A DNA stretch of 64,000 bases from the NCBI GenBank assembly GCA_965372355.1, contig CBDVBZ010000003.1, forward strand, positions 26,517-90,516, given 5' to 3'. Under the pieces are notes generated by a model. The model ran no database searches and was not told the DNA's origin. It saw nothing but the letters and a program-made list of their open reading frames with translations. Source of the stretch: an uncultured bacterium. GTDB taxonomy: Bacteria; Krumholzibacteriota; Krumholzibacteriia; WVZY01. The position numbers and the translations under genes were made by a program. Of this stretch, positions 1 through 64,000 are shown piece after piece. Numbering within the stretch: the stretch's first letter is position 1; every line of letters begins with the position of its first letter.

Positions 1-427
1 TGGCGGGGCGATGCTCGAAGCGGCCGTCCAGGCCAAAGAGGAAGCCGGCAAGCAGACTCTCCTGGTTGGCGTGACCGTGCTGACGCATCTGACGTTCGAC
101 GATTTTCATTCTCTTTTCGCCACCGAACGCGCGCCACAGGACACGATGATCGCCCTGTCCGGGATAGCGGCAGCGTCAGGTCTCGATGGGGTCGTCGCCT
201 CCGCGCGGGAAGCCGCCCTGATCAAAAAACACCGGGGCGGTGACTTCGTGGTCGTTAGCCCCGGCATTCGGATGCCCGAGGGTTCAAAAGACGATCAGAC
301 GCGTGTTGTAACGCCGCGGCAGGCGATCGAGAATGGCTCGGATTATCTCGTGGTTGGGCGGCCCATCATCGCCAACGCAGACCCGGTTGGCGCATGTCAA
401 CGAATCCTGGATAATATGTTGCCGTAG
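1..427 (+). CDS. pyrF: Orotidine-5'-phosphate decarboxylase, 5' part outside window
   Basis: C-terminal OMPDC motifs GVTVLT, DGVVAS, VSPGIR, DDQTRVVTP, DYLVVGRPI. Confidence 0.93.
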   Translation, partial: GGAMLEAAVQAKEEAGKQTLLVGVTVLTHLTFDDFHSLFATERAPQDTMIALSGIAAASGLDGVVASAREAALIKKHRGGDFVVVSPGIRMPEGSKDDQTRVVTPRQAIENGSDYLVVGRPIIANADPVGACQRILDNMLP

Positions 428-470
428 TCGGCCGCTTTAGGCCAACCCCCGCGCAAGGAGACTGCTCCGA

Positions 471-1739
471 GTGAGTGCCACTGTTCTCGCCGGTTTGATT
501 TTCCTGGTGACGTACGCGGCGATTGTCGCCTTCAAGCAATACAAGAGCCAGATCCTGTGGGGTGGTGTCGCAGCCGCGTTGGCCGCAGGGCTCATTCATA
601 CACCCGATCTTCTTTTCGATGTCAACTGGAACGTGATGGGGATCTTCGCGGGCACGTTGATCCTGTCGGAGTACTTTGTCCTGTCCCGGGTGCCGGATGC
701 CATCTCGACATGGCTTATTCGACGGACGAACACGGTCGGATCGGCCTATCTGCTCGTCTGCATATTTGCCTCGGTTCTGTCTGTCTTTATCGAGAACGTG
801 GCAACCGTCCTGATCGTTGGACCTATCATGATCGGTCTATCCAGAAAGATCGGCATCTCGCCGGTTCCAGGAATGATCGGCATCGCGATATCCTCGAATC
901 TTCAGGGAACGGCCACGCTGATCGGTGACCCGCCGAGCATGATCCTCGCCAACTATATGCAGATGAACTTCAATGATTTCTTTGTATATCAGGGCAAACC
1001 GGGGATCTTCTTTGCCGTTCAGTTTGCTGCCGTTGGTTCGATGCTGTTCCTGTATTTCGCTTACAAGAAATACAAGAACCCCATCTCGTTCGAGGGCACG
1101 GTCAAGATCCGAAGCCTCGTGCCTTTGGTCTTTCTAATAGTGATGGTTCTGGCGCTCTCGCTCGCCGTTCTCGTCGACCCGGGTTTCAAATGGTTTGGAG
1201 GAGCGTCGTGCATGGTGCTGGCCGGGCTTTGCATTGTTTTTTCACGGTTCGCGAAGGAGAAGGAGCACGAGTGGGTCCTGAGACACTATGACATCGAAAC
1301 GACCGCATTTCTCGTGGGGATATTTATCATCGTCGGTATGCTCGAACATCAGGGGGTCATCCATGCCATCGCGGACTTCCTGGCTCACAACATAGGAGAC
1401 AACCCACTCATCGCCTTCAGTGTCGTCGTGTGGGCATCGGTGTTGTTCAGCGCATTCATCGACAACGTGCCCTATCTTACCGCGATGATTCCCGTCGTGC
1501 AGCTGCTCTCTGACTCACTTGGGATAAACGTCGAGCTGCTCGTGTTCGGTCTGCTGATCGGTGCCTCCCTCGGGGGCAACATCACACCGATTGGCGCCGC
1601 CGCCAACATCGTGGCGGTCGGCACTCTCAAAAAGCACGACATCCAGGTCTCGTTCATGGATTTTGTCCGGATCGGCCTGCCGTTTACGATCATAGCGACG
1701 TTGCTTGGGTCCATCTTTATTTATCTGGTGTGGAAGTGA
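471..1739 (+). CDS. ArsB/NhaD/SLC13-family ion transporter permease
   Basis: Many hydrophobic segments; twin motifs SVFIENVAT...SNLQGTATLIGDPPS and SAFIDNVP...GGNITPIGAAAN. Confidence 0.85.
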   Translation: MSATVLAGLIFLVTYAAIVAFKQYKSQILWGGVAAALAAGLIHTPDLLFDVNWNVMGIFAGTLILSEYFVLSRVPDAISTWLIRRTNTVGSAYLLVCIFASVLSVFIENVATVLIVGPIMIGLSRKIGISPVPGMIGIAISSNLQGTATLIGDPPSMILANYMQMNFNDFFVYQGKPGIFFAVQFAAVGSMLFLYFAYKKYKNPISFEGTVKIRSLVPLVFLIVMVLALSLAVLVDPGFKWFGGASCMVLAGLCIVFSRFAKEKEHEWVLRHYDIETTAFLVGIFIIVGMLEHQGVIHAIADFLAHNIGDNPLIAFSVVVWASVLFSAFIDNVPYLTAMIPVVQLLSDSLGINVELLVFGLLIGASLGGNITPIGAAANIVAVGTLKKHDIQVSFMDFVRIGLPFTIIATLLGSIFIYLVWK

Positions 1740-3505
1740 GGTCGCTCGTGAGGTTTTCCCCAGAGCGCCGTTGTTGTCTGGTCGTGATGTTGTTGCTGAC
1801 GACGGCCCTGGTCTGCTCGTGCAGCGATGATTCGTCGAGCCCGACCCAGCCGCCCGCCGACGGCTCGGTTGTGTGGCACGTCCAGCGCACGTCGCAAACG
1901 CATCAGGCGGTGTGGGGGGCGAACGGCGCCGACGTCTTCGTCGTCGGAAACACGGCGCCGATTCTGAACTTCGATGGCACCGGCTGGCGCGCCACGACCG
2001 TTGGCAGCTTACCCGTCCTGACCGATGTGTGGGGGTTTTCCTCGAACAACGTGTTTACGGTGGGGGAGTTCGGCACGATCCTCCACCACGACGGGTCGGG
2101 CTGGACATCGATGGAATCCGGTACAACACAGTTTCTTTTTGGTGTGTGGGGTAGTCCTCCGTCCGATGTGATTGCCGTCGGATCGTTTGGGACGATTCTT
2201 CGTTTCGGCGGGTCCGGATGGAGCGAGATGATCAGCGGGACCACGGAACTGCTGCTGGGGGTGTGGGCGGCCTCGCCGAACGATGTAATTGTTGTGGGGA
2301 CGAATGGCACGCGGCTCCGCTTCGACGGACTCAGCTGGAGTCCGATGCCGGGTCTGGTGACGGAGACGTTGTCGGCGGTCTGGGGTACTTCGGCTAGCAA
2401 TGTGTATGCGGTAGGCGATGGCGGGAGCATTCAACGATACAACGGTTTGGCGTGGAATCCCGTGTCGAGCGGCACGACGCAGCAGCTTATGAGTGTTTGG
2501 GGTAGTGCCGCGGACGATATCTACGCTGTGGGAGACTCGGGCACCGTCGTGCACTACAATGGATCGAGTTGGCAACCCGACAGCAGCGGAACAACGATGG
2601 ACCTGCTCGGCGTCCGCGGCACCTCGGCCGCGGATGTCATCGCCGTGGGTGCAACCGGAACGATGATCCGATTCGATGGCTCGGTCTGGCAGCCTGCGAT
2701 CAGCAGCGGTCCAGCGGGGTTCATTCTCGATATGTGGGGCGAATCGGACACACTTGTCATTGCCGTCGGTGAAGCCGGTTCCATTCTCCGCTACGACGGC
2801 CGGTTGTGGGTGCCGGCAGCCAGCGGGACCGCTGACCATCTGTGGGGTGTTTGGGGTGAGACGAGAAGCGACGTTTTTGCCGTTGGATCATCCGGTACGA
2901 TCCTTCATTTTGATGGCTCGGCGTGGAATCCGATGACGAGCGGCACGAGCCAGCAGCTCATGAGCGTTTGGGGAAACACGGGCCGCGACGTCTTTGCCGT
3001 CGGCGAGTCGGGAACGATCCGGCACTACAACGGGGTGGAGTGGAGCGCGATGCAGAGTGGCACCAGCGAGCGGCTTTTTGGGGTGTGGGGGAGCGGTCCA
3101 TCCAATGTGTTTGCCGTCGGCGAGTCGGGGACAATCCGGCACTACGATGGCGCGAGTTGGAGCCCGTCGGGCAGTGGGATCTCGTTCGCGTTGTTATCGG
3201 TCTGGGGAAGCGCCCCCAACGACGTTTTTGCAGTCGGGGCGGGTGGTAAGATCATCCACTACGACGGCGCGAGTTGGGTCGAGATGAACAGCGGGACGCA
3301 GCGCAGTCTCTGGGATGTTTGGGGTGGTGATCCCGGCCAGGTCTTCGCGGTCGGGGACGGTGGGACCATACAGCGGTTCGACGGTTCAACATGGCGGACA
3401 ACATTGAGCGGTACCGCGCTATCGCTACGCGCCGTGTGGGCGGTTCCCGATCGGGCATTCTCGGGAGGCGCGAGCGGTATCATCGTCGGCGCCGCCAGTC
3501 CGTAG
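1736..3505 (+). CDS. Lipoprotein of 14 ~39-aa VWG..D(V)FAVG..G.I.HYDG..W repeats (probable double 7-blade beta-propeller)
   Basis: Lipobox-like LVCSC; 14 countable repeats; GTG at 1736 overlaps the permease TGA (start uncertain, 1730-1748). Confidence 0.8.
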   Translation: MRSLVRFSPERRCCLVVMLLLTTALVCSCSDDSSSPTQPPADGSVVWHVQRTSQTHQAVWGANGADVFVVGNTAPILNFDGTGWRATTVGSLPVLTDVWGFSSNNVFTVGEFGTILHHDGSGWTSMESGTTQFLFGVWGSPPSDVIAVGSFGTILRFGGSGWSEMISGTTELLLGVWAASPNDVIVVGTNGTRLRFDGLSWSPMPGLVTETLSAVWGTSASNVYAVGDGGSIQRYNGLAWNPVSSGTTQQLMSVWGSAADDIYAVGDSGTVVHYNGSSWQPDSSGTTMDLLGVRGTSAADVIAVGATGTMIRFDGSVWQPAISSGPAGFILDMWGESDTLVIAVGEAGSILRYDGRLWVPAASGTADHLWGVWGETRSDVFAVGSSGTILHFDGSAWNPMTSGTSQQLMSVWGNTGRDVFAVGESGTIRHYNGVEWSAMQSGTSERLFGVWGSGPSNVFAVGESGTIRHYDGASWSPSGSGISFALLSVWGSAPNDVFAVGAGGKIIHYDGASWVEMNSGTQRSLWDVWGGDPGQVFAVGDGGTIQRFDGSTWRTTLSGTALSLRAVWAVPDRAFSGGASGIIVGAASP

Positions 3506-3804
3506 TCTTCGACCCCCCTCCGCTGCTCAACGGTCATTCCGCCGTGCAATATCGGCCGCCAGACCTGTGAGAAGCACATGTGTACACCCTTCCTCCTGGC
3601 CGGCTCTTCCGATGCAACTTGATAACAGATTGGAAGTAATAGAGTTACGCGACGCTTTGGGATTGCCGATCCCCGCTTGATTCCCGCCCGGTGTTGTCTC
3701 GAAACAGGCAAGCATCTTGCAGCGTTGCCCATCGACCCGGGCGGTCTCGCCGAGTCAGCAGAGGAGAGGACAAGGAACTCAGTGCATTGCAGCGGAGGAT
3801 CGGC

Positions 3805-4794
3805 TTGAAACACGCTCTGGTTTTGACATTGGCGGTGATCCTGGTCGTCGCGGCGGCGCCGCACGCCAACCCCGATACCGTTCAGACATGCAAGGCATGC
3901 GGCGGGGACATCAGCGGGCACTGCTTCGAAACGAAGGGCAACTTCTATCACCCACACCATTTCATATGCGCATACTGCGCGGCTCCCATCACGGGCCAGT
4001 ACACGACATACCGATCCGAGAACTATCACAACGACTGCTTCAAGGATCATATCGCGCGGCGATGCACGCTGTGTCGGCAGCCGATCGAAGGTGAGTACAT
4101 CGTTGACTACTGGGGAAACGCCTATCACAAGCGACACAGTAATGAAGTGCCGACCTGCGATTTCTGCGACCGCTTCCTTTCAGCCGAAACCCTGGAGGGG
4201 GGTGTCCGGTTCAGCGACGGTCGTTCGCTGTGCGGCATCTGTCACCGCTCTGCGGTCAAGAAACTTGGCCAGGCGAGGGCACTGATGAACCAGGTGGCTG
4301 CCCAGATGCGTCGTATCGGGATGGGCTTCGATACAGTCGATCTTCGGCTTCATTTGATCGGGCTAAGAAAAATGCAGGAGATCGCCAACTTCCGCTCTCA
4401 CGATCTCAGGGGATTCACCGACTACCACGAGGAACGAAACCTGTTCGGACGGACCCGCAAGCGTCAGATCGATGTCTACCTTCTCTTCGGAATGCCGAAG
4501 GTAGAAATGATCGGCACCATGGCGCACGAGCTGACCCACGTCTGGCAGTTCCTGAACGGTCGTCTGAATTCGGATCCCGCTCTGTCCGAGGGGAGCTGCA
4601 ACTTCGTATCCTATTGGATCTTGAAGCAGATGACCCCCGGCAGGGAGGCGGATTTCATCATCGAAAGCATGTTGCGCGACGACGACTTGATCTACGGCGA
4701 AGGGTTTCGCCGTGTCAAACGGTACGTCGAGCGCAACGGGATCTCAGGCTTGCTCACCCTCCTCTCGGAACAAGACCAACGGTTACCGGACTAG
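3805..4794 (+). CDS. LIM-domain / DA1-type zinc metallopeptidase with N-terminal hydrophobic signal
   Basis: TTG at 3805 with GGAGGA RBS; LIM pattern CKAC-x-HPHH-x-CAYC-x-HNDC, second LIM-like unit, AHELTH, EGSCN, IYGEGFR. Confidence 0.85.
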   Translation: MKHALVLTLAVILVVAAAPHANPDTVQTCKACGGDISGHCFETKGNFYHPHHFICAYCAAPITGQYTTYRSENYHNDCFKDHIARRCTLCRQPIEGEYIVDYWGNAYHKRHSNEVPTCDFCDRFLSAETLEGGVRFSDGRSLCGICHRSAVKKLGQARALMNQVAAQMRRIGMGFDTVDLRLHLIGLRKMQEIANFRSHDLRGFTDYHEERNLFGRTRKRQIDVYLLFGMPKVEMIGTMAHELTHVWQFLNGRLNSDPALSEGSCNFVSYWILKQMTPGREADFIIESMLRDDDLIYGEGFRRVKRYVERNGISGLLTLLSEQDQRLPD

Positions 4795-4809
4795 TTGTCT
4801 CGGCAGGCC

Positions 4810-4905
4810 GGCTGCGGGTCCTGCCTGCCCCCGGGAGGGGGTCGTCGATGACCCCACACGTGCTCGCAAAGCTCCGCTCTTGCGGGACGACGTCACCCCG
4901 CAGCC
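4810..4905 (-). repeat. Structured intergenic repeat, copy A (reverse orientation to B-D)
   Basis: 9-bp terminal IR GGCTGCGGG/CCCGCAGCC; near-identical to reverse complement of 10684-10782. Confidence 0.85.
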
Positions 4906-5091
4906 TACGCTGCGCTCGCTCCCCTCAGACGGTGCCAGAGAGTTGGGCACGGCGCGCGTTCCGCTGCTGCTCTGCCGTTCCGCAACTTCTTGTGAAATAA
5001 TAGAATAAACACTGTGGTCGTGGCTGGAGCGGTTTTTGCAGCAGGCGGGAGGATGACTCCAATTCTGCCACCGTCACAGAGTGAGGCGCCA

Positions 5092-6303
5092 ATGAATACC
5101 AATGCCCAACGTGTCATGGGTCGACTCGGAACCGCAATTCTCGTTCTGTTCCTCCTGGTCCCCGCCTGTTCGGGGCCCTCGGAGGTCGCCGAGGGAGTGA
5201 TTACCGTGGGCGCGCCGGAACCGCGCAATGCCACGACGGTTCAGGAACTATCGCAGCGCCTTATCTGGAGGACGACCGGAGCGACAGGGGATCTCGCCGG
5301 TTACGATGTCCATTTCGGCACGACCCCGGACCCTCCGCTGGTTGAAGAGAACTACCAGAAGATGTACTACGACACCGGAGACCTCATCGTCTCGAAGACC
5401 TATTTCTGGCGTGTCGTCGCGAAGAACACCGACGGCAACTCATTCCCCGGGGATGTCTGGGTCTTTTCGACGCGTGATGGTGTGTGGGGCGAGGAAAACA
5501 GCGGGACGACCCAGAACCTGTCCGCCGTATGGGCGATTACAGGGGATGATGCCTTCGCCGTGGGAACCGGTGGGGCGATTCAGCGATGGGATGGCACGTC
5601 GTGGACCGGGATGAACAGCGGGACTCCGCTCAATCTCTTTGGGGTATGGGCGTTGTCCGCGACCGAGGCCTACGCGGTTGGCAGCAGCGGCACAATCCGG
5701 CACTGGGACGGCGCCCGGTGGGATATCGAGTCCACCACCGCAGTGTCGCATTTTCGCGCCGTATGGGGCAGTGCCGCCGATGATGTGTTCGTTGTCGGCG
5801 ACAACGGCGCCGCCTGGCACTACGATGGTGATGATTGGGATCGCGAGATCACGGGGACCAGCCGACCGCTTCTCGCCATCCACGGGACATCTGAAGACAA
5901 CGTCTTCGCCGTGGGTACGTTTGGCACCGTTTTGAGATACGACGGTGAGGATTGGAGCGAGATGAACAGCGGGACATCGGCAAACCTCGCCGGTGTCTGG
6001 TGTATCTCTCCAAACAACGTCTTCGCCTGCGGCGCTTTCGGTGCGGTTATTCGATACGACGGAAACAGTTGGACTGAAATGGTTACGAATTCCGCCAACG
6101 GGTTGAACGCCATCTGGGGCAGCGCTCCGACAAACGTGCTCGCCGTGGGGCAGTTCGGATCCATCCTCCGTTTCAACGGAACCGAGTGGTACAGTATGGT
6201 CAGCAATACCGCCGTACCGCTCACCGGCGTGTCAGGAGCGGCACGGGGCGATGTCCATTCCTGCCGCCAGACCACGTCCAAAATCATGCGTTACCGTCCC
6301 TGA
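5092..6303 (+). CDS. Lipoprotein with Fn3-like domain and 7 VWG-type beta-propeller repeats
   Basis: ATG 5092 with GAGG RBS; lipobox VPAC; YDVHFG...YFWRVVAKN segment; 7 repeats paralogous to 1736-3505. Confidence 0.8.
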   Translation: MNTNAQRVMGRLGTAILVLFLLVPACSGPSEVAEGVITVGAPEPRNATTVQELSQRLIWRTTGATGDLAGYDVHFGTTPDPPLVEENYQKMYYDTGDLIVSKTYFWRVVAKNTDGNSFPGDVWVFSTRDGVWGEENSGTTQNLSAVWAITGDDAFAVGTGGAIQRWDGTSWTGMNSGTPLNLFGVWALSATEAYAVGSSGTIRHWDGARWDIESTTAVSHFRAVWGSAADDVFVVGDNGAAWHYDGDDWDREITGTSRPLLAIHGTSEDNVFAVGTFGTVLRYDGEDWSEMNSGTSANLAGVWCISPNNVFACGAFGAVIRYDGNSWTEMVTNSANGLNAIWGSAPTNVLAVGQFGSILRFNGTEWYSMVSNTAVPLTGVSGAARGDVHSCRQTTSKIMRYRP

Positions 6304-6364
6304 CCGGCGCCCCTCTCCAATTGCATACTTGATGGCCCAAACGAGGTTCGAGCATGACGAACCG

Positions 6365-6796
6365 TCACGCTTCCGTGCGTCCGTGCAGGGTCACGATGAG
6401 CCGTCTGGCCCGCGGCCGGTTGCGGTGTTCACAGAGATACACGCCCTGCCACGTGCCAAGATTAAGTCGACCCTCCGTGATCGGGAGCACGATGCTACTT
6501 CCCAGAAGTGACGCCTTGATGTGTGCGGGCATGTCATCCGGGCCTTCGGTCGTATGGATGTAGTACGGGGTGTTCTCGGGCACCATCTTGCTGAAATGTG
6601 ACTCCATATCGGTGCGCACCGAGGGATCGGCGTTCTCATTGACACTCAGCGAGGCGGAGGAGTGCAGGATAAAGACATGCGCGAGACCGACTCTGTACTC
6701 CCGGATCTCCGGGACCTGCCCCTCGATCTCGGATGTCACCAGATGAAAACCGCGTTTCTTCGGTGACAGCGTGATCTCTTTCTGAAACCAGTCCAT
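6365..6796 (-). CDS. yjbQ: YjbQ/UPF0047 family (secondary thiamine-phosphate synthase-like)
   Basis: HSSASLSVNENADP, EGPDDMPAHIK, LGTWQGVYLCEHR. Confidence 0.92.
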   Translation of the reverse strand: MDWFQKEITLSPKKRGFHLVTSEIEGQVPEIREYRVGLAHVFILHSSASLSVNENADPSVRTDMESHFSKMVPENTPYYIHTTEGPDDMPAHIKASLLGSSIVLPITEGRLNLGTWQGVYLCEHRNRPRARRLIVTLHGRTEA

Positions 6797-6826
6797 GTTT
6801 TCCTCCGTTTCGATCGACGCCCGCGT

Positions 6827-7660
6827 TCAGCTGGCACTCCCACGGCCAGCGAAGGCCACGATATGCCCCCCCCAGTATGTCAGCCGGTAGACGCCGTTGG
6901 ACATCCGGTCGATCAGGCTCTTGTTGCCCCACTGCTTTGCGGGAGACGTGATGCTGATGACCGTCAGTCCGGCCGAGCGGAGCGTGCGTTCCAGTGTCGC
7001 AGGGGTGAAGAACCAGAAATGATGTCCCGTTGAGTAGTGTTTCCACGGGTTTTTCTTTAACCCCAGCCGGCTCTGTGCGTTCTTCATACGCGAAGAGAGG
7101 CTTGCCACATTGGGCACCTCGATCCGTACGATGCCCCGCGGGCTCAACAGCTCGGCGATCCGTTCGAGCGTCGTGCGTGGGTTCTTTACATGCTCGAGCA
7201 CATGATTGAGGACGATGGCATCATAGGTGCCTTCGGAGAGGGGGATGTCCTCGATGACCCCTTGATGCACGGTGATCTCGGAATGGTCTCGAACATGCCG
7301 GACCATGGCCGATGAGATCTCGGTTCCCTCCGCTTCCCACCCCCGGCCCGCGGCTGTTTTGAGGAGGGTCCCTTCCCCGGCGCCAATATCCAGGAGCTTC
7401 CCCTTACGCTCCAGCACCGATTCGATTTCCGTCAAGAGCTCGGCGAATATCCTCTCGCGCCTCTCGCTCGTGGCGATGGCCGGTGAGAAGTACTCGTGGG
7501 AATAGATGTCCTCATCCGCTTCCTGATACGCCGGGTACTCCTCGGCGAACTGGAGCTTGCAGCTGCGGCAGGCAACCACGCGCACGCCCGGCCGGAGTGC
7601 AAAGACGAGCCGGACCGGAGCGCTCGGACAATTGGGGCATGTCTGTTTCTCGGTCATCAT
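6827..7660 (-). CDS. Class I SAM-dependent methyltransferase with N-terminal Zn ribbon
   Basis: CPNC..CRSC; LLDIGAGEG motif I; NHVLEHV; EVPN; glycan O-methyltransferase-like. Confidence 0.88.
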   Translation of the reverse strand: MMTEKQTCPNCPSAPVRLVFALRPGVRVVACRSCKLQFAEEYPAYQEADEDIYSHEYFSPAIATSERRERIFAELLTEIESVLERKGKLLDIGAGEGTLLKTAAGRGWEAEGTEISSAMVRHVRDHSEITVHQGVIEDIPLSEGTYDAIVLNHVLEHVKNPRTTLERIAELLSPRGIVRIEVPNVASLSSRMKNAQSRLGLKKNPWKHYSTGHHFWFFTPATLERTLRSAGLTVISITSPAKQWGNKSLIDRMSNGVYRLTYWGGHIVAFAGRGSAS

Positions 7661-7812
7661 ATGTGGTGTGGACTGAAGTGATTCGTGTGATCATCGTAGC
7701 AGGGACGGTGACGCAAGTCAAAGTGCCGCCAGTGGATTCGACGTCCGCGGGTTGAGGCGGCACGCTCGTCAAGCGGCGTTCCGGCGATCGATCCACCCGT
7801 CTTTGCCGGTAT

Positions 7813-8049
7813 GTGCTATCGTTGATCAAACGACGACGCCCGCGCGTCTTCGCGACGGGCCTCAGCAAGAGACTCACGGGGCACTTCACGGCACCGAGTG
7901 GTACGATCTGCCGTTCCGGGCGAACCATCGTGTTCGACGCCGAGGGTGGGCGCACGTACCGGGTCGAGGGCGTCGAGTGGGATGACACGATCTATATCTG
8001 GATCGAAGACACATACACCCGCGAGATCGTGGGTGGCGAGAAGCCCTGA
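7813..8049 (+). CDS. Small hypothetical protein or gene remnant
   Basis: GC3-rich codons in the last two thirds; no clear RBS or family. Confidence 0.35.
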   Translation: MLSLIKRRRPRVFATGLSKRLTGHFTAPSGTICRSGRTIVFDAEGGRTYRVEGVEWDDTIYIWIEDTYTREIVGGEKP

Positions 8050-8180
8050 AAGCGAGCTACTGAGCGCATCCTGTATCAGTTGGGAAGTTCTTAATCACTC
8101 AACCGGCAACTTTTGACCTGCGGTAGCGTATTTCAATCAGAGAGGGCATTCACTATCCAGCGGACACGAGGAGGCAGGAA

Positions 8181-8531
8181 GTGAAGCTGTCAAAGAGGGA
8201 AATGGAAGGAGCGGTCATTGTCGACGTCGAAGGAAAGTTTGTCGGCAGCCTGGAGAACACGGATATGTTCCACGGTTTCTTCAAAGAGCTCCTGAACGAA
8301 GGCTGGAAGAAGGTTGTGGTCAACCTGGACGGGTCGCCCTGGGCGAACAGCCAGGGGATCGGCATGCTGATCGGCGCGCACACGAGCTTTGCGAACGCCG
8401 GTGGAGAGCTGGTTCTGGCCCGCGTGACCGAACGCATTTACGATATTCTCACCGTGACGCGTCTTCTGCTCATCTTCAAGACTTTCGAGACCGAGGATGA
8501 AGCGCTCGCCCACCTGTCGGCGAGCGACTAG
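8181..8531 (+). CDS. STAS-domain anti-sigma factor antagonist
   Basis: GAGGAGG RBS; VVVNLDGSPWANSQGIGML, LTVTRLLLIF..FETEDEA. Confidence 0.88.
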   Translation: MKLSKREMEGAVIVDVEGKFVGSLENTDMFHGFFKELLNEGWKKVVVNLDGSPWANSQGIGMLIGAHTSFANAGGELVLARVTERIYDILTVTRLLLIFKTFETEDEALAHLSASD

Positions 8532-8703
8532 CACATCGCCGGACACTCGAGGTCGCTCCGCCGCCACGGTCACAACTTCCGGTTATCTGACGAGTAGCCG
8601 AGTGGTTACCCATTGACCGCCGCCGGGGTGGGCGGCCAGGTCAACTGGAGATCACGCCGTCGGCGCACATCGATGGCTCCACGCGCCCAAACCCCGAAAC
8701 TTA

Positions 8704-8732
8704 TTGACCTTACTTATACTATAACCTAGTGT
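8704..8732 (+). promoter_or_regulatory. Putative sigma70 promoter of the polysaccharide cluster
   Basis: TTGACC-N17-TAGTGT in an AT-rich patch upstream of 8768. Confidence 0.45.
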
Positions 8733-8767
8733 AATACAGTGGGTATCGAGCGTTCGAAAGGAGCCGT

Positions 8768-9718
8768 ATGAAGGTGCTGATTACGGGAATCACCGGTTTT
8801 GCGGGAAGCCATCTCGCCGACTACTGCCTTGCCCGGGGTGGTGTGGACGTCTACGGGATTATCCGGTGGCGGAGCAGGACCGAGAACATCGAACATTTTC
8901 GGGACAAGGTCTCGCTGCTGGAATGCGACCTTCGAGACGCGACCTCGACGCGCACTGTGATCGAGCAAATCAGGCCCGACTATATTTTTCACCTCGCGGC
9001 CCAGAGTTATGTGCCCACGAGCTGGCATGCACCCACCGAGAGCCTCACGACCAATGTGATCGGCCAACTCAATGTATTTGAGGCGGTTCGCAAGCTCGAT
9101 CTCGATTGCCGGATTCAGATTGCCGGTTCGAGCGAGGAGTACGGGATGGTGAACGAGGACGAGCTCCCAATCAATGAGAGCAACCCGCTTCGCCCGCTGA
9201 GCCCGTACGGTGTCAGCAAGGTCGGTCAGGATCTTCTGGGGTACCAGTACTTCATGAGCTATCAAATGGCGATCGTACGCACTCGCGGCTTCAACCATAC
9301 CGGGCCGCGCCGTCATCCGGTCTTTGTCGTTTCGGATTTCGCCAAACAGATCGTCGATATCGAGAACGGCCGCAAGGATCCAGTCATGTACGTCGGCAAC
9401 CTGGAGGCGACGCGCGACTTCACCGATGTCCGGGATATGGTGGTCGCATATTTTCTTGCTCTCGAGAAGGGCAGACCCGGGGAGGTCTATAACATTTGCT
9501 CCGAAAGCCACTGGACGATTCAAGAAGTCCTCGACAAGCTGCTCTCTCTGAGCGAGGTGAAGATCGAGGTCAAGCAGGATCCAGGGCGGTTGCGTCCTTC
9601 CGACGTACCGCGGCTTCTGGGCGACTGCTCGAAGTTCAAGAAGGACACGGGGTGGCAGCCCACGATACCGTTTGAAACCACTCTCAATGATATGCTCGCC
9701 TATTGGAGGCAAAGGTAG
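8768..9718 (+). CDS. GDP-mannose 4,6-dehydratase / RMD-like extended SDR
   Basis: GITGFAG, HLAAQSYV, SSEEYG, YGVSK, TRGFNHTGP, GNLEATRDFTDVRD. Confidence 0.85.
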   Translation: MKVLITGITGFAGSHLADYCLARGGVDVYGIIRWRSRTENIEHFRDKVSLLECDLRDATSTRTVIEQIRPDYIFHLAAQSYVPTSWHAPTESLTTNVIGQLNVFEAVRKLDLDCRIQIAGSSEEYGMVNEDELPINESNPLRPLSPYGVSKVGQDLLGYQYFMSYQMAIVRTRGFNHTGPRRHPVFVVSDFAKQIVDIENGRKDPVMYVGNLEATRDFTDVRDMVVAYFLALEKGRPGEVYNICSESHWTIQEVLDKLLSLSEVKIEVKQDPGRLRPSDVPRLLGDCSKFKKDTGWQPTIPFETTLNDMLAYWRQR

Positions 9719-9727
9719 GCGCGCACG

Positions 9728-10672
9728 GTGAAACGCGTACTGGTAACGGGATCCAGCGGTTTTGTCGGGCAGGTCCTCTCCGAAGTGATGGGGGTGGACG
9801 GGCTCGAGGTGTTGGGTGTGGATCGCCGGGAGAGCACTGCCGGCCGGTTCGCTCGCACATACGCCGTCGATTTGTGCGATCAGCAGGCGGTGGAGACGTT
9901 GTTGGGGGATGTGCGGCCGGATTACATCGTTCATCTCGCGGCGCAGTCCAGTGCCAGCCGCTCGTTCATGGAGCCCCACGCGACGATCCGCACCAACGTG
10001 CTCCCCGTTCTTCATATGCTCGAGTATCTGAGAACCAACACGGGCACGTGCACACGCCTGCTGGCCGTCGGATCGGCCGAGGTGTATGGTCCGGTTGATG
10101 ACGCGTCGCTGCCGCTCGTTGAGTCCATGCTGCCAAATCCCCGCAGCCCCTATGCCCTCAGCAAGTTGCTACAGGAACAGTGTTGCAGTCAGTACGCTTC
10201 GCTGTACGACGTCGATCTGGTGATGACTCGGAGTTTCAACCACACCGGCGCCGGTCAGACGGACACATTCGTGCTGTCGAGCTTCGCCAGGCAGATCACC
10301 GAGATCAAGGCCGGGACCAGAGATGCTACGGTGCATGTTGGAAACGTCGACGTGCGGAGGGATTTCACGGATGTGCGGGATGTCTGTCGCGCCTACACGC
10401 TGCTGCTCGAGAAGGGACGGCGGGGGAAGATCTACAACGTCTGTTCGGGCGTGTCACACAGCCTGCGGGAACTGCTCGAGAAGCTCGCCGAGATCGCGGG
10501 CATCGGGATAAAAATCGAAGTGGACAAAAGCCGTCTCCGTGCGGTCGATATCGCGGAACTCTACGGAGACAACAACCGTCTCGCGACCGACACGGGTTGG
10601 CAACCGGAGATACCGGTCGAAGACACATTGGCCGCACTCTTGCATTACTGGTCGCAGAACCTCGAACAGTGA
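9728..10672 (+). CDS. Second GDP-sugar SDR (RMD-like reductase), paralogue of upstream gene
   Basis: GSSGFVG, HLAAQS, SAEVYG, YALSK, RSFNHTG, RRDFTDVRD. Confidence 0.8.
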   Translation: MKRVLVTGSSGFVGQVLSEVMGVDGLEVLGVDRRESTAGRFARTYAVDLCDQQAVETLLGDVRPDYIVHLAAQSSASRSFMEPHATIRTNVLPVLHMLEYLRTNTGTCTRLLAVGSAEVYGPVDDASLPLVESMLPNPRSPYALSKLLQEQCCSQYASLYDVDLVMTRSFNHTGAGQTDTFVLSSFARQITEIKAGTRDATVHVGNVDVRRDFTDVRDVCRAYTLLLEKGRRGKIYNVCSGVSHSLRELLEKLAEIAGIGIKIEVDKSRLRAVDIAELYGDNNRLATDTGWQPEIPVEDTLAALLHYWSQNLEQ

Positions 10673-10683
10673 GTCGGGCACAA

Positions 10684-10782
10684 GCCGCGGGTGGTGTCGG
10701 TGTCCCCTCCGCAAGAGCGCAGCTTGCGAGCACTTGTGGGGTAGTCGACGACCCCCTCCCGGGGGCAGGCAGGACCCGTGGC
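10684..10782 (+). repeat. Structured intergenic repeat, copy B
   Basis: Terminal stem GCCGCGGGT/ACCCGTGGC (one G.U); core CCGCAAGAGCGCAGC...GACCCCCTCCCGGGGGCAGGCAGGAC. Confidence 0.85.
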
Positions 10783-10846
10783 CACGTGAGAAGCTGAGGC
10801 GACGAGGACAACATCGTCCCGGCGCCATGAACCGATGGGAGGGTAG

Positions 10847-12157
10847 ATGATAAGAATCTGTATGATAGGAACGGGGTATGTCGGTCTCGTCAGCGGATCG
10901 TGTCTGGCGGACTTCGGCAACATGGTCCGTTGTATCGATGTCGACGCCGATCGGATCAAGTTGCTCCAGAACGGCCATATCCCCATCTACGAGCCCGGGC
11001 TGGGTGATATGGTCGCGCGCAATGTGGCGAGCGGCCGGCTTTTCTTTAGCACCGATCTACAGGAGGCCGTCGAGCACTCAGAGGTGGTTTTCATTGCGGT
11101 CGGCACGCCCGCGCTGCCCGATGGTTCGACAGATCTGTCTTTCGTTTTCGAGGCCGCGAAGTCGATCGCGAAACTTCTCAACGGAAAGAAAGTCGTTGTC
11201 CAGAAGAGCACGGTCCCGGTGGGCGCGACGCGGCGGGTCGGCGAGCTCCTCAAAAAACATGGTCCCAAGGGGGTGGATGTCGAGATCGTGGCCAACCCCG
11301 AGTTTCTGCGGGAAGGGTCCGCAGTCGGGGACTTCCTGCGGCCGAACCGGGTGATCATCGGTGTGGAGGACGAGTGGGCACGCGAGGTCATGAGGAACGT
11401 CTACAGACCGCTCTATCTGATCGAGACGCCGATCGTCCTGACAACCCTGGAGACCGCCGAGCTGATCAAGTACGCGAGCAATGCGTACCTTGCCACAAAA
11501 ATCTCGTTCGTAAACGAAATGGCCGCGATAGCAGAGGCGGTTGACGCGAACATCGACGATGTGGTCAGGGGGATGGGTCTGGACGGAAGGATTGGACCCA
11601 AGTTTCTGCACGCGGGTGTTGGCTTCGGGGGCTCGTGTCTCCCCAAGGATGTATTGTCTCTCGTGCACCAGTCGAACACCGGTGGGGTCAAACCCGAAAT
11701 CCTCGAAGCGGTGCTGAGAGTAAACGCCCGTCTGGCGGGAGTGGCAGTGCGGAAGGTGAAGGAACAGCTCGGTGAACTCGATGGCAAGACGATCGGACTG
11801 CTCGGTCTTTCGTTCAAGCCGAACACCGACGACCTGCGTGAAGCCCCGTCCATTCGGATTGCCCATCAGCTGTTGGACGCGAAGGCGATGGTACGGGTCT
11901 TTGATCCGGCCGCGATGAGCCACTTCAAGGAAATCACTGGATTGGACGTGACATATTGCAAAGACGCGTACGACGCCGCACAGGGATGCAACGCGCTGGT
12001 TCTTGTCACGGAGTGGAACGAATTCAGAGTGCTCGATTTCGACCGTCTCAGGGAAATCGTGAAAGAGCCGGTATTCGTCGATTGCCGCAACGTCTACAAA
12101 CCTGATCATGTCACCACACACGGTTTTCGCTACAGCTCCTTTGGAAGAGGGAGATGA
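10847..12157 (+). CDS. ugd: UDP-glucose/GDP-mannose 6-dehydrogenase
   Basis: GTGYVG, NPEFLREG, KYASNAYLATKISF, GFGGSCLPKD, FKPNTDD. Confidence 0.92.
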   Translation: MIRICMIGTGYVGLVSGSCLADFGNMVRCIDVDADRIKLLQNGHIPIYEPGLGDMVARNVASGRLFFSTDLQEAVEHSEVVFIAVGTPALPDGSTDLSFVFEAAKSIAKLLNGKKVVVQKSTVPVGATRRVGELLKKHGPKGVDVEIVANPEFLREGSAVGDFLRPNRVIIGVEDEWAREVMRNVYRPLYLIETPIVLTTLETAELIKYASNAYLATKISFVNEMAAIAEAVDANIDDVVRGMGLDGRIGPKFLHAGVGFGGSCLPKDVLSLVHQSNTGGVKPEILEAVLRVNARLAGVAVRKVKEQLGELDGKTIGLLGLSFKPNTDDLREAPSIRIAHQLLDAKAMVRVFDPAAMSHFKEITGLDVTYCKDAYDAAQGCNALVLVTEWNEFRVLDFDRLREIVKEPVFVDCRNVYKPDHVTTHGFRYSSFGRGR

Positions 12158-12160
12158 TAC

Positions 12161-13198
12161 ATGCCGTTCTTCAAGTCGATCCTCGTGACCGGTGGCGCCG
12201 GTTTTATCGGATCGAACTTCGTGCGACATATCATGGCCCGCCATGCCGATTGCTCGGTCACCGTTCTCGATGCCCTGACATATGCGGGGAATGTCGAGAA
12301 CCTGGCGCTGGTGATCGGTGACGATCGTTTGAGGTTTATTGAAGGGTCCGTCACGGAGCCGGATCTCGTCCGACAAGCGATGGGCGGATGTGAGGCGGTT
12401 TTCAACTTTGCCGCGGAAACACACGTCGATCGCTCGATTCAGGAGGCGGGCTCGTTTATCCGCACCGACGTCCTGGGGACGTACACGCTTCTTCGCTCGG
12501 CGACCGATGCCGGTATCGAGCGGTTTGTGCAGATATCGACGGACGAGGTCTACGGGAGCGCCGTCGACGAGGACTTTACCGAGGCCTCACCGCTTAAGCC
12601 CGGGAATCCCTACTCGGCGAGCAAGAGCGGTGGCGATTTGATGTGCCAGGCGTTTGTCAACACATTCGAGTTGCCTGTGGTCATCACGAGGAGCTCCAAT
12701 AATTTTGGCCCGTACCAGCACATCGAGAAGTTCATGTCGCTATTTATCACGAACACTATCGAGGGTAAGGATCTGCCGCTGTACGGCGACGGGTTGCACC
12801 GCCGCGACTGGATCTACGTCGAGGATAACTGCGCTGCGATCGAGTTGATCGCTACGGAGGGAAAGGTTGGCGACGTGTACAACATCGCGGCGGGGGAGAG
12901 CCGGACCAACCTCGAGGTGGCCGAGAAGATCGTAGACATTCTCGACGCGCCCAGATCGAGGATTGTCTTTATTGAAGATCGAAAAGGTCACGACCGGGCC
13001 TACGAGATGGATAGCTCGAAGCTCCGACAACTGGGTTGGAAACCCGCCCACCGCTTCGAAGAAGCGCTCGAAGAGACCGTGGTTTGGTACCGGGACAACG
13101 AGGAGTGGTGGAGGCGTGTGAAGTCGGGCGCTTTCCGCGAGTACTACAAACAGCACTATGGCGAGCGAATCAAGCGGGGGAAAAAGCATGGCGTATAA
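12161..13198 (+). CDS. rfbB: dTDP-glucose 4,6-dehydratase
   Basis: GGAGFIGSNF, FAAETHVDRSI, STDEVYG, PYSASK, DRKGHDRAY. Confidence 0.92.
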   Translation: MPFFKSILVTGGAGFIGSNFVRHIMARHADCSVTVLDALTYAGNVENLALVIGDDRLRFIEGSVTEPDLVRQAMGGCEAVFNFAAETHVDRSIQEAGSFIRTDVLGTYTLLRSATDAGIERFVQISTDEVYGSAVDEDFTEASPLKPGNPYSASKSGGDLMCQAFVNTFELPVVITRSSNNFGPYQHIEKFMSLFITNTIEGKDLPLYGDGLHRRDWIYVEDNCAAIELIATEGKVGDVYNIAAGESRTNLEVAEKIVDILDAPRSRIVFIEDRKGHDRAYEMDSSKLRQLGWKPAHRFEEALEETVVWYRDNEEWWRRVKSGAFREYYKQHYGERIKRGKKHGV

Positions 13199-14279
13199 GG
13201 TTCTGGCCGTGGTCGGAGCGCGGCCCAACTACATGAAGATGGCGCCGATCTGGCGCGCGCTCGAGAAACAGGAGCATGTGACAAAACGTCTGGTTCACAC
13301 TGGCCAGCACTACGATCACAACATGTCCAAGATCTTTTTTGACGAGCTCGAGCTTCCCAAGCCGGATGTCTATCTTGGCGTGGGGTCGGGGTCTCACGGC
13401 GAACAGACCGCGAAGGTCATGGTCGAGATAGAGAAGGTCCTGATGGAAGAGCGTCCACAGCTTCTCGTTGTGGTGGGTGACGTGAACTCGACGATGGCCG
13501 GTGCGCTCGTCGCCGCTAAACTCGGAGTGCCGATCGCGCACGTCGAAGCGGGGTTGCGGAGTCGCGACCGCACGATGCCCGAAGAGATCAATCGAATGGT
13601 CACCGACATTCTGGCGGATCTGCTGTTTACAACGGAAGCCAGTGCCGAGCACAACCTGACAGCGGAGGGCATTGACAGAGAAAAGATCCATTTCGTCGGC
13701 AACGTGATGATCGACAGCCTCATGTTTTACCGGCCCATGGCCGAACGGTCGGCGATTCTCGACGATCTGGGGTTGAAGCGCCAGGGGTACGGGCTGATCA
13801 CGCTGCATCGTCCCTCGAACGTGGACGATCCCGCGACGTTCGAGCCGATCCTTCGAGTGCTCAAGGAGTTGGGTAAGGAGTGCCCTCTCGTATTTCCGGC
13901 GCACCCGCGAACCCGAAAGGTGATCGAAAACAGCGGGATAAAGATCGAGGGTGGAGAGATCACGATGATCGATCCGGTGGGATACCTCGATTTCGTCAAG
14001 CTGATGCTGCACTCGAGAATCGTCCTCACCGATTCCGGCGGTATACAGGAAGAAACGACGGTGCTCGGGATACCCTGTCTGACGATCCGCGAGAACACCG
14101 AACGGCCGATCACGATCGACATAGGTACCAACCGGCTGGTTGGCACAAACCCCGATCGGATACTGACAGAAGGTCGTAATGCGCTTCAGGCTGGCACGTC
14201 GTCGGGGAAGATACCGGAGCTTTGGGACGGGAAGGCAGCCGAACGAATTGTGAAGGTTATCGATGAGTTCTGCCTATGA
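13188..14279 (+). CDS. wecB: UDP-N-acetylglucosamine 2-epimerase (non-hydrolysing)
   Basis: GARPNYMK, HTGQHYD, HVEAGLRS, PEEINR, TDSGGIQEE. Confidence 0.93.
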   Translation: MAYKVLAVVGARPNYMKMAPIWRALEKQEHVTKRLVHTGQHYDHNMSKIFFDELELPKPDVYLGVGSGSHGEQTAKVMVEIEKVLMEERPQLLVVVGDVNSTMAGALVAAKLGVPIAHVEAGLRSRDRTMPEEINRMVTDILADLLFTTEASAEHNLTAEGIDREKIHFVGNVMIDSLMFYRPMAERSAILDDLGLKRQGYGLITLHRPSNVDDPATFEPILRVLKELGKECPLVFPAHPRTRKVIENSGIKIEGGEITMIDPVGYLDFVKLMLHSRIVLTDSGGIQEETTVLGIPCLTIRENTERPITIDIGTNRLVGTNPDRILTEGRNALQAGTSSGKIPELWDGKAAERIVKVIDEFCL

Positions 14280-15784
14280 AGTACGAGGGATCCAGTTGGT
14301 CGTTTGAGGACAGCTCGCTGGGGCGGAGTTTTCTGTGGGGCCTGGCGATCACCGCTCTACCGGCTGCATCCGGTTTTGTCGTCTCCTGGGTTATCGCGCG
14401 ATGGGCCGGTCCCGGTGTCATGGGGACCGTTTCGTGGGTCATGTCGTATGCCACGGCGGTTCTCATCGTCGGTAAATTCGGGCTGGACCTCGCGGCCTCC
14501 CGCCTGGCAAGCGAGTATGGTGTCGCCTCCCCGGGGACACTCCGCCCGTTGTTCGCGAAGGCTCTCGGTCTTCGGGCCGCGTTCACGCTCCCCGTCGCAC
14601 TCCTGACACTCGTTTTTGCCCCGCAAATCGCGCAGTTTTTCCCCGATTCTGATCTGACGAACGCGATCCGGGTCGGGGCGCTGATCGTCGTCTGTGCAAG
14701 TGTCTACGAATTCAACGAGAACTTCCTGATCGGTCTGAATCGTCTGGCAACCGTTTACAGGATCCGCGCGGTACATCTGGTCTCGAGAGTCGCGGCGACG
14801 GCCGTGCTCGTTTTTCTCGGGTTTGGCGCCGTTGCCGTTCTCGGCGGATACTGTGGGGCGTGGCTCCTCGCGATCGCCGTCTACGCGGTGCTGCTCCATC
14901 GATACCTGCCCGCTTCTGACCCTTCGAGCGACCGCGCCGATGTCGGGAGGTTGCTCACGCTCAGTGTGGCCCTGGCGGTGAGCAGCGCTTCTGTGACGAT
15001 CTATTCTCACATGGACAGACTCCTGCTGGGGTATTTCTCCGGGATGGAGGAGCTTGGCCAGTACGCCGTGGCCCGGAACATCACGGAGGTGTCTCTCTTT
15101 CCCGTCTTCGCCATGGTGATGATGCTTCGACCGGCGCTGGCCGCCCGGTTTTCCACAGGCCGCGTGTCCGAGTGCGCCGATATCATCCGGTATTCCATTC
15201 GGTTCTGTTTTGTGATCGGCGTCCTGTTTTCGGCGATTTTCGTTGCACTCGGAGCCGATCTGGTCACGTTCGTCTATTCGGATGCCTTCCTGCCGGCCGG
15301 TCGGCTCATGGTCTTCTTCGTCGGGGTCGTGCTTGCCCGATCCATCGGAGCCGTGCTCCTGCCCGCCCTGATCGCAGCCGATATGACACGTGTATATGCT
15401 TATTTAACAGCAGGATCGGCCGTTCTTCATTTTTCTCTCAATCTCTTCCTCATCCCCCGTTACCAGTCCCGGGGGGCGATAGTCACCACAATCATCTCCT
15501 ACGGCCTCCTCCTCGCCGTCGGGTTGGGTGTCATGCTGGCCAAGTATCGAATTCCCATCCGCTTGGCCGCATTCTCCATCGCTGCTCGCACGATTCTTGC
15601 TGGATGCATCGCAACCGCCGTCGTCTGGCTGTTGGCAGATCGAGCCGAACCGCTTTCGTGGGTGGCACTGGTGTGGGCGGTGCTCCTTCTGGGGCTGTAT
15701 CTGTTTTTGATTTATGTGCTTCGCGTGGTGACTTTTAGCGATCTTAGTAAACTGTTCAGTAACCTAAGTAAACAAAAGAGATAA
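14276..15784 (+). CDS. Wzx-type oligosaccharide flippase (MOP superfamily)
   Basis: ~12-14 TM segments, MDRLLLGYF...GQYAVA motif, location in sugar cluster. Confidence 0.85.
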   Translation: MKYEGSSWSFEDSSLGRSFLWGLAITALPAASGFVVSWVIARWAGPGVMGTVSWVMSYATAVLIVGKFGLDLAASRLASEYGVASPGTLRPLFAKALGLRAAFTLPVALLTLVFAPQIAQFFPDSDLTNAIRVGALIVVCASVYEFNENFLIGLNRLATVYRIRAVHLVSRVAATAVLVFLGFGAVAVLGGYCGAWLLAIAVYAVLLHRYLPASDPSSDRADVGRLLTLSVALAVSSASVTIYSHMDRLLLGYFSGMEELGQYAVARNITEVSLFPVFAMVMMLRPALAARFSTGRVSECADIIRYSIRFCFVIGVLFSAIFVALGADLVTFVYSDAFLPAGRLMVFFVGVVLARSIGAVLLPALIAADMTRVYAYLTAGSAVLHFSLNLFLIPRYQSRGAIVTTIISYGLLLAVGLGVMLAKYRIPIRLAAFSIAARTILAGCIATAVVWLLADRAEPLSWVALVWAVLLLGLYLFLIYVLRVVTFSDLSKLFSNLSKQKR

Positions 15785-15796
15785 GCGCATTTGCGC

Positions 15797-15825
15797 TTGA
15801 CTTTCTCAGCTTTCTGGGGTAATCT
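15797..15825 (+). promoter_or_regulatory. sigma70 promoter of the WecA-like gene
   Basis: TTGACT-N17-TAATCT, then GGAGG RBS before TTG 15885. Confidence 0.65.
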
Positions 15826-15884
15826 CACGCGAGGAAGGTATGGCACCAGCGTTCCCCCAATGAGCACCCCCCACTGGAGGAATC

Positions 15885-16964
15885 TTGTTTTTGCTCCACG
15901 CATCGATGGCATTTATCATCTCTTTCGGCATTGTCGCGGTCGCGACTCCGTTTATCCGAAGACTCGCCCTGCGCTGGAAGCTCGGCCAAAAACCCAATGG
16001 CCGCAAAGTATGCTCGCATACGATTCCCCACGTCGGCGGAATCGGAATAGCCGTTGGGACGTTGGTTAGCATTTCACTGGCCGGTCTGCTGTTCGACGGG
16101 GGCGAGAGCGGGACTCTCGGGTTACTCGGACGCATGTTGCTACCGGTCGTTCTGATTGTTGCCCTGGGCGTCGCCGACGACACGAAGTCGCTGCGGGCGG
16201 GTCAGAAGTTGACGATCCAGGTTTTTTCTGCAGTCATCCTCGTGTTTTCGGGGATTCAGTTGTTCACAGGCTTCCGACTCCTGGATCAAACTTCGCTTTT
16301 CGCGCTCCTGTTTACGTGCTTCTACCTGGTGGGGATTTCCAGTTCGGTTAATCTGATCGATGGCCTCGATGGTTTGGCCGGTGGTCTATCGGCGATCTCG
16401 GCGGGCACGTTTGGCGTGCTCGCGATACTCGTCGGCGCACAACCGCTTCTGTTTGTGTCGCTCGCCGTTGCGGGCGCGTGCATCGGTTTCTTGATATACA
16501 ACTTTCCCCCCGGCAAGATTTACATGGGTGACACGGGCAGTATGTTTCTGGGTCTCGTCCTCGGGGTCATTGCGTGCTATTTCACAATGCTGCAACCCAC
16601 TATCAATACATTTGTTGGCGTGGGGCTGATCCTGATCATCCCGATGGCGGATTCCTGGTTGGCGATCGCAAGACGACTGGCGCTCCACACGCCTGTGTTT
16701 CAGGCAGACTCGCTTCACATGCACCACGTGTTGTTGCTGCTTGGTTTGTCTCCGCGGCAGACGCTGGCGATTCTCTATTCCATGCAAGCGGTTATGGCGA
16801 TTCTCGGGGTCCTCACGGTGAAGGGTCTGATGATACCGATGATCCTGGGTTTCGTTCTTGTCGGCCTGATCTTCATCTCCTTCATCCGCATCATGGTGGC
16901 GTCGAAGGAGCGGAGTGAGACGGTGTCGGCCAAACTTGCCTCGGTTCCTTCTCTCGAAAAATAG
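15885..16964 (+). CDS. WecA/TagO (MraY-family) polyprenyl-phosphate HexNAc-1-P transferase
   Basis: IPHVGGIGI, GVADDTK, VNLIDGLDGLAGG, NFPPGKIYMGDTGS, LHMHHVL. Confidence 0.9.
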   Translation: MFLLHASMAFIISFGIVAVATPFIRRLALRWKLGQKPNGRKVCSHTIPHVGGIGIAVGTLVSISLAGLLFDGGESGTLGLLGRMLLPVVLIVALGVADDTKSLRAGQKLTIQVFSAVILVFSGIQLFTGFRLLDQTSLFALLFTCFYLVGISSSVNLIDGLDGLAGGLSAISAGTFGVLAILVGAQPLLFVSLAVAGACIGFLIYNFPPGKIYMGDTGSMFLGLVLGVIACYFTMLQPTINTFVGVGLILIIPMADSWLAIARRLALHTPVFQADSLHMHHVLLLLGLSPRQTLAILYSMQAVMAILGVLTVKGLMIPMILGFVLVGLIFISFIRIMVASKERSETVSAKLASVPSLEK

Positions 16965-17091
16965 TTTCCACCGCGCGAGAAGTTTCATGCTAGACTTAGT
17001 CCGTTGACGATTGGGCTGTGTGTGTGCTACGTTTTGGATTCGTTCCTTCTTTCTTTTTCTAACAGACGACTCATTCTTTGGGAGTAAAGTT

Positions 17092-18015
17092 GTGACGACG
17101 GCTACTCGTTGTCGAATAGCAGGTGACCTCGATTACCTCTCCAAGTTGCAGCTCGAGGAAGTCTCGCAGACGCTCAAAGAACATCATCCGAAGCTAGCCA
17201 TCGAACTCGTTGAAGACGAAGTTGGAGACCCGGCTGGCATCAGCGATGAGCAGCCCAACTCGCCGAGCAGAATCGCATTCTTGATGAGCCAGCTTCTTGG
17301 CGGGAAGTTTGACGCGCTCGTCTTGAACGCCGCGCATCTGCCCACAAGGCTGCCCGATGGTCTGACGATCGGAGCGGTTACGAATCGTCTCACTCCGTTT
17401 GATGTCCTGATCTCGACGGACGACTGCATACTCGACGAGCTACCCGAAAACGCGGCCGTGATAGCGAATGAGTTGCGACGGGAAGCGCAGCTCCTCTACT
17501 ATCGGTCGGATCTCAAAATGGTCCGCGCGAAGGGGAGCATCGACTCGATCATCCAGAAGGTCAAGAACGGCAAAGTCGACGCGGCGATTCTGGCAGCGGG
17601 GGACGTCGAGCGGTTGCAGAAGCAGGACCACGTGGCGGATTTCCTCAACTGCTCGATATGTATACCGGCGGCCGGTCAAGGATCGCTAGCCGTTCAGGTA
17701 CGATCGGACGACGAACAAGCCAAGAAATCGATCCGCGCGATAAACGACCCCGCGTCATACGCAGAGATAACCGCCGAGTGGGCGTTTCTCGATTTCTTGG
17801 GGATCCACGTCGACGCCCCGGTCGGTGTGTTGGGGAGCGTCGAGGGGAACAAGCTCGAGCTTGAGGGAATGGTGGCGTTGCCCGATGGGCGCGAGCGAAC
17901 TCGAGAGATCGTCAAGGGCTCGGTCGGTCACGAAATCGAGTTGGGCAAGAAACTCGCCGCCGAGATTCTCGAGTCCGGCGGGAGGACGATGTTGCAGGAG
18001 TTGGATCTTCTTTAA
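17092..18015 (+). CDS. HemC (hydroxymethylbilane synthase) fold protein lacking catalytic residues
   Basis: Colinear with HemC (LRREAQL, DAAILAA, IPAAGQGSLAV, TAEWAFL, PDG) but HSMKD->LNAAH and EGGC->GIHV; GTG with GGGAG RBS. Confidence 0.85.
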   Translation: MTTATRCRIAGDLDYLSKLQLEEVSQTLKEHHPKLAIELVEDEVGDPAGISDEQPNSPSRIAFLMSQLLGGKFDALVLNAAHLPTRLPDGLTIGAVTNRLTPFDVLISTDDCILDELPENAAVIANELRREAQLLYYRSDLKMVRAKGSIDSIIQKVKNGKVDAAILAAGDVERLQKQDHVADFLNCSICIPAAGQGSLAVQVRSDDEQAKKSIRAINDPASYAEITAEWAFLDFLGIHVDAPVGVLGSVEGNKLELEGMVALPDGRERTREIVKGSVGHEIELGKKLAAEILESGGRTMLQELDLL

Positions 18016-18051
18016 TCCCCTTTCCGATTATCCCAGGAGAGCAGAAGGACA

Positions 18052-19320
18052 GTGCTGGATCGGCGTCTAATTCGCGAGGACCCCGATAGGGTTATCGAGG
18101 GTGTCAAAGCCAAGGGTGTCGATGTCGATATCGACCGACTCATCGCTTTGGACAAGAAGCTTCTCGAGAATATGAAAGAGAGTGAGCAGCTCAAACACGA
18201 ACGCAACGTCAAGAGTGAGGAAATCGCGAAGAAAAAGCGGGCCGGTGAGGACGCGTCCGAGCTTCACAAGTACCTGAAGGAACTCTCCCAGCGAATCAAG
18301 GATTACGAAGCCAAGGACAAGGAGGTCAGCGAGGAGCTCGATGACCTGCTGCTGCTCGTCCCCAATATTCCGCACGAGAGCGCGCCGGTCGGACACGGTG
18401 AGGAAGACAATGTCGTCGTCCGCAACGTTGGCGAGCAAAAGGAACTGTTCGAGGACATCAAACCGCACTGGGAGATTGGTGAAGAACTCGGTGTTCTCGA
18501 TCTCGAGGCGGGGCGCAAGGTAACGGGACGCGGGTTCATCGTGTTTCGAGGCGACGGAGCGCTGATGTGCCGCGCTCTGATCAACATGATGCTGGATATC
18601 CACGTCGAGCAGGGTTACGAGGAGATCCTCCCTCCCTTTGTTGTTAACCGCGATTCCATGATCGGCACCGGGCAGCTGCCGAAGATGCAGGATGACATGT
18701 ATCTTTGCGAGATCGATGACCTCTTCTTGATCCCGACCGCAGAGGTGCCGGTCACCAATCTCGATCGAGAGTCGTTTATCCCGGTCGATCGGTTGCCGAA
18801 AAAATACACGGCTTATACACCGTGTTTTCGAAGAGAAGCAGGAAGTCACGGCGCCGATACACGGGGTCTGCTACGTGTCCACCAGTTCGACAAGGTCGAA
18901 ATGGTCAAGGTTGTGCATCCCGACACGTCATACGACGAGCTGGAAACCCTCCTCGGGGATGCCGAGGTGGTTCTCGACGCGCTGGAACTCCCGTACCGTG
19001 TCGTGGAGCTTTGTACCGTGGATCTGAGCTTCGCCGCGGCCAAGTGCTACGACCTCGAAATATACGCGCCGGGTGTGGGGAAATGGCTCGAAGTGTCTTC
19101 GTGTAGCAACTTCGAGGACTTCCAGGCGCGCCGCGCGGGGATCCGGATCAAGAAGACGCCCGGCGAGAAGCACCGTTTCCCCCACACGCTCAACGGATCC
19201 GGTCTCGCACTCCCCCGGATCGTCGCAGGGATCCTCGAATATCACCAAACGCCAACCGGACGTGTTAAAATCCCCCCAAAACTGGTACCCTACATGCGTG
19301 GCAAGGAGTATTTGGGCTAA
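18052..19320 (+). CDS. serS: Seryl-tRNA synthetase
   Basis: N-terminal coiled coil; LIPTAEVP, CFRREAGSHG.DTRGLLRVHQFDKVE, EVSSCSN, HTLNGSGLA. Confidence 0.97.
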   Translation: MLDRRLIREDPDRVIEGVKAKGVDVDIDRLIALDKKLLENMKESEQLKHERNVKSEEIAKKKRAGEDASELHKYLKELSQRIKDYEAKDKEVSEELDDLLLLVPNIPHESAPVGHGEEDNVVVRNVGEQKELFEDIKPHWEIGEELGVLDLEAGRKVTGRGFIVFRGDGALMCRALINMMLDIHVEQGYEEILPPFVVNRDSMIGTGQLPKMQDDMYLCEIDDLFLIPTAEVPVTNLDRESFIPVDRLPKKYTAYTPCFRREAGSHGADTRGLLRVHQFDKVEMVKVVHPDTSYDELETLLGDAEVVLDALELPYRVVELCTVDLSFAAAKCYDLEIYAPGVGKWLEVSSCSNFEDFQARRAGIRIKKTPGEKHRFPHTLNGSGLALPRIVAGILEYHQTPTGRVKIPPKLVPYMRGKEYLG

Positions 19321-19412
19321 GCGGCGAGGAGCATGGTGAGCGCCTTGCGAGCGAGGCTCTTTCTTGGGGCCCTCGCTCAACTTCGCTCCCTTCAAGGACA
19401 GGCCGGCTAGCC

Positions 19413-19525
19413 GCGTCTGCGGGGGGTGGCGCCGTCCCGCAAGAGCGCAGCCTTGTGGGCTGTTCGGCGACCCCCTCCGGGGACCCTCTTTCAGAGGACA
19501 GGCAGGCAGGACTCGACGCAGACGC
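19413..19525 (+). repeat. Structured intergenic repeat, copy C
   Basis: Different but perfect terminal stem GCGTCTGCG/CGCAGACGC around the same core; preceded by CCCTTCAAGGACAGGC. Confidence 0.8.
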
Positions 19526-19589
19526 GATGGATTCCCGTGAAGGGATCCTGCGGAAGACCTCACTCGCTCGGCGCCGACGACTGACTAAA

Positions 19590-20855
19590 ATGTTCAATCA
19601 ATTCTCGAACTATCGTGGGAATGTCCGTTTCTGGCTCAAGGCCTACGTGTTCGTGGTCGTGGCCGTGCTGGTGCTCGGGATACTCCTCTATACCAATCAC
19701 GTCGTCGGGCGCATGGAAGCACAGTCTGAGGCGTCGACACGTCTGTTCTCGAGGTTTATCGCGGAGGTGATTTTCGAGGTAGAGGACGCCGGCAAACGAG
19801 AGATCCTCCAGGACGTCATCGAGGGAATCAACCATCCCATCATCCTCACAGATTCGGACGGACGCCCGTTTGCCTGGCACCGCGTCCCAATACCCGAAGC
19901 CCCCGATGCGGATTTCGATAGCCTGTTCACGATCGACCCCGACAACCCCCCGGCCGGCTACATCGCCGATGCCATCGCGCTCTACCGCAGATTCGACACG
20001 GACAATCCACCGATTGCGATTCGGGAGTCGGGTTCCCAACTCGTCGTCGGGTACGTTCATTTCGGGGCATCTCAGCTCCAGCGGGAGCTCCGCCTGGTGC
20101 CGTTCATTCTGCTTGGTCTTTTCCTCGTCTTCGGGTTTGTTGGGTTCCAGGGGTTCCGTTATCTCAAGATCAGCGAGCAGCGCTCCATCTGGGTCGGTCT
20201 TGCCAAGGAGACGGCGCACCAGCTCGGCACACCGCTCTCAGCCCTGCTCGGCTGGACGCAGCTGCTTAGAGATCAGCTCACCGAGAACCGTGAAAAAGAC
20301 GCGATGGTCTCGGTAGGTGAGATGGAGGAGGACCTCAAACGGCTCAGCAAGGTCACGGAGCGGTTTAGTAAGATCGGCGCACGACCCGAGCTGCGACGTA
20401 TCGAGCTCTCTCCCGTTCTCGATCGGACGGTGAAGTATTTCCACAGACGCTTGCCGCGCCTCAAGGCGGATTCCACGATTTCCCGTGACTTCGAGGATAC
20501 GCCACCGATCAACGCCAACGAGGAACTCATCGAATGGGTCTTCGAGAATCTCATCAAAAACGGACTCGACGCGATGGGGGACAAGGGCGGCAGAATCGAG
20601 ATCCGGACCCGGTACGATGAGTCCCGCGGCAGGGTCGACGTGTTTGTCAGCGACACGGGCAAGGGTGTCCCCGCCGCACTCAGGCAACGCATTTTCTCAC
20701 CGGGGTTTACGACGAAGAAGCGAGGGTGGGGTTTGGGGTTGACGCTCACCCGCAGGATCGTCGAAGAATACCACGGCGGCGAACTCCGGCTCATCGACTC
20801 GCAACCTGGACGTGGCAGCACGTTCCTGGTGCGTTTTCCCATCGCACAGCCGTAA
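19590..20855 (+). CDS. Membrane sensor histidine kinase
   Basis: Two TM helices; H-box ETAHQLGTP, N-box ENLIKNGLD, G boxes DTGKG and GWGLGL; alternative start 19527. Confidence 0.92.
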   Translation: MFNQFSNYRGNVRFWLKAYVFVVVAVLVLGILLYTNHVVGRMEAQSEASTRLFSRFIAEVIFEVEDAGKREILQDVIEGINHPIILTDSDGRPFAWHRVPIPEAPDADFDSLFTIDPDNPPAGYIADAIALYRRFDTDNPPIAIRESGSQLVVGYVHFGASQLQRELRLVPFILLGLFLVFGFVGFQGFRYLKISEQRSIWVGLAKETAHQLGTPLSALLGWTQLLRDQLTENREKDAMVSVGEMEEDLKRLSKVTERFSKIGARPELRRIELSPVLDRTVKYFHRRLPRLKADSTISRDFEDTPPINANEELIEWVFENLIKNGLDAMGDKGGRIEIRTRYDESRGRVDVFVSDTGKGVPAALRQRIFSPGFTTKKRGWGLGLTLTRRIVEEYHGGELRLIDSQPGRGSTFLVRFPIAQP

Positions 20856-20961
20856 CCAGCAGAATCCGGTATCCTGTATCGTTCAAAGGCTTTATAATTA
20901 TACGGCAAGCGGGGTCGGCCCCGTGGCGGATCGGGTTAAACCAATCTGAGAGAGGTAGCCA

Positions 20962-22512
20962 GTGGCAGTTCAGCGGATACTCTGGGTGGATGACGAGATC
21001 GAGCATCTCAAGGCGCACGTGCAGTTCCTCGAGGGAAAGGGCTACGAGGTCCAGTCCGCCACGAACGGCGAGGATGCGATCGAGATGGTGCGCACACGCA
21101 CGTTCGACGTGCTGCTTCTCGATGAAAACATGCCCGGTATGGGCGGTTTGGAAACACTGAACGAGATCAAGGAAATCGACCCCGGTCTTCAAGTGGTGAT
21201 GATCACGAAGAGCGAGGAAGAGCAGCTGATGGACGATGCCATCGGTATGAAGATCGCCGGGTATCTGCTCAAGCCGGTTAGCCCGATGCAGATCTACTCA
21301 GCGTGCAAGCGGATACTCGATTCGGAACGCCTGCAGGAGGAACGCTTTTCACAAGAATACGTGAGAGAGTTCAACAACATGACAAACCTGATCCACGAGG
21401 CGTCGTGGGACAGCTGGCTCCAGATACACCGCAGGCTGTGCTCGTGGGACCTGGAGTTCGACCGTTTTCGCGAGAGCGGCTTGACCAGCACGCACGAGGA
21501 TCAGAAACAGAACGCAAACCGGCAGTTCGGCCGCTTTATCGAGAAACAGTATCCAGAGTGGCTCCATTCCGAAGATCGTCCTCCGCTAAGCACCGATGTG
21601 TTTTCGAAGTTCGTCGCCCCACATTTGAAGGCGGGGGAGAACGTTTTCTTTATCGTGATCGACTGCGTCCGGCTCGATCAGTGGCTCGTCATCGAGGAGT
21701 TACTGCGGGACGAATTCGAGATCCAAAAGGACTACTATCTCTCGATTCTTCCGACGGCCACACCGTACGCACGAAACGCGATCTTTAGCGGTCTGTTCCC
21801 AGACGACATCGCCAGGAAGTATCCGGAGAAGTGGCTCGAGAAGTCGAAGGACGAGATCAGCAAGAACCGATACGAGGAGTTCTTTCTGAAGCAGCAGATG
21901 CGCAGACACGGGTTGTCGCCGGAGCGGACGAAGTACATCAAGATCTACGCGGTTCGGGAGGCCGAAGAGCTTAGAAAACGGATCGATAACCTGGTGACAC
22001 TGCCCTTCGTAGCGCTCGTCTTCAACTTTGTCGATATGCTCACGCACGGCCGGAATCAATCCGAGATTCTGCACCAGATCGCACCCGACGAATCGGCGTT
22101 CCGATCGGTGGTGCGCTCGTGGTTCTCTCACTCGGTTCTGCTCGACATCTTTAGGGAGCTGGCGAGAAAAAAGGTAAGAGTGGTCATGACCACCGATCAC
22201 GGATCGATTCTCGGCAAGCGCGCAAGTCTCGTTCACGGAAGGCGGGACACATCGGCGAACCTGCGCTACAAATTCGGGGACAACCTGAAATGCGATGGGC
22301 GGCAGGCGATCATCACGCGTCGGCCAGGAGTGTTTCGGTTGCCCGCCGAATCGAAGACAAAAAGCTACCTGTTCGCCAAAGAGTACTACTATTTTGTCTA
22401 CCCGACGAATTATCGGGAATACGAGAACAAATACCAGGGCAGTTTTCAACACGGTGGGGCCTCGCTCGAAGAAATGATACTGCCGTGTCTTACGGCTACA
22501 CCAAAGCCCTGA
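20962..22512 (+). CDS. porX: PorX-family response regulator (REC + PglZ/alkaline-phosphatase domain)
   Basis: REC WVDDE, LLDENMP; IVIDCVRLDQW, LPTATPYARNAIF, VDMLTH, TTDHG, FQHGGASLEEM. Confidence 0.85.
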   Translation: MAVQRILWVDDEIEHLKAHVQFLEGKGYEVQSATNGEDAIEMVRTRTFDVLLLDENMPGMGGLETLNEIKEIDPGLQVVMITKSEEEQLMDDAIGMKIAGYLLKPVSPMQIYSACKRILDSERLQEERFSQEYVREFNNMTNLIHEASWDSWLQIHRRLCSWDLEFDRFRESGLTSTHEDQKQNANRQFGRFIEKQYPEWLHSEDRPPLSTDVFSKFVAPHLKAGENVFFIVIDCVRLDQWLVIEELLRDEFEIQKDYYLSILPTATPYARNAIFSGLFPDDIARKYPEKWLEKSKDEISKNRYEEFFLKQQMRRHGLSPERTKYIKIYAVREAEELRKRIDNLVTLPFVALVFNFVDMLTHGRNQSEILHQIAPDESAFRSVVRSWFSHSVLLDIFRELARKKVRVVMTTDHGSILGKRASLVHGRRDTSANLRYKFGDNLKCDGRQAIITRRPGVFRLPAESKTKSYLFAKEYYYFVYPTNYREYENKYQGSFQHGGASLEEMILPCLTATPKP

Positions 22513-22513
22513 G

Positions 22514-22987
22514 ATGACCGACGACTACAAAACCCAGCGCTACAGAGTTCAATCACTCTCCGAGTCCGGGACGTTGGAGATCGGAGCAAGGTTCGGATGT
22601 CGAATCGACCGTCCCCTGTGCATATGCCTGGTGGGATCGCTGGGCGCGGGAAAGTCTGTCATTGCGAGAGGTATATGCAAGGGGCTGGGTGTGGATGAGG
22701 TGGTTGTGAGCCCCAGCTTCATCCTGTGCGAGGAGTACGACGCTCGGATCCCCGTCATCCACGTCGACCTCTACAGACTCGAACACGAAAGCGAAGTCGA
22801 CGAGCTCGGTCTGTACGATCGGATGAACGACGCCGTGGTTCTGGTCGAGTGGGGGGATCGATCGGCCAATCTGATCGACGCCGCGGACATCGTTATCCGC
22901 CTGAGTGTATCCGGTCAAAAGGAACGCGCCATTGAACTGACGTGTGCCGAAACACTCGGCTCGATCTGCGAGGGCCTACAGCCGTGA
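22514..22987 (+). CDS. tsaE: t6A biosynthesis ATPase TsaE
   Basis: GSLGAGKS, SPSF, HVDLYRL, VEWG. Confidence 0.92.
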   Translation: MTDDYKTQRYRVQSLSESGTLEIGARFGCRIDRPLCICLVGSLGAGKSVIARGICKGLGVDEVVVSPSFILCEEYDARIPVIHVDLYRLEHESEVDELGLYDRMNDAVVLVEWGDRSANLIDAADIVIRLSVSGQKERAIELTCAETLGSICEGLQP

Positions 22988-23715
22988 CGATTCTTGCTAT
23001 CGATACATCGCATTCGAGGGGCAGCGTCTCGATTCAGATCGGCGACAAAGAACCCAAGAGTCTCCTCTTTGGAACGGCGTCGTCGCACCTCGTCGAAATG
23101 GGTGAAGCAGTCGCAACGTTGCTGGACGCGTCGGGTGTCCGCCCCGAGGATATCGACCGGGTTGCGCTGGTCATCGGTCCTGGGAGTTTCACGGGACTGA
23201 GGATTGGCCTCGCGTACACGAAGGGCCTTTACGCGGCTCTCGGAGTGGAAGTCGTGACGATGATCAGTCTCGAGCTTCTTGCGACGCCCGTACTCGAGAC
23301 GCACGGTGCGGTATGCGCGATGATCGACGCTCGCAAGTCCGAGGTCTACGCAGCTGTCTACGGACGCGACGCCTCCGGCTCCGGAGTACATGCCATCACC
23401 GAACCCCACGCGACCGCGCCGGGCAAACTCTTGACATCGCTTGAGGGACGGCCAATGGTATTTGTTGGGTCGGGAGCGGTGCGGTTTCGCCGCGTCGTCG
23501 AGGAGGCCATGGGGCCCTCGGCCGTTTTTGCCGCCGACCCGCACCACCAGCCGTCAACCGCGGTTCTGTGCCGGGTGGCGAGGGAGTTACCTCCGCTGGA
23601 CAGAGAGAGCGTATCCAGACTCGAACCGTACTACATCCGCCCCAGTGACGCGAAACTGAGCACACTGAGACGAATACAAAGCCATGGACGACATCAAACT
23701 CGCACAGATGACTAA
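22984..23715 (+). CDS. tsaB: t6A biosynthesis protein TsaB
   Basis: ILAIDTS, GPGSFTGLRIG, IDARKSEVY, LEPYYIR; GTGA overlap with tsaE. Confidence 0.92.
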   Translation: MTILAIDTSHSRGSVSIQIGDKEPKSLLFGTASSHLVEMGEAVATLLDASGVRPEDIDRVALVIGPGSFTGLRIGLAYTKGLYAALGVEVVTMISLELLATPVLETHGAVCAMIDARKSEVYAAVYGRDASGSGVHAITEPHATAPGKLLTSLEGRPMVFVGSGAVRFRRVVEEAMGPSAVFAADPHHQPSTAVLCRVARELPPLDRESVSRLEPYYIRPSDAKLSTLRRIQSHGRHQTRTDD

Positions 23716-24181
23716 TGCGCACATCGACCAGGTTCTCGCGATCGAGAGGGCTGTTTTTGACTCGCCGTGGACGAGCCAGATGTTCGAACAGGAAGTCCGC
23801 GGTGTATTCGGCTCCTACCCGACCGTGGCGGTGGTTGACGGACGGGTCGTCGGGTACCAGGTTGTGTGGTTCGTCGAGGACGAGGTGCACCTCGTCAATA
23901 TTGCCGTCCGCAAGGGGTATCAGGCACGCGGAATCGGGTCTATGCTGCTGAGGCAGTTGATCGAGGATGCGCTCCAGAAGCGCAAGGCAATCATTACGCT
24001 CGAAGTTCGCGCGAGTAATGAGGTCGCGCAGGCGTTCTACCACAGGTTTCTCTTTCGAACCATTGGCGTCCGCAAGGGCTACTACTCCGACAACCGGGAG
24101 GATGCTCTGCTGATGGCTCTCGATCTTTCCAACTTCTCGCATCGGAGACGCGTCGTTGAAGGAAGAACCAAAGCCCGCTGA
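23684..24181 (+). CDS. rimI: Ribosomal protein N-acetyltransferase RimI (GNAT)
   Basis: FDSPWT, HLVNIAV, QARGIG, LEVRASN, RKGYYSDNREDA. Confidence 0.92.
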   Translation: MDDIKLAQMTNAHIDQVLAIERAVFDSPWTSQMFEQEVRGVFGSYPTVAVVDGRVVGYQVVWFVEDEVHLVNIAVRKGYQARGIGSMLLRQLIEDALQKRKAIITLEVRASNEVAQAFYHRFLFRTIGVRKGYYSDNREDALLMALDLSNFSHRRRVVEGRTKAR

Positions 24182-24965
24182 GAGCTTGGGTGGTGTCGAG
24201 TTTGCCGTGCTTCTCGGCAGCGGATTGGGTGTCCTGAGCGATGACTATCCGTTGGAAGCGACCATTCGCTTCGAGGACGTTCCGGGTCTGACGCATCCGG
24301 ACATCATGGGTCACGCCGGTGAGATCCAACGGCGCCTCGTGGGCTCGAGACCATGCCTTCTCGTACGCGGCCGAAAACACCACTACGAAGGAAAAACCGA
24401 GGAAATCGAGTGCATGATTCGGTTCCTCCACTCGGCTGGTGTGAGGAAACTGCTTGTGACATCGGCCGCCGGCAGTCTCACCCCGACGCTCGAGCCCGGC
24501 GGGCTCGTTGTCGTCGAGCAGATCCTGGATTGCCAGTTTCGGCCGCCGTCTCACATCATCGCGTCGGTCCACGCTCCTGGCGATCCGTCGAGACCCGGTC
24601 CGGCCGGCCGTCGTCTCGTGCTGGATGCGAGTCTGACCCGGTGCCTCGCGCGTTCCGCAGCCTCCACCGGCATCTCCGCAACCCCCGGCACGCTCTCCAG
24701 CTGGCCGGGGCCCGCCTACGAGACGAGAGCGGAAGTCCACGCCCTCCAAACCGCCGGGGTCTCCGTCGCTTCGATGTCGGCGGCGCCGGAGGTGGCCGTT
24801 GCCAACGCGCTTGGCATCCAAGTTGCCTGCCTGGTGGTGGTCACCAACTGGGTGACGGGCGTGTCGCCCACGAGGCTCAGTCACGAACAGGTCCTGGAGG
24901 CCGGCCGGAGCGTGGCGGCGGACCTCGGCCGCCTGATCGCCGCCGTGGTGGCGGCGTCGGGGTAG
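24156..24965 (+). CDS. Purine-nucleoside phosphorylase (trimeric PNP/MTAP family)
   Basis: LGSGLG, GHAG, GR.HHYEG, GPAYETRAE, SMS..PEV, VTN. Confidence 0.85.
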   Translation: MKEEPKPAESLGGVEFAVLLGSGLGVLSDDYPLEATIRFEDVPGLTHPDIMGHAGEIQRRLVGSRPCLLVRGRKHHYEGKTEEIECMIRFLHSAGVRKLLVTSAAGSLTPTLEPGGLVVVEQILDCQFRPPSHIIASVHAPGDPSRPGPAGRRLVLDASLTRCLARSAASTGISATPGTLSSWPGPAYETRAEVHALQTAGVSVASMSAAPEVAVANALGIQVACLVVVTNWVTGVSPTRLSHEQVLEAGRSVAADLGRLIAAVVAASG

Positions 24966-25119
24966 TCTCGCTTACCTGCCACAAAGGCAAACTATGACAG
25001 CAGTGTAGGTTAGAGACGCCGACTGCTGATGAGTGTTTTTGGGGTTGTAGCGCGTTGTGGCCAGCCATTATAGTACGGCTGAAACCTCCGTTGTCGCATG
25101 TAGTTAAGGAAGGCACCGT

Positions 25120-26022
25120 ATGTCCTGGTTACGCAGAACCAAGAAGAAGCTCCAGAGATCGACGCAGAAGAAGTCGGTGCCCGATGGGTTGTGGCGGAAG
25201 TGTGACTTCTGCAGCGAGATCCTCTATGTCAAGGAGCTCGAAAAACGGCTCTGGGTGTGCTCGAAGTGCGATTACCACTTCATGATCAGCACGGAGAACT
25301 ACATCGAGATCATCTGTGACCCGGGTACTTTCGAGGAAACGCACACCGGGCTCCGGTCGGTCGATCCTCTGGAATTCCGGGACTCCAAGCGGTACAAAGA
25401 CCGCATCCGGGACTACACCAAGAAAACCGGCAAGGATGAGGCCGTCGTCACCGGGACGGCCCGGATGGCCGGACGCGGTTTCGTGCTGGCGATAATGGAT
25501 TTCTCGTTCATGGGCGGCAGCATGGGCTCGGTCGTCGGGGAGAAGATCAGTCGTGCGATGAACGACTCGATCGAAGGCCGGCATCCGCTGATCGTTGTAT
25601 CGCGGTCGGGTGGCGCACGAATGCAGGAATCGATATTTTCGCTGATGCAGATGGCGAAGACATCCGCGATGCTCTCGAAGATGTCCGAGGAGCGGATCCC
25701 GTACATATCTATTCTTACCAACCCGACGACGGGTGGTGTGACGGCGAGCTTTGCGAGTCTCGGCGATGTCATTATCGCGGAACCCAAGGCATTGATCGGT
25801 TTCGCCGGCCCGCGTGTCATCAAGCAGACGATTCGTCAGGAGTTGCCCGAGGGATTTCAGAGGAGTGAGTTCCTCTTGAAGCACGGTATGATCGATATGG
25901 TATGCTCGCGGAACAATCTGCGGCACATGGTCGAGGAACTGCTTGGTTTTCTCTGTGTCGAAGACGCGGTCACCGGACACGAGGCGGATACGGATGAGGA
26001 GGAATCCCCCGCGGTTTCTTGA
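25120..26022 (+). CDS. accD: Acetyl-CoA carboxylase carboxyltransferase beta subunit
   Basis: LWRKCDFC...CSKC Zn finger; GGSMGSVVGEK, SGGARMQE, GFAGPRVI. Confidence 0.96.
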   Translation: MSWLRRTKKKLQRSTQKKSVPDGLWRKCDFCSEILYVKELEKRLWVCSKCDYHFMISTENYIEIICDPGTFEETHTGLRSVDPLEFRDSKRYKDRIRDYTKKTGKDEAVVTGTARMAGRGFVLAIMDFSFMGGSMGSVVGEKISRAMNDSIEGRHPLIVVSRSGGARMQESIFSLMQMAKTSAMLSKMSEERIPYISILTNPTTGGVTASFASLGDVIIAEPKALIGFAGPRVIKQTIRQELPEGFQRSEFLLKHGMIDMVCSRNNLRHMVEELLGFLCVEDAVTGHEADTDEEESPAVS

Positions 26023-27331
26023 CGCCCCCCCAGCGCTACCCCCAAAGCTATCATTCGTTCTTAGCCTGTCCCCATCGGCGATGACATTGGGTCTGGGCAA
26101 CATGCGTCAGCTTCTGCGCGCCCTCGATCATCCCGAGAGGCGTTTTCGTTCGGTGCTCGTGGCGGGGACGAACGGCAAAGGCTCCGTTACCGCCTACCTC
26201 TCCGCAATTCTGACGCAAAGCGGCATGCGCGTCGGCTGGTACAATTCACCCCACGTCTATCAGGTGACCGAGCGAATCCGGGTGGATGGCTCACAGATCA
26301 CACTCGAACAAATGGAGGAAGCCGCCGCGCGGGTTGCCCCGCTCCACGAGAGCATCGGCTACAGTTACTTCGAGGCGCTCACGGCGATCGCATTCCTCGT
26401 CTTCGCAGACCTCGGCGTGGAGCTTGCCGTTCTGGAGACGGGTCTCGGGGGACGCTTCGACGCCACCAATGTCGTCGAACCCGAGGTGTGTGTGCTCACG
26501 CATATAGGGCTCGACCATCGACGCATCCTCGGGGATACCGAAGAGGAGATCCTTCGCGAGAAGCTGGGTATCACACGGCCCGAGACCCCGTTTCTAGTCG
26601 GTCCTCTTGCGCCCAATCTAATGGAGATGGTTGAGGAAAAGGCCCGACACGACCGCATCCCCCTCCATACATCGGATGCGCTGGGGTCGGTCGATCTGGA
26701 TGCTCTATCGTTTTCCGGGATGCACGCCAGAGTCAGAACTCGCGCGCGCGACTATGGTACCGTTCGTCTGCCGTTTGCGGGCGAGCACCAGCTGGCAAAC
26801 GCGTTGCTTGCCATCGGAGCGGCCGAGCAAGTCATGGGCGCCATCGGTGATTTGGGTTCGGCGGCGGATCATACCGATATGCCCGGTCGATTCGAGGTGC
26901 ACGAGGTGAACGGCAAACGCGTGATCCTCGATGTCGCGCACAATGATGACGGACTGATCGCCGCCGCGCGGACACTCGGTGCCTTGTCACCGGCGGAAAA
27001 AAACGCGATGATACTCGGGGTTCTGAACCGCAAGGAACTGATCGATTTTCCCCGCGTCGCCTCGCGATGGATTGGCAGGATCTGTCTCGTTCAGCCGGCG
27101 AGTGATGAGTGGCTCGCCGCTCCGTCGATGCTCGAGCGGATGGGTCTCGGGAACGTGCGTGACGGAGGGCTCGAGGTTGCGCTGCAGAGTTGTCTCGAGC
27201 ACGATGCGGATTGGGATAGTCTTCTCGATCGGTTGCTCGACGCGGCGGTGCCCCATGAAGCGTTGCTCATCACCGGTTCCCACCGGACGGTCGAGCTTTT
27301 TGGCCGGCGATTGCTAAGGCGGACAAAATGA
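25994..27331 (+). CDS. folC: Folylpolyglutamate/dihydrofolate synthase
   Basis: VAGTNGKGSV, SPH...ERI, LETGLGGRFDATNV, LDVAHN; start uncertain (25994-26081). Confidence 0.9.
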   Translation: MRRNPPRFLDAPPALPPKLSFVLSLSPSAMTLGLGNMRQLLRALDHPERRFRSVLVAGTNGKGSVTAYLSAILTQSGMRVGWYNSPHVYQVTERIRVDGSQITLEQMEEAAARVAPLHESIGYSYFEALTAIAFLVFADLGVELAVLETGLGGRFDATNVVEPEVCVLTHIGLDHRRILGDTEEEILREKLGITRPETPFLVGPLAPNLMEMVEEKARHDRIPLHTSDALGSVDLDALSFSGMHARVRTRARDYGTVRLPFAGEHQLANALLAIGAAEQVMGAIGDLGSAADHTDMPGRFEVHEVNGKRVILDVAHNDDGLIAAARTLGALSPAEKNAMILGVLNRKELIDFPRVASRWIGRICLVQPASDEWLAAPSMLERMGLGNVRDGGLEVALQSCLEHDADWDSLLDRLLDAAVPHEALLITGSHRTVELFGRRLLRRTK

Positions 27332-28305
27332 AAAACCGGGTGTTTCTTGGAATCGATATTGGGGGGACCAACACAAAGCTCGCGCTTGTCTCCGAGACCG
27401 GCCGGCCGGTCGCCCGCGACATGATCGAAACACGCGCCGCCGACGGTGCCGAGCGGTTGTTCGCCCGTATAGCCGAGATTCTCCCGTCGGTGACCGGTCC
27501 TCGCCGCTCGATCGCTGGTGTCGGTATCGGCTGCGCGGGGCTCGTGGATACCCGGACCGGGAGGCTGAGGTCGGCGCCGAACCTGCCGGAGTGGAGAAAC
27601 ACTCCCATTTTGAGAATCGGCAGGCAAGTCTTTGGGGTATACACCTATATAGACAACGATGCCAACGCCGCCGCGTACGGTGAGTACCAACGCGGGTGTG
27701 GCAAGCGGGCGCGTCTCTTCGTGTGCATCACGCTGGGCACCGGGGTTGGGGGTGGCATCGTCAGTCACGGCGAAGTTCTCAGAGGATCGAGGAACTACGC
27801 TGGAGAGATCGGTCATATGACGGTCAATGGCCGGGGTCCGCGCTGCCGTTGTGGCAATCGAGGGTGTCTGGAAGCGTATGTCGGCGCGTGGGCGCTGGTC
27901 AGGTCCGCGAGACGCATCCTGGGGCCAAAGCCCGGCGGGGGCCTGCGCGGATCGCGGGCATCCACACCCCTGACACCGGAGAGAATCGCCGGCGCGGCGC
28001 GCAAGGGACACCGCGCGGCCCGGGAGGTTTTTGTCCGCGCCGCAGAGCACCTCGGTACGGCGATTGCGACACTGGTCAATGTTCTCAACCCGGATGTGGT
28101 TGGGCTGGCTGGTGGTGTGGCCACCGAGTTCGACCTCATGGAGGATCGCGTGCGCGCCGTGGTCGCCGATCGGGCCTTCCCCGAGTCGGTGGAAGCGGTG
28201 AAGATCGTTCGCGGCGTGCTCGGGCTCGACGCCGCCGCGATTGGTGTGGCTCTGATGGCCAGGGATGCGGTGCGCTCATCGAATAGACGGAGAGAGAAGG
28301 CTTAA
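27328..28305 (+). CDS. ROK-family sugar kinase (glucokinase-like)
   Basis: GIDIGGT, DNDANAAAYGE, LGTGVGGG, AGEIGH, CRCGNRGCLE. Confidence 0.92.
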   Translation: MKNRVFLGIDIGGTNTKLALVSETGRPVARDMIETRAADGAERLFARIAEILPSVTGPRRSIAGVGIGCAGLVDTRTGRLRSAPNLPEWRNTPILRIGRQVFGVYTYIDNDANAAAYGEYQRGCGKRARLFVCITLGTGVGGGIVSHGEVLRGSRNYAGEIGHMTVNGRGPRCRCGNRGCLEAYVGAWALVRSARRILGPKPGGGLRGSRASTPLTPERIAGAARKGHRAAREVFVRAAEHLGTAIATLVNVLNPDVVGLAGGVATEFDLMEDRVRAVVADRAFPESVEAVKIVRGVLGLDAAAIGVALMARDAVRSSNRRREKA

Positions 28306-28306
28306 G

Positions 28307-31300
28307 TTGGGTCTCCGGAGACATGTTGCAGTAGTGCTGATCATGGCGATCTGGCTCCCCATGACCGCCTGGTCTCAACAGGACCCAATACGCAATAGGC
28401 CCGCCGCGCAGGACAGCTCCTATCACATCAACACCGGTACGAGCTCGCTCAAGGAGATCGACGGCGAGCGCGTCATCGAGCTCAGGGACGGCGTCCGAAT
28501 CCGGCAGGGCGACCTAACGATCACGAGCGATGAAGGACGACGGTATATGACCCGTCAACTGGCGCTGCTCATCGGTAACGTCACGATCGACCAGCACGAA
28601 CTCCATATGGAGGGAGATGAGGGCGAGTACTGGAGTTTGAAAGACGAGGCCGTGCTGATTGGCAATGTAAAGATCATCGATCGAGGCTGGGAGATCGAGT
28701 GCGATCGGGCCGAGTTCAACCGCACGACCAACCACGCGTGGCTCATCGGCAACGTTGTTGCCGCCGATTCGGCGAGCACTCTTTTGGCGGACAGCGTGTT
28801 CTACGACCAGGTGACGCAGGAGGTCGAGGCGTTCGGGAATGTCATCATATCCAACCCGGCGGAACGCATTGTGGTGACGGGCAAGCACGGGATTTTCCAT
28901 AGGGGCCTCAACGAAGCCATCCTTGATAACAATCCGCGTATGATCATCGATTCGGACAGCGAGCAACCTGCCCTGATCGATGCTGATACGATGCGGTTCT
29001 ACCCGGAAGAAAACAGAGCGGTCGCATCGGGTCGAGTGAAGATCGTCAAGGGCGAAATGGTCACGCAATGCGATTCGGCCGTCGTTATCGACAGCGAAAA
29101 ACGGGCGGAGTTGTACGGCAACCCTATGGCTCGCCAGAACAATGTGTCGATGGCCGCGGACAAGATGCTTCTCTTCTACACTGAGGAGGAGGTGAACAGG
29201 ATCGGTCTGCGAGGCAGTGCGATCATCCAGGACACGCCTTCGGACACCCTGATCGTTGATCGCGACAGCTGGGTCCAGGGGGATTCGATGGATCTCTATC
29301 TGCGGGACAACCGTGTGGACTCGATTGCGGTGGGGGGAAACGCAACGAGCGAGTACTACCCCTGGAGCGTCGATCGTGTGGAAGCGAATTTCGTACGCGG
29401 CGATGAGATGTTCTTCGTGTTCGAGAACGATTCGTTATCCAGTGTCAAAATAAGAGGCAAAGCCGACGGGGTGTACCGGTACGTGGACCTCGCGCCAAAC
29501 CAGACCGGGGACTCACTTCGTTCGGAGGTGGACACGTCACTCGTGTACGTGCCGTTTAGCACAAATGCGGAGAAGATCGTCTACTCGGCGGACTCGATCC
29601 AGTACTTCGCCCAATCACGTGATATGGTGCTCAACGGCACTGGAAAGATCATCTACGGCGATCGGACGCTGTTGGCCAAGAACATCAAATACAACTCCAA
29701 CCTGCAGCTGATCGATGCCACCGGGGCGCCGGTGCTCATCGAGGGCAGCGAGAAGCTTCGCGGCTCCCAGATGGGCTACGATCTCGACAGCGGTGTCGGG
29801 CTCGTCAAAGAGGGCGCCACGAAGTTCATACAGGGGTACTACAAGGGAGAGGATATCGCCAAGGTCGGTGACAACATCCTCAAGGTGTGGCGCTCGCAAT
29901 ACACGACGTGCGATCTCAAGGTGCCCCACTATCATTTCACATCCAACCAGATGAAGGTCTACCTCGATGACAAGGTTGTAACCGGTCCGATCGTGCTGTA
30001 CATCGGGGATACCCCGCTTATGGCGCTTCCGTTCTTTGCCCAGAATATCCGTCAGGGCAGACGGTCGGGTATCCTGAGACCGGACTTTCAGTTTGGAATC
30101 ACCGGAGGGGGAGACCGGTTTATTCGTAACATCGGCTATTACTGGGCCACGAATCAGTATACGGATTTCACAGTCGTCGGTGATTTTAACGAGGGCACGC
30201 GTGCGCAGTTCAGATTGGACAACCAGTACAGGCTCCGTTACAGCTTCGATGGAGGGTTCAACTATAGATGGTTGCGCAGACTGGACAACAATACAAACGA
30301 GTGGACAATCAAAGCCAGACACAACCAGGCGTTTCAGAGCGGATACAAGCTCAACGCGAACCTGAGTTTTGTAAGCAGTGACCGGGCACCTCAGGAAGTC
30401 AACAACATCGACCAGGTCCAGGATGTCATCGACCGGAGCATCCGGTCGACAGCCAGGGTCAGCAAGAGCTGGGAGGGAATCGTCGGGTTTTCGGCATCAA
30501 TGGATCGCCAACAGTACCTCAACGTCACCCAACCGGGCGGTGTGAAGCTGAACATGACGCTCCCGGATCTCCGTCTCTCGATACCTTCGCGGACGCTCTA
30601 CTTTGGAAAGAAGACGACACGGGGTGACAGGGGGTTTTGGGAATCGATGCTCGATAACATTCGTTTCTCGCCGGGTTTGAGTGCGAGGCGCACGGTGAAC
30701 GAACGTATCATCAGTGAGGCTGGTGCCATCATCGATCCGGAGGACCCGCCCACCGTCAAAACGGACGTTTTCGTAAGCAATCAGAGCCTGAGTTTCTCGG
30801 CCCCGACGAAGCTGGGATTCATCAACGTATCCCCGACGCTTTCGGCTTCCAACTCCTATACAAGGACCAGGATGGAGGGGGATGCGTTTCTCGACACGCT
30901 GCTTGTCCCCGGGGACACGACCGTTGTCAATGCGGTCGGCACGCTGACAAGCGAGAATGATTTTAACTGGAACATCGGAGCGGCGGCGAGTTCCAATTTC
31001 TATGGGACGTTCTATCCTACCATCGGTATTCTGACCGGTATCCGTCACCGCGTACAACCCACGGCAAGTTACAGTTTTCGGCCCGCGCGGGGCGACAGGC
31101 CTCGCAGCCAGAGCGTAAGCGTCGGGCTGACAAACTCGTTCGATTTCAAGGTCAAGGATGAGGATACGGATGAGGAGCGCAAGCTCAGCAACGTGCTCTT
31201 GTGGTCGCTCCGCTCGGCGTACAACCCCGATGCGCCGAGCAAACGAAACTGGAGCACGATCGGCAGTAATCTCAACACTCAAGTTTACGGTGTGAGCTTC

Positions 31301-31873
31301 TCGCTGAACAACAGCATCGATCCGTACGAGTGGGAAGTCACCTCCACCCGGATGACGTCGAACTTCACGTTCAGAGGGACGCACGGCCTCGGGCTCGCCG
31401 GGGGAGGTCCGAAGACCTCGGATCTCAACCCATTGGCCGCGGATACAACGGGTGTCGATGAGGATACGCCCCTGGGCGATGCGCGCGACACCGGTACGCG
31501 TCCCAAGGATGAGAGAGACCCCAACCAGCAAGGGCTCAATTGGAGTATCCGCGCGGCGCTCAGTTTCTCGAAGCTCAAGGGGTTCGATCCCGCTTCGACA
31601 CTCAACCTGGGGGCTTCGATCAACCTCACACGCAATTGGCTGATCACCTACAACACCAGCTACAATGTCGAAACGCGCGAAATCCAGGGACAGAACTACA
31701 CACTGGCCCGAGACCTCCACTGTTGGGAGATGTCGATATCGCGACAGCAACTCGGTGATCGGTGGGAGTACTACTTCAGGATCTCGCTGAAGGCACATCG
31801 CGACCTCTACGCCGAACAGGGCCCACGCGGTCTTGCCGGCGGCGGCGGCATACCCGGTCAATTCAACTATTAG
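28307..31873 (+). CDS. lptD: LptD-type LPS-assembly protein with greatly extended OstA/LptA-like N-terminal region
   Basis: Signal peptide; repeated OstA strands (ADSVFY, ADTMRF, CDSAV, ADKML, GDSMD, ADSIQY); YTTCD..PHY; barrel ending RDLHCWE. Confidence 0.8.
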   Translation: MGLRRHVAVVLIMAIWLPMTAWSQQDPIRNRPAAQDSSYHINTGTSSLKEIDGERVIELRDGVRIRQGDLTITSDEGRRYMTRQLALLIGNVTIDQHELHMEGDEGEYWSLKDEAVLIGNVKIIDRGWEIECDRAEFNRTTNHAWLIGNVVAADSASTLLADSVFYDQVTQEVEAFGNVIISNPAERIVVTGKHGIFHRGLNEAILDNNPRMIIDSDSEQPALIDADTMRFYPEENRAVASGRVKIVKGEMVTQCDSAVVIDSEKRAELYGNPMARQNNVSMAADKMLLFYTEEEVNRIGLRGSAIIQDTPSDTLIVDRDSWVQGDSMDLYLRDNRVDSIAVGGNATSEYYPWSVDRVEANFVRGDEMFFVFENDSLSSVKIRGKADGVYRYVDLAPNQTGDSLRSEVDTSLVYVPFSTNAEKIVYSADSIQYFAQSRDMVLNGTGKIIYGDRTLLAKNIKYNSNLQLIDATGAPVLIEGSEKLRGSQMGYDLDSGVGLVKEGATKFIQGYYKGEDIAKVGDNILKVWRSQYTTCDLKVPHYHFTSNQMKVYLDDKVVTGPIVLYIGDTPLMALPFFAQNIRQGRRSGILRPDFQFGITGGGDRFIRNIGYYWATNQYTDFTVVGDFNEGTRAQFRLDNQYRLRYSFDGGFNYRWLRRLDNNTNEWTIKARHNQAFQSGYKLNANLSFVSSDRAPQEVNNIDQVQDVIDRSIRSTARVSKSWEGIVGFSASMDRQQYLNVTQPGGVKLNMTLPDLRLSIPSRTLYFGKKTTRGDRGFWESMLDNIRFSPGLSARRTVNERIISEAGAIIDPEDPPTVKTDVFVSNQSLSFSAPTKLGFINVSPTLSASNSYTRTRMEGDAFLDTLLVPGDTTVVNAVGTLTSENDFNWNIGAAASSNFYGTFYPTIGILTGIRHRVQPTASYSFRPARGDRPRSQSVSVGLTNSFDFKVKDEDTDEERKLSNVLLWSLRSAYNPDAPSKRNWSTIGSNLNTQVYGVSFSLNNSIDPYEWEVTSTRMTSNFTFRGTHGLGLAGGGPKTSDLNPLAADTTGVDEDTPLGDARDTGTRPKDERDPNQQGLNWSIRAALSFSKLKGFDPASTLNLGASINLTRNWLITYNTSYNVETREIQGQNYTLARDLHCWEMSISRQQLGDRWEYYFRISLKAHRDLYAEQGPRGLAGGGGIPGQFNY

Positions 31874-32027
31874 CATTCGCGGACATTCCCTTTCCTTAAG
31901 CCTCAATCGGCATGCTCAAATGATGACAAACACGGTTCTGTCGCATACGAATGCGGACTTCGAGTGACCAGAGTTTTTTGCACATCGAGTAGTTCCCTTT
32001 CCCATGCGAGAAAGTGAAGAATAATCA

Positions 32028-32057
32028 TTGACAGGATTTTTTGGACTACCCTAAAGT
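32028..32057 (+). promoter_or_regulatory. sigma70 promoter of HU gene
   Basis: TTGACA-N18-TAAAGT upstream of the GGAGAGGAGGTG RBS region. Confidence 0.55.
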
Positions 32058-32086
32058 GCCGATAACAACAGGAGAGGAGGTGTAAC

Positions 32087-32380
32087 GTGAACAAAACAGA
32101 ACTCGTCGAAAAGGTTGCGGGAAAGACCGGGTTGACTCTGAAGGATTCGAAGATAGTGGTGGACGCCATTTTCAGCACCGTTCCGAAGGAAGGCATTATC
32201 GCGTCCGAGCTCAACGCTGGCCGGAAAGTCCAGATTACCGGTTTTGGGACCTTTCAGGTTCGTAAGAGAAAGAAGCGCGAGGGTAGAAACCCGCAGACCG
32301 GGGAGCCGATTCAGATCCCCGCATCTCGTTTCCCCGCGTTTTCGTCCGGGCGGTCGCTCAAAGAGCGCATCCGCAAATAG
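32087..32380 (+). CDS. hup: HU family DNA-binding protein
   Basis: MNKTEL, GFGTF, GRNPQTGE, PAFS.G..LK. Confidence 0.95.
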   Translation: MNKTELVEKVAGKTGLTLKDSKIVVDAIFSTVPKEGIIASELNAGRKVQITGFGTFQVRKRKKREGRNPQTGEPIQIPASRFPAFSSGRSLKERIRK

Positions 32381-32410
32381 GGGACACCAGGGGAGAACAG
32401 TTTTTTTGTG

Positions 32411-32439
32411 GCGGGGCCGAGTGGCCCCGCTATTTCTTT
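32411..32439 (+). terminator. Intrinsic terminator after hup
   Basis: GCGGGGCC-GAGT-GGCCCCGC stem then TATTTCTTT. Confidence 0.75.
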
Positions 32440-32478
32440 GTTGGAGATCTGAATTAATTCATTATATTTGGGAAGGTT

Positions 32479-33303
32479 ATGAGAAAAGCTCGCACCGTCG
32501 AGCTCGGGAAGGGACTCACCGTGAAGACTCGGATCCTCGTCATCTTGATCCTGTTTTTTGCCGGCTTGCCTGCAGGCACGTCCTGGGCCGAGAGCAGCTT
32601 TTTTATCCCCGGTGTTGATTTCTCGAAGCTGGTTCTCGAGGAGGGTGCCTGGTGTCGTTACCGGATCGCCGACGAGGCGCTCGGTTTGATCGACTCGAGC
32701 GAGATCTACGTCGGTATTCCATCGAGCGAGATGACACCGGAAGGGCACGCCTTCTGGGTGGAGATCGAGACGCGGCCGGTGGGGGCAGGGACGGCAGAAG
32801 CCCAGGTCCTGAAACTACTTGTCTTGGAACGAATAAGGAACTTTACCGTCGGGGATTCACTGGGCGACTACGTCGTCAGGTTGTATAGTAAAAGTGGCGC
32901 ACATCCGCCCCAGGAAGAGGACCCGAAGGAGTTCAGACGGTTCTCCCTGGTCATCCCCACGACGGATTCCTCATGGGTAGCCACGCCGGACGTGCCGACC
33001 GCCACGGCGGGAGGAGATTTTACCTGCATCAGAAAAGAACGTGTCGTCGTAGACGACAAGGAGATCCCCACCGGCAACATCACGTTGATCAAGAAGGCAC
33101 GGGACGACTTCAAGGTATGGTTCTGTGATGATATCCCGGTTTTCCGGCTTGCGAGGTGTGAAATCGTTCGGGTTCGAGAGACGGAAACGGTCCCCAAGAT
33201 AAAGGGGATACCCGCATCGGGCCGGAAAGACTCGAGAACGACCGCAGAGCTTGTCGCCTTTGGCTACGATGCCAGACCGATTCTGCCCCTGGAAGGGCGA
33301 TAA
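32479..33303 (+). CDS. Hypothetical exported protein
   Basis: Signal-peptide-like ILVILILFFAGLPAGTSWA; coding codon bias; no family recognised. Confidence 0.65.
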   Translation: MRKARTVELGKGLTVKTRILVILILFFAGLPAGTSWAESSFFIPGVDFSKLVLEEGAWCRYRIADEALGLIDSSEIYVGIPSSEMTPEGHAFWVEIETRPVGAGTAEAQVLKLLVLERIRNFTVGDSLGDYVVRLYSKSGAHPPQEEDPKEFRRFSLVIPTTDSSWVATPDVPTATAGGDFTCIRKERVVVDDKEIPTGNITLIKKARDDFKVWFCDDIPVFRLARCEIVRVRETETVPKIKGIPASGRKDSRTTAELVAFGYDARPILPLEGR

Positions 33304-33319
33304 CCAAGGAAGGTCCGTG

Positions 33320-35516
33320 ATGCGTCACCTATGGGGCTGTGTTACTGTTCTGCTCCTGGGGTGTGTTTTGCTTCCACAACCGGCCGCGTCGGCCGCGGGA
33401 GACCCGCCTGCCAAGGTAAATGCATACGCAATAGAGGATGGTCCCAAACAGAGGATATTCATTCGGTGCGGTTCCGTGACTGAATCCGAGGTCATTGCGC
33501 TCAGAAAGAGGCTGACGGAATCGGGTGCCGAGAAGGTCAATCTCTTCTTCTCGTCCGTCATTGGGTGCGAGATACCGACCGCTCTCGATCCCGGGGAGTT
33601 GATCGGTGATGATCGCTTTTCGTTTATAGAGGAGTCCCGCGTCGACGTGGCGAAGTCAGCTACCGACGAGATCGCGCGGGTCAAACAGTATTATGAGATG
33701 GCGAACAAAGTGGCCAACGGTGGACCGTCACTGATCCCGTCGGCCGATTTCCACGATCGCGTCGTTTACAACTCCCCCGAGATCATCGAGAAATCAAGGT
33801 GGCGTCCGGTCGAGGGCGCGCCGGGGCAGTTCGCCGCAGGGCGGGGTGTCAGTGAGAACTCCGAGTTCATGATTGGCGACGTCCTGGTTCAACTCGTATT
33901 CCCCGAGAGCGAAGGTGTGACGCAGACCGAGAACTGGACGAACCGGGAGCTGATTGACGCGAGCCAGGGCTCCGTCGTCGGCTCGCTCGCCTATCAGCAG
34001 ACGTATGGCTATGTACCGATCAGCTTTGTGTTCACGAAGGTAGAACGGGCCGAGATCTCCTTCGAGCCGATTCATCACAACCTCAACAATGACGCCACGA
34101 CCTGGATACCCAACGTCATGACGAACATGGGTTACGGTGGGCCAAAGGATGCCTAGGTGGCGGTCCACAACTACAATGAGGAAGGCCGCAGGCGTTTCGG
34201 TACCGATTGGGTTTTTACGGTCTTTATCGCAAACAGTCGCAACGAGCCCGGTCATATCTTCTCGGGCAGCACCGGCGCCGTCGGATTGTCAGTCCAGCTC
34301 GGGATACCTGAACTACCTGAACCGGAACAAACAGACGCGTATGATGGATGGAACCATCGTCGGCTGTCCGGACTATGTTGATTGCCTGATGTGGAACGCG
34401 CGGGCGTCCGAAGAGTCCGGACGACCGATATGCAAATGGACCGCAGGACAGATCGGTACCATCGACGGCAACGGCAACGGTATACCGAACGTGTTCGACA
34501 GGGGGCCGACCGTCGTGTTCGAGGGAGATACCGAGGTATACGTCAGGGATCCAAGTATCACGCTGAGGATGACGGCCAAATCGTTGGCGGTGCAAAACCG
34601 CAACCCGAGGCACGACGCCGCAAAGGACTACGCCGCACCGCTCAAGGATGCGGTTTTGAGTATCGATGGGATCGGGGAGATCCGCCTCGATCCGGATGAC
34701 GGACGGTGGAACGAGGCCGAGGAGGAGTTGACGTTCGCGCTCCACGGCCTCTCTGGAGGATTGACACGTGTCCAGGTCCGCGCGCGCAACGCGTTCGGCG
34801 CGGGATCGGGCACGATAGAGAAGAGAATCTACTTTCTCGGACTCAAGTTCGCGTTGTTCAACTTCCGCATGGAGAGGGACTTCATCGAGACGAGATGGAA
34901 GACTGTTGGCGAGACGTTTGATGCGAAAATCGATTTGTACCGCATCACAAACGTATTCGGCACCCCCGACACGACGTTGGTAGAGGCCAATGTTCCAGCG
35001 GAAAATCCCGGAGAACTCTTTCAGAACTACTCGGTCGTGGATAGCGATATCACACCGGGACACGAGTATCACTACTTTGTGGTGGGAAGTTTCGAATGGA
35101 GCGGTCCCGACACAACCGAGACGATCTCCACGCAATATGGCACGTTCGATATCCGAGCGATGTTGCCCCTGAGCGGCGGGCAGCATGTATCCAATGTCGC
35201 GCCGAATCCTTTTCGCGAGACGACAACGATATCGATTGATGTGCCGCAGACGTTTGTCGACACTGAAGTGGGTGACCTGCCCGGTGCCGGGTTCGGGATT
35301 CCCAGGGAGGTGCCGACCGAAGTGGCGATCACGGTCTATGATGTCAAGGGCCGCCTCGTAAAGGATATATACACCGGTAGCCTGTTCTCGCGTGTCGTAT
35401 CGTTTACGTGGGATGGAACCAACGCGAACAACCAACGTGTACCGTCTGGTGTATACTTCATCAGAGCCTCAGCGGGCCCTGTGCAGGAAGTCAGGAAGGT
35501 TGCCGTCGTTCGCTGA
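33320..35516 (+). pseudogene. Disrupted secreted protein (probable metalloprotease) with C-terminal FlgD-Ig domain
   Basis: In-frame TAG at 34154-34156, coding-like continuation, frame change near 34270; 3' part ends NVAPNPF...ITVYDVKGRLV...WDGTN...PSGVYF. Confidence 0.7.
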
Positions 35517-35559
35517 CAACCGGTCTCCGAATTTCTGTCTGCTGATATATCGCCCTGTA

Positions 35560-35589
35560 TTGACATAAGTTACAGTGCCGTGCTATAAC
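35560..35589 (+). promoter_or_regulatory. sigma70 promoter of the CBS-CGL operon
   Basis: TTGACA-N18-TATAAC with TG extended -10. Confidence 0.65.
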
Positions 35590-35656
35590 TCCGGAGGAGT
35601 TTGCGAGGATGTAGCGCTGCCCGGGGGGTTGGTGTATACCATCTGGAGATGGAACC

Positions 35657-37069
35657 ATGTCACTTGATTTGTCCAAAGTAATGTACGCAAAGACTGTGCT
35701 CGATACGATCGGCGGCACGCCATTGGTGAAGCTGAACAACGTGACGAGAGATGTGAAGGCCACTGTCCTGGCAAAGATCGAGTCCTTCAACCCGGGAGGA
35801 AGTGTCAAGGACCGAATCGGATCTCACATCATCGCGGACGCCGAGAAGAAAGGGGACCTCAAACCAGGTGGCACTATTGTTGAGTCGACATCGGGCAACA
35901 CTGGAGTGGGTTTGGCACTGGTTGCCGCGATCAAGGGTTATAAAGCTGTCTTCACCATGCCGGACAAGATGAGCCAGGAGAAGATCCAGTTGCTCAGGTC
36001 GTACGGCGCGAAGGTGATCACTTGTCCGACCGCTGTTCCCCCGGAATCCGACGAGAGCTATTACACTGTGGCCAAACGGATCGTCGCGGAAACACCCAAC
36101 TCCATCCTCGCGGATCAGTACTACAATCCGCTGAATCCGAGGGCGCACTACCTGACAACCGGCCCCGAGATCTGGGAGGCTACTGGAGGCCAGATCGGAT
36201 ATTTTGTCTGCGGTATCGGTACCGGAGGTACGATCAGTGGGGTCGGCCGCTTCCTCAAGGAAAAGAACCCGCAGGTCAAGATCATCGGCGCCGATCCCGA
36301 AGGGAGCATTCTCCGGGAGTATTTCTATACCAAAGAGCTGGGGGAGGCCCGCCCGTACCTCGTCGAGGGTATCGGCGAGGATATAGTGCCCGGGACCTTC
36401 GAGCTCGAGTATATCGACGACATCTTCACCGTGAGTGATCAGGAGTCGTTCAGTATGGCGAGGCGTTTGTCCCGGGAAGAGGGACTGATGGTAGGTGGGT
36501 CTTGCGGTACCGCCGCGCACGTCGCGCTCGAGCTCGCCCGGGATCTGGACAAGGATGCCCTGGTCGTGGTGCTTCTCCCCGACAGAGGTGAGAGATACCT
36601 CAGCAAGTTTCATTCTGACGAGTGGATGCAAAAACACCACATGCTCGACGCGGAGTATTTGACGGTTGGTAACCTGCTGCGAGAGAAGGCGGGCAAAATG
36701 CCGGTTGTCGCGTATGTGAATGTCGACGACAGCATCCAGACGGCCGTCGAGCTCATGAAGAAGTACAATGTGACGCAGGTGCCGGTGAAAAAGGGAGACG
36801 AGTGGGTGGGCAAGCTCACCGAATGGTATTTGCTCGATCAACTACTGGAGCGGAAGGTGTCGGCCGACGAACTGGTGGGCAACGCGATGGACAAACCGTT
36901 CCCCGTACTCGGACCGGATGCAAGCTACTCGGAGGCGCTCAAGCTGTTTTCCGAGCGCAACATGGCGATCCTGGTCGTGGATGGCAAAGAGACGGTTGGC
37001 ATCGTCACCAAATCCGATCTCGTGGAGACCATACTCCACGCTCTCGGCCGGACCGACGAACGCTCCTAG
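35657..37069 (+). CDS. cbs: Cystathionine beta-synthase (PLP domain + C-terminal CBS pair)
   Basis: NPGGSVKDR, ESTSGNTG, GTGGT, EGIG, LLPDRGERY, CBS domains. Confidence 0.9.
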   Translation: MSLDLSKVMYAKTVLDTIGGTPLVKLNNVTRDVKATVLAKIESFNPGGSVKDRIGSHIIADAEKKGDLKPGGTIVESTSGNTGVGLALVAAIKGYKAVFTMPDKMSQEKIQLLRSYGAKVITCPTAVPPESDESYYTVAKRIVAETPNSILADQYYNPLNPRAHYLTTGPEIWEATGGQIGYFVCGIGTGGTISGVGRFLKEKNPQVKIIGADPEGSILREYFYTKELGEARPYLVEGIGEDIVPGTFELEYIDDIFTVSDQESFSMARRLSREEGLMVGGSCGTAAHVALELARDLDKDALVVVLLPDRGERYLSKFHSDEWMQKHHMLDAEYLTVGNLLREKAGKMPVVAYVNVDDSIQTAVELMKKYNVTQVPVKKGDEWVGKLTEWYLLDQLLERKVSADELVGNAMDKPFPVLGPDASYSEALKLFSERNMAILVVDGKETVGIVTKSDLVETILHALGRTDERS

Positions 37070-37140
37070 ATATGCTCGCAACTTGTTTATTAACAATGTA
37101 ATTTATCGTATTGTCTTCGGCTTTCACGCGGAGGTTCGTC

Positions 37141-38277
37141 ATGGGGTTTGCGACTGACGCGATCCACGGTGGGCAGTCGTCCGAGGCTACGACGGGCGCG
37201 GTCATCCCGCCGATATTCCAGACATCGACCTATCAGCAGGACGGGTTGGGAGAGCATCGCGGGTATGAGTACGCGCGCACGCAGAACCCCACGCGGGAAG
37301 CGTATGAACGCAACATCGCGGTGCTGGAGAAGGGCAGGTTCGGTATTGCGTTTGCTTCCGGTATGTCCGCGGTTACCTCGGTGATGCAGCTTTTTGGAGT
37401 TGGAGATGAGATTGTCGTTTCGGACAACGTCTATGGCGGGACCCATCGGGTTGCCGAAATGGTGCTCAATCGCCTGGGTCTGAAGTTCAAATTCGTCGAC
37501 ACGACGCACGTCGAAACGATCGAGGACTCGATCAACGAACGCACCAAGCTGATCTTTGTCGAGACACCGACAAACCCGCTGCTCAAAGTCACGGATATCG
37601 CCGGCGTCGCCGCGTTGGCAAAATCGAGGGGAATCCTCCTCGCGGTGGACAACACGTTCATGAGTCCGTACTTTCAGAATCCTCTCGAGCTTGGCGCCGA
37701 TATCGTGCTGCACAGCACGACCAAGTTCTTGAACGGCCACAGCGATATGGTAGGTGGAATTGTCGTGGCGAACGATGAGGAACTGGCAGACAGATTCCGT
37801 TTTCTGCAGAACGCCGTTGGCGCTATACCCGGGCCCTTTGATTGCTGGCTGGCCCTGCGCGGCACGAAGACGCTTGTCGTCCGGATGAAGCAGCATGAGG
37901 AGAACGCGCGTCGGATCGCGTCCTGCCTTGTGAATCACGAAGCGATCGAGAAGATTCATTACCCGGGCCTAGAGCAACATCTCCAACATGAGCTTCAGAA
38001 GAAACAGGCCCGCGGGTTTGGGGCGTTGATATCTTTCGATGTAGGTTCGATTGATCGCGCGAAGAGTGCTTTGAAAGCGGTTCGGTTGTTCACGCTCGCG
38101 GAAAGTCTCGGTGGTGTCGAGAGTCTGATCAGTCATCCGGCAACGATGACACACGCGAGCGTTCCAAGAGAACACCGCGAAGCGATTGGTGTCACGGATG
38201 GCTTGATAAGAATCTCGGTTGGCATTGAAGACGTCGAAGACTTGGAAGCAGATCTCTTGCGCGCGCTTACTTTCTGA
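37141..38277 (+). CDS. Cystathionine gamma-lyase/synthase
   Basis: PPIFQTSTY, YARTQNPT, ETPTNP, HSTTKFLNGHSD, AESLGGVESL. Confidence 0.92.
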   Translation: MGFATDAIHGGQSSEATTGAVIPPIFQTSTYQQDGLGEHRGYEYARTQNPTREAYERNIAVLEKGRFGIAFASGMSAVTSVMQLFGVGDEIVVSDNVYGGTHRVAEMVLNRLGLKFKFVDTTHVETIEDSINERTKLIFVETPTNPLLKVTDIAGVAALAKSRGILLAVDNTFMSPYFQNPLELGADIVLHSTTKFLNGHSDMVGGIVVANDEELADRFRFLQNAVGAIPGPFDCWLALRGTKTLVVRMKQHEENARRIASCLVNHEAIEKIHYPGLEQHLQHELQKKQARGFGALISFDVGSIDRAKSALKAVRLFTLAESLGGVESLISHPATMTHASVPREHREAIGVTDGLIRISVGIEDVEDLEADLLRALTF

Positions 38278-38318
38278 CGAAACGTTTCTTGTTGTTACAA
38301 AAAGTTTCTTTAAAGACC

Positions 38319-38436
38319 TTGCACGTTTGTGATTTCTGGTATATATTCTCTCTGTTGTTGCTGCCATTTCCACCGCTGTTTATTTCGAACTGATCCTCAT
38401 TTTGTGCTTGACGTGATTGTGCGAAAGTCCTAGCTT
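38319..38436 (+). promoter_or_regulatory. Tandem sigma70-like promoters upstream of small Zn-binding genes
   Basis: TTGCAC-N17-TATATT (38319-38347) and TTGACG-N17-TAGCTT (38408-38436). Confidence 0.55.
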
Positions 38437-38538
38437 TGCACAAGATATTGTATGGATCGCAGGTCAAAGCACAGCATCCTGTGTCTCCCCAACGAGCCGG
38501 TTGCTGATCGATTCAGCGCAACTTTGAGGAGCGTGGTC

Positions 38539-38721
38539 ATGGCGAAACAGGAGAAGCCAGGTCTTCTGAGGAAAGACAAGGAATACGTCAAGTTTGTGCA
38601 GTTGTTGCAGCGAGCGGAGAAAGACGGGAGACTCGACGGGGGCTTTGTCTGCAAACTGTGCGGAATGAAGTTCGCGACGGCCGATGACGCGGCCATGTGC
38701 TGCAAGGTGACCGTCTCGTAG
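38539..38721 (+). CDS. 60-aa protein with C2H2-like Zn finger (CxxC...CC)
   Basis: GAGGAG RBS; FVCKLCGMKFATADDAAMCC. Confidence 0.7.
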   Translation: MAKQEKPGLLRKDKEYVKFVQLLQRAEKDGRLDGGFVCKLCGMKFATADDAAMCCKVTVS

Positions 38722-38731
38722 GAGTTGGGAG

Positions 38732-39142
38732 ATGATTATGCCGGGCACGGAGACGAAGACGATCAACCAGTATTGCTCGGTTTGTAAAGACCACTTCGAT
38801 ATGGAAGTTGTCAAACAAGGCAGCGGCAAGGGCGTGATATGGCTCAAATGCCCTGGCTGCCAGGGTTTTCTTCCATACATGCAGGAAGAGGCCGATGAGG
38901 CCGATTCGTCGAAGGCGGACTCGGTGGAATCGAAGGAAATCGCTCTTGAAGATCTCGATATCGAGAACGCGAAGGAGTATTCGGAGGACCAGATTTACGA
39001 AATCGACGAGATCCTGCATCACAGGTCGTGGAATGACTACGGAAGGGTCGTCGGAAAAGGCCAACTGCCGGGAAACCGTCAGACGATTTGGGTTCAGTTT
39101 TTGAGACAGGGCAAGATTCAGCTGCTCGAGGGAGTAAAGTAA
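38732..39142 (+). CDS. Zn-ribbon + acidic linker + SH3/Tudor-like small protein
   Basis: GGAGTTGGGAG RBS; CSVC...CPGC; YEIDEILHH.SW.DYG.V...VQF. Confidence 0.75.
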   Translation: MIMPGTETKTINQYCSVCKDHFDMEVVKQGSGKGVIWLKCPGCQGFLPYMQEEADEADSSKADSVESKEIALEDLDIENAKEYSEDQIYEIDEILHHRSWNDYGRVVGKGQLPGNRQTIWVQFLRQGKIQLLEGVK

Positions 39143-39187
39143 ACGAACACAGCCGGGATTTTCCGCATTCGAATCCGGCAAGGGGTC

Positions 39188-39958
39188 ATGGGCCTCCTTG
39201 CCGGTCTGTGTTTTAGCCTCGCATCGCCGCAAGAGGTTCTTCCCACAAGTAGTTATCAGGATTTTAGCCGCACAGCCTACTTTCTCGTCACCCCCCCACA
39301 GCTTTCTCTCGAAGGCAGGGCCGTCCGGGCCGAGGCGTCAAACAATGAGGCGGCTATCTACACACTGGGCGCGTTGATGCCCTTCAGACTGTTTCTGTTC
39401 CAGCTCGAGGTGCCGTATATATCGCTTGTTACCAGTAACAATATCCTCGATGGCTTCGGTGACCCGGTGCTTCGTCTGAGATTCAAGGCGTGGGCCGGTG
39501 AGAGCGCATCCGTCTTTCTGCTTTCCGGAGTGCGTATGGGTTCGCTGCCGTTCCTGCTATCCGACGAAACCCTGTTCCCCTATTCGACTGGCAGTCTGGA
39601 TCTCAGCTTCGGTGCGGCCTTTGTCGACACGTTGGCGACCATCACATGGTGGGCGTCGCTTACCGGAACCTATCCGACTCGTGTGGACGACACGCTCAAA
39701 GATGCTGAGCTTCACGGCTCGTACTCCACATTTAGTGCGGGCACCCGGTTTCCGATAGCCAGAAAGCTCGATCTCCAGCTCGGAGCCGCTATGATTATTC
39801 CCGCCAGTGGGTCCTTTCGGCAGCTCTATTTCGCCAACATCGACTGGCGGTATACCGGTGTGGCCGGTTTCTATGGTTACGGACAGTACGAGGGCGGGAC
39901 AAAAGAGGACTGGGCGGCGGATTACGCGATCGGTGTGGGTACGAAATTCAACTTCTGA
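39188..39958 (+). CDS. Probable outer-membrane beta-barrel (MetA-pathway/transporter-like)
   Basis: Amphipathic strands, GFGD..LRL.F, terminal aromatic GVGTKFNF. Confidence 0.6.
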   Translation: MGLLAGLCFSLASPQEVLPTSSYQDFSRTAYFLVTPPQLSLEGRAVRAEASNNEAAIYTLGALMPFRLFLFQLEVPYISLVTSNNILDGFGDPVLRLRFKAWAGESASVFLLSGVRMGSLPFLLSDETLFPYSTGSLDLSFGAAFVDTLATITWWASLTGTYPTRVDDTLKDAELHGSYSTFSAGTRFPIARKLDLQLGAAMIIPASGSFRQLYFANIDWRYTGVAGFYGYGQYEGGTKEDWAADYAIGVGTKFNF

Positions 39959-40250
39959 CATACTTTTGCGGCGAAATCTCGCGTTGCGCAATCCCCATTG
40001 ACCGCAGGATCGAGCCTGGCCAAGAACGCTACGGCGAGCGCCCAATATGCGCGTTTCCCCTGGTGTCTCCTGAAGGAACAAGGGGGTTTATTCCAACCGA
40101 CGCTTACCGGGGGTGATCGGCCGTTTGCCGCATACCAGCAGGCCCATCCGTGGCATAGACCTTGCCCGTTGAATCTGTAGCTACACCCTATTGGTTAGCG
40201 TACATCAATGGATTACATCATCCCCGGCAACGGGGTGGGGTGGATACAGA

Positions 40251-41687
40251 ATGAAGACCGTTTTCATTGCCGATGACGACGGGCTCCTGAGAGAAATGCT
40301 CGCGCGGTCTCTCGAAAAAGAGAGCTACCGCGTCAGAACGTTTGGCTCGCCGACCGAGCTGTTATCGATTCTCGACACGGACCCACCGGATATCGTTATT
40401 TCCGATGTTAAAATGCCCGAAATGAGCGGGATCGAGCTTGTCGAAGCCATACGGGAGCGGTGGACGTCTCTTCCCATCATCATGATGTCCGGTCACGTTG
40501 CTCTCGAGGTCGAGAATCGGGCCCGTGAGCTTGGTGTGAGGCATGTGTTGACGAAACCGATCAAGGACCCACGGATACTGGCGTCTCTGATCGACGAAAC
40601 GCTTAACGGTGCCGAGATCGACTCAGCCCCGTTGGAAGGCTTGGATCAACTCCGGCTGAGTTTTTTGACAAGTTTGTCGCACGAGCTGCGAACGCCGCTG
40701 ACGGCCATCAAAATCGCCCTCGACGGCCTGTTTGCGGATGAAGTCACCGACACGACCCCAGCATCTCGCAAACTCATCAATATCAGCCAACGAAATCTCG
40801 ATCGCATCGTTCGGCTCGTGGAGAACCAGCTCGATCTTCTGCAGGTCACGTTGGGAGAGGTTGCCGTTTCGCGACGGTTGGCGAGCCTCAAAGCCGTTGT
40901 GGGGAGTGCGGTCAGTATGGGTGCGGAGAACCCGCGTGCGATGCGAAACCACCCCCTCGCCGACGGCGATGATCTCTATTTGTTCACGGATCCAGAGCGG
41001 CTGCGGAGTGTGATCGAGTATCTGTTAAACAGCGCATCGGGCGCATTGATCGAAGGTTGCGCCGTTGAAGACGACGGGCGCGAGATCGTTGTCGAATTCA
41101 CAAACACAAACGTAGCAAAAGTATCCGGAGAGAACCTGAGCTTCAGCGACGTAGGTTCCTCGATCGATGTGCTGCTGGATCCATCCGTCGAGTTGTCGGA
41201 TCTCGAGCACCGCGCGCGCCGATGCCTCGTCGAGGCGCTCGGAGCGCGGATCGATATCCTCGACGACGGGGGGGTGGAGAGCGCGCGGTTGCACCTGCCG
41301 GTCTTCCCGCGGTTCGACAGGTGCGTGGATTGTGAGTTTCCTCTCGAGCACCTTCGGCGTGCTGCCGTGTTGAACGGCAAACGGGTAACCGTCATCAGGT
41401 GCAGCGTCCACAGCAACCACGACCGCGCCACGCAGCTACAGCCGGCGGAGCGCGAATTCCTGCAGCGATGTCTCTCGACGCTGTCGGACGGAGACGTCCT
41501 CGTCAGAGGCCCACACGCCGGCGAGTACTATCTGGCTGTGCTGGAACGGACCGACGGTCAGGTCGAGGAGATCATGGCCTTTGTCGAAACACCGGGTTTC
41601 CCGCAGACGGAGGACGCCGTTGTCACGGAACGGGTTCCCGGCACAGACGAGCCTTTCACAGAAAAATTCGCCCGAATCGAGGAGTAA
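40251..41687 (+). CDS. REC + HisKA hybrid with degenerate HATPase and GGDEF-like tail
   Basis: ADDD, SDVKMP, SHELRTPL intact; N/G boxes not recognisable. Confidence 0.8.
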   Translation: MKTVFIADDDGLLREMLARSLEKESYRVRTFGSPTELLSILDTDPPDIVISDVKMPEMSGIELVEAIRERWTSLPIIMMSGHVALEVENRARELGVRHVLTKPIKDPRILASLIDETLNGAEIDSAPLEGLDQLRLSFLTSLSHELRTPLTAIKIALDGLFADEVTDTTPASRKLINISQRNLDRIVRLVENQLDLLQVTLGEVAVSRRLASLKAVVGSAVSMGAENPRAMRNHPLADGDDLYLFTDPERLRSVIEYLLNSASGALIEGCAVEDDGREIVVEFTNTNVAKVSGENLSFSDVGSSIDVLLDPSVELSDLEHRARRCLVEALGARIDILDDGGVESARLHLPVFPRFDRCVDCEFPLEHLRRAAVLNGKRVTVIRCSVHSNHDRATQLQPAEREFLQRCLSTLSDGDVLVRGPHAGEYYLAVLERTDGQVEEIMAFVETPGFPQTEDAVVTERVPGTDEPFTEKFARIEE

Positions 41688-41702
41688 GCTGTTTGGCGGT
41701 TG

Positions 41703-41757
41703 AGCCCTTCCAGGACAGGCGTCAAACTTGCCGGTTGGACCCCGTCCTGGAAGGGCT
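41703..41757. repeat. Inverted repeat between convergent genes, built from the CCCTTCCAGGAC motif (REP-like / bidirectional terminator)
   Basis: AGCCCTTCCAGGAC (41703-41716) and GTCCTGGAAGGGCT (41744-41757). Confidence 0.75.
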
Positions 41758-41772
41758 GTCTTCAGGTCAGCG

Positions 41773-43173
41773 TTAAGAACGGTTCAGCAGCGAACTCATC
41801 TTCGACTGCTGTTTTTGCTTCTTGAGGATGCTTTCGGACGTGATCGTATGGACACGTTCGGGGAGTCCCAGAAGGATCAAACTGAGCGGTGTGTCGATGG
41901 TGTCATCTTTCGACCGAACCCGGTCCTTGAAAACGAAGAGACCCTTCGCGGCCGATTTTAGCAGGGTCTGCACAGCCGCTCGGCCGCGCGTGCGGCCACT
42001 CTTGCAGTGATACACCTCACCATTGTCAAAGTAGATCTTGCCGCTTGCCGACGGTGTTCTGAGAATCAGCACGCCGGTGCGCCGATGCGTGTTTATGAGC
42101 GTCAGTAGCTCCTGGAGGCGGAAGTGCTCCAGCCGTCCCGACAGTGACTGTCGAGGGGAGAACCCCTGAACGAGCATGTGAGTCAACGGCGAGGTGAAAA
42201 CGAGGAGACCCAGAAGGATTGTCAGCAGAATGTCGAGATGGCCTCTCAGAGCTTGGGTCAGCGAAACCAGACCGTTACCGGAAGGAGCTGCGTATTTTTT
42301 GATGAACGCCCACCAGGCGCTCAAACGTTTGGAGGCGTCCCAGCCAAGGACGCTTTTCCCGCTGCCGTTGGCCCCCTGGCCCAGCTGACTCTTCGCCCAC
42401 ACGTTCTCCGGATCGATCTGGATGATTCGTGCGATGGCCTGCATCGCGTCATTGTGTCCCTCGAAGGTGCCTGCCTGCAGGGATCGCTGGGCCCTCGCTG
42501 TCAGGTTGTCGATTTCTTTCCGGTGCTTTGCAGCCTTCGCCGTCGATTTGAGATGCTCGAACCGCGCGTCCCGGCTGAGTCTCTGGGCGCGTTCGATCTC
42601 GGCCAGCGCCGCTTCGGGATTGCCCGTCTTGAGGTGACACTCGGCTTTTCTGTAGTGGAGATTCGCATTCTCCGGTTGTGTCGTCAGCAGGATGGCCAGT
42701 TTGGGGATGGCCGGTTCGTAGGCGCGGACGGCGATCAGCGAGTCGATCTCCGACTCGAGCGCCGTGGAGAGCTTGCGTGTGATGTCCGCGTGACGACGGA
42801 TGATTTCGGGGTCAGCCGGCCGGATGACCAGAGCCCTCATCAGCAGTCCCCGGGCGTACTGGAACTGGCCGGTCGCCTCGTAGATGATGGCAAGCTCCTG
42901 CATGGCGTCGATGTTGTCCGGTTCACGTACGAGAACGCTCTTGTAAAGCATCTCGGCGAGATCGTAGCGATCGGCGATGAACATCTCCCGCGCGCTTTCC
43001 AGCAGCTCGACGGTACTGGCCGTCGAGTCAAACGCGACCGTCGTAATGGCATGCGCCGCCGCCGGGTCCGCGTTGGGATCGGAGTCCGACCCGAGGGTCG
43101 ATCCGACCGCGGGACCGGCCACCAGCACGGCCAGGGCAATGCACCCAAATAAGTTCAAATAACGGAGGCTCAT
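41773..43173 (-). CDS. Signal peptide + TPRs + TM helix + DUF4388 (PatA-N) domain protein
   Basis: TPR helices; LSGRLEHFRLQELL...RRTGVL...GKIYFDNGEV. Confidence 0.8.
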   Translation of the reverse strand: MSLRYLNLFGCIALAVLVAGPAVGSTLGSDSDPNADPAAAHAITTVAFDSTASTVELLESAREMFIADRYDLAEMLYKSVLVREPDNIDAMQELAIIYEATGQFQYARGLLMRALVIRPADPEIIRRHADITRKLSTALESEIDSLIAVRAYEPAIPKLAILLTTQPENANLHYRKAECHLKTGNPEAALAEIERAQRLSRDARFEHLKSTAKAAKHRKEIDNLTARAQRSLQAGTFEGHNDAMQAIARIIQIDPENVWAKSQLGQGANGSGKSVLGWDASKRLSAWWAFIKKYAAPSGNGLVSLTQALRGHLDILLTILLGLLVFTSPLTHMLVQGFSPRQSLSGRLEHFRLQELLTLINTHRRTGVLILRTPSASGKIYFDNGEVYHCKSGRTRGRAAVQTLLKSAAKGLFVFKDRVRSKDDTIDTPLSLILLGLPERVHTITSESILKKQKQQSKMSSLLNRS

Positions 43174-43302
43174 ACGCTGGTATCGAAACGCAACATCCGT
43201 ACCAGCATCCGGCAAAAATGGAGGGCCGTAATCTATTAACATACAGTCGGTTGGCTATTTGCGGGGGAGCGGGACCGGCCGTCACGGTGCCAAAATGCGA
43301 GA

Positions 43303-43890
43303 TCACAGCCCGAGAACGTCGGAAACCCCTCGCATGGCGTCGATCACGTTCTGGATGTGATCCTGGAGAGGCATCCCCATTCCCTCGGCGCCCTCGCGGA
43401 TCTCGTCGCGGTTGACGGAACGCGCAAACGACTTGTCCTTGAGCTTCTTCTTGACCGACTTGACCTTGACGTCCTCGACACGCTTCGAGGGTCTGACGAG
43501 CGCAACGGCCGTCACCATGCCGCAGAGCTCGTCGACGGCAAAGAGGGTTTTCTCCATCTTTGTGTCTCGCGGCACGTGGGTGTGGCTGGCGTGTGACAAA
43601 ATGGCCTTCACAAATGCCTCGTCATAGCCCCGCGAGCGGAGGATCTCGGCTCCCTTGAAGGGATGATCCTCGAGAGAGGGGTACTGTTCGTAGTCAAAGT
43701 CGTGGAGCAATCCCAGGACCCCCCAGAGCTCCTCATCCTCGCCAAAAATGTGCGCGTAGTGCCGCATGGCCGCTTCCACGGCCAGTGCGTGCTTGACGAG
43801 GTTCTCGTTCTTCGTGTACTCGGTCAGCAGGTTGAATGCTTCCTCGCGGCCCGGAGCTTTCACGGGGTATCCTCCATTCGGTGGGTTCAA
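43303..43890 (-). CDS. HDIG-type HD-domain phosphohydrolase
   Basis: LVKHALAVE, GLLHDFDYE, HPFKG, ILSHA, AVDEL. Confidence 0.9.
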   Translation of the reverse strand: MNPPNGGYPVKAPGREEAFNLLTEYTKNENLVKHALAVEAAMRHYAHIFGEDEELWGVLGLLHDFDYEQYPSLEDHPFKGAEILRSRGYDEAFVKAILSHASHTHVPRDTKMEKTLFAVDELCGMVTAVALVRPSKRVEDVKVKSVKKKLKDKSFARSVNRDEIREGAEGMGMPLQDHIQNVIDAMRGVSDVLGL

Positions 43891-43960
43891 AATTGATCTG
43901 AATGCGTGTATCTTCTATATTTAAGCCTGTTTGAGTTGCCCCCGTCAACCGGGATAGACG

Positions 43961-45748
43961 ATGAACGATAATAGCACGCGAAAGAAAGAGCGGCGAAAGG
44001 CGCTCGCGGCGGTAGGCCGCTATCTTGCCCGTTACAAGATCAGTCTTGTGATCGGCGGCATCTGCCTCGTCTTCGCCGATTCCTTTGCGCTCGTCACGCC
44101 CTGGATTCTCAAGGTTACGATCGATGACCTCCAGGGGGGAATGGTCCGTGATCGTCTCCTCTCCCTCGCGCTGCTGTTCGTCGGTATCACGATGGTCTCC
44201 GGCGTATTTCGCTTTCTCATGCGGCGCATCATGATCGGTGTCTCGCGAAAGATCGAGCTCGACATGCGTGGAGACTATTTCGCTCACCTCGAGCGACTCA
44301 GCCCGTCGTTCTACAACAAGAATCGGACGGGTGATCTTATGGCGCTCGCGACAAATGATCTCAACGCGGTTCGTTCACTGGTTGGCCCCGGCGTCATGTA
44401 TTCGCTCAATACGACGGTCGTCGGTGCCATGGCACTTTCGCTGATGATTGTTCTTTCCTGGAAGCTCACGATCGTCGCGATGCTGCCCATGGTAATCCTG
44501 GTGGTTGGCATGTATCACAGCATCAGGCTCATCCACAAGTATTTCGAAAAAGTGCAGGAGCGCTTCGCCGGACTCAACTCCCGCGCGCAGGAAAACCTCA
44601 GCGGTGTTCGAGTCGTGAGGGCATACGCGCGGGAAGAGCACGAGAGCGCCGAGTTCGAGGACGCGAGCCGGGTATACGTAAGAGCCAACATGAAACTCTA
44701 CAAGGTCCAGAGTCTCCTCCAGCCCTTGCTCACGAGTGTTGCCGGGTTGGGGGCGCTGTTCATACTCGCCTACGGTGGGAGGCAGGTGATAGGCGGGACG
44801 ATAACCCTGGGGACGTTCGTGGCCTTCACCGGTTATCTGACGATGTTGATATGGCCGATGATCGCGCTTGGCTGGGTCATGAACATCATGGAACGCGGGC
44901 TTGCGTCGATGCAGCGGATCAACAGGGTTCTCCACAGCGAGCCCGAGATAACGGATAGTGTCGCAAAGACGGGTAGTGCTGTGCCGTTTCGGGATTACTC
45001 GATCGTCTTCGAGAATGTCTCTTTTAGCTATGACCCGGATCAGAAACGAGAGCCCGTGCTGAAGGATGTCACGCTCACGATAGGCGACGGTGAGACCGTC
45101 GCCGTCGTCGGACCCACGGGAGCGGGCAAGACATCACTCGTGTCGTTGATCCTGAGGCTTTATGAGCCCCAATCGGGCCGGATCCTGGTGGGCGGCCGGC
45201 CGATCGAGAGTATTCCACTGCGCGAGCTCAGAACCCTGATCAGTCTGATCCCGCAGGATGTCTTTCTCTTCTCGCAGACAATCGCCGAAAACGTGTCGTT
45301 TGGCGTCGCAGAGCTCGGAGACAGAGAGCTCGACCGGTTTACTCGTGCGGCGGCCGTGTACGACGAGATTCAGGGCTTTCCCGGTAAGTACAAGACAATG
45401 ATCGGAGAGCGCGGCATCAATTTGTCCGGCGGGCAAAAGCAGCGGCTGGCGATAGCACGAGCACTCGCGAAGGACCCGGGTGTTTTGATACTCGACGATG
45501 CTCTCTCCAGCGTGGATACGGATACCGAGGAGAGAATTCTCACATCGCTCAGGGAGGAAATGCGAAAGAGGACATCGATCATCATCGCGCACAGAACATC
45601 GACGGTGAGGGAAGCAGACCGGATATTCGTTCTCGATGAGGGCCGGCTCGTGGAACAGGGGAGCCACAACGAGCTGGTTGCGGCTCGAGGGCTCTACGCC
45701 GACATGCATCAGAAACAGCGAATCATGTACAGCCTCGAGAGGAGCTAG
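43961..45748 (+). CDS. ABC exporter subunit (TMD+NBD, MdlA/YheI-like)
   Basis: GPTGAGKT, LSGGQKQR, LILDDALS (degenerate site typical of heterodimers). Confidence 0.93.
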   Translation: MNDNSTRKKERRKALAAVGRYLARYKISLVIGGICLVFADSFALVTPWILKVTIDDLQGGMVRDRLLSLALLFVGITMVSGVFRFLMRRIMIGVSRKIELDMRGDYFAHLERLSPSFYNKNRTGDLMALATNDLNAVRSLVGPGVMYSLNTTVVGAMALSLMIVLSWKLTIVAMLPMVILVVGMYHSIRLIHKYFEKVQERFAGLNSRAQENLSGVRVVRAYAREEHESAEFEDASRVYVRANMKLYKVQSLLQPLLTSVAGLGALFILAYGGRQVIGGTITLGTFVAFTGYLTMLIWPMIALGWVMNIMERGLASMQRINRVLHSEPEITDSVAKTGSAVPFRDYSIVFENVSFSYDPDQKREPVLKDVTLTIGDGETVAVVGPTGAGKTSLVSLILRLYEPQSGRILVGGRPIESIPLRELRTLISLIPQDVFLFSQTIAENVSFGVAELGDRELDRFTRAAAVYDEIQGFPGKYKTMIGERGINLSGGQKQRLAIARALAKDPGVLILDDALSSVDTDTEERILTSLREEMRKRTSIIIAHRTSTVREADRIFVLDEGRLVEQGSHNELVAARGLYADMHQKQRIMYSLERS

Positions 45749-45751
45749 TGG

Positions 45752-47560
45752 TTGGAGTACTTCGACGAAGATGAGGTGCAAGGAAAGCCATACGACCGGA
45801 AACTGATGGGCCGGATCATCGGTTACCTCCGCCCTTACCGGAAGTATGTTGTCATCAGCGTTATCCTGCTGCTGCTGGTCTCGCTGGTTCAGCTGGCGCC
45901 GCCCTACCTGACCAAGATCGCAATCGATCGGTATCTGGCGCCGGCCTCACCAATCGACATCGGTGCCCGCTACTCCGGGTTGATGCAGGTCGTCGGTGTC
46001 TTCTTTCTCGTGCTGCTCCTCTCTTTTGCGGCGACCTATTTTCAGATCTATGTAATGGCCTACGTCGGCCAACGGGTGATGTTCGACCTCCGTATGCAGA
46101 TTTTCAGACATCTGCAAAAAAAGGAGATCGCCTATTTCGACAAAAACCCCGTCGGCAGGCTGATGACGCGATTGACCAGTGACGTCGAGGTCCTCAACGA
46201 GACGTTGACATCGGGTGTCGTCGCCGTCTTTCTCGACCTGTTCACGCTGGTGGGGATCATGATCATGTTGTGCTATCTCAACCTGCGACTGGCGCTTGTG
46301 ACGTTCACCGTCGTGCCGTTGCTCTTTGTTGCCGCCATGATATTCCGGGCGAGGGTGCGCCACGCGTACCGTGATGTCCGAAAGCGCGTCGCATCGATAA
46401 ACGCGTTCCTCCAGGAAAACATCACCGGCATGAGCGTCGTACAGATATTCAACCGCGAAGAGGCTCAGTTCGAGAAGTTCGGCAGGCGCAACAAAAAGCT
46501 CTTTCAGGCGCACATCGATACGGTCGTGGCATACGCGGTCTTCTATCCGTTGATCGAAGTCCTCAGCGCGGTCGCGATCGCGTTGATCCTGTGGGTCGGT
46601 GGACGGGGTGTGTTGTCGAACGCCGTGACATTCGGAGCTCTGGTTGCCTTTATTCAGTATGCGCAGCGTTTCTACCGGCCGATCATGGACCTCAGCGAGA
46701 AGTACAACGTTCTGCAGTCGGCGATGGCGTCTTCCGAGCGGATTTTTGATCTCCTCGACAACGAGCCGCAGATCAAGGACTCGGCAACGCCCCGGCCGAT
46801 TCCCACCGAGTCGGCCGAAGTCGTCTTTGACAATGTCAGCTTCGCCTACAACCCCGGCGAGCCAGTGCTCCACGACGTGAGCTTCACCGTTGGAGCCGGC
46901 GAGAAGGTGGCGATCGTCGGGTATACGGGTTCAGGTAAGACTACTATTATTAATCTGTTATCGCGTTTCTACGGTGTCGGTCAGGGGAGAGTACTGATCG
47001 ATGGCACCGATATCAACGAGTATGCGCAGCGCGATCTGCATCGTTACATTGCCACGGTCCTCCAGGACGTGTTTCTCTTCTCGGGAGACATCGCCCACAA
47101 CATCCATCTCGGGGACGAGAGCATTAGCGATGAGAAAATGCGCGAAGTCTCCCAGTATATCAACGCCCACAAGTTCATCGACAGACTACCGGCGGGTTAC
47201 GGGGAGACGGTCGGGGAGCGCGGGCGCACGTTGTCGGTGGGCGAACGACAACTGTTATCGTTTGCCAGAGCGCTGGTCTACGAACCCAAGATCCTGGTAC
47301 TCGACGAAGCAACGTCGAGTGTCGACACTGAGACGGAGTACCTTGTTCAGGATGCCCTGCGAAAATTCATGTCGGGACGGACATCGATCGTGATCGCACA
47401 TCGCCTCTCGACGATCCGCTATGTCGACAGGATCATCGTGCTGCACAAGGGACGGATCATCGAAGAGGGAAGCCACAAAGAGCTCCTGAAAAAGGGCGGT
47501 CACTATTCCAAACTCTACGAGCTGCAGTACAAAGACCAGGAGATCGTGGAGGGCGCCTGA
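45752..47560 (+). CDS. ABC exporter subunit (MdlB/YheH-like)
   Basis: GYTGSGKT, LSVGERQL, LVLDEATS, IAHRLST; start could be TTG 45752 or adjacent GTG. Confidence 0.93.
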   Translation: MEYFDEDEVQGKPYDRKLMGRIIGYLRPYRKYVVISVILLLLVSLVQLAPPYLTKIAIDRYLAPASPIDIGARYSGLMQVVGVFFLVLLLSFAATYFQIYVMAYVGQRVMFDLRMQIFRHLQKKEIAYFDKNPVGRLMTRLTSDVEVLNETLTSGVVAVFLDLFTLVGIMIMLCYLNLRLALVTFTVVPLLFVAAMIFRARVRHAYRDVRKRVASINAFLQENITGMSVVQIFNREEAQFEKFGRRNKKLFQAHIDTVVAYAVFYPLIEVLSAVAIALILWVGGRGVLSNAVTFGALVAFIQYAQRFYRPIMDLSEKYNVLQSAMASSERIFDLLDNEPQIKDSATPRPIPTESAEVVFDNVSFAYNPGEPVLHDVSFTVGAGEKVAIVGYTGSGKTTIINLLSRFYGVGQGRVLIDGTDINEYAQRDLHRYIATVLQDVFLFSGDIAHNIHLGDESISDEKMREVSQYINAHKFIDRLPAGYGETVGERGRTLSVGERQLLSFARALVYEPKILVLDEATSSVDTETEYLVQDALRKFMSGRTSIVIAHRLSTIRYVDRIIVLHKGRIIEEGSHKELLKKGGHYSKLYELQYKDQEIVEGA

Positions 47561-47561
47561 C

Positions 47562-47672
47562 GGTCGTGGGTGGCGTCGTCCCGGTCCGCGCGCAGCCTGT
47601 CCTGGAAGGGCGTCAGCGAGCACGGCTGGGCTGTTCGGCAACCCCCTCCGGGGACAGGCAGGACCCGCGGCC
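47562..47672 (+). repeat. Structured intergenic repeat, copy D
   Basis: Stem GGTCGTGGGT/ACCCGCGGCC (two U.G); same core; carries inserted GCCTGTCCTGGAAGGGC (47595-47611). Confidence 0.8.
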
Positions 47673-47692
47673 AGCCCAAGGCACGGAGATAG

Positions 47693-48853
47693 ATGCAAGC
47701 GATTGATTTTGTTATTGATACGCTGTCTCATTTTGTGAGGGTCGGGGAGGGGCCGCCGCCGGGCATCCCGGCCACGATCGACTCTGACTTCGAGCGCGAA
47801 CTGACGTGGCTCTGTGAGTGGCACGCGTTGACGCCAACTGTCCTCGCATCGCTCGAGAGACTTGCGCTGCGTCCGCGGATTTCACGAATCACCCGGGCGC
47901 GGATCGAAGCTTTGGCCAATGCATCAAGCTCGTTGACGTGCGACGTGCTGGCGACAGCCGCTTCGTTGGCCGAACGGTTCGAGGAGGGGGGCATCGAGTG
48001 CCTCTTTCTCGGTGGCACGCGGTTGGCCGACGGGGTGTACCCGGAGGCGAAACTCAGACCCGTTGAGAGAATCGATGTGCTTGTACGGGAGGACGATTGG
48101 CCGGCGGTGATCGAACGATGTCAAAAAGAGGGATTCCGTCTGGCACCCGGACAGCCGTTTTGCCGCACGGGCGAGGAAGCACTCATCTACTATCAGCATT
48201 TCGCGCCGTGCGTCCTCGAGAACGACAAGGGCGAGCGTTTGTGTGTTCGAATGCGGATGTTTGATCTTGGCGAGCCCGACAAAACCGAGCCCGCCTGGAA
48301 ACGGGGGCGGAAGTCCGCGCGGACGGGTGTCCTGCACACCGGGCCCGAGGATGAGTTGATCCACTCGTGTCTCACATACAATATGACTGATTTCGGCAAG
48401 CTGATTCACGCCGTCGACATCGGCCTGATCGTCAACCGCTTTCGGGACGATATGAATTGGGGCTACGTGAGAGAGCGTCTCGTGTCAAAATCCGTGTATA
48501 CCGCCGTGTTCTTCACGATGAACAATGTCGCCCAGTGGCTGAAGCTCGATCGATCGGCAATCGGGTTGGAAAGCCCTGGACGGGTCCAGAAGAAGATTTT
48601 TAACACGTTATGGCACGCGGACTACGACAGCTTCGCGATGCGCCGACCGGAGCGGATGCACAGGCTCCGTTTCTATCTCTTCGAAATGGGTCGCTGGAGA
48701 GAGAAGTTGCGGTTCTTCGCCGCCCTGATGTCGCCAAAACCCGAGTGGGTCGCCGCATTCTTCGATCGGCCATACCGGCCGTGGTTGAAACTCAGGTTTG
48801 TCATGCTCACGCTCAGAAATCGCGTCGGGTTTCGACTGCCGGGGAATCCATGA
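47693..48853 (+). CDS. NTP_transf_5-like nucleotidyltransferase family protein, divergent active site
   Basis: H.L.P, FLGGTRLA..VYP...LRPVERIDVLV, DELIH..LT, DIGL. Confidence 0.7.
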   Translation: MQAIDFVIDTLSHFVRVGEGPPPGIPATIDSDFERELTWLCEWHALTPTVLASLERLALRPRISRITRARIEALANASSSLTCDVLATAASLAERFEEGGIECLFLGGTRLADGVYPEAKLRPVERIDVLVREDDWPAVIERCQKEGFRLAPGQPFCRTGEEALIYYQHFAPCVLENDKGERLCVRMRMFDLGEPDKTEPAWKRGRKSARTGVLHTGPEDELIHSCLTYNMTDFGKLIHAVDIGLIVNRFRDDMNWGYVRERLVSKSVYTAVFFTMNNVAQWLKLDRSAIGLESPGRVQKKIFNTLWHADYDSFAMRRPERMHRLRFYLFEMGRWREKLRFFAALMSPKPEWVAAFFDRPYRPWLKLRFVMLTLRNRVGFRLPGNP

Positions 48854-49086
48854 AGCCGGACATCGTCGTGGATACAAGAGGCCTGTTCTGTCCCGCCCCC
48901 ATCATCAAGACTTCTGAAGCCATGCGCTCGATCGACACCGGCGGAGTGGTCGAGGTCATATCCGATGATCCGGCCATCGAGTTCGATATGCCGGCGTGGT
49001 GTGAGAGCCAGGGGCACACGATCGAATCGATCACGATCGAACGTGATGCGTTCCTTTACCTCGTAAAGAAAACGGGTGGGGAATGA
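48850..49086 (+). CDS. tusA: TusA/SirA-family sulfur carrier
   Basis: DTRGLFCPAPII, VISDDP...DMPAWC; ATGA overlap with upstream stop. Confidence 0.9.
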   Translation: MKPDIVVDTRGLFCPAPIIKTSEAMRSIDTGGVVEVISDDPAIEFDMPAWCESQGHTIESITIERDAFLYLVKKTGGE

Positions 49087-49171
49087 TGCCGCTGTGTCTG
49101 GACACGCCCGTGTCTTTTTGATAGTGTTGTGCAGTCGGTTTTTGCAATAGTGCTTCGGAGGTGATGAAGTA

Positions 49172-50218
49172 GTGAATACGGGCAAGAAAATCAGGCTCAC
49201 TCAGTACGCATCCTGCGCCGGTTGAGCATCCAAATTCGACGCAGCGGGACTGCGTGATATTCTGAAGGACTTCCCGGCCCAGGTGGATCCGAATCTCCTT
49301 GTCGGACACGCCGGGGCGGACGACGCCGGTGTGTATCGGATCGACGACGAGCGCGCCATCGTTATGACCGTGGATTTCTTCCCGCCCATTGTGGATGACC
49401 CGTACGACTACGGGCGCGTGGCCGCGGCGAACTCGCTGAGCGATGTCTACGCGATGGGCGCGGATCCTATTGCCGCGCTGAACATTGCGGCGTTTCCGGG
49501 CAAGGGTCTGCCCAACGAGATCCTGGGCGAGATATTCCGCGGCGGCGCCTCGGTGGCCAAGGGGGCGGGGATTGTGATCGTCGGCGGTCATACCGTCAAG
49601 GACGCAGAGCTCAAGTACGGTTTGTCGGTTGTGGGAATGGTCCACCCGAAGGAGATCGTCCAGAACTCGGGCGCGCGCGTGGGTGACAAGCTGATACTCA
49701 CAAAACCCCTGGGTACCGGTATCCTGTCGACGGCCCTCATGGCCGAAAAGCTGGCCGACGAGCACTACCGTTCGTTGATCAATACGATGACCCAGCTGAA
49801 CCGTCACGCCTCGGAGGAAATGCGGCGGCACGGCGTTCATGCGTGCACAGACATTACCGGTTATGGGTTGCTCGGTCACGCGTTCGAGGTGGCGGAGGCC
49901 GGCAACGTATCGTTGGAGATCGTCGCAGATGCCGCCCCCGTACTCCCGGGAGCGTTCGACATGATCCGCGAGGGTTTTCTTACCGGTGGTGCCAACGCCA
50001 ATCGTCATCTGATCGAGGGAGAAGTCGAGTGGAACCGCGACTACGACCAACCTCTCGACGATCTTCTCGTCGACCCCCAAACCTCCGGGGGACTCCTCAT
50101 CTCCGTCTCACCGGATCACTGCGACGCCCTGCTCGACCGCATCGTTGAGATCTACACCGACGCGGTGATTATCGGCAATGTCATCGAGAAGCGGGGACCC
50201 CTCCTCCACGTCGTCTGA
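49172..50218 (+). CDS. selD: Selenide, water dikinase; selenoprotein with in-frame UGA at 49223-49225
   Basis: RLTQYASCAG-UGA-ASK in frame with DDAGVY, TVDFFPP, ANSLSDVYAMG, GGHT, DITGYGLLGH, DPQTSGGLL. Confidence 0.93.
49233..49261 (+). promoter_or_regulatory. Bacterial SECIS-like hairpin
   Basis: ACGCAG-CGGGA-CTGCGT stem-loop; loop starts 20 nt after UGA with G at loop position 2. Confidence 0.7.
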
Positions 50219-50228
50219 CCCAATTTGT

Positions 50229-51545
50229 CTAGAATACGATAGTCAATCGTTGCTGAAGCGGGGGGCAAGGTTTGCGGACGAGAACGGTGTTCCTCTCCGC
50301 CCGAGTCTCGAAAAACCGGACCAGACACGCGTCTCGTACCGTTGCGAAGAGTGCCATCTCGGTGGCTGGCACCGGTTCTTTTGAGGGCAGCTTGACTCTC
50401 CGTGGGTTGACGAATTTGCCGCCCACCTTGATTCGGTAGTCGAGGTGGGGTCCGGTTGACCGGCCCGTTGAGCCGACGTACCCGATCACCTGGCCTTGTT
50501 GGACTCGAGCACCGTTCCGGATGCCCTTCGCAAACCGTGACAGGTGGAGATAGTAGGTGGTGTAGCGCCTGTTGTGCTTTATTTTTATCCAGTTGCCGTT
50601 GAAGTGGTGTCTCGCCGCGGCAACGACCGTGCCCTCACCCGTGCACCGAACGGGCGTGCCTTGGGGCGCCGCGTAATCGACGCCAAGGTGGGGTGCGTAG
50701 TGGCGCGTGACTGGATGCAGGCGCCGGTGCGAGAAGCTGGAAGAGACACGCGTGTATCTCAGAGGCGACCGCAACAATGATTTCTGCAGTGAGTTACCTC
50801 GCTCGTCGTAGTAACTCCGCCGGCCGTTATTGTCCACGTAGAGAAACGCATAATGTTCGCTTCCACGCGTAAACACCCGCGCGCCCAACACGCCGCCGAG
50901 CACCGTCTTTCCGTTGGATAGCACTTTCTTCTCGTACAGAATCGTAAATGTGTCCCCGCGCCGGATGTCGGTGAAGAAATCGATATCCCATTGGAAAATG
51001 ACGGCGAGATAAGACGCGAGCTCGGGGTTCGCACCTTGTTCCTGCAGTGTGGCGTGTATCGAGCTGTTGATCGTTCCGCTGGTGACGTAGTACTCGATCT
51101 CGTATGGCACCGTGTCGCGCCGCGCCACAAACCCGTCACCCTGTCGGTTGACTTTCAGAACCCGCTCGGCATCGATCACAAAATGCAGGCTGTCCAGACG
51201 CCCCTCGGGATTCGAATAGACGGCGTACTTCTGACCCGGCCGAACCTTCCTGAGATTGAACATCTCGTGGCTCGTCTTGACGATCCTGTCAATATCTGTG
51301 GGCGCGATTCCCGCCCGCTGCATCTCGACAAAAAACGGTGTCCCTCTCGATATTTTACCCTCAACGGAGGCTGCCGTGGGAATTTCGGCCGTGCCCGAAC
51401 CCGGCGAGCTCACCATTCCGTCGACCACGACATCCCCACGCGGGCGAGACCGATCCCCCAGGAACGGCTCAAGAAATACCTGCCGGCCCTCGTAGACCGC
51501 GATGGCAAGGAGAATGACAAACAGTGGGAAGAATCTTCTTTTCAT
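50229..51545 (-). CDS. M23 peptidase (MepM/OapA-like) with N-terminal anchor
   Basis: HLGVDYAAP, GNWIKIKH, YYLHLS, GRSTGPHLDY. Confidence 0.9.
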   Translation of the reverse strand: MKRRFFPLFVILLAIAVYEGRQVFLEPFLGDRSRPRGDVVVDGMVSSPGSGTAEIPTAASVEGKISRGTPFFVEMQRAGIAPTDIDRIVKTSHEMFNLRKVRPGQKYAVYSNPEGRLDSLHFVIDAERVLKVNRQGDGFVARRDTVPYEIEYYVTSGTINSSIHATLQEQGANPELASYLAVIFQWDIDFFTDIRRGDTFTILYEKKVLSNGKTVLGGVLGARVFTRGSEHYAFLYVDNNGRRSYYDERGNSLQKSLLRSPLRYTRVSSSFSHRRLHPVTRHYAPHLGVDYAAPQGTPVRCTGEGTVVAAARHHFNGNWIKIKHNRRYTTYYLHLSRFAKGIRNGARVQQGQVIGYVGSTGRSTGPHLDYRIKVGGKFVNPRRVKLPSKEPVPATEMALFATVRDACLVRFFETRAERNTVLVRKPCPPLQQRLTIVF

Positions 51546-51702
51546 AGAGTTGCCTGGCTCAGGTGGCCGGGAATCGTCCATCTGCGACCCCGTCTAGTAG
51601 TCCTAGCAATAGGAATACCAAGCTTTAACCACACCGAACCCTATGGCAAGCAAAAAGTCGGACGGATCGACTCGTGACGGTCCGCGCCCCGCCGGAACGT
51701 AA

Positions 51703-54006
51703 CTATTTCAAGAATAACAGTTTGCGCGATATCGAACGGTCGCCGACGGTCAGGCGGCTGAAGTAGACGCCGCTGGGGACTCCCAGCCCATCGTCGTTGC
51801 GGCCGTGCCAGGTCGCCTGATAGGCGCCTGGTCCGATCTCGCCGTTGACGAGCGTGGCCACCCGCCGCCCCGTGATGTCGTAGATGTGGAGGGAGACCGG
51901 TACGACGGAGCCACCGCCCACCGTATACGGAATGGTCGTCTCCGGGTTGAAGGGATTGGGGTAGTTGCGCCCCAGGCTGGTGGCAAAGATGGGGGTGTCG
52001 GCGATCCCCGTCAGGGTCGTGACCCGTTCATCCTGTGAGTTGCTCCACAGGCTGTAGTGGTTTTCGGCATCCTGAGCGCGGACGAGATAGGTGAACTCCC
52101 CCGTGGCGGCCGGCGAGACAACAAGCGTCGTCCCGGCGAGGCCCGACGCCACCACCGTCCGGGTCTCGTAGACAGGCACCGGATCGATAAGATCGAGATA
52201 GATGCCCTCCTCCAGAACCGATTGATCGGTCACGTAATGCCACCTCAACAGGATGTCGCTCCCCAGGTAAGCGGATAGCGAGAACGTCGCCTGGACCCAA
52301 CCGAGGCTCGATCCGGTGATCCCGTTGCCGAGATTGTTCCCGTTCGGGTCGACATCCGTTGTCAGGTTGCCCGCAACAGACGACCAGACGAGGCCCCCGT
52401 CGGAGCTGACCTCGACATAGGCATAGTCCCAGTGGGTTTCGATGTTGTACCAGACCCAGGTTGAAAACGTCTCGGTCGCCAGTGTGACCCGGTAGAACGT
52501 TGCCGTTTCCAGACGACTCGAATTGTTGTCGGTCTCGCCGGAATAGTAGCTCCCCGTACCCTCGTATGCCCGTGTTGTGGAAAGGGTAAACCCGGCGTAG
52601 TTCCAGAGGCTCGAGACCGCATTGGCGTTGTCCTGAACCGTAGAGAGGTTCTTGTATTCGACGACCTCGTATTGAACCGGCGGGTTGGGGTCGGTGGCAT
52701 CCGTTCCCGACCACGTCAGGCGGTACTGGGGCCAGGTCAGCCCGGCATGGTCCGCCGGCTGCAAGGTCGGCGTGTAGGGCCCGAGGGTTCGGTGTGGGTT
52801 GTCCGCCAGCTCGAGGAGCGTCATGTTCATCGGTAGAAGCAGATCGAATGTCGGTTGAATCATCGTATCCGGTGGCCCAAAACCACCCTGTTCATACGAG
52901 TTGACCTCGGGTGTGTAGAGAAGGAAAGACGGCTTTGTGACATCCTCGCCATAGGCCCAGTCGTCGGAGTCGCCGTTGACGGTATAGATCGCACCCATCG
53001 CCGCATTGCCCACGAAATAACCGTTGGTGCTCGCCAGCGAATCGCCAAGCGCCAGAAAAAGATCGTGGTCCGGTGTGTAGAAATAATCGTATCCCCAGGG
53101 AAAGAGCAGCAGCTCGCCATAGCTGTGATACGAGAACCCCACCACAAACTCGCGCGTGGCACAGAAGTCCCGGATCACCTGGGTCTCGGGTTCGGAGAAG
53201 GGTCCCGTCCCGCGGTAGGTGATCCACGACGGCGTTGGCGATGAGCCGATGTCATCGTAGCCCCACTCGTAGCCAAAATTGCGGTTCAGATCGACGCCGA
53301 ACGACCCATCACCGTTGTCGCGGCGGTTCTTTCGCCACCATTCGGACCAGTGGATGCCGATGTGGTTGTTCTCCACATACACATGTCCGTCCGGGTTGAG
53401 CATGGGCAGAATAAAGATCTCGCGGTTGTCCACGAGGTTCGCCACCGTTGGGTCCGAGATGTAGTGGTCGAGGAGATACACGGCAAACCGCAGAGTGAGG
53501 TCCACCGTCATGATCTCGCGGGCGTGCAGGTTGCCCATGATCAGAACTTCCGGTTCCGACTCGTCCGTGGCGACATTGTCTGAGATTTTCAAAACGTAGA
53601 TGGTCCGACCTTCGATGCTCGTGCCGATCGACCCAAGCGAGGCCAGCGTCGGGTACGTGGTTGCGAGATCGGTGAGCACGGTCTCCATCTCGGCGTACGT
53701 ATGGTAGAGCCCCAGGTTCGCATCCAGATCCGCAGCCGCGCTCATACCGGGCGCCGCCAGCACCGATATCGGAATGTCGAGGCCCTGGAGATAGGCAAAC
53801 TGCTTGCTATCGACGACGACATCGATCATTCCATCCCTTCCCACACTCAGGATCTCGATCTGCTGCTCGGCAAGCGACCTTATGAGTTGCTTGCCCTTCG
53901 CCGGCAGGCGAACGAGCGTCCGGTCATTCGTGGCCGCGATGGCGGAGTGAAGCAGAAATAGCGATACGAGAAGGCAGGTCAGAACGGCTGCGGCTGCGCG
54001 GTGCAT
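51703..54006 (-). CDS. Secreted M14 zinc carboxypeptidase + InhA-like domain + FlgD-Ig C-terminal domain
   Basis: HAREI, NPDG, WRKNRR, GVDLNRN, FSEPET, SYHSY; WDYAYVEVS; RNYPNPFNPET...PSGVYF. Confidence 0.9.
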   Translation of the reverse strand: MHRAAAAVLTCLLVSLFLLHSAIAATNDRTLVRLPAKGKQLIRSLAEQQIEILSVGRDGMIDVVVDSKQFAYLQGLDIPISVLAAPGMSAAADLDANLGLYHTYAEMETVLTDLATTYPTLASLGSIGTSIEGRTIYVLKISDNVATDESEPEVLIMGNLHAREIMTVDLTLRFAVYLLDHYISDPTVANLVDNREIFILPMLNPDGHVYVENNHIGIHWSEWWRKNRRDNGDGSFGVDLNRNFGYEWGYDDIGSSPTPSWITYRGTGPFSEPETQVIRDFCATREFVVGFSYHSYGELLLFPWGYDYFYTPDHDLFLALGDSLASTNGYFVGNAAMGAIYTVNGDSDDWAYGEDVTKPSFLLYTPEVNSYEQGGFGPPDTMIQPTFDLLLPMNMTLLELADNPHRTLGPYTPTLQPADHAGLTWPQYRLTWSGTDATDPNPPVQYEVVEYKNLSTVQDNANAVSSLWNYAGFTLSTTRAYEGTGSYYSGETDNNSSRLETATFYRVTLATETFSTWVWYNIETHWDYAYVEVSSDGGLVWSSVAGNLTTDVDPNGNNLGNGITGSSLGWVQATFSLSAYLGSDILLRWHYVTDQSVLEEGIYLDLIDPVPVYETRTVVASGLAGTTLVVSPAATGEFTYLVRAQDAENHYSLWSNSQDERVTTLTGIADTPIFATSLGRNYPNPFNPETTIPYTVGGGSVVPVSLHIYDITGRRVATLVNGEIGPGAYQATWHGRNDDGLGVPSGVYFSRLTVGDRSISRKLLFLK

Positions 54007-54220
54007 TTGTTGCTCCTTTCGATGACCGTCGGCCTGTGGGGAAGGATTGAACTGCATTGATTATAACGTGTTTTGCGCGGCGGCACAACGGCCGTTGCTT
54101 GATGCTCGTTGCTTGACGCGACGGCGTGCCAAGGCTCTCGCATCCGCCCGCGTGCGGTGGTGTGCGATCGTGTGCGATCGCCTGCGCCCGCCTGCGGGCG
54201 TGTGCGGCGCTCGGGGAGAG

Positions 54221-56356
54221 CTATTCCGTCATCTTGCCGAGCTGCTCGCGGGCCCAGCCGGCCATGGAGTGGTCCGGGTAAAGCTGCAGGAATCTCTCGA
54301 GATAGGGTTTCGCCTCGTAGCCGCGTCCGGCGCGGCCCAGCGCGGACGCGGCGTTGAACAAGGCCGCCGCCGAGTTCGGGTCGATTCGGAGCGCACGCGT
54401 GAAACGATCGAGTGCCTCATCGAATCGTTCCAATTCACCGAGCACGATACCCGAATCAATATAGAGGTCGATATCATTGGGGTGCTGGACGAGCTGCCCG
54501 TTGTAGATCTCGAGCAGCTTTGTGTTGACCGGCACCAGCTCGTCATGCCGTTCCATCGTCAGAAGAACCTCGCGCAGACTTCGCCAGTACACAACATTGT
54601 CCGGGGCTTTCTCGACGAGCCAACGCAGTTCGGAGAGCACCTCGTCGTAGCGACCCATGCGATAGAGAAGCGATGCGTAGCTGTTGCGAAACCCGATCTT
54701 GTCGGGCCGGAGCGTGAGCGCTCTCCTGTACGCCTCGCGTGCCCGATCGTAGTCCTCGCGTTCGATGAATACGTTGGCGAGGAGGTTGTAAGCGTTTGCA
54801 TTGTGCGGGTTGACCTGAACCGCTTTCTGCAGCCACCGGACGCCTTCTTCGGTCTGCGCGTTACGAAGATAGTAGTTGGCGACGACGACTTCCGTCCTCC
54901 CGTGCCCAAGCGGCAGCGTTTTGAAGCGCTCGAGCGAGACGGATTCGGAGTGATTGATATGCACCCACGGCGCCAGTTGAAGCAGCGAAAAGATGAGCGC
55001 GAATGCGAGAAGCCTCGATACCGTCTCGCTGCTCTTCACATGTTGAATGAGAAAATAGACCCCCGCCGTCGTATAGCAAACGCCCGCGGGTGCAAAAAGA
55101 TCCCAATCGCGCGCGTAGCCGAGCAGCGGTTCCGACATCGTAAAGCTCCCCGCGAGATAGCTCAACGAAGCCAGTGCAAAGAAGATGGCCGTATCGCCAA
55201 ACCCGCGCCGTTTGTCGATAACGATGCGGCCCGCATAGAAAAGCGCCGGAACGAGGAGAAACGCGGCCAGCGGTCCGATCAGGAAGTGCTCGTTCAGGAA
55301 ATCCCTGAGATGGACGGGGGAGAACCAGTACGCCAACCCGAAGCCTCCACCCTGCGATTCCCGCGCGATCCTGACGATGTTGCCGAGCCCCTTCCACAGA
55401 CCGAAGTCGGCGGACATGCGCCCGAATAACCAGTCGACGAGCAACAGACCGGCAACAAGCACACCGACGGCTGAGGCGGCGTCGATACGCGTGTCACGGC
55501 GGCACACACCCTTTGCTAGCAGGAAGAGCAATGACGGCAGCAGCGCGATCGTCGACAGATGAAGCGCCAGGCCCGTGAGATACACGAGCACGACAACCTG
55601 CATCGTCAACCGACCCTGAAGATGAAGGACCGCGGTCAGGAGGTACGCGGCGACGACCAGCGTATAGAACGTGTAGTTTTCAATGTAGCCAAAGAAGAGC
55701 AGCGTGTAACCCTGAGTGAGGAGAAGAAGTGTGACCAGCCACGGCACGGACTTCTCATGGGTCGTGTCCTTCGCGAGCGACCGTCCCAACGCGGCGACGA
55801 CCAGCACAAAGGCAAACCCCGCGACAACACTGCCCAACGCGACGACATCCCCGGCCACATCGCTCTCTGTCAGGCCCTCTGCCCGGAACCAGCCCCCGAG
55901 ATGCTGGTAGAGAAACTGTTGCAGCCACATCATCCCCGGCTGCCGGGGATGAAAGGACTGGCCCTGGGGAAGATCGACCACCAGCGGGTGGGCATCGCCG
56001 AGGAGGAGTTGCTGCGAGCGCAGAAGCCAGAAAACCGAGGCGCAAAGTGTGGCGAAAAAGAGGGTAGACACCAGCGGGTACCGATCGATGGCGCCGATCC
56101 AGGCAACAACGCGACCCTTCGGACTCACGGAGCGCCACAGAGCGATGCCCGCGAGAACGACGAGCATCCAACTCAACACAGCCAACGGGAGGGGAAGAAA
56201 GGCGTACAGATGGAATCCCCAGAAACTGTCGCGAAGCGGACCCATCGAGGCGATCTGAAGCACGATCGTGATGGCCGCCACCACGACGAGGACAGCCGTG
56301 TAGTATCCCGCCGCCGCACCCGACGGGTTTTCCCGCTTTGGGGTCTTCGCACTCAT
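54221..56356 (-). CDS. Multi-TM (GT-C/DUF2723-like) membrane protein with C-terminal TPRs
   Basis: ~11-12 TM segments, LGDA and IENY loop motifs, ARDWDLFA, several TPR repeats. Confidence 0.7.
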   Translation of the reverse strand: MSAKTPKRENPSGAAAGYYTAVLVVVAAITIVLQIASMGPLRDSFWGFHLYAFLPLPLAVLSWMLVVLAGIALWRSVSPKGRVVAWIGAIDRYPLVSTLFFATLCASVFWLLRSQQLLLGDAHPLVVDLPQGQSFHPRQPGMMWLQQFLYQHLGGWFRAEGLTESDVAGDVVALGSVVAGFAFVLVVAALGRSLAKDTTHEKSVPWLVTLLLLTQGYTLLFFGYIENYTFYTLVVAAYLLTAVLHLQGRLTMQVVVLVYLTGLALHLSTIALLPSLLFLLAKGVCRRDTRIDAASAVGVLVAGLLLVDWLFGRMSADFGLWKGLGNIVRIARESQGGGFGLAYWFSPVHLRDFLNEHFLIGPLAAFLLVPALFYAGRIVIDKRRGFGDTAIFFALASLSYLAGSFTMSEPLLGYARDWDLFAPAGVCYTTAGVYFLIQHVKSSETVSRLLAFALIFSLLQLAPWVHINHSESVSLERFKTLPLGHGRTEVVVANYYLRNAQTEEGVRWLQKAVQVNPHNANAYNLLANVFIEREDYDRAREAYRRALTLRPDKIGFRNSYASLLYRMGRYDEVLSELRWLVEKAPDNVVYWRSLREVLLTMERHDELVPVNTKLLEIYNGQLVQHPNDIDLYIDSGIVLGELERFDEALDRFTRALRIDPNSAAALFNAASALGRAGRGYEAKPYLERFLQLYPDHSMAGWAREQLGKMTE

Positions 56357-56415
56357 CTCATTCGGGTTCCCGGTTCGGGTTTGAGGAGTCTTTGCACGCT
56401 TCGATCGCCGCTTGA

Positions 56416-56432
56416 GCCTGTCCTGGAAGGGC
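56416..56432 (-). repeat. GCCCTTCCAGGACAGGC motif copy in a divergent intergenic region
   Basis: Exact reverse complement of 41704-41720; identical to 47595-47611. Confidence 0.75.
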
Positions 56433-56613
56433 TACGTGCGAAGCGCGTCTGCCGGGCGGCGTACGTAGCGCTGCCGTCAGGTCAGCGGTACGAGAATTAT
56501 ACGTTTGGAGACGCCGTGGATCAATCAAAGAGCGTTGAGAAACCAGTCACGGTGACATAGAATAGCGATGCCTGTGCCGCGGAAAGCCCCATACGCGTCG
56601 GGCCCGGTGTACT

Positions 56614-57444
56614 ATGGAAAACCGTCTTAGAAAACATCTGGCGCTGATCAAATCACGCGCGAAGGACCTGTCGCAATCCTACAGGGGGTCTGCCGCCTGC
56701 CGGCACGGTCGTCCCATCGATCTGGCGGAAGCCGTTCCGGGTCGCGAGCAGGCGATCGACGGTGAGACATTCTATCTGATACGTGTCGAGGACAGCGCGA
56801 TTGCCGACGACGTCCCTGCGGTCACCGATCGGTTGTTGAAGATTTCTCAGCGCGAGACGTGGCCGATTATCTCTCTTGTCAAGGACCCCGGGCCGTCCAT
56901 GGCCAGCCGCATCCAGAACGACCAGGTGTGTTTTCTCGATATCGAAACGACGGGGCTCTCGCCAAACACGTATGTCTTCCTCTGTGGTTTGATGTATCTC
57001 CACGGACGTCGCTTTGTCGCCGAGCAGCTTTTTGCGCGGGACTACGCGGAAGAAAAGGGCATGCTGCTGTATCTGCGGAATATCGTCGAGCGATACCCCA
57101 TGATCGTGACGTTCAACGGTACCAGTTTTGACGTGCCCTTTCTGCAAACGCGGATGGCGGTCGCGCGCATGCAATCGATGCCGCCTTTCGAGCATGTGGA
57201 TCTGCTGGAGCCCGCACGGGAACGTTTTAGTGATGTGCTTCCCAACTGCAGGCTTGAGACCATCGAACGGCATCTGAGGGGAGTAGCGCGAAGTGGCGAC
57301 ATTCCCAGCCGGGATATACCCGAGGCGTATCACGAGTTTGTCAGAACGGGGGACGCAAGTGACATCCAGCGCGTTCTCTATCATAACCTCATGGATCTTC
57401 TCGCGATGGCGTACATGGTCAACCATCTCGCCGATCACAAGTGA
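56614..57444 (+). CDS. YprB/MrfB-like RNase H-fold DEDD exonuclease (no C-terminal TPR)
   Basis: FLDIETTG, TFNGTSFDVPF, CRLETIE, HNLMDL. Confidence 0.88.
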   Translation: MENRLRKHLALIKSRAKDLSQSYRGSAACRHGRPIDLAEAVPGREQAIDGETFYLIRVEDSAIADDVPAVTDRLLKISQRETWPIISLVKDPGPSMASRIQNDQVCFLDIETTGLSPNTYVFLCGLMYLHGRRFVAEQLFARDYAEEKGMLLYLRNIVERYPMIVTFNGTSFDVPFLQTRMAVARMQSMPPFEHVDLLEPARERFSDVLPNCRLETIERHLRGVARSGDIPSRDIPEAYHEFVRTGDASDIQRVLYHNLMDLLAMAYMVNHLADHK

Positions 57445-57526
57445 GTGCCATAAGGCCATGGTGTCGCCATCTCGCCGATCATAAGTGAGTGCCAAAGCGC
57501 CATGGTGCCGCCATCTCGCCGATCAC
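57423..57526 (+). repeat. 44-bp tandem repeat, about 2.4 copies, spanning the exonuclease stop codon
   Basis: Units 57423-57466, 57467-57510, partial 57511-57526, each starting CCATCTCGCCGATCA. Confidence 0.9.
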
Positions 57527-57594
57527 CGACGATAGTGAGAGCGGCACTATACCGCTTTGGCTGACCGCATTCGGGTGGTAGAATACCGCCAATC

Positions 57595-60081
57595 ATGAAC
57601 GTCGAACAGTTTCTCACACGGCTCAAATCAACGAAATACTACGCCGGGCAGATCGTTCATACCGAACGACTCCCCGAACGCGAGGCGAAGTTCAAGGCGC
57701 TTTCGCCACCGCCACCCGACCGCGTTACGCGTATCCTCACGAAGGAAGGTATAGAGCAATTCTATACACACCAGGTCCAGTCGATCGAGAACGTCCGTGC
57801 CGGCAAGCATGCTGTGGTGGTCACGGGAACGGCAAGTGGCAAGACGATTTGTTATAACGTTCCCGTCCTCGAGTCGATACTTCAGGATCCGGACGCGTGT
57901 GCGTTGTATCTGTACCCGACAAAGGCTCTTGCTCAGGATCAGTTGCGGACCCTCCAACGTTATCAGAATATCGACGCGGCGTTGCCGCTGCGAACCGGGA
58001 CCTACGACGGCGATACGCCACCCGCCACGCGGCGAAAGCTCAAGAACGAAGCCAATGTGCTTCTCACGAACCCCGACATGCTTCACGCGGGGATTCTGCC
58101 CAATCACGGGACGTGGGCGCATTTCTTTGGCCGTCTTCGCTTCGTCGTGATCGACGAGATCCACACATACCGGGGCGTTTTTGGCTCGAACGTGAGTCAC
58201 GTAATCAACCGGTTGAATCGCATCTGCGCGCACTACGGCACAGATCCGGTGTTTATCTGTTGCTCGGCAACGATCCGCAATCCTAAAGAGCTTGCGGAAC
58301 GCCTGACGGGCAAACCGATGACGCTGGTGGATAATGACGGTGCGCCACGCGGTGAGAAGACGTTTGTTTTGTGGAACCCTCCGTTTCGCGGTGACGATCG
58401 TATGGAAAGAAAGAGCGCCAACACCGAGGCGGCCGGCATCCTCGCAGAGCTCGTCGCGGATGACCACAAGGCAATCGCGTTTGTGCGAGCGCGCGTGGTC
58501 GCCGAGGTGATCACCAAATACGTCAAAGACACGCTCGACCATTTGTCGCCGTCGCGCGCGCGGGCGATCCGATCGTATCGTGGTGGATACCTGCCGGAGG
58601 AAAGACGCAAGATCGAGCAGGCGCTATTCTCCGGCGATCTGCAGGCGGTCGTCAGCACCAACGCGCTCGAGTTGGGTATCGATGTGGGGAGCCTCGAGAG
58701 CGCCGTTCTCGTCGGCTATCCGGGGACGATCGCATCCACGTGGCAGCAGGCGGGACGCGCGGGACGTGGCAAGGAGCCTTCGCTCGTCGCCCTAGTTCCT
58801 CACGACTCGCCGATCGACCAGTACATGGCGCAGCATCCTGACTATTTCTTTGGCCGCTCGCCGGAAAACGCCGTGATCGACTCGCAGAACCCTCATGTTG
58901 TGCTCGCACAGATCCGTTCGGCGGCCTTCGAGCTGCCGATCGCAAGAAAGGATTGGGATTTCTACGGAGAGTACTGCGGTGCGATCCTGCAGATCCTCGA
59001 GGAGGATCACCAGATCAAACGCAAGCTGGACAAGTACTACTGGTCGGGCGGGAGCTACCCAGCCGCCGATGTGTCGCTACGCAACATCGGCGACAATGTC
59101 TACACGATCATAGAAGAAGCGGCGGAAAACCGCGTGATCGGCACGATCGACGAGGCGAGCGCGTACATGCAAGTTCACCCGGATGCGATTTACATGCATA
59201 TTGGCGAAACCTACTTTGTCAACTCGCTCGATCTGGAAAAGAAGATCGCCTTTGTGGAAAAGGTCGATACGGACTACTACACGCAGTCGATGACCGAGGT
59301 CAAAATCAAGATCGAAGAGGAAGAGTTCGAGAAGAAATGGCACAAGAGCGAGTGCCATTTTGGCGACTTGTCCGTTACCCAGGTCACCTACATGTTCAAG
59401 AAGATCAAGTTCGGAAGCCGCGACTCGCTGGGGTTCGGGGCACTCGATCTGCCGCCGCAGACGCTTCTCACGAGCGGCATGTGGTTGATCCCGCTCGAGG
59501 ATGCCTATATCCACGTCCGCAAGTCGGGCCGGGTGCCGCGGGAGGGGTTGTTGGGGATTTCGAATGTTATCAAGGAAGTGATCCCGCTTTTTGCGATGTG
59601 TGACACGATGGATATCGGTGCGTCGGTGGATTCATCGGCGGCCAGCGCTCCCGCGATTTTTGTCTACGACCGGTTTCCCGGCGGTCTTGGATTTGCGTAC
59701 AAGGCGTACGAGATGATCGATGACATCATGACCGCCTGTCTCGAGCTGATCGACCGCTGCCCGTGCGAGCGTGGTTGCCCGTCGTGTGTCGGGTCGCCGA
59801 TCCCACCCTTTTCACAACTCGACCCCGATGTGACCGCGCGCGGGATGATCCCCGACAAAGAGGCGGCCAGGTCGATTCTGCACGTCCTCCTGGACCGCGA
59901 GCCGTACGTGCCGTCGAAGAGCGATCGGGGAGATGAAGAAAGGGTGGCCGCCGCGGCGGAGATCGAAAAGGCCCTCCGGGAAGCCAAGAAGCTGCCCGTT
60001 TCTCTCGAGAAGAGGCTTCGCGAGCGCGTGGGCACACTCAAGCGGCCGCGTGGCAGGCGCCGGCCGAGAGCGGCGGAGTAG
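57595..60081 (+). CDS. YprA/MrfA/Hrq1-family DEAH helicase with DUF1998
   Basis: GTASGKT, DEIH, SAT, STNALELGID, QQAGRAGR, CPCERGCPSC. Confidence 0.92.
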   Translation: MNVEQFLTRLKSTKYYAGQIVHTERLPEREAKFKALSPPPPDRVTRILTKEGIEQFYTHQVQSIENVRAGKHAVVVTGTASGKTICYNVPVLESILQDPDACALYLYPTKALAQDQLRTLQRYQNIDAALPLRTGTYDGDTPPATRRKLKNEANVLLTNPDMLHAGILPNHGTWAHFFGRLRFVVIDEIHTYRGVFGSNVSHVINRLNRICAHYGTDPVFICCSATIRNPKELAERLTGKPMTLVDNDGAPRGEKTFVLWNPPFRGDDRMERKSANTEAAGILAELVADDHKAIAFVRARVVAEVITKYVKDTLDHLSPSRARAIRSYRGGYLPEERRKIEQALFSGDLQAVVSTNALELGIDVGSLESAVLVGYPGTIASTWQQAGRAGRGKEPSLVALVPHDSPIDQYMAQHPDYFFGRSPENAVIDSQNPHVVLAQIRSAAFELPIARKDWDFYGEYCGAILQILEEDHQIKRKLDKYYWSGGSYPAADVSLRNIGDNVYTIIEEAAENRVIGTIDEASAYMQVHPDAIYMHIGETYFVNSLDLEKKIAFVEKVDTDYYTQSMTEVKIKIEEEEFEKKWHKSECHFGDLSVTQVTYMFKKIKFGSRDSLGFGALDLPPQTLLTSGMWLIPLEDAYIHVRKSGRVPREGLLGISNVIKEVIPLFAMCDTMDIGASVDSSAASAPAIFVYDRFPGGLGFAYKAYEMIDDIMTACLELIDRCPCERGCPSCVGSPIPPFSQLDPDVTARGMIPDKEAARSILHVLLDREPYVPSKSDRGDEERVAAAAEIEKALREAKKLPVSLEKRLRERVGTLKRPRGRRRPRAAE

Positions 60082-60113
60082 CGGCCAAACCCCACCCACT
60101 CCCAACGCCAGAC

Positions 60114-60671
60114 TTAGTTGCTGGATTCAGGGATTGTCGAAAGCGCCTCGACGTAGGTCCGCAGGTCATCTGCCGAGAACAGAACAAAACGCACTTCGTC
60201 GAATGCGAACTGTTTGGCGAGTTCGACCACGGTAGCGAGTGCGATGGCCGCCGCCTTCTCTATCGGGAACCGGTACGCTCCCGTGCTGATCGACGGAAAG
60301 GAGACGCTTCTTGCCCCGTTTTTCGCGGCCAAGGCAAGCGAATTCCGGTAAGCGCGGGCGAGCAATTCGGGCTCGCCGCGGTCTCCACCGCTCCACACCG
60401 GGCCCACCGTATGAACGACGTACTTCGCCGGCAGCTCACCACCCGTTGTGATCACCGCGTTGCCGGTTGGACAACGACCGATCTCGGCAACAATCTCTTT
60501 GCACTCCTCGAGGATCTGAGGTCCGCCGGCGCGATGGATGGCGCCGTCGACACCTCCGCCGCCCATCAGAGTCGAGTTGGCAGCGTTGACGATGGCGTCC
60601 GTGTCCTGCTGAGTGATATCGCCCTGCATGAGGACCAGGGACGTCGCGCCGATCTTGCGTGTCGTGCTCAT
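60114..60671 (-). CDS. Macrodomain O-acetyl-ADP-ribose deacetylase (YmdB/MacroD-like)
   Basis: GDIT, AIVNAAN, GGGVDGAIH, HTVGP, SISTGAY. Confidence 0.93.
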   Translation of the reverse strand: MSTTRKIGATSLVLMQGDITQQDTDAIVNAANSTLMGGGGVDGAIHRAGGPQILEECKEIVAEIGRCPTGNAVITTGGELPAKYVVHTVGPVWSGGDRGEPELLARAYRNSLALAAKNGARSVSFPSISTGAYRFPIEKAAAIALATVVELAKQFAFDEVRFVLFSADDLRTYVEALSTIPESSN

Positions 60672-60695
60672 GTCGTGTGCACCCCTTCGATAGAC

Positions 60696-61142
60696 TCAGA
60701 GTTTATCGAGCGCCTCGGTGACGGCTTCTGACGGGGTCTGGACCTGAATGAGATCGGGCGACACATCGAAGCTGTTGAGGCTGATGACGGGGACCCCGAA
60801 CTGGAGGGCGAATGCGATCTCCGAGAGCGTGCCGGGGCCGCCCTCGATGGCAATGAGAACCCGCGCCGATTTGACAATGATTGCGTTTCTCGCGAATCCC
60901 ATCCCCGTCACGATCGGGATCATGACGTAGGGATTGGCCGACTCGTTCGAATCACCCGGGATCACACCGATCGTCAGTCCACCGGCCTCGAACGCGCCCT
61001 GGCATGCCGCTTCCATGACGCCTCCCATACCACCGCAGACGAGCGGGTAGCCGGCCTCCGCGATGCCCTTACCGACATCGTATGCAGATTGCCGGACTCG
61101 ATCCGAGCATGTGCCCGAGCCGATAACACCGATCAGGTTCAT
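60696..61142 (-). CDS. TIGR00725 / LOG-like Rossmann-fold protein
   Basis: IGVIG, CGGMGGVMEAA, TGMGFARN, GGPGTLSE. Confidence 0.88.
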   Translation of the reverse strand: MNLIGVIGSGTCSDRVRQSAYDVGKGIAEAGYPLVCGGMGGVMEAACQGAFEAGGLTIGVIPGDSNESANPYVMIPIVTGMGFARNAIIVKSARVLIAIEGGPGTLSEIAFALQFGVPVISLNSFDVSPDLIQVQTPSEAVTEALDKL

Positions 61143-61165
61143 AGGGGGATACTAGCACAACCGTG

Positions 61166-61726
61166 CTAGTCAGGTGTGACGGAAAAGAAACCTTCCGTGA
61201 TCATGCGCGATCCCGCGGCAATCCCGCTGGTTGTGTGCTCGAGTTCGATCGCCAGGTTCGAGAACGTACCCGCCGCAACGTTCTGATCGCTTATCGTCAA
61301 TTTGAAGTCTCCGGACACGGAACTTGTCGAGTAGTCGTAAGCACCCGGTTTCATCTCGCGATAGTAGAACCACGCCGCACCGGGATCGGTAAACGCATCC
61401 GTGGCATCGCTTGTGATTCTCAGATTGTGGCCCTGGTTGTTCTGCAGACGGAAACTGATCTCGATGGTGAACTCGACGCTGTCGGACACGCCTACCGCGG
61501 TCAGACGGTAGCGATCGGCGGGCGGGTCTGCGTATGTAACCGTGGTCTCGTCGTTGGGCACGCAGAGGTCGAGCGGTTGCGGAGTGCCCGATATCCGGGC
61601 GGCCACGCCCGCCCCGAACGCGCACAGCTTGTTGGGATCGGTGATTTCGTCATCACTGCAGCCACCGAGGACGGCGACCACCGCGAGAAGGGCGCTACAA
61701 ACGACGAGTTTGCAGAAGGTTTGCAT
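61166..61726 (-). CDS. Hypothetical lipoprotein
   Basis: Lipobox VLGGC after hydrophobic stretch; beta-rich mature part. Confidence 0.65.
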   Translation of the reverse strand: MQTFCKLVVCSALLAVVAVLGGCSDDEITDPNKLCAFGAGVAARISGTPQPLDLCVPNDETTVTYADPPADRYRLTAVGVSDSVEFTIEISFRLQNNQGHNLRITSDATDAFTDPGAAWFYYREMKPGAYDYSTSSVSGDFKLTISDQNVAAGTFSNLAIELEHTTSGIAAGSRMITEGFFSVTPD

Positions 61727-61825
61727 AACTTTTATATTTACAATGAGTTGAATGTGGGGGGCAGAGGGAATATAGGTGTCATAGTAGGCTAAGTCAAGGT
61801 ACAATTAGGTACGCCGGTTGGAGCA

Positions 61826-61975
61826 GACGACCCTGCGGGTCGCAGCTCAACCGGTAGCGCATGGAGCCTTTCCAGGACAGGCAGACGCGCTACGCGCGCA
61901 GCTCGAGCGGCCAGTCCCTGGTCCACACGCGCTCCCCGCGCAGCTCAACCGGCGGGGAAACCCGCGGGCCGGATC
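61826..61975. repeat. REP-like palindromic intergenic element containing CCTTTCCAGGACAGGC
   Basis: Motif at 61865-61882; CGCAGCTCAACCGG twice; CCGGTTG/CAACCGG inverted pair. Confidence 0.55.
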
Positions 61976-61979
61976 GATC

Positions 61980-62657
61980 ATGTGTTCAGACAAACCAGAG
62001 GAAGCACCCAAAGAGAGCGGAAAGGATTCGTTCGAGGCCGCACGGCTACGAATGGTGGAGGAACAAATCCGAAGTCGCGGCATCTGCGACAAACGTGTTC
62101 TCACAGCCATCGAAACGGTGCCTCGTCACCACTTTGTTGTTCCGGCCGACCGGTCATCGGCATACAACGACAACCCGCTGCCGATTGGATTTGGCCAGAC
62201 GATCTCCCAACCGTACATCGTAGCTCTAATGACCGAGGCCCTCCAGATCGGTCCGGACGACCGGGTGCTCGAGATCGGGACCGGCAGCGGCTACCAGGCG
62301 GCGATCCTCTCAAAGCTGGCGCGGGAGGTCTATTCCGTCGAGTCCATCGATACATTGGGCAGCACGGCCGGCAGGCAACTGGCGGCGATTGGGTGTGACA
62401 ACGTGCATATCAGGATCGGCGACGGTTACGAAGGGTGGGCTGAGAAGGGGCCTTTCAATAGTATTGTCGTGACGGCGGCTCCCGATAAGATCCCCGAGGT
62501 GCTCGTCGATCAGCTTCTGACGGGTGGGCGTCTGGTGATCCCCGTTGGGCGGCAATATCAGGAGCTGATTCTGCTACACAAGGAAGCGCGAGGCGTTCGT
62601 CGTGAAAAGCTGGCGAACGTGCGTTTTGTTCCAATGGTAAAGAAGCGCGACGACTAG
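61980..62657 (+). CDS. pcm: Protein-L-isoaspartate O-methyltransferase
   Basis: VPRH.F, GQTISQPY, LEIGTGSGYQAA, GDGYEGW, VRFVPM. Confidence 0.95.
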   Translation: MCSDKPEEAPKESGKDSFEAARLRMVEEQIRSRGICDKRVLTAIETVPRHHFVVPADRSSAYNDNPLPIGFGQTISQPYIVALMTEALQIGPDDRVLEIGTGSGYQAAILSKLAREVYSVESIDTLGSTAGRQLAAIGCDNVHIRIGDGYEGWAEKGPFNSIVVTAAPDKIPEVLVDQLLTGGRLVIPVGRQYQELILLHKEARGVRREKLANVRFVPMVKKRDD

Positions 62658-62670
62658 ATCGTCGCAGCGC

Positions 62671-63030
62671 TCACAGCTCCTCGCCAAGAGACGCTGTGAC
62701 GGTCGTGTGGATCCCGCCTCGCACATAGAAATCCCCGATGATCTCCATAAAGCGCGGGCTGCATACAGCGGACAAATCGTCGAGTATCTTGTTCACAAGC
62801 GCCTCGTGGAACGTCCCTTCGTTTCGGTAGGACCACAGATACAGCTTGAGCGACTTTAGCTCTATACAGAGCTCGTCGGGAATGTACCGGATGTGGATGG
62901 TCGCAAAGTCCGGTTGTCCGGTTCTCGGACAAAGGCACGTGAACTCCGGGCACTCCATGTCGATCGCGTAGTTGCGGCCCGGTTTGGGGTTGGCGAATAC
63001 CTCGAGTTTTTTTGATGGTTCGGTTGTCAT
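62671..63030 (-). CDS. queF: preQ1 synthase (7-cyano-7-deazaguanine reductase), short type I
   Basis: [32 protein letters not shown]. Confidence 0.95.
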
Positions 63031-63037
63031 GCGCGTG

Positions 63038-63066
63038 ATTCTACAGAGCACACCCAAAAAAAGCAA
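63038..63066 (-). promoter_or_regulatory. sigma70 promoter of queF, probably giving a leaderless mRNA
   Basis: Minus strand TTGCTT-N17-TAGAAT ending 7 nt before ATG; no Shine-Dalgarno. Confidence 0.6.
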
Positions 63067-63154
63067 GCGATAGCAGGTGTTTGCCATCATATGATAGACT
63101 CACGAGGCATGCTGAATATATGATAGTGATTCTCAGACGACTGGTTTTGATTCC

Positions 63155-64000
63155 ATGCGAAAAAAATCATCACATCATACCGCCGTTGTGTTCGATCGTT
63201 ACACGGGACCCGCCTCTGAAGACATCGCGAAGTTCGTAAAAGCGATCGTCGCAGCGCTGAAAGAGGACGGCGACGTATTGAGTTTGTGTTTGGACGGCGC
63301 GGCCCCGGGCGGCGATGGTCGCTCGCACTCCGGACGTTCGATCGCGAGGGGAGTCCGGGCGACCGTGAGCGCCTTCCAACCCGATCTCGTCATCTACGTG
63401 CCATCCCCCCGACCGATGCTATCGACGTTCTATCGTGGGTTCACACTGCGAAGGGCCGCCCCCGACGCCAACCACGTGATGTTTCCCCTGGTTCCTCTTA
63501 TGGAAACGAGGCATCCTGCGGCGCTGCTGAGGAGGTTGTACCCGGGGCTGATTCTGGTGTCCTCGTACAGGTCGCTGCTCTCTCTGTCGCGACTATCGTT
63601 GGATGGTGAGGTTGTGCCTTTCGGTGTGGATCCGACCTGTTATCGGCCGGCCACCGATGACGAGAGATCCGAGGTGAGAAAACGCCACGGAATCGATGAG
63701 AATACGTTTGTTTTCTTGCTCGGATCGAAGAGCCATGCCGACGCTCGGGAAGTGATCGCGGCGCTCGGAGATGATATCAAGATCGTTGATGGCCCCCATC
63801 AGCGGTCGGTTGATTCGCCCTCAGGTCGCAGGCGGCGGCGGACATCTAAAACCGAGGATCCGCGGGAATGGTACACACTCGCCGACTGTTTCGTTTTCGC
63901 GGACAAAGACGTAAACCAGTCGATCGAGATTCCGATGGGTGTGGTCGAGGCGCTCGCGTGTGGAGTGCCGGTTCTCACGACGCCTTTTGGCGGACTTCGG
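63155..64000 (+). CDS. GT4 (GT-B) glycosyltransferase, runs off the window; absent from the ORF track
   Basis: Open frame from ATG 63155 to the end: FQPDLVIY, FGVDP..YRP, ADCFVF...EIPMGVVEALACGVPVLTTPFGG. Confidence 0.8.
   Translation, partial: MRKKSSHHTAVVFDRYTGPASEDIAKFVKAIVAALKEDGDVLSLCLDGAAPGGDGRSHSGRSIARGVRATVSAFQPDLVIYVPSPRPMLSTFYRGFTLRRAAPDANHVMFPLVPLMETRHPAALLRRLYPGLILVSSYRSLLSLSRLSLDGEVVPFGVDPTCYRPATDDERSEVRKRHGIDENTFVFLLGSKSHADAREVIAALGDDIKIVDGPHQRSVDSPSGRRRRRTSKTEDPREWYTLADCFVFADKDVNQSIEIPMGVVEALACGVPVLTTPFGGLR

Follow-up and report, generated by a model that had tools for sequence, protein, structure and literature searches.

The question raised by this locus is what kind of element is represented by four stretches of approximately 100 nt that lie between protein-coding genes in a 64,000-nt segment of bacterial DNA (hereafter the window), and how they came to occupy these positions. 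The initial annotation had described them as a dispersed repeat whose terminal arms pair in every copy, and direct reading bore out both the positions of the four copies and the pairing of their arms (Table 1), the positions being recovered also by an nhmmer profile and by a covariance model. Copies A to D were also recovered independently by repeat finding in the window, and have in common a core of the form GTCCCGCAAGAGCGCAGC ... GACCCCCTCCnGGGG ... CAGGCAGGAC. The nhmmer profile built from the four copies matched them with E-values of 1e-17 to 1e-27 and had no further match anywhere in the window. Similarly, a covariance model built from six copies (A to D, plus one copy each from contigs L085 and L086), and run with filters off, assigned scores of 73-117 bits to A to D, the next-best place in the window scoring 16 bits. 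Exactly four copies are present in the window.

Table 1. Locations of the four repeat copies, and of sites matching the motif CCTGTCCTGGAAGGG, with the arms and neighbouring genes of each repeat copy. Strands are + (forward) and - (reverse); all neighbouring genes are on the + strand, and the gap is the distance from the upstream stop codon to the element.
Feature	Position	Strand	Arm positions	Arm sequences	Type	Covariance model score (bits)	Upstream gene	Gap (nt)	Downstream gene
Copy A	4810-4905	-	4897-4905 and 4810-4818	GGCTGCGGG/CCCGCAGCC	full	109.9	DA1-like/LIM peptidase (3691-4794)	15	
Copy B	10684-10782	+	10684-10692 and 10774-10782	GCCGCGGGT/ACCCGTGGC (one G.T)	full	117	GDP-mannose-dehydratase-like epimerase (9728-10672)	11	UDP-glucose dehydrogenase (10847-12157)
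Copy C	19413-19525	+	19413-19421 and 19517-19525	GCGTCTGCG/CGCAGACGC		78.7	seryl-tRNA synthetase (18052-19320)	92	histidine kinase (start ~19591)
Copy D	47562-47672	+	47562-47571 and 47663-47672	GGTCGTGGGT/ACCCGCGGCC (two T.G)		73	ABC transporter (45752-47560)	1	NTP_transf_5 gene (47693-48853; begins 20 nt past the end of D)
CCTGTCCTGGAAGGG site	19388-19402	-							
CCTGTCCTGGAAGGG site	41705-41719	-							
CCTGTCCTGGAAGGG site	41741-41755	+							
CCTGTCCTGGAAGGG site (within copy D)	47596-47610	+							
CCTGTCCTGGAAGGG site	56417-56431	+							
CCTGTCCTGGAAGGG site	61867-61881	-							
CCTGTCCTGGAAGGG site (contig L085)	4376-4392								

The gap of approximately 60 bits between the copies and the background, together with the 93% identity of A and B over 71 nt and the presence of copies in other samples and species, makes it scarcely credible that the repeat is not one entity at all, being instead a chance likeness of GC-rich hairpins, an assembly artefact or a series of integron attC sites. 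What can be said for chance likeness is that the genome is GC-rich, that A, B and D, when folded at full length (z = -0.6 to -0.8), are no more stable than shuffled GC-rich sequence, and that a pattern match of 24 nt in a MAG unrelated to the host (L001) did prove to be due to chance. Three further, independent assemblies from the same population, L002, L083 and L092, contain copies identical or nearly identical to those of the window, and the repeat family is thus no assembly artefact. The attC interpretation was rejected: the copies have syntenic housekeeping flanks, are spaced 6-28 kb apart, and lack both an accompanying integrase and GTTRRRY/RYYYAAC core sites.

As the initial annotation had it, all of the copies lie just past a stop codon and between co-directional genes, with gaps that range from 1 to 92 nt. 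Five copies (B, C, D and those in L085 and L086) have the sense orientation relative to the upstream gene, and A runs antisense to the genes on either side of it. The GC3-based gene map of the window comprises 53 genes, of which 36 were scanned against Pfam (including those on either side of A to D), most of the others being covered by precomputed Pfam hits in near-identical or syntenic loci. The functions of the window genes so covered are ordinary housekeeping ones and no transposase, RAYT or Y1_Tnp domain was found among them, in agreement with the earlier statement that the window encodes no transposase; transposase and RAYT genes were absent also from the genes called in the related loci that were fetched.

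Alignment of the six copies, together with single-sequence folds, revealed a common layout for this GC-rich, non-coding foldback of some 80-115 nt, namely a closing stem (P1), a tetranucleotide, and second and third stems (P2 and P3), to which a full type adds a further hairpin (P4). P1 comprises 6-10 bp with the consensus GGCYGYGGGT/ACCCGYRGCC, the inverted termini being imperfect and extending to 9-10 bp in A, B, C, D and the L085 copy, and to 6 bp in L086. The tetranucleotide lies directly 5' of the GTCG stem, and is GTGG in B, C, D, the L085 copy and L086, and GTGA in A. P2 has the form GTCG(T)/(A)CGAC, while P3, CCCGCAAG/CTTGTGGG, encloses the loop AGCGCAGC(TTGCGAGCAC), a highly conserved core; the inner palindrome formed by the second and third stems measures 46-65 nt. 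P4, found in the full type only, is a CCCCC-TCCC-GGGGG hairpin followed by CAGGCAGG. Individual copies show variations on this layout. Copy B contains an internal GGTGTC duplication, copy C is without the TTGCGAGCAC segment and has an extra hairpin, CCTCTTTCAGAGG, past the CCCC/GGGG hairpin, and copy D has an internal insertion that contains one of the CCTGTCCTGGAAGGG sites. The 3' hairpin module is present or absent, depending on the copy, and the family is accordingly modular, a feature that the initial annotation overlooked. The truncated type takes the form of a single rod-like foldback whose halves are inverted copies of each other; in the L085 copy and L086 the 5' half aligns with the reverse complement of the 3' half as GGCCGYGGGT..GTCGT..CCCACAAG.

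The closing stem is predicted in the folds of all six known copies, and the truncated copies are significantly stable, with z-scores of -3.9 (L085 10388-10476) and -2.8 (L086). The arms were said to differ in sequence while always pairing. They are indeed non-identical, but the difference was overstated, since the arms prove to be 70-90% identical variants of a single palindromic consensus and can be swapped at little cost in pairing: when 3' arms were exchanged among copies, the mean over all permutations was 48.7 pairs, compared with 52 for the copies' own arms, and 24 of the 720 permutations matched the real arrangement. Standard pairs occupy 90% of cells in the six-copy alignment, as opposed to approximately 40-44% when the partners are slid. 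The proposal that covariation reveals selection on structure receives weak support, in that only 3 of 26 pairs are altered on both sides, a figure equalled by 57 of 500 shuffles. These three pairs are columns 12/140 (T-A, C-G and G-C among the copies), 9/143 (G-C and T-A) and 53/78 (C-G and G-C). The covariation score of 0.187 (vs 0.137) was attained by 10 of 500 shuffles, although with six full copies these covariation statistics are under-powered, and kinship alone may yield such values. Covariation of the closing stem is hence suggestive, not decisive. Compensatory changes have been described as common in the hairpins of REPINs (PMC3116915) and, even if confirmed here, would for that reason not single out the present family.

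The remark that the arm mismatches of B and D are all G.U in the orientation given is correct for the arms, while in P2 the written strand shows C.A mismatches in four copies (B, C, D and L086). Over the whole alignment the non-Watson-Crick cells on the written strand, which are not independent of each other, comprise 15 G.U and 6 A.C, representing a mild bias towards that strand, for which six full copies give an under-powered statistic.

Comparison with relatives indicates how the copies are distributed among loci. Contig L085 derives from a sister species, is syntenic with the window and shares approximately 82% nucleotide identity with it in genes. It carries a copy exactly at the B position (10391-10473), which is truncated and lacks the CCCCCTCCCGGGGGCAGGC module, such that the B locus has the full type in the window and the truncated type in L085. 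At the position of A, on the other hand, L085 has a different palindromic element, with the two genomes aligning up to the respective element boundaries. These alignments show that one locus can bear different element types in sister species. The L086 copy, which sits between convergent genes on a JGI metagenome contig, is of the same truncated type as the L085 copy, as are several loose contig ends. No copy occurs along 21 kb of a more distant syntenic relative, L089, whose seryl-tRNA synthetase shows 87% identity. The epimerase/UDP-glucose dehydrogenase junction (the B site) measures 15 nt in L089 compared with 174 nt in the window, and the synthetase/kinase junction (the C site) measures 23 nt in L089 and 24 nt in the outgroup L003, compared with 270 nt in the window. 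Since the C junction is tight and empty in both L089 and the outgroup, copy C and its accompanying hairpins represent a gain in the lineage of the window; the B site is empty in L089, which is the sole relative compared at that site and has no outgroup with which to polarise the change. The copies are located at gene 3' ends, inside junctions that are tight in the operons of relatives.

Conservation extends to the sequence of the element. Of 77 aligned positions, 68 are identical between copy B and its L085 ortholog, and within the core 40 of 41 match, whereas four-fold degenerate sites in neighbouring genes are 67.5% identical (P ~2e-5 and ~2e-6 for the respective excesses). The most conserved block is the interior, and the termini are the least conserved. 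Paralogs compared across species are as alike (0.89-0.90) as orthologs (0.88). Conservation of the core thus far exceeds that of neutral sites, and it is the sequence itself, not structure alone, that is conserved, a point that the initial annotation overlooked; a structural need that could be satisfied by any hairpin would not explain it. Taken together with the exchange of element types at fixed loci, the conservation points either to a constraint on the sequence or to active copies that continually homogenise or replace the others.

These data bear upon the idea that the repeat is a dedicated cis-acting RNA element, i.e. an operon-internal stabiliser, a processing site or a terminator lacking a U-tract, that has been duplicated to many gene 3' ends. 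The location of all known copies just downstream of a stop codon, the sense orientation of five of the six, the wobble bias towards the written strand, the prediction of stable hairpins and the conservation of the core beyond the neutral rate are each consistent with it. The antisense orientation of A with respect to both neighbours is not, and neither are the C.A mismatches in the second stem, nor the exchange of element types at fixed loci. Moreover, the same operons work without the element in L089 and L003, with junctions of 15-24 nt, and the genes that flank the copies are functionally unrelated. No U-tract follows any copy and a terminator scan was blank at A, B and C, nor is there a match to an Rfam family. 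On balance a dedicated RNA element is considered unlikely. Two narrower candidates were rejected outright: an intrinsic terminator, given that the scan of positions 4000-20000 was blank at A, B and C and that no T runs occur after any 3' arm, and a riboswitch or leader, given that the downstream genes are unrelated and that one copy is reversed.

The host DNA was found in marine-sediment and cold-seep metagenomes, and the nearest public relatives of the seryl-tRNA synthetase and UDP-GlcNAc 2-epimerase encoded in the window are from MAGs labelled Candidatus Latescibacteria or Krumholzibacteria. The host is accordingly an uncultured inhabitant of marine sediment, of the Latescibacteria/Krumholzibacteria type. 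Summed contig word depth was 7-10 for the flanks, approximately 60-100 for A and B, and approximately 317 for the 3' module of D. Expressed relative to the flanks, the depth of the repeat was 6- to 45-fold across the metagenome runs that contained the host, with values of 30- to 45-fold for the D 3' module in run X1. Numerous distinct flanks run off the repeat as loose ends, and 35 contigs were aligned on D in run X1. Word depth and the variety of the loose ends indicate that the family is multi-copy, with at least tens of copy-equivalents, to which depth-based number related organisms in the same samples may contribute. Pairing of arms among the loose contig ends (GGCAGTGGGT with ACCCGCTGC, and CGGCGGGT with ACCCGCCG) is suggestive, these being ends that cannot be assigned to one copy and that were left uncounted. 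Neither empty-site nor excision alleles were detected in the contigs of six metagenome runs, from which rare variants are dropped. The repeats break assemblies of the host at gene junctions, and the family thus explains why such breaks occur there.

Searches further afield returned little. Rfam 15 at gathering thresholds gave no match in the window, and permissive Rfam scans of B and C gave chance-level matches only (E >= 0.7). A pattern scan with the 3' module returned nothing from JGI metagenomes or IMG/VR and a single match among GTDB genomes, sampled at one genome per GTDB species; this is the 24-nt chance match in L001 referred to above, which falls inside a coding region. The equivalent scan with the 5' module returned one real copy (L086) and one chance match from JGI metagenome contigs, one chance match from the same set of GTDB genomes and none from IMG/VR. 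Related loci totalling 1.3 Mb contributed no further copies. When six-frame translations of the element were concatenated and compared with a protein database, nothing matched; candidate selection in that search was probably swamped. To judge from these scans, the family seems to be limited to a narrow clade. Its multi-copy nature, the blank Rfam result, the empty sites in relatives and the lack of any copy in GTDB or IMG/VR sustain the original suggestion of an undescribed dispersed family of the REP/MITE type.

Which of these two types it more closely resembles can be considered in turn. Bacterial MITEs include the Correia elements of Neisseria, ERIC/IRU of enterobacteria and RUP/BOX of Streptococcus pneumoniae. 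Like the present family, these are of approximately 100-150 nt, with terminal inverted repeats, intergenic and co-transcribed positions and either orientation, and may likewise have effects on mRNA stability; BOX, in addition, is modular in composition. The differences are that here there is no target-site duplication, no recognisable parent IS, and that the termini are more variable than the interior. Of the features that define a MITE, then, terminal inverted repeats are present and a target-site duplication is not: none flanks any of the six copies, as judged by direct reading of the flanks. For a classical MITE, that is an internally deleted IS derivative moved by a DDE transposase via terminal inverted repeats of 9-10 bp, the GGCYGYGGGT/ACCCGYRGCC termini, the length of approximately 100 nt, the intergenic location of multiple copies in both orientations and the empty sites in relatives would all be in order. 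The lack of target-site duplications would not, and conservation that is least at the termini and greatest in the interior is the opposite of what is expected of a terminal repeat bound by transposase. A parent insertion sequence is likewise missing from both the window and the loci fetched, and a classical MITE must be deemed decidedly improbable.

A REP has been defined as an imperfect extragenic palindrome of 20-50 nt, present in high copy number, with a conserved tetranucleotide, usually GTAG, at its 5' side, and REPs often occur as inverted pairs (PMC8266576). The REP and REPIN families of Pseudomonas, E. coli and Stenotrophomonas, which are mobilised by RAYTs, share with the present one their GC-rich, extragenic palindromes in many copies, a modular make-up in which related genomes may have different types at one locus, and sequences that are alike across loci and species. 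The GTGG directly 5' of the inner palindrome may be a variant of their conserved tetranucleotide. REPINs resemble the family further in being long foldbacks of two inverted halves, as seen in the truncated copies that fold as a single rod, and perhaps in hairpin variation that is partly compensated. Nonetheless, judged on its sequence the family would satisfy the definition only loosely, with GTGG (or GTGA) in place of the canonical GTAG and an inner palindrome that exceeds the classical 20-50 nt. Differences from REPINs also include the central position of the most conserved block, which is not found at both ends, and the absence of a RAYT from the window and fetched loci.

We conclude that the repeat probably represents a new family of the REP/REPIN/MITE-like kind, restricted to one lineage and made up of small palindromic elements that are non-coding and would be spread by an enzyme acting in trans. 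Copies would both spread and stay alike through recognition of the folded single strand by this enzyme, which would explain why hairpin and core sequence are both conserved; gene conversion between copies would assist in spread or homogenisation. The most plausible candidate would be a Y1 transposase of the RAYT/IS200-like type, with its gene in another part of the genome, but, with no RAYT or transposase in the window or fetched loci, it is one whose existence we purely infer. An inserted copy would be co-transcribed with its neighbours and form a stable stem-loop at the 3' end of the upstream message, which may incidentally buffer that message from degradation or uncouple neighbouring cistrons, acting at most as a generic 3' stem-loop.

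The conservation of the 41-nt core, the placement at gene 3' ends and the exchange of modules at fixed loci could also be accommodated by a more host-integrated system, in which a domesticated Y1 transposase, or else an RNA-binding or RNA-processing protein, reads the core in single-stranded DNA or RNA and the elements serve to punctuate operons. This seems quite unlikely; if true, it would amount to a vertically inherited partnership similar to that of REPINs and RAYTs, and we know of no such partnership having been described in the host phylum. Dispersed structured repeats have on other occasions been tied to transposon-encoded RNA-guided systems, as with HEARO, now recognised as the IscB omega RNA, and the IS605-orfB/TnpB RNAs. 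These resemble the present repeat in being dispersed, structured and non-coding with a conserved core, yet the latter is much shorter at approximately 100 nt, has its copies inside housekeeping operons, has no IscB or TnpB gene beside it in the window and no Rfam match to those families.

If the repeats do constitute a mobile palindromic family, as favoured here, a REP/REPIN-like family would be added to a candidate lineage known from metagenomes only; to our knowledge no such family has been reported from lineages of the Latescibacteria/Krumholzibacteria type. The family also provides a clean case in which inserted palindromes have widened operon junctions of 15-24 nt to 170-270 nt. Should a cognate RAYT or binding protein be found, the picture of vertically inherited REPIN-RAYT systems would extend beyond the lineages studied so far, and the family would offer a natural system in which the effects of inserted hairpins on operon expression could be followed. 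Failing that, it would be a tidy but unexceptional representative of a known class.

Several other repeats occur in the same DNA. The motif CCTGTCCTGGAAGGG is dispersed, with six sites in the window at one mismatch or fewer (Table 1), and eight at three mismatches or fewer compared with approximately two expected. One of its copies is within D and one abuts C, and two inverted copies form a hairpin with a 14-bp stem at approximately 41703-41757, between convergent genes (z = -4.1). The motif resembles the reverse complement of the 3' module of the main family (CCTGCCCCCGGGAGGGGG), and on the strength of this resemblance may be a related module of that family.

A second palindromic family is represented at L085 4340-4444, with a 15-bp closing stem (GGGACGATGTTGTCC/GGACAACATCGTCCC; z = -5.8), where it occupies the site orthologous to that of A. 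In the window its 3' half alone (GGACAACATCGTCCCGGCGCCA) is found at 10806-10830, just downstream of copy B, and a related fragment (CGTCTAAAGGTCAGAG) adjoins the L086 copy (L086 620-680). The spacer that contains copy C is packed with additional hairpins, namely GAGCGAGG...CCTCGCTC past the synthetase stop codon (19321-19412) and GGATTCCCGTGAAGGGATCC past the element (19526-19590). Elsewhere, three tandem 44-nt units (CCATCTCGCCGATCACAAGTGAGTGCCATAAGGCCATGGTGTCG), the second and third with 89% and 61% identity to the first, occupy positions 57423-57554, and span the end of a gene of the RNase_H_2 superfamily (56614-57444) and the spacer before a gene for a DEAD/MZB (MrfA-like) helicase (57595-60081).

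With regard to the genes near copy A, the product of the upstream gene has a LIM domain (E = 1.2e-9) in combination with a DA1-like metallopeptidase domain (E = 6e-12), an architecture best known from plants, and has orthologs on contigs L083, L085 and L089. The forward-strand genes at 1730-3505 and 5014-6303 encode paralogous proteins composed of repeats 39 residues (117 nt) in length that bear a GTIxHYDGxxW-like signature. These proteins had no Pfam match above threshold. A homology search, which also led to the syntenic contig L085, showed that they belong to a broad and widespread family, some members of which carry annotations as BNR/Ycf48-like beta-propellers.

Follow-up and report, generated by a model that had tools for sequence, protein, structure and literature searches.

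A selectively maintained HemC homologue without catalytic and cofactor-anchoring residues lies upstream of serS as a probable relic of a hem operon

A HemC-like gene located just upstream of serS, in a 64-kb stretch of DNA from an uncultured bacterium of the Krumholzibacteriia (the whole stretch is called here the window), encodes a homologue of hydroxymethylbilane synthase (HMBS) that lacks the residues for catalysis and for anchoring the cofactor. The protein is almost certainly maintained by selection and, to judge from its sequence, is most unlikely to have HMBS activity. The open reading frame (ORF) would probably encode an exapted pseudoenzyme, which stands in the genome as a positional relic of hemC.

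The HemC-like coding sequence maps to positions 17092..18015 of the plus strand and spans 307 amino acids from a GTG start to a TAA stop, with the three-domain HMBS fold and without the catalytic and cofactor residues. The coordinates, frame and start given in a sequence-only reading of this DNA hold, and the homologues begin at the same site, with a shared MTT(I/A)TRCR; the good ribosome binding site described there is a GGGAG Shine-Dalgarno motif (17080..17084, plus strand, from sequence) placed 7 nt 5′ of the GTG. The distance to serS is indeed 36 bp (18016..18051, plus strand), and this spacer carries an AGGAG motif at 18035-18039 and showed no terminator-like hairpin when scanned. The serS gene (18052..19320, plus strand) also starts with GTG, encodes 422 amino acids with PF02403 and PF00587, and is the conserved downstream neighbour at every serS-linked HemC-like locus examined. 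Just 3′ of serS, a terminator-like hairpin (19342..19357, plus strand; a consensus match only) would probably end the HemC-like/serS transcription unit. On the upstream side, a Glycos_transf_4 gene of the WecA/MraY type (GT4; 15885..16964, plus strand) is the neighbour in the core family, and is swapped for other genes in more distant clades. The gene also lies away from hem genes, as previously noticed, since none was found across the whole 64-kb window. Rfam and tRNA scans of the same 64 kb gave no matches, and a search for CXXCH motifs, run on the window and on 29 core loci, yielded a single ORF with one motif, which is uninformative. The N-terminus of the window protein (MTTATRCRIAGDLD) has no hydrophobic export signal, as judged by eye, and there are no transporter genes (ABC or TRAP) beside the HemC-like gene, whose neighbours are GT4 and serS.

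The window ORF is a full-length HemC/HMBS homologue, far beyond chance. The protein matches the profiles PF01379 (2e-34) and PF03900 (1e-9), and its alignments to the HMBS of B. megaterium (5ov6, 7.5e-34) and E. coli (1pda, 3e-30) run full length, in agreement with the colinearity with porphobilinogen deaminase first recognised from the letters of the sequence. The score against TIGR00212 (hemC) is 169.8 bits, the NCBIfam equivalog cut-off being 164 bits; the family members span this cut-off, from 159.7 to 169.8 bits, and a canonical relative scores 348.7. Structure prediction, one of the checks proposed with the first reading, gave a confident AF2 model (pLDDT 91.7, pTM 0.89), for which the top 32 Foldseek matches are all HMBS (1ah5 with a TMq of 0.89 and an rmsd of 2.2). 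Crystal structures exist for the D82A/N/E variants of B. megaterium HMBS. Beyond HMBS, Foldseek returned solute-binding proteins (TM 0.36-0.44, E about 1e-8 to 1e-9), and the suggested likeness to type II periplasmic-binding proteins is thus kept as a two-lobed fold with remote Foldseek matches only. A two-lobed binding fold is a property of all HMBS. Neither by sequence nor by structure did the window protein match an enzyme family other than HMBS.

The active site was compared with the E. coli HemC sequence, which is identical to PDB 1ah5 and whose numbering is used here, and through a survey of ~150 library representatives, 105 of them canonical HemC. Residues R11, S13, Q19, F62, S81, K83, D84, S129, R131, R132, R149, N151, R155, R176, Q198, G199, R232 and C242 are essentially invariant in the canonical proteins (n=105), whereas the serS-linked clades lack many of them. 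The alignment bears out each of the changes that had been listed in E. coli numbering: R11 is replaced by D12 (TRQS to GDLD), K83 and D84 by A81 and H82 (HSMKD to LNAAH), R149 by K147, R155 by I153, R232 by W230 and C242 by V240 (EGGC to GIHV), with R131/R132 (R129/R130 in the window protein) and R176 (R174) retained. Among the arginines that bind the carboxylates of cofactor and substrate (R11, R131, R132, R149, R155, R176 and R232), the window protein keeps only R131, R132 and R176. The losses extend beyond that list to S13 (to D), F62 (to R), S81 (to N), N151 (to S), G173 (to D) and T127/S128/S129 (to A/N/E), and 8 residues of the active-site lid are deleted.

Every deamination step of HMBS needs D84. 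Its position, occupied by H82 in the window protein (codon 17335..17337, plus strand, as for all codons given here), can hold Y, H, A, S, C or F across the family, with an entropy at the 91st percentile of all positions, and the catalytic Asp is absent in 106 of 106 aligned members. Where canonical HemC anchors the dipyrromethane through Cys242, the window protein has V240 (codon 17809..17811) and the family as a whole E, D, P, A, S or Q (85th percentile of entropy); all 105 canonical representatives have Cys at this site, and none of the 106 family members does. By contrast, R11, S13, F62 and G173 have given way in every member to D, D, R and D, respectively. The D12-L13-D14 codons (17125..17133) stand in place of R11-Q12-S13 of the substrate-carboxylate site, and both D12 and D14 are invariant among the 106 members, as is D171 (codon 17602..17604) at the position of G173, a glycine conserved in 90% of canonical HemC. 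The R129-R130 pair (codons 17476..17481), equivalent to E. coli R131/R132, is kept in 96-97% of the family, and the hinge residues Q196/G197, together with R99, R204 and E229, are conserved. What remains of the active-site lid (residues 41-54, 17212..17253) is acidic and variable and has lost 8 residues relative to E. coli, with a pLDDT <50 over residues 43-51 and with K55, K59 and F62 gone. The charge of the cleft has changed accordingly, with ~6 of ~10 basic residues gone and the acidic D12, D14, D/E127 and D171, invariant or nearly so, brought in; the median pI is 7.7 in canonical HemC and 5.0 in the dead family.

The family comprises at least 120 homologues (cluster representatives) with 55-87% identity in Krumholzibacteriia/Latescibacterota MAGs, all of equal length and with identical losses, and the gene is also carried by the complete genomes CP070677.1, CP070631.1, CP070727.1 and OY970173.1. 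An alignment of 106 members (about 304-307 amino acids) contains 37 invariant columns, and 35 species-level genomes carry the ORF uninterrupted and without change in length. The dN/dS values calculated with NG86 on the same genome pairs are 0.09-0.2 for the HemC-like gene, 0.1-0.2 for serS and 0.15-0.3 for GT4, so that this further proposed check reveals a purifying selection equal to that on serS. Neutral decay of the orthologues is ruled out by these values and by the intact ORFs which, with Asp and Cys absent in 106 of 106 members, substantiate the initial idea of a maintained pseudoenzyme.

Regarding the genomic context, the order GT4-HemC-like-serS occurs in 30 of the 30 core-family species loci long enough for both flanks, and the gap between the HemC-like gene and serS is 3-43 bp there and at the other serS-linked loci examined, except for an Eisenbacteria locus with a small TPR gene in between. 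In the distant Cys-less clades (P0129, P0126, P0131/P0270, P0142/P0271, P0160 from Eisenbacteria, and L036), the gene likewise precedes a serS-HK-RR(PglZ)-tsaE block, and this link persists when another gene takes the upstream place. These clades vary in the former cleft residues (D, K, E, M, R, L or G at position 11, and RR, VR, VE, IS or NR at positions 131/132), which makes one conserved ligand site for all of them unlikely. On the other hand, the best-scoring canonical HemC against the dead-family profile is that of the P0125/P0289/P0292 clade, which retains every catalytic and binding residue, and whose gene lies in a sirC-hemC-cobA/hemD-hemB-hemL-serS-HK-RR(PglZ)-tsaE locus (L047/L049). 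CitMHS, sugar-epimerase and UDPG-dehydrogenase genes are found upstream in both this locus and the window, and the dead-family motifs RLTPFDVLIS, ILDDLP, AQLLxYRPDL, VERL..Q and C(L/I)PA are already present in the canonical HemC of the clade. The existence of a collinear hem operon, with the closest canonical HemC upstream of serS, indicates that the window gene is most likely a positional relic, and we consider its origin in a hem operon at this same locus as quite probable.

The adjacency to serS, first taken as a possible functional clue, is therefore better explained by descent, as the closest canonical hemC operon sits in the same slot, and its value as proof of a functional link was downgraded for this reason. 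Similarly, E173, Q178, Y137, C190 and T101 were discarded as markers of a new function because they are already found in canonical P0125/P0289 HemC. A neighbour-joining HemC tree groups all the dead clades, which may reflect long-branch attraction, and the neighbour-gene tree (SerS+RR+HK) was built without an outgroup. A second HemC homologue within about 10 kb was found in none of about 40 loci, and no fusions of dead HemC to other domains were detected, all long or fused representatives being canonical.

The most plausible pathway would start with an ancestral hem operon upstream of serS, whose other four genes were lost from the locus, and hemC alone would have been retained for a role other than HMBS. 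Its adjacency to serS and their co-transcription would have been simply inherited. As for the present role, the protein could be, with low confidence, a cytoplasmic and non-catalytic binding or regulatory module acting through a rebuilt domain 1/2 cleft, where D12, D14, D171 and the mostly acidic D/E127 would be opposite R60, R129, R130 and R174, a placement made by homology with E. coli HMBS. The cleft could accommodate a small ligand, either cationic or zwitterionic, or one of the Mg2+-phosphoryl type; or else the new acidic side chains could pair with the retained arginines, replacing the carboxylates of the lost cofactor, and this would lock a stable cofactor-free conformation serving as a protein partner. 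Ligand binding in the cleft can be put forward only tentatively, and the ligand sensor or regulatory partner suggested in the first reading would be one option among several. The binding of a tetrapyrrole or another anion, which had been contemplated at the outset, is disfavoured by the acidified, mixed-charge cleft, in which about six of about ten basic residues are gone and four acidic ones have come in, with a shift of pI from 7.7 to 5.0. A broader and rather improbable reading would hold, all at once, that HemC in these lineages has or acquired a second, non-catalytic function, which kept the protein over phylum-scale times after the loss of the hem genes, that it represents a new binding or regulatory class of the HMBS fold, possibly working together with SerS or as the sensor of some small metabolite, cationic or phosphorylated, and that its hosts are cytochrome-rich yet maybe unable to make haem.

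Other explanations for the gene have to be weighed against a relic turned to a non-catalytic use. The missing active-site residues would fit a decaying pseudogene or a chance ORF, but this is refuted by the data to the point of being practically discounted, with intact ORFs that do not vary in length across 35 species-level genomes and at least 120 protein clusters, a dN/dS of 0.09-0.2, 37 invariant columns and a pLDDT of 91.7. A still-working HMBS, either with an unconventional cofactor anchor (such as the conserved Cys190, or Cys7) or free of cofactor, could be imagined from the score above the TIGR00212 equivalog cut-off (169.8 vs 164 bits), from the retained R131/R132/R176, Q198 and G199, and from the use of haem by these organisms. 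However, canonical HemC scores 349 bits on TIGR00212, the position of the essential Asp84 is among the most variable of the family, and R11, R149, R155, the lid lysines and F62, all kept by the 105 canonical representatives, are lost from a substrate site that is now acidic, making this option very improbable. Cys190 was also rejected as an alternative cofactor anchor, since its occurrence in the canonical P0125 clade identifies it as a lineage marker. A left-behind paralogue, in which a full canonical hem set including a real hemC exists elsewhere and the serS-linked copy is a freed duplicate, is somewhat unlikely, even though MAG surveys of Krumholzibacteriota and Eisenbacteria report genes for many multihaem cytochromes, for Cyc2 and for cytochrome c oxidase (PMC11495043, PMC9769843), which implies a need for haem. 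The closest canonical hemC belongs to a hem operon at the equivalent syntenic position, which argues for descent in situ, and no second HemC homologue accompanies the gene within about 10 kb in about 40 loci. Moreover, searches with the HemC and HemB of the operon lineage matched their own clade and then unrelated phyla; the absence of Krumholzibacteria, Latescibacterota and Eisenbacteria from the named matches, a minority of the best 120 listed, argues only weakly against a canonical copy. If a canonical hemC were present elsewhere in the same organisms, the relic would become a left-behind duplicate.

The conserved cleft could also be read as that of a new enzyme, where the HMBS scaffold would have gained another catalytic activity, for example a Mg2+-dependent one on a phosphorylated or amino substrate, through the strand-end D12-x-D14, D171/E173 and the retained arginines. 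A similar two-lobed fold, completed by a C-terminal domain, is used by the ATP-phosphoribosyltransferase HisG. In favour of such a neo-enzyme, D12, D14, R60 and D171 are invariant at former active-site positions whereas those of D84 and C242 vary freely, and the conservation of the hinge Q196/G197, R99, R204 and E229 suggests that domain motion is probably kept. Nevertheless, no other enzyme family was matched, the Foldseek results after HMBS are solute-binding proteins with a TM of about 0.4, and the residues proposed for catalysis are not shared by the wider serS-linked clades, so a new enzyme seems unlikely. Still less likely is a partner of seryl-tRNA synthetase, which would, for instance, modulate its activity or bind serine or tRNA, and whose role would explain why the two genes always stay together. 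The HemC-like gene does precede serS at every serS-linked locus examined, whatever the upstream neighbour, with no terminator-like site between them, and a mixed Asp/Arg cleft, typical of amino-acid-binding solute-binding proteins, would make of this solute-binding-like fold an amino-acid-binding kind of site. But a working hemC was already linked to serS, with only other hem genes in between, and no functional explanation is needed; besides, SerS is here an ordinary 422-residue bacterial enzyme, and no dead HemC was found fused to another domain.

In the searchable literature, no catalytically dead and selectively maintained HemC/HMBS family was found described. The dead HemC spans several uncultured lineages, such as Krumholzibacteriia, Latescibacterota, Eisenbacteria and further relatives, and offers a clear case in nature of an enzyme gene that has survived the loss of its operon. 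JGI, and often PGAP, label these proteins as hydroxymethylbilane synthase and, given this label and their scores at or just above the hemC cut-off, MAG pathway reconstructions would wrongly count a haem or B12 step as present. Multihaem cytochromes are reported to abound in these phyla; without HMBS, they would be auxotrophs for haem or tetrapyrroles, which, if true, would change the reading of their ecology and their cultivation requirements. The invariant Asp-for-Arg swaps in a cleft of retained arginines provide a testable model for the stabilisation or repurposing of a fold that once depended on a cofactor and has lost it.

The window protein is similar to known HMBS (HemC, EC 2.5.1.61; compared with 1PDA/1AH5 of E. 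coli and 4MLQ/5OV4-6 of B. megaterium) in its three-domain fold (TM 0.86-0.92), its full-length collinearity at 28-29% identity, and the conserved hinge and core residues R101, Q135, R140, D142, P194, G197, Q198, G199, R206, E231 and the PDG motif. Unlike these enzymes, it lacks Cys242, and hence would carry no covalent dipyrromethane cofactor, as well as Asp84, with R11, K83, R149, R155, R232, F62, S13, S81 and S128/S129 replaced, a lid shorter by 8 residues, an acidified cleft (pI about 5 vs about 7.7), no hem genes nearby and a profile score of 170 vs about 350 bits. Its closest canonical relative is the P0125/P0289 HemC (GCA_964531335.1, GCA_975968025.1; 37-38% identity), with common lineage motifs and a collinear block of sugar epimerases and UDPG-DH upstream and serS-HK-RR(PglZ)-tsaE downstream, whereas that hemC is fully canonical and belongs to a sirC-hemC-cobA/hemD-hemB-hemL operon, where hemD, hemB and hemL come before serS. 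Domains 1 and 2 recall the two-lobed alpha/beta architecture, cleft and hinge of type II solute-binding proteins (TauA 6SSY, IseP 8T9T, SiaP 2XWO), from which the window protein differs by a TM of 0.36-0.44, an identity of 10-17%, an extra domain 3, and the absence of a signal peptide and of transporter genes. Finally, as with bacterial pseudoenzymes retained after the loss of a pathway, it combines missing catalytic residues with purifying selection but, in contrast to them, it appears to be the positional descendant of an enzyme gene and not an extra paralogue.

The HemC-like gene of the window (17092-18015, + strand) opens with a GTG start preceded by GGGAG at 7 nt, encodes 307 aa and stops 36 bp short of the serS GTG (18052), in agreement with the intact, well-initiated reading frame described from the sequence alone. 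An alternative in-frame TTG start at 17011, which would lengthen the ORF, was rejected, since the homologues begin with MTT(I/A)TRCR instead. The proposed full-length colinearity with HemC (hydroxymethylbilane synthase, HMBS) was borne out by both HemC Pfam domains (PF01379, 2e-34; PF03900, 1e-9), by the NCBI hemC equivalog model TIGR00212 (169.8 bits, cut-off 164) and by full-length matches to every solved HMBS in the PDB (5ov6, 7.5e-34; 1pda, 3e-30). Alignment to E. coli HemC, identical to PDB 1ah5, reproduced each of the substitutions listed in the sequence-only reading (R11 to D12, K83 to A81, D84 to H82, R149 to K147, R155 to I153, R232 to W230 and C242 to V240) and the retention of R131, R132 and R176. 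It also revealed further losses (S13 to D14, F62 to R60, S81 to N79, N151 to S, G173 to D171 and T127/S128/S129 to A/N/E) and a lid shortened by an 8-residue deletion. In 105 canonical HemC representatives, drawn from a library of 1.8 billion proteins, the 20-odd catalytic and binding positions are essentially invariant. On this alignment, the window protein fails the features that define HMBS: the cofactor cysteine, the catalytic aspartate, the arginine set and the lid.

Protein searches returned at least 120 clusters at 55-87% identity to the window protein, nearly all of 304-307 aa, and the named hosts among the clusters listed are Krumholzibacteria, Krumholzibacteriota or Latescibacterota MAGs. 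GTDB species genomes yielded 35 loci, 33 of them with members of this core family (52-74% identity) and one with a 39% relative. One core-family locus (L014, JACQXT010000081.1) comes from a MAG titled 'Chitinivibrionia' in GenBank, all other named hosts being Krumholzibacteriia or Latescibacterota, which could reflect how that MAG was labelled or binned, or a broader range of hosts. Among 106 aligned members, the positions of the two residues of HMBS chemistry vary freely: that of Asp84 is never Asp (91st percentile of column entropy) and that of Cys242 never Cys (85th percentile), while D12, D14, R60 and D171 of the window protein are invariant, and R129, R130 and R174 are conserved in 96-97%. 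The median pI is 4.96, versus 7.70 for canonical HemC. Pairwise Nei-Gojobori estimates on unsaturated genome pairs gave dN/dS values of 0.09-0.2 for the HemC-like gene, like those of serS (0.1-0.2), and 0.15-0.3 for the upstream glycosyltransferase, so that neutral decay of the orthologues was not seen; these values and the near-constant length of the homologues rule out a dying gene. Low dN/dS, invariant residues and constant length indicate a maintained pseudoenzyme, as first suggested, or a neo-functionalised protein, and as far as sequence analysis goes the window protein behaves as a pseudoenzyme.

No hem genes were found across the 64-kb window, in line with the isolation originally noticed. 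The HemC-like gene follows sugar epimerases, a UDP-glucose/GDP-mannose dehydrogenase, an epimerase, a UDP-GlcNAc 2-epimerase, a Wzx-like flippase and a Glycos_transf_4 (GT4) gene, and precedes serS, a histidine kinase and a response regulator (together 19455-22512, + strand), tsaE, tsaB and rimI. The C-terminal domain of the regulator is PglZ (alkaline-phosphatase-like), and the string from the kinase to rimI is kept in every related lineage looked at, that with the functional hem operon among them. The order GT4, HemC-like gene and serS recurs in every core-family locus whose length covers both flanks (30 loci), with gaps of 3-43 bp before serS. A terminator-like hairpin lies 3′ of serS (19342-19357) and none was found between the HemC-like gene and serS, which are probably co-transcribed. 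Rfam and tRNA scans of the window gave no matches.

Elsewhere in the window, a 367-aa ORF (3691-4794, + strand) combines LIM (PF00412, 1.2e-9) and DA1-like peptidase (PF12315, 6e-12) domains, a pairing characteristic of DA1 proteins in plants and not commonly known from bacteria. A cystathionine beta-synthase-like protein (PALP and CBS domains) and a PLP enzyme of Cys/Met metabolism are encoded side by side (35657-38277, + strand) and look like a reverse-transsulfuration pair. An RNase_H_2-superfamily gene adjoining a MrfA-like helicase (DEAD and MZB Zn-binding domains; 56614-60081, + strand), together with genes for macro-domain and SLOG-cluster4 proteins (60114-61142, − strand), may form a DNA-repair or nucleotide-signalling neighbourhood. 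Several long ORFs (1730-3505, 5014-6303, 32479-34156, 39188-39958 and 49031-50080) show coding-like GC3 and match no Pfam family at E<=1e-5.

An AlphaFold2 model of the window protein, built on the 106 family sequences, was confident (pLDDT 91.7, pTM 0.89), the lid remnant (residues 43-51) being its sole disordered stretch. The best 32 PDB structure matches are all HMBS (1ah5, TMq 0.89, rmsd 2.2 Å); solute-binding proteins come next, with a remote likeness (TM about 0.4). In the core family, the hinge is conserved, and invariant residues of mixed charge make up the rebuilt walls of the cleft that separates domains 1 and 2. This rebuilt cleft and the acidic character of the protein, which by eye carries no export signal, argue against the earlier idea of tetrapyrrole or other anion binding, a polycarboxylate pyrrole included. 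The cleft could instead be a new site for a small ligand, which would be cationic, zwitterionic or an Mg2+-phosphoryl compound; since the cleft residues vary between the wider clades lacking Cys242, the idea of a single ligand deserves only modest weight. Alternatively, D12 and D14 of domain 1 and D171 and D/E127 of domain 2 may pair with the retained arginines, taking the place of the cofactor carboxylates by which the two domains are normally bridged; the protein, stable without its cofactor, would then serve as a scaffold in protein-protein interactions.

When the representative library was searched by profile, the core family came out as a single cluster at 50% identity (506 bits), followed after a gap by other HemC-like proteins at 190-250 bits and then by the canonical continuum. 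Many of these HemC-like proteins also lack Cys242, with further losses that differ clade by clade: P0139/L036 retains K83-D84, P0160 (Candidatus Eisenbacteria) retains R11, D84, R149 and N151, and the P0123/P0129 group lacks even R131/R132. Six of the seven clades looked up (L036, P0129 in the closed genome CP070727.1, P0126, P0160, P0270 and P0271) lie upstream of serS, the kinase, the PglZ regulator and tsaE, directly save in Eisenbacteria (L044, DASTBI010000013.1), where a 119-aa TPR gene (8823-9182) intervenes; there, a single 392-aa product (13931-15109) seems to be a fusion of tsaB and rimI. In most of them GT4 lies upstream; Eisenbacteria have rpsP there, and P0271 has methionine-synthase-like genes. 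The exception, P0223 (L050:1417-2310; GCA_003574095.1, QWLA01000095.1), has Cys242 replaced by Leu and Asp84 by Tyr, keeps R11, S13, Q19 and K83, and is flanked upstream by three small unannotated ORFs and, immediately downstream, by the gene of a Fur-family regulator. It seems to stand apart from the other clades, and may be an independent dead-HemC lineage in an iron- or haem-related context.

Krumholzibacteriota and Eisenbacteria MAGs are reported to encode cytochrome c oxidase, Cyc2 and multihaem cytochromes (PMC11495043, PMC9769843), so that these organisms need haem. Searches with canonical HemC and HemB of the operon lineage returned its own clade first, then Nitrospirota, Desulfobacterota and similar groups; among the named matches listed, none came from the dead-gene phyla, a weak negative. 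Their bacteria would be either tetrapyrrole auxotrophs or carriers of a second hem gene set elsewhere in the genome. Because the core family straddles the TIGR00212 cut-off (159.7-169.8 bits around 164; 348.7 for a canonical relative), its naming is inconsistent: hydroxymethylbilane synthase throughout at JGI, and either that or 'hypothetical protein' from PGAP. Haem and B12 pathway calls for the phyla carrying it are thus probably inflated. No account of a dead HemC family was found in the searchable literature; as an evolutionary finding the case is clear and well supported, and it matters in practice for annotation.

Among fully canonical HemCs, P0125 scores highest with the family profile (241.8 bits), and its clade (P0289, P0292 and others) already shows the motifs that set the dead family apart from other HemCs. 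In a neighbour-joining HemC tree, all clades without the cysteine cluster together outside the P0125 clade; they also have the longest branches, so attraction between them is possible. A tree of SerS, regulator and kinase was built without an outgroup. The subsets of retained residues fit either a history in which Cys242 went early and each clade then eroded independently, or parallel losses.

The P0125 clade lies in a hem cluster, which on longer contigs reads CitMHS, Lon, epimerases, UDPG-DH, epimerase, sirC-like (PF13241), hemC, cobA/hemD fusion, hemB, hemL, serS, kinase, PglZ regulator and tsaE. CitMHS is shared with the window (471-1739), and the flanking genes are 38-64% identical in conserved order. 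The simplest reading is that the window gene is a relic of an ancestral hem operon that preceded serS. On the way to Krumholzibacteriia, Latescibacterota, Eisenbacteria and their relatives, the locus would have lost sirC, cobA/hemD, hemB and hemL and kept only hemC, its chemistry disappearing while selection continued. As the hem operon occupies the same slot, the adjacency to serS would be a historical inheritance: in the P0125 clade a canonical HemC is encoded within a hem operon 5′ of serS, whereas in the window its dead homologue stands there alone.

Follow-up and report, generated by a model that had tools for sequence, protein, structure and literature searches.

Cells must bring reduced selenium to SelD while avoiding its toxicity, and how they do so is still poorly understood. 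TusA/SirA-like proteins have long been proposed for this delivery, and little biochemistry exists on them. The presence of a SirA/TusA-like gene beside selD is a published pattern, known since 2008 and recurring in unrelated phyla (PMC2432076), and a selenium role has been proposed for it from genomic context (Zhang et al., 2008, PMC2432076; Lin et al., 2015, PMC5322559). A third selenium-utilization trait, that of the Se-dependent molybdenum hydroxylases, is recognized by the joint presence of yqeB and yqeC, which frequently accompany selD along with genes like xdhC or mobA. The selenouridine trait is recognized by selU (SelU/YbbB), and the Sec-decoding trait by selA, selB and selC (tRNA-Sec).

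Here we analyzed a window of 64,000 nucleotides from a Krumholzibacteria-type genome from marine sediment, in which a run of five genes encodes two ABC half-transporters (ABC1 and ABC2), a nucleotidyltransferase (NTase)-fold protein, a TusA-like protein, and SelD. A preliminary description had considered the run a candidate selenium pathway. We give about an even chance to another reading, namely that it is a lineage-wide syntenic block of separate units (a general exporter, a TusA-SelD pair, and an NTase-fold accessory of TusA) and not one selenium pathway. What is new here is only the coupling of the NTase-fold protein to TusA, the TusA-SelD pairing being already known.

Organization of the Locus

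Domain matches confirmed all five genes where the preliminary description had placed them (Table 1). Also seen in the sequence are the ATGA shared by the NTase stop and the tusA start, and the gap of 85 bp between the tusA stop and the start of selD. The overlap indicates that the NTase and TusA are probably translated together. The hairpin that follows tusA is no better than chance, as the pattern scan returned 7 terminator-like sites where shuffled sequence would give 5.3. Nor is the folding of the tusA-selD spacer significant (z = -0.11). A metatranscriptome search for operon structure returned two short selD fragments.

Table 1. Features of the five-gene run, with their positions in the window and the basis of each assignment.
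Feature	Position	Strand	Basis
ABC1	43961..45748	+	PF00664 + PF00005 (ABC_membrane + ABC_tran)
ABC2, partner half-transporter of ABC1	45752..47560	+	PF00664 + PF00005 (ABC_membrane + ABC_tran)
ABC2-NTase spacer, 132 bp, with short dispersed repeat	47561..47692	.	Gap table
NTase-fold protein	47693..48853	+	PF14907 NTP_transf_5, E 5.8e-29, 101.8 bits
NTase stop/tusA start overlap, ATGA	48850..48853	+	Sequence
TusA/SirA-like protein, single domain	48850..49086	+	PF01206, 72 bits
Weak terminator-like hairpin, then TTTTT, just 3' of tusA	49100..49115	+	Pattern scan
SelD, selenide water dikinase, Sec at codon 18	49172..50218	+	TIGR00476, 386.9 bits; translation
selD UGA (Sec) codon 18	49223..49225	+	Sequence, translation
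SECIS-like hairpin	49239..49255	+	RNAalifold, 13 orthologues

SelD and Other Selenium Traits

Among the five proteins, SelD alone matches a selenium-specific family model, far above the TIGR00476 cut-off of 125 bits, and it contains both AIRS (PF00586) and AIRS_C (PF02769) domains. Its gene starts with a GTG preceded by GGAGG, and codon 18 is a TGA that lies in the motif SCAG-U-ASK of the N-terminal glycine-rich loop. This TGA is kept in all 13 orthologues whose N-termini were read. The SECIS-like hairpin begins 16 nt after the U of UGA and has a 6-bp stem and the loop CGGGA; across the 13 orthologues, three of the six base pairs show compensatory double changes and none is broken. The equivalog match, the U in place of E. 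coli Cys17, and the SECIS element right after the UGA are all as in the Sec-containing SelD of Sec-decoding bacteria, from which nothing notable distinguishes the window SelD, an ordinary member of this group. That SelD itself contains Sec and has a conserved SECIS element implies Sec decoding in this organism, and Sec synthesis suffices to explain the presence of selD. On the same ground, the selenophosphate made by SelD would go to selenocysteine synthesis, if not to other uses as well.

No selA-, selB-, selU-, yqeB/C- or senAB-type domain was found among 39 larger ORFs of the window (outside the locus, those of 200 aa or more), in agreement with the preliminary description as to selU, yqeB/C and senAB. 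No tRNA-Sec gene (selC) was found in the window either. YqeB and YqeC were likewise found neither in the window nor in 22 related loci.

The TusA-Like Protein

The TusA-like protein has 78 aa and a single domain, with Cys14 in a CPAP motif (FCPAP, residues 13-17). It passes the PF01206 cut-off (28.6 bits) and has the CPxP cysteine of this family, and it falls below the more specific models: 58 bits for the TusA equivalog NF001423 (cut-off 78), 41 bits for the YedF model NF008242 (cut-off 79), and 31.5 bits for TIGR03527 (cut-off 110), the last of which also requires a two-domain layout, SirA-like plus DsrE-like. As in the SirA-like (TusA/YedF)-selD neighborhoods described by Zhang et al. (2008) and Lin et al. 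(2015), a CPxP-Cys protein lies directly upstream of selD. Unlike in these neighborhoods, it lacks the DsrE-like half and scores under both YedF cut-offs, its surroundings contain no YedE, Sec lyase, YqeB or YqeC, and upstream of it lies a PF14907 protein, mentioned in neither paper (PMC2432076, PMC5322559). With the E. coli TusA relay (IscS-TusA-TusBCD-TusE-MnmA) it shares the fold family and the catalytic Cys motif, but it misses the equivalog cut-off and has no tusBCDE or mnmA nearby.

The PF14907 Protein

The literature on PF14907 (NTP_transf_5) yielded a single passing mention, in a phosphonate cluster. The window protein passes the gathering score of this family (31.2 bits), and an AF2 model of it (pLDDT 86.7), with Foldseek matches to LnuA, ANT(2'')-Ia and TM1012, supports the NTase fold. 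It belongs to a discrete, lineage-restricted clade with one genomic context, whose members score 60-100 bits against PF14907 where canonical members score 160-186 bits. Clade and canonical proteins share a Pol-beta-like NTase fold with a helical C-terminal domain, as well as residues R122, W202, E219 and D242; D242 is invariant, and R122 and E219 occur in at least 90% of sequences, canonical members included. The clade has gained an N-terminal motif, TLxH...GPPPG[IV]P...FE.

What the clade has lost became apparent when 12 of its members were aligned with 16 canonical proteins. The canonical LKG, DIDLLV, HF and HLCxHxNxH signatures are replaced clade-wide: the KG motif, the first Asp of DIDLLV and all signature His are changed in every aligned clade member. 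The deviations pointed out in the preliminary description (KG to GG, DxD to RID) therefore hold against the canonical family and are true of the whole clade, and its wording of an altered enzyme or scaffold fits this loss. The loop at the KG position varies within the clade (GG, GD, ND, DD, QD or GE), and the second carboxylate has become H in one member (P0031) and A in another (P0026). To judge from these alignments, PF14907 holds a clade that has lost the family signature residues and is probably non-catalytic. The acidic residue 128, with D242, E219 and R122, may nevertheless form an altered active site. Since the clade is currently annotated as "nucleotidyltransferase family protein", the loss of signature residues matters for naming.

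The gene is under purifying selection (dN/dS 0.10-0.14) and is the fastest-evolving of the block. Long clade members have low-complexity tails, and canonical PF14907 proteins occur in fusions with GT2, methyltransferase or S24 domains; no fusion to TusA or SelD was found among clade or canonical members. We also considered a conserved cysteine of the NTase-fold protein as a sulfur or selenium relay residue and rejected it. C41 is invariant in 19 closer clade members and replaced in two of the extended clade (P0185 and P0193). No cysteine is conserved throughout the extended clade, so that the protein is no obvious member of a relay.

The ABC Exporter Pair

ABC1 and ABC2 each combine a TMD with an NBD, and we judge them to be the two halves of a general heterodimeric ABCB-type exporter, forming a separate housekeeping unit. 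As two adjacent TMD-NBD half-transporters they resemble the SmdAB/MsbA-like heterodimeric exporters, and their top NCBIfam matches are SmdA for ABC1 and the MsbA-related family, then SmdB, for ABC2. Unlike those exporters, they miss every equivalog cut-off: ABC1 scores 439 bits for SmdA (cut-off 845), and ABC2 scores 466.7 bits for MsbA_rel (cut-off 780) and 460.8 bits for MsbA (cut-off 602).

ABC2 was found in 75 loci of other phyla at 46-55% identity, with no NTase, TusA or SelD downstream, and ABC1 orthologues (38-48% identity) precede it in most of these loci that reach far enough. The pair without the downstream trio occurs, with identities near 50%, in five or more other phyla, with examples in Ignavibacteriota, Acidobacteriota, Bacteroidota, Calditrichota and Balneolaceae. 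Conversely, in the complete genome CP070677.1 the trio, with a Sec-containing SelD, follows genes for an SSF transporter and a DUF1848 protein, and the ABC pair was not found within the 7.8 kb read upstream of it. The exporter was accordingly rejected as a part of a selenium unit: its conservation in other phyla without the trio leaves an export role in selenium handling unsupported, contrary to the preliminary description.

Conservation of the Gene Order

The linkage of the NTase gene to tusA and selD, on which the preliminary description depended, is found in related genomes. Counting the window, the NTase gene lies upstream of tusA in 21 of 22 distinct loci, down to 25% NTase identity, and selD lies downstream in all 20 loci that extend far enough. 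The NTase and tusA genes overlap by 4 or 1 nt in 9 of the 21 distinct NTase-bearing loci, across the clade (25-85% NTase identity), members at 25-40% identity included. The junctions are not closed to other genes: between NTase and tusA we found a PCC gene in four loci and an M16 peptidase gene with PCC in two, and between tusA and selD unrelated genes are inserted in four loci, some of them on the opposite strand. In one locus (L095) the NTase gene is lost, and tusA and selD are kept.

The trio is also part of a syntenic block of about 14 kb that comprises genes for a response-regulator kinase, a TPR/PatA_N protein, an HD protein, ABC1, ABC2, the NTase, TusA, SelD, an M23 peptidase and usually an M14 peptidase. 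The unrelated HD, TPR, response-regulator kinase, M23 and M14 genes are as syntenic as the trio itself; because the whole block is syntenic in the lineage, the NTase-TusA-SelD linkage may reflect inherited gene order and not function. An independent recurrence of the NTase-TusA pair elsewhere was sought by profile and representative searches and by scans of genome and metagenome contigs; clade members were found only inside the syntenic block, and in no other genomic context. Beyond the lineage, two SelD neighborhoods were retrieved, both from Chloroflexota, and neither has TusA nearby, a sample too small to carry weight.

Possible Roles of the Trio

In the reading that we prefer, TusA would carry reduced selenium (or sulfur) on its CPxP cysteine to the N-terminal Sec/Cys loop of SelD. 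The PF14907 protein would be a lineage-specific paralogue that kept the Pol-beta-like NTase fold and lost the signature nucleotide- and metal-binding residues. Most likely it would assist TusA without catalysis, as an accessory or adaptor that serves, for instance, in docking or regulation, and would not work as a nucleotidyltransferase; it would be dispensable for TusA and SelD. A single-domain TusA fixed beside a Sec-type SelD and a protein from a wholly uncharacterized family offers a small three-gene set for in vitro tests of selenium trafficking.

We consider it less probable, and still a serious contender, that NTase, TusA and SelD are functionally unrelated neighbors kept adjacent by slow rearrangement, with TusA an ordinary sulfur relay (tRNA thiolation, Moco) and the NTase having a role of its own, such as envelope or glycan chemistry. 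The equally conserved order of unrelated flanking genes, the insertions at both junctions and the locus without an NTase gene all favor such a reading, as does the best score of TusA, which is to the TusA equivalog and not to YedF; the GT2 and methyltransferase fusions of canonical PF14907 would suit the envelope or glycan role. It sits poorly with the stop/start overlaps in nine loci of widely differing NTase identity, with the unbroken trio in the one genome whose block is broken, and with the recurrence of SirA/TusA-like genes beside selD in unrelated phyla (PMC2432076). Should the linkage be inherited synteny only, the locus is ordinary. More doubtful is the view that the GPPPG-bearing clade is the dedicated partner of a selenium-specific TusA, acting as a non-catalytic scaffold or through a rebuilt active site to load or gate the passage of selenium from TusA to SelD; if true, bacterial selenophosphate synthesis would gain a new accessory component, in Krumholzibacteriota.

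Catalysis may be considered in its own right. The NTase could use a rebuilt site (acidic residue 128, R122, R188, E219 and D242) to modify TusA or TusA-bound sulfur or selenium. Such a modification, perhaps an adenylylation or a phosphoryl activation, would feed SelD or another acceptor. Purifying selection, the conservation of D242, R122 and E219, and the translational coupling to TusA are consistent with such an enzyme, which we nonetheless regard as unlikely: the G[GS]-type loop is unconserved, the first carboxylate is gone from all aligned clade members and the second from two of them, and the gene evolves fastest in the block and is dispensable in one locus. Least probable of all, and in our view improbable, is a single undescribed selenium modification or export system formed by the exporter, NTase, TusA and SelD. 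Its five genes run in one direction with short gaps, and most relatives keep them all, but the exporter pair is found widely with no trio downstream and the trio also occurs where the pair is missing, the Sec trait accounts for the need for SelD, the signature catalytic residues of the family are lost from the NTase, and only SelD matches a selenium-specific model. The idea of an undescribed selenium pathway is weakened: selD is explained by Sec decoding, the TusA-selD pairing was already published (PMC2432076, PMC5322559), the linkage extends to genes outside the trio, both junctions of the trio have taken up other genes, and the NTase can be lost.

The spacer between ABC2 and the NTase gene is longer in the window than in most relatives, where it measures 18-54 bp, and in the closest relative (L102) the gap is 141 bp. 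The repeat in this spacer is over-represented in the source metagenome, with a depth of 32.5 against about 5 and several variant contigs at positions 47557-47777 (run X1).

Organization of the selD gene run

Five genes in one direction encode the paired ABC half-transporters ABC1 and ABC2, an NTase-fold protein (NTase), a TusA-family protein and SelD, as judged from the sequence and domain matches. NTase stops and tusA starts within a single ATGA, and selD begins after an 85-bp spacer at a GTG with GGAGG ahead. The preliminary description had reported the five genes, this overlap and spacer, and a selenocysteine (Sec) SelD, and it is accurate. Homologues with a taxon name are from MAGs of Candidatus Krumholzibacteria/Krumholzibacteriia and from others labelled Latescibacteria, and matching DNA occurs in marine-sediment metagenomes.

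Features in the window and PCC/DUF296 genes in related loci (the latter in coordinates of their own locus)
Feature	Position	Strand	Remarks
117-nt repeats	2051-3294; 5902-5972		Eight copies
Large ORFs holding the 117-nt repeats	1730-3505; 5014-6303		No Pfam match
DA1-like/LIM ORF	3691-4794
PorX-like response regulator	20962-22512		PglZ domain
PALP + CBS protein	35657-37069
HD-domain gene	43303-43890	-	Divergent from ABC1
ABC1	43961-45748	+	ABC_membrane + ABC_tran
ABC2	45752-47560	+	ABC_membrane + ABC_tran
ABC2-NTase spacer	47561-47692		132 bp
NTase, 386 aa	47693-48853	+	PF14907 (NTP_transf_5)
Shared ATGA	48850-48853
TusA-family protein, 78 aa	48850-49086	+	Contains FCPAP
SelD	49172-50218	+	TIGR00476, 386.9 bits (cut-off 125)
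Hairpin in selD	49239-49255
M14 peptidase	51703-54057		FlgD_ig-type C-terminal domain
44-nt tandem copies	57423-57554		Three copies
PCC gene, L008	9204-9644		Stop overlaps tusA start
PCC gene, L089	9202-9642		Stop overlaps tusA start
PCC gene, L090	2508-2939
PCC gene, L098	8529-8951
PCC gene, L013	8283-8717		Additional inserted M16 peptidase gene, 858-860 aa
PCC gene, L097	8513-8950		Additional inserted M16 peptidase gene, 858-860 aa

The comparison covered 22 distinct loci, the window and its closest relative included. In 21 of them TusA has NTase upstream, so the linkage to tusA and selD holds beyond the window. The two reading frames share 4 or 1 nt in nine of these 21, dispersed over the whole clade of NTase relatives, and 2-113 bp separate the genes in six more; a PCC (PF03479) gene intervenes in four, and both an M16 peptidase gene and a PCC gene do so in two. 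One locus (L095) has lost NTase and retains TusA and SelD, with 186 bp from ABC2 to TusA. TusA and SelD are 14-163 bp apart in 16 loci and split by 1-3 kb of unrelated genes in four (C5-epimerase with opposite-strand asparagine synthase; PhoX with CN_hydrolase; opposite-strand CheR/CheD; an opposite-strand ORF). Response-regulator kinase, TPR/PatA_N, HD, ABC1, ABC2, NTase, TusA, SelD, M23 and usually M14 are syntenic throughout, and no clade member was found outside this block.

The PCC/DUF296 gene recurs in the more divergent half of the lineage, making it a putative second recurrent upstream partner of TusA.

Selenium context

Codon 18 of selD is TGA, in the motif SCAG-U-ASK, at the position of Cys17 in E. 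coli SelD. It is TGA in all 13 orthologues whose N-terminus was read. A 6-bp hairpin with loop CGGGA begins 16 nt after the U of UGA and shows compensatory double changes at three of its six pairs, with none broken. Codon and hairpin together imply that the lineage decodes Sec, and this is sufficient reason for a selD gene. Two metatranscriptome runs contain short pieces of selD. A domain scan of the window's 39 larger ORFs matched no selA, selB, selU, yqeB/C or senAB-type domain, in line with the earlier remark that the last three are missing.

SirA/TusA-like genes beside selD are known and were proposed to act in Se metabolism under all utilisation traits (Zhang et al., 2008; PMC2432076), and the pattern was later refined as YedF (Lin et al., 2015; PMC5322559). 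The window TusA shares this neighbourhood, but it is a single domain scoring below the TusA and YedF model cut-offs. No link between a nucleotidyltransferase and selD is made in these two papers or in a 2022 review (PMC9312934).

Only one other gene in the window relates to sulfur or selenium amino acids. It lies 12 kb from selD, and the PALP and CBS domains of its product are arranged as in cystathionine beta-synthase or cysteine synthase.

A degenerate PF14907 clade

NTase belongs to a discrete clade of PF14907, a family on which there is essentially no literature. Word-indexed searches returned only about 45 NTase relatives (31-85% identity); a complete HMMER search of 1.84 billion representatives gave 10,381 PF14907-like proteins, of which only about 35 cluster representatives matched at full length, N-terminus included. 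In an alignment of 12 clade members and 16 canonical PF14907 proteins, the canonical LKG is replaced by GG, GD, ND, DD, QD or GE, R...DIDLLV by [R/T/K/S/Q/A]-I-[D/E/H], the HF strand by R-[M/L/F], and HLCxHxNxH by S-C-x-T-Y-N; R122, W202, E219 and D242 are kept, and a motif peculiar to the clade, TLxH...GPPPG[IV]P...FE, marks the N-terminus. Pfam scores fall to 60-100 bits, against 160-186 for canonical members. AlphaFold2 gives a confident model (pLDDT 86.7, pTM 0.88), which matches the Pol-beta-type NTases LnuA, ANT(2'')-Ia and TM1012 in Foldseek (target-normalised TM 0.57-0.72). When relatives are compared with the window, NTase is the least similar of the block genes (e.g., 26% identity, against 67% for ABC2 and 55% for SelD), with a dN/dS of 0.10-0.14, comparable to its neighbours. 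Given motif loss, lowered scores, kept fold, rate and dN/dS, NTase is therefore functional, but very probably no longer a canonical nucleotidyltransferase.

The ABC pair

An ABC2 scan yielded 80 loci. Five belong to the same lineage (74-78% identity); NTase and TusA follow ABC2 in all five and SelD in four, the contig of the fifth (L012) stopping after TusA. The other 75 (46-55%), from Ignavibacteriota, Acidobacteriota, Bacteroidota, Calditrichota, Balneolaceae, Rhodothermales and others, mostly have ABC1 upstream, and none has NTase, TusA or SelD downstream of ABC2. In the complete 4.3-Mb genome CP070677.1, NTase (40%), TusA (66%) and SelD (Sec, 61%) are preceded by an SSF transporter gene and a DUF1848 gene, and the 7.8 kb read upstream contain neither an ABC pair nor an HD or TPR gene. 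The pair is thus a unit of its own, and its proposed role in selenium-handling export is unsupported.

The HD-domain gene is present in every ABC-pair relative (65-88% identity), and its product may be the exporter's true functional partner or regulator. The ABC2-NTase spacer is 141 bp in L102, the closest relative, and 18-54 bp elsewhere. Roughly six-fold higher contig depth and several sequence variants across 47557-47692 in a source-like metagenome run suggest that it holds an inserted short dispersed repeat.

Interpretation

Conservation by itself cannot tell function from inherited gene order. The recurrent NTase-TusA overlap and the survival of NTase-TusA-SelD in one rearranged genome point to function, whereas insertions at the junctions and the single NTase loss point the other way. 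The best overall reading, to which we give about an even chance, is an unrelated ABC pair, a TusA-SelD pairing of known type and a PF14907 accessory. The pair would be housekeeping; TusA-SelD would be another case of the SirA-like/selD pairing, with TusA as the carrier that brings SelD the reduced Se needed to make Sec; and the PF14907 clade would be a lineage-specific accessory, probably non-catalytic, translated together with TusA, useful yet dispensable.

Its main rival, plain synteny with no functional link, draws on those insertions and the NTase loss and has the overlaps against it; we consider it possible, though less probable than the accessory reading. An NTase with a rebuilt active site could use the kept R122, E219 and D242, and is unlikely. 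Least probable is a five-gene selenium export or modification system. The earlier proposal is thus supported in part: its NTase-tusA/selD linkage stands, and its exporter drops out with the 75 loci and CP070677.1. The novelty is modest, resting on the NTase-TusA coupling and recognition of the degenerate clade.

Other features of the window

The 117-nt (39-aa) coding repeats look like propeller-type protein repeats. The 44-nt copies span the 3' end of an RNase_H_2-domain gene and the spacer before a DEAD/MZB helicase gene; several relatives also carry this gene pair downstream of the block. DA1-like and LIM are mostly eukaryotic families, and an ORF matching both is unusual in a bacterial genome. 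The PorX-like regulator and the M14/FlgD_ig peptidase would fit a T9SS-like secretion setting.
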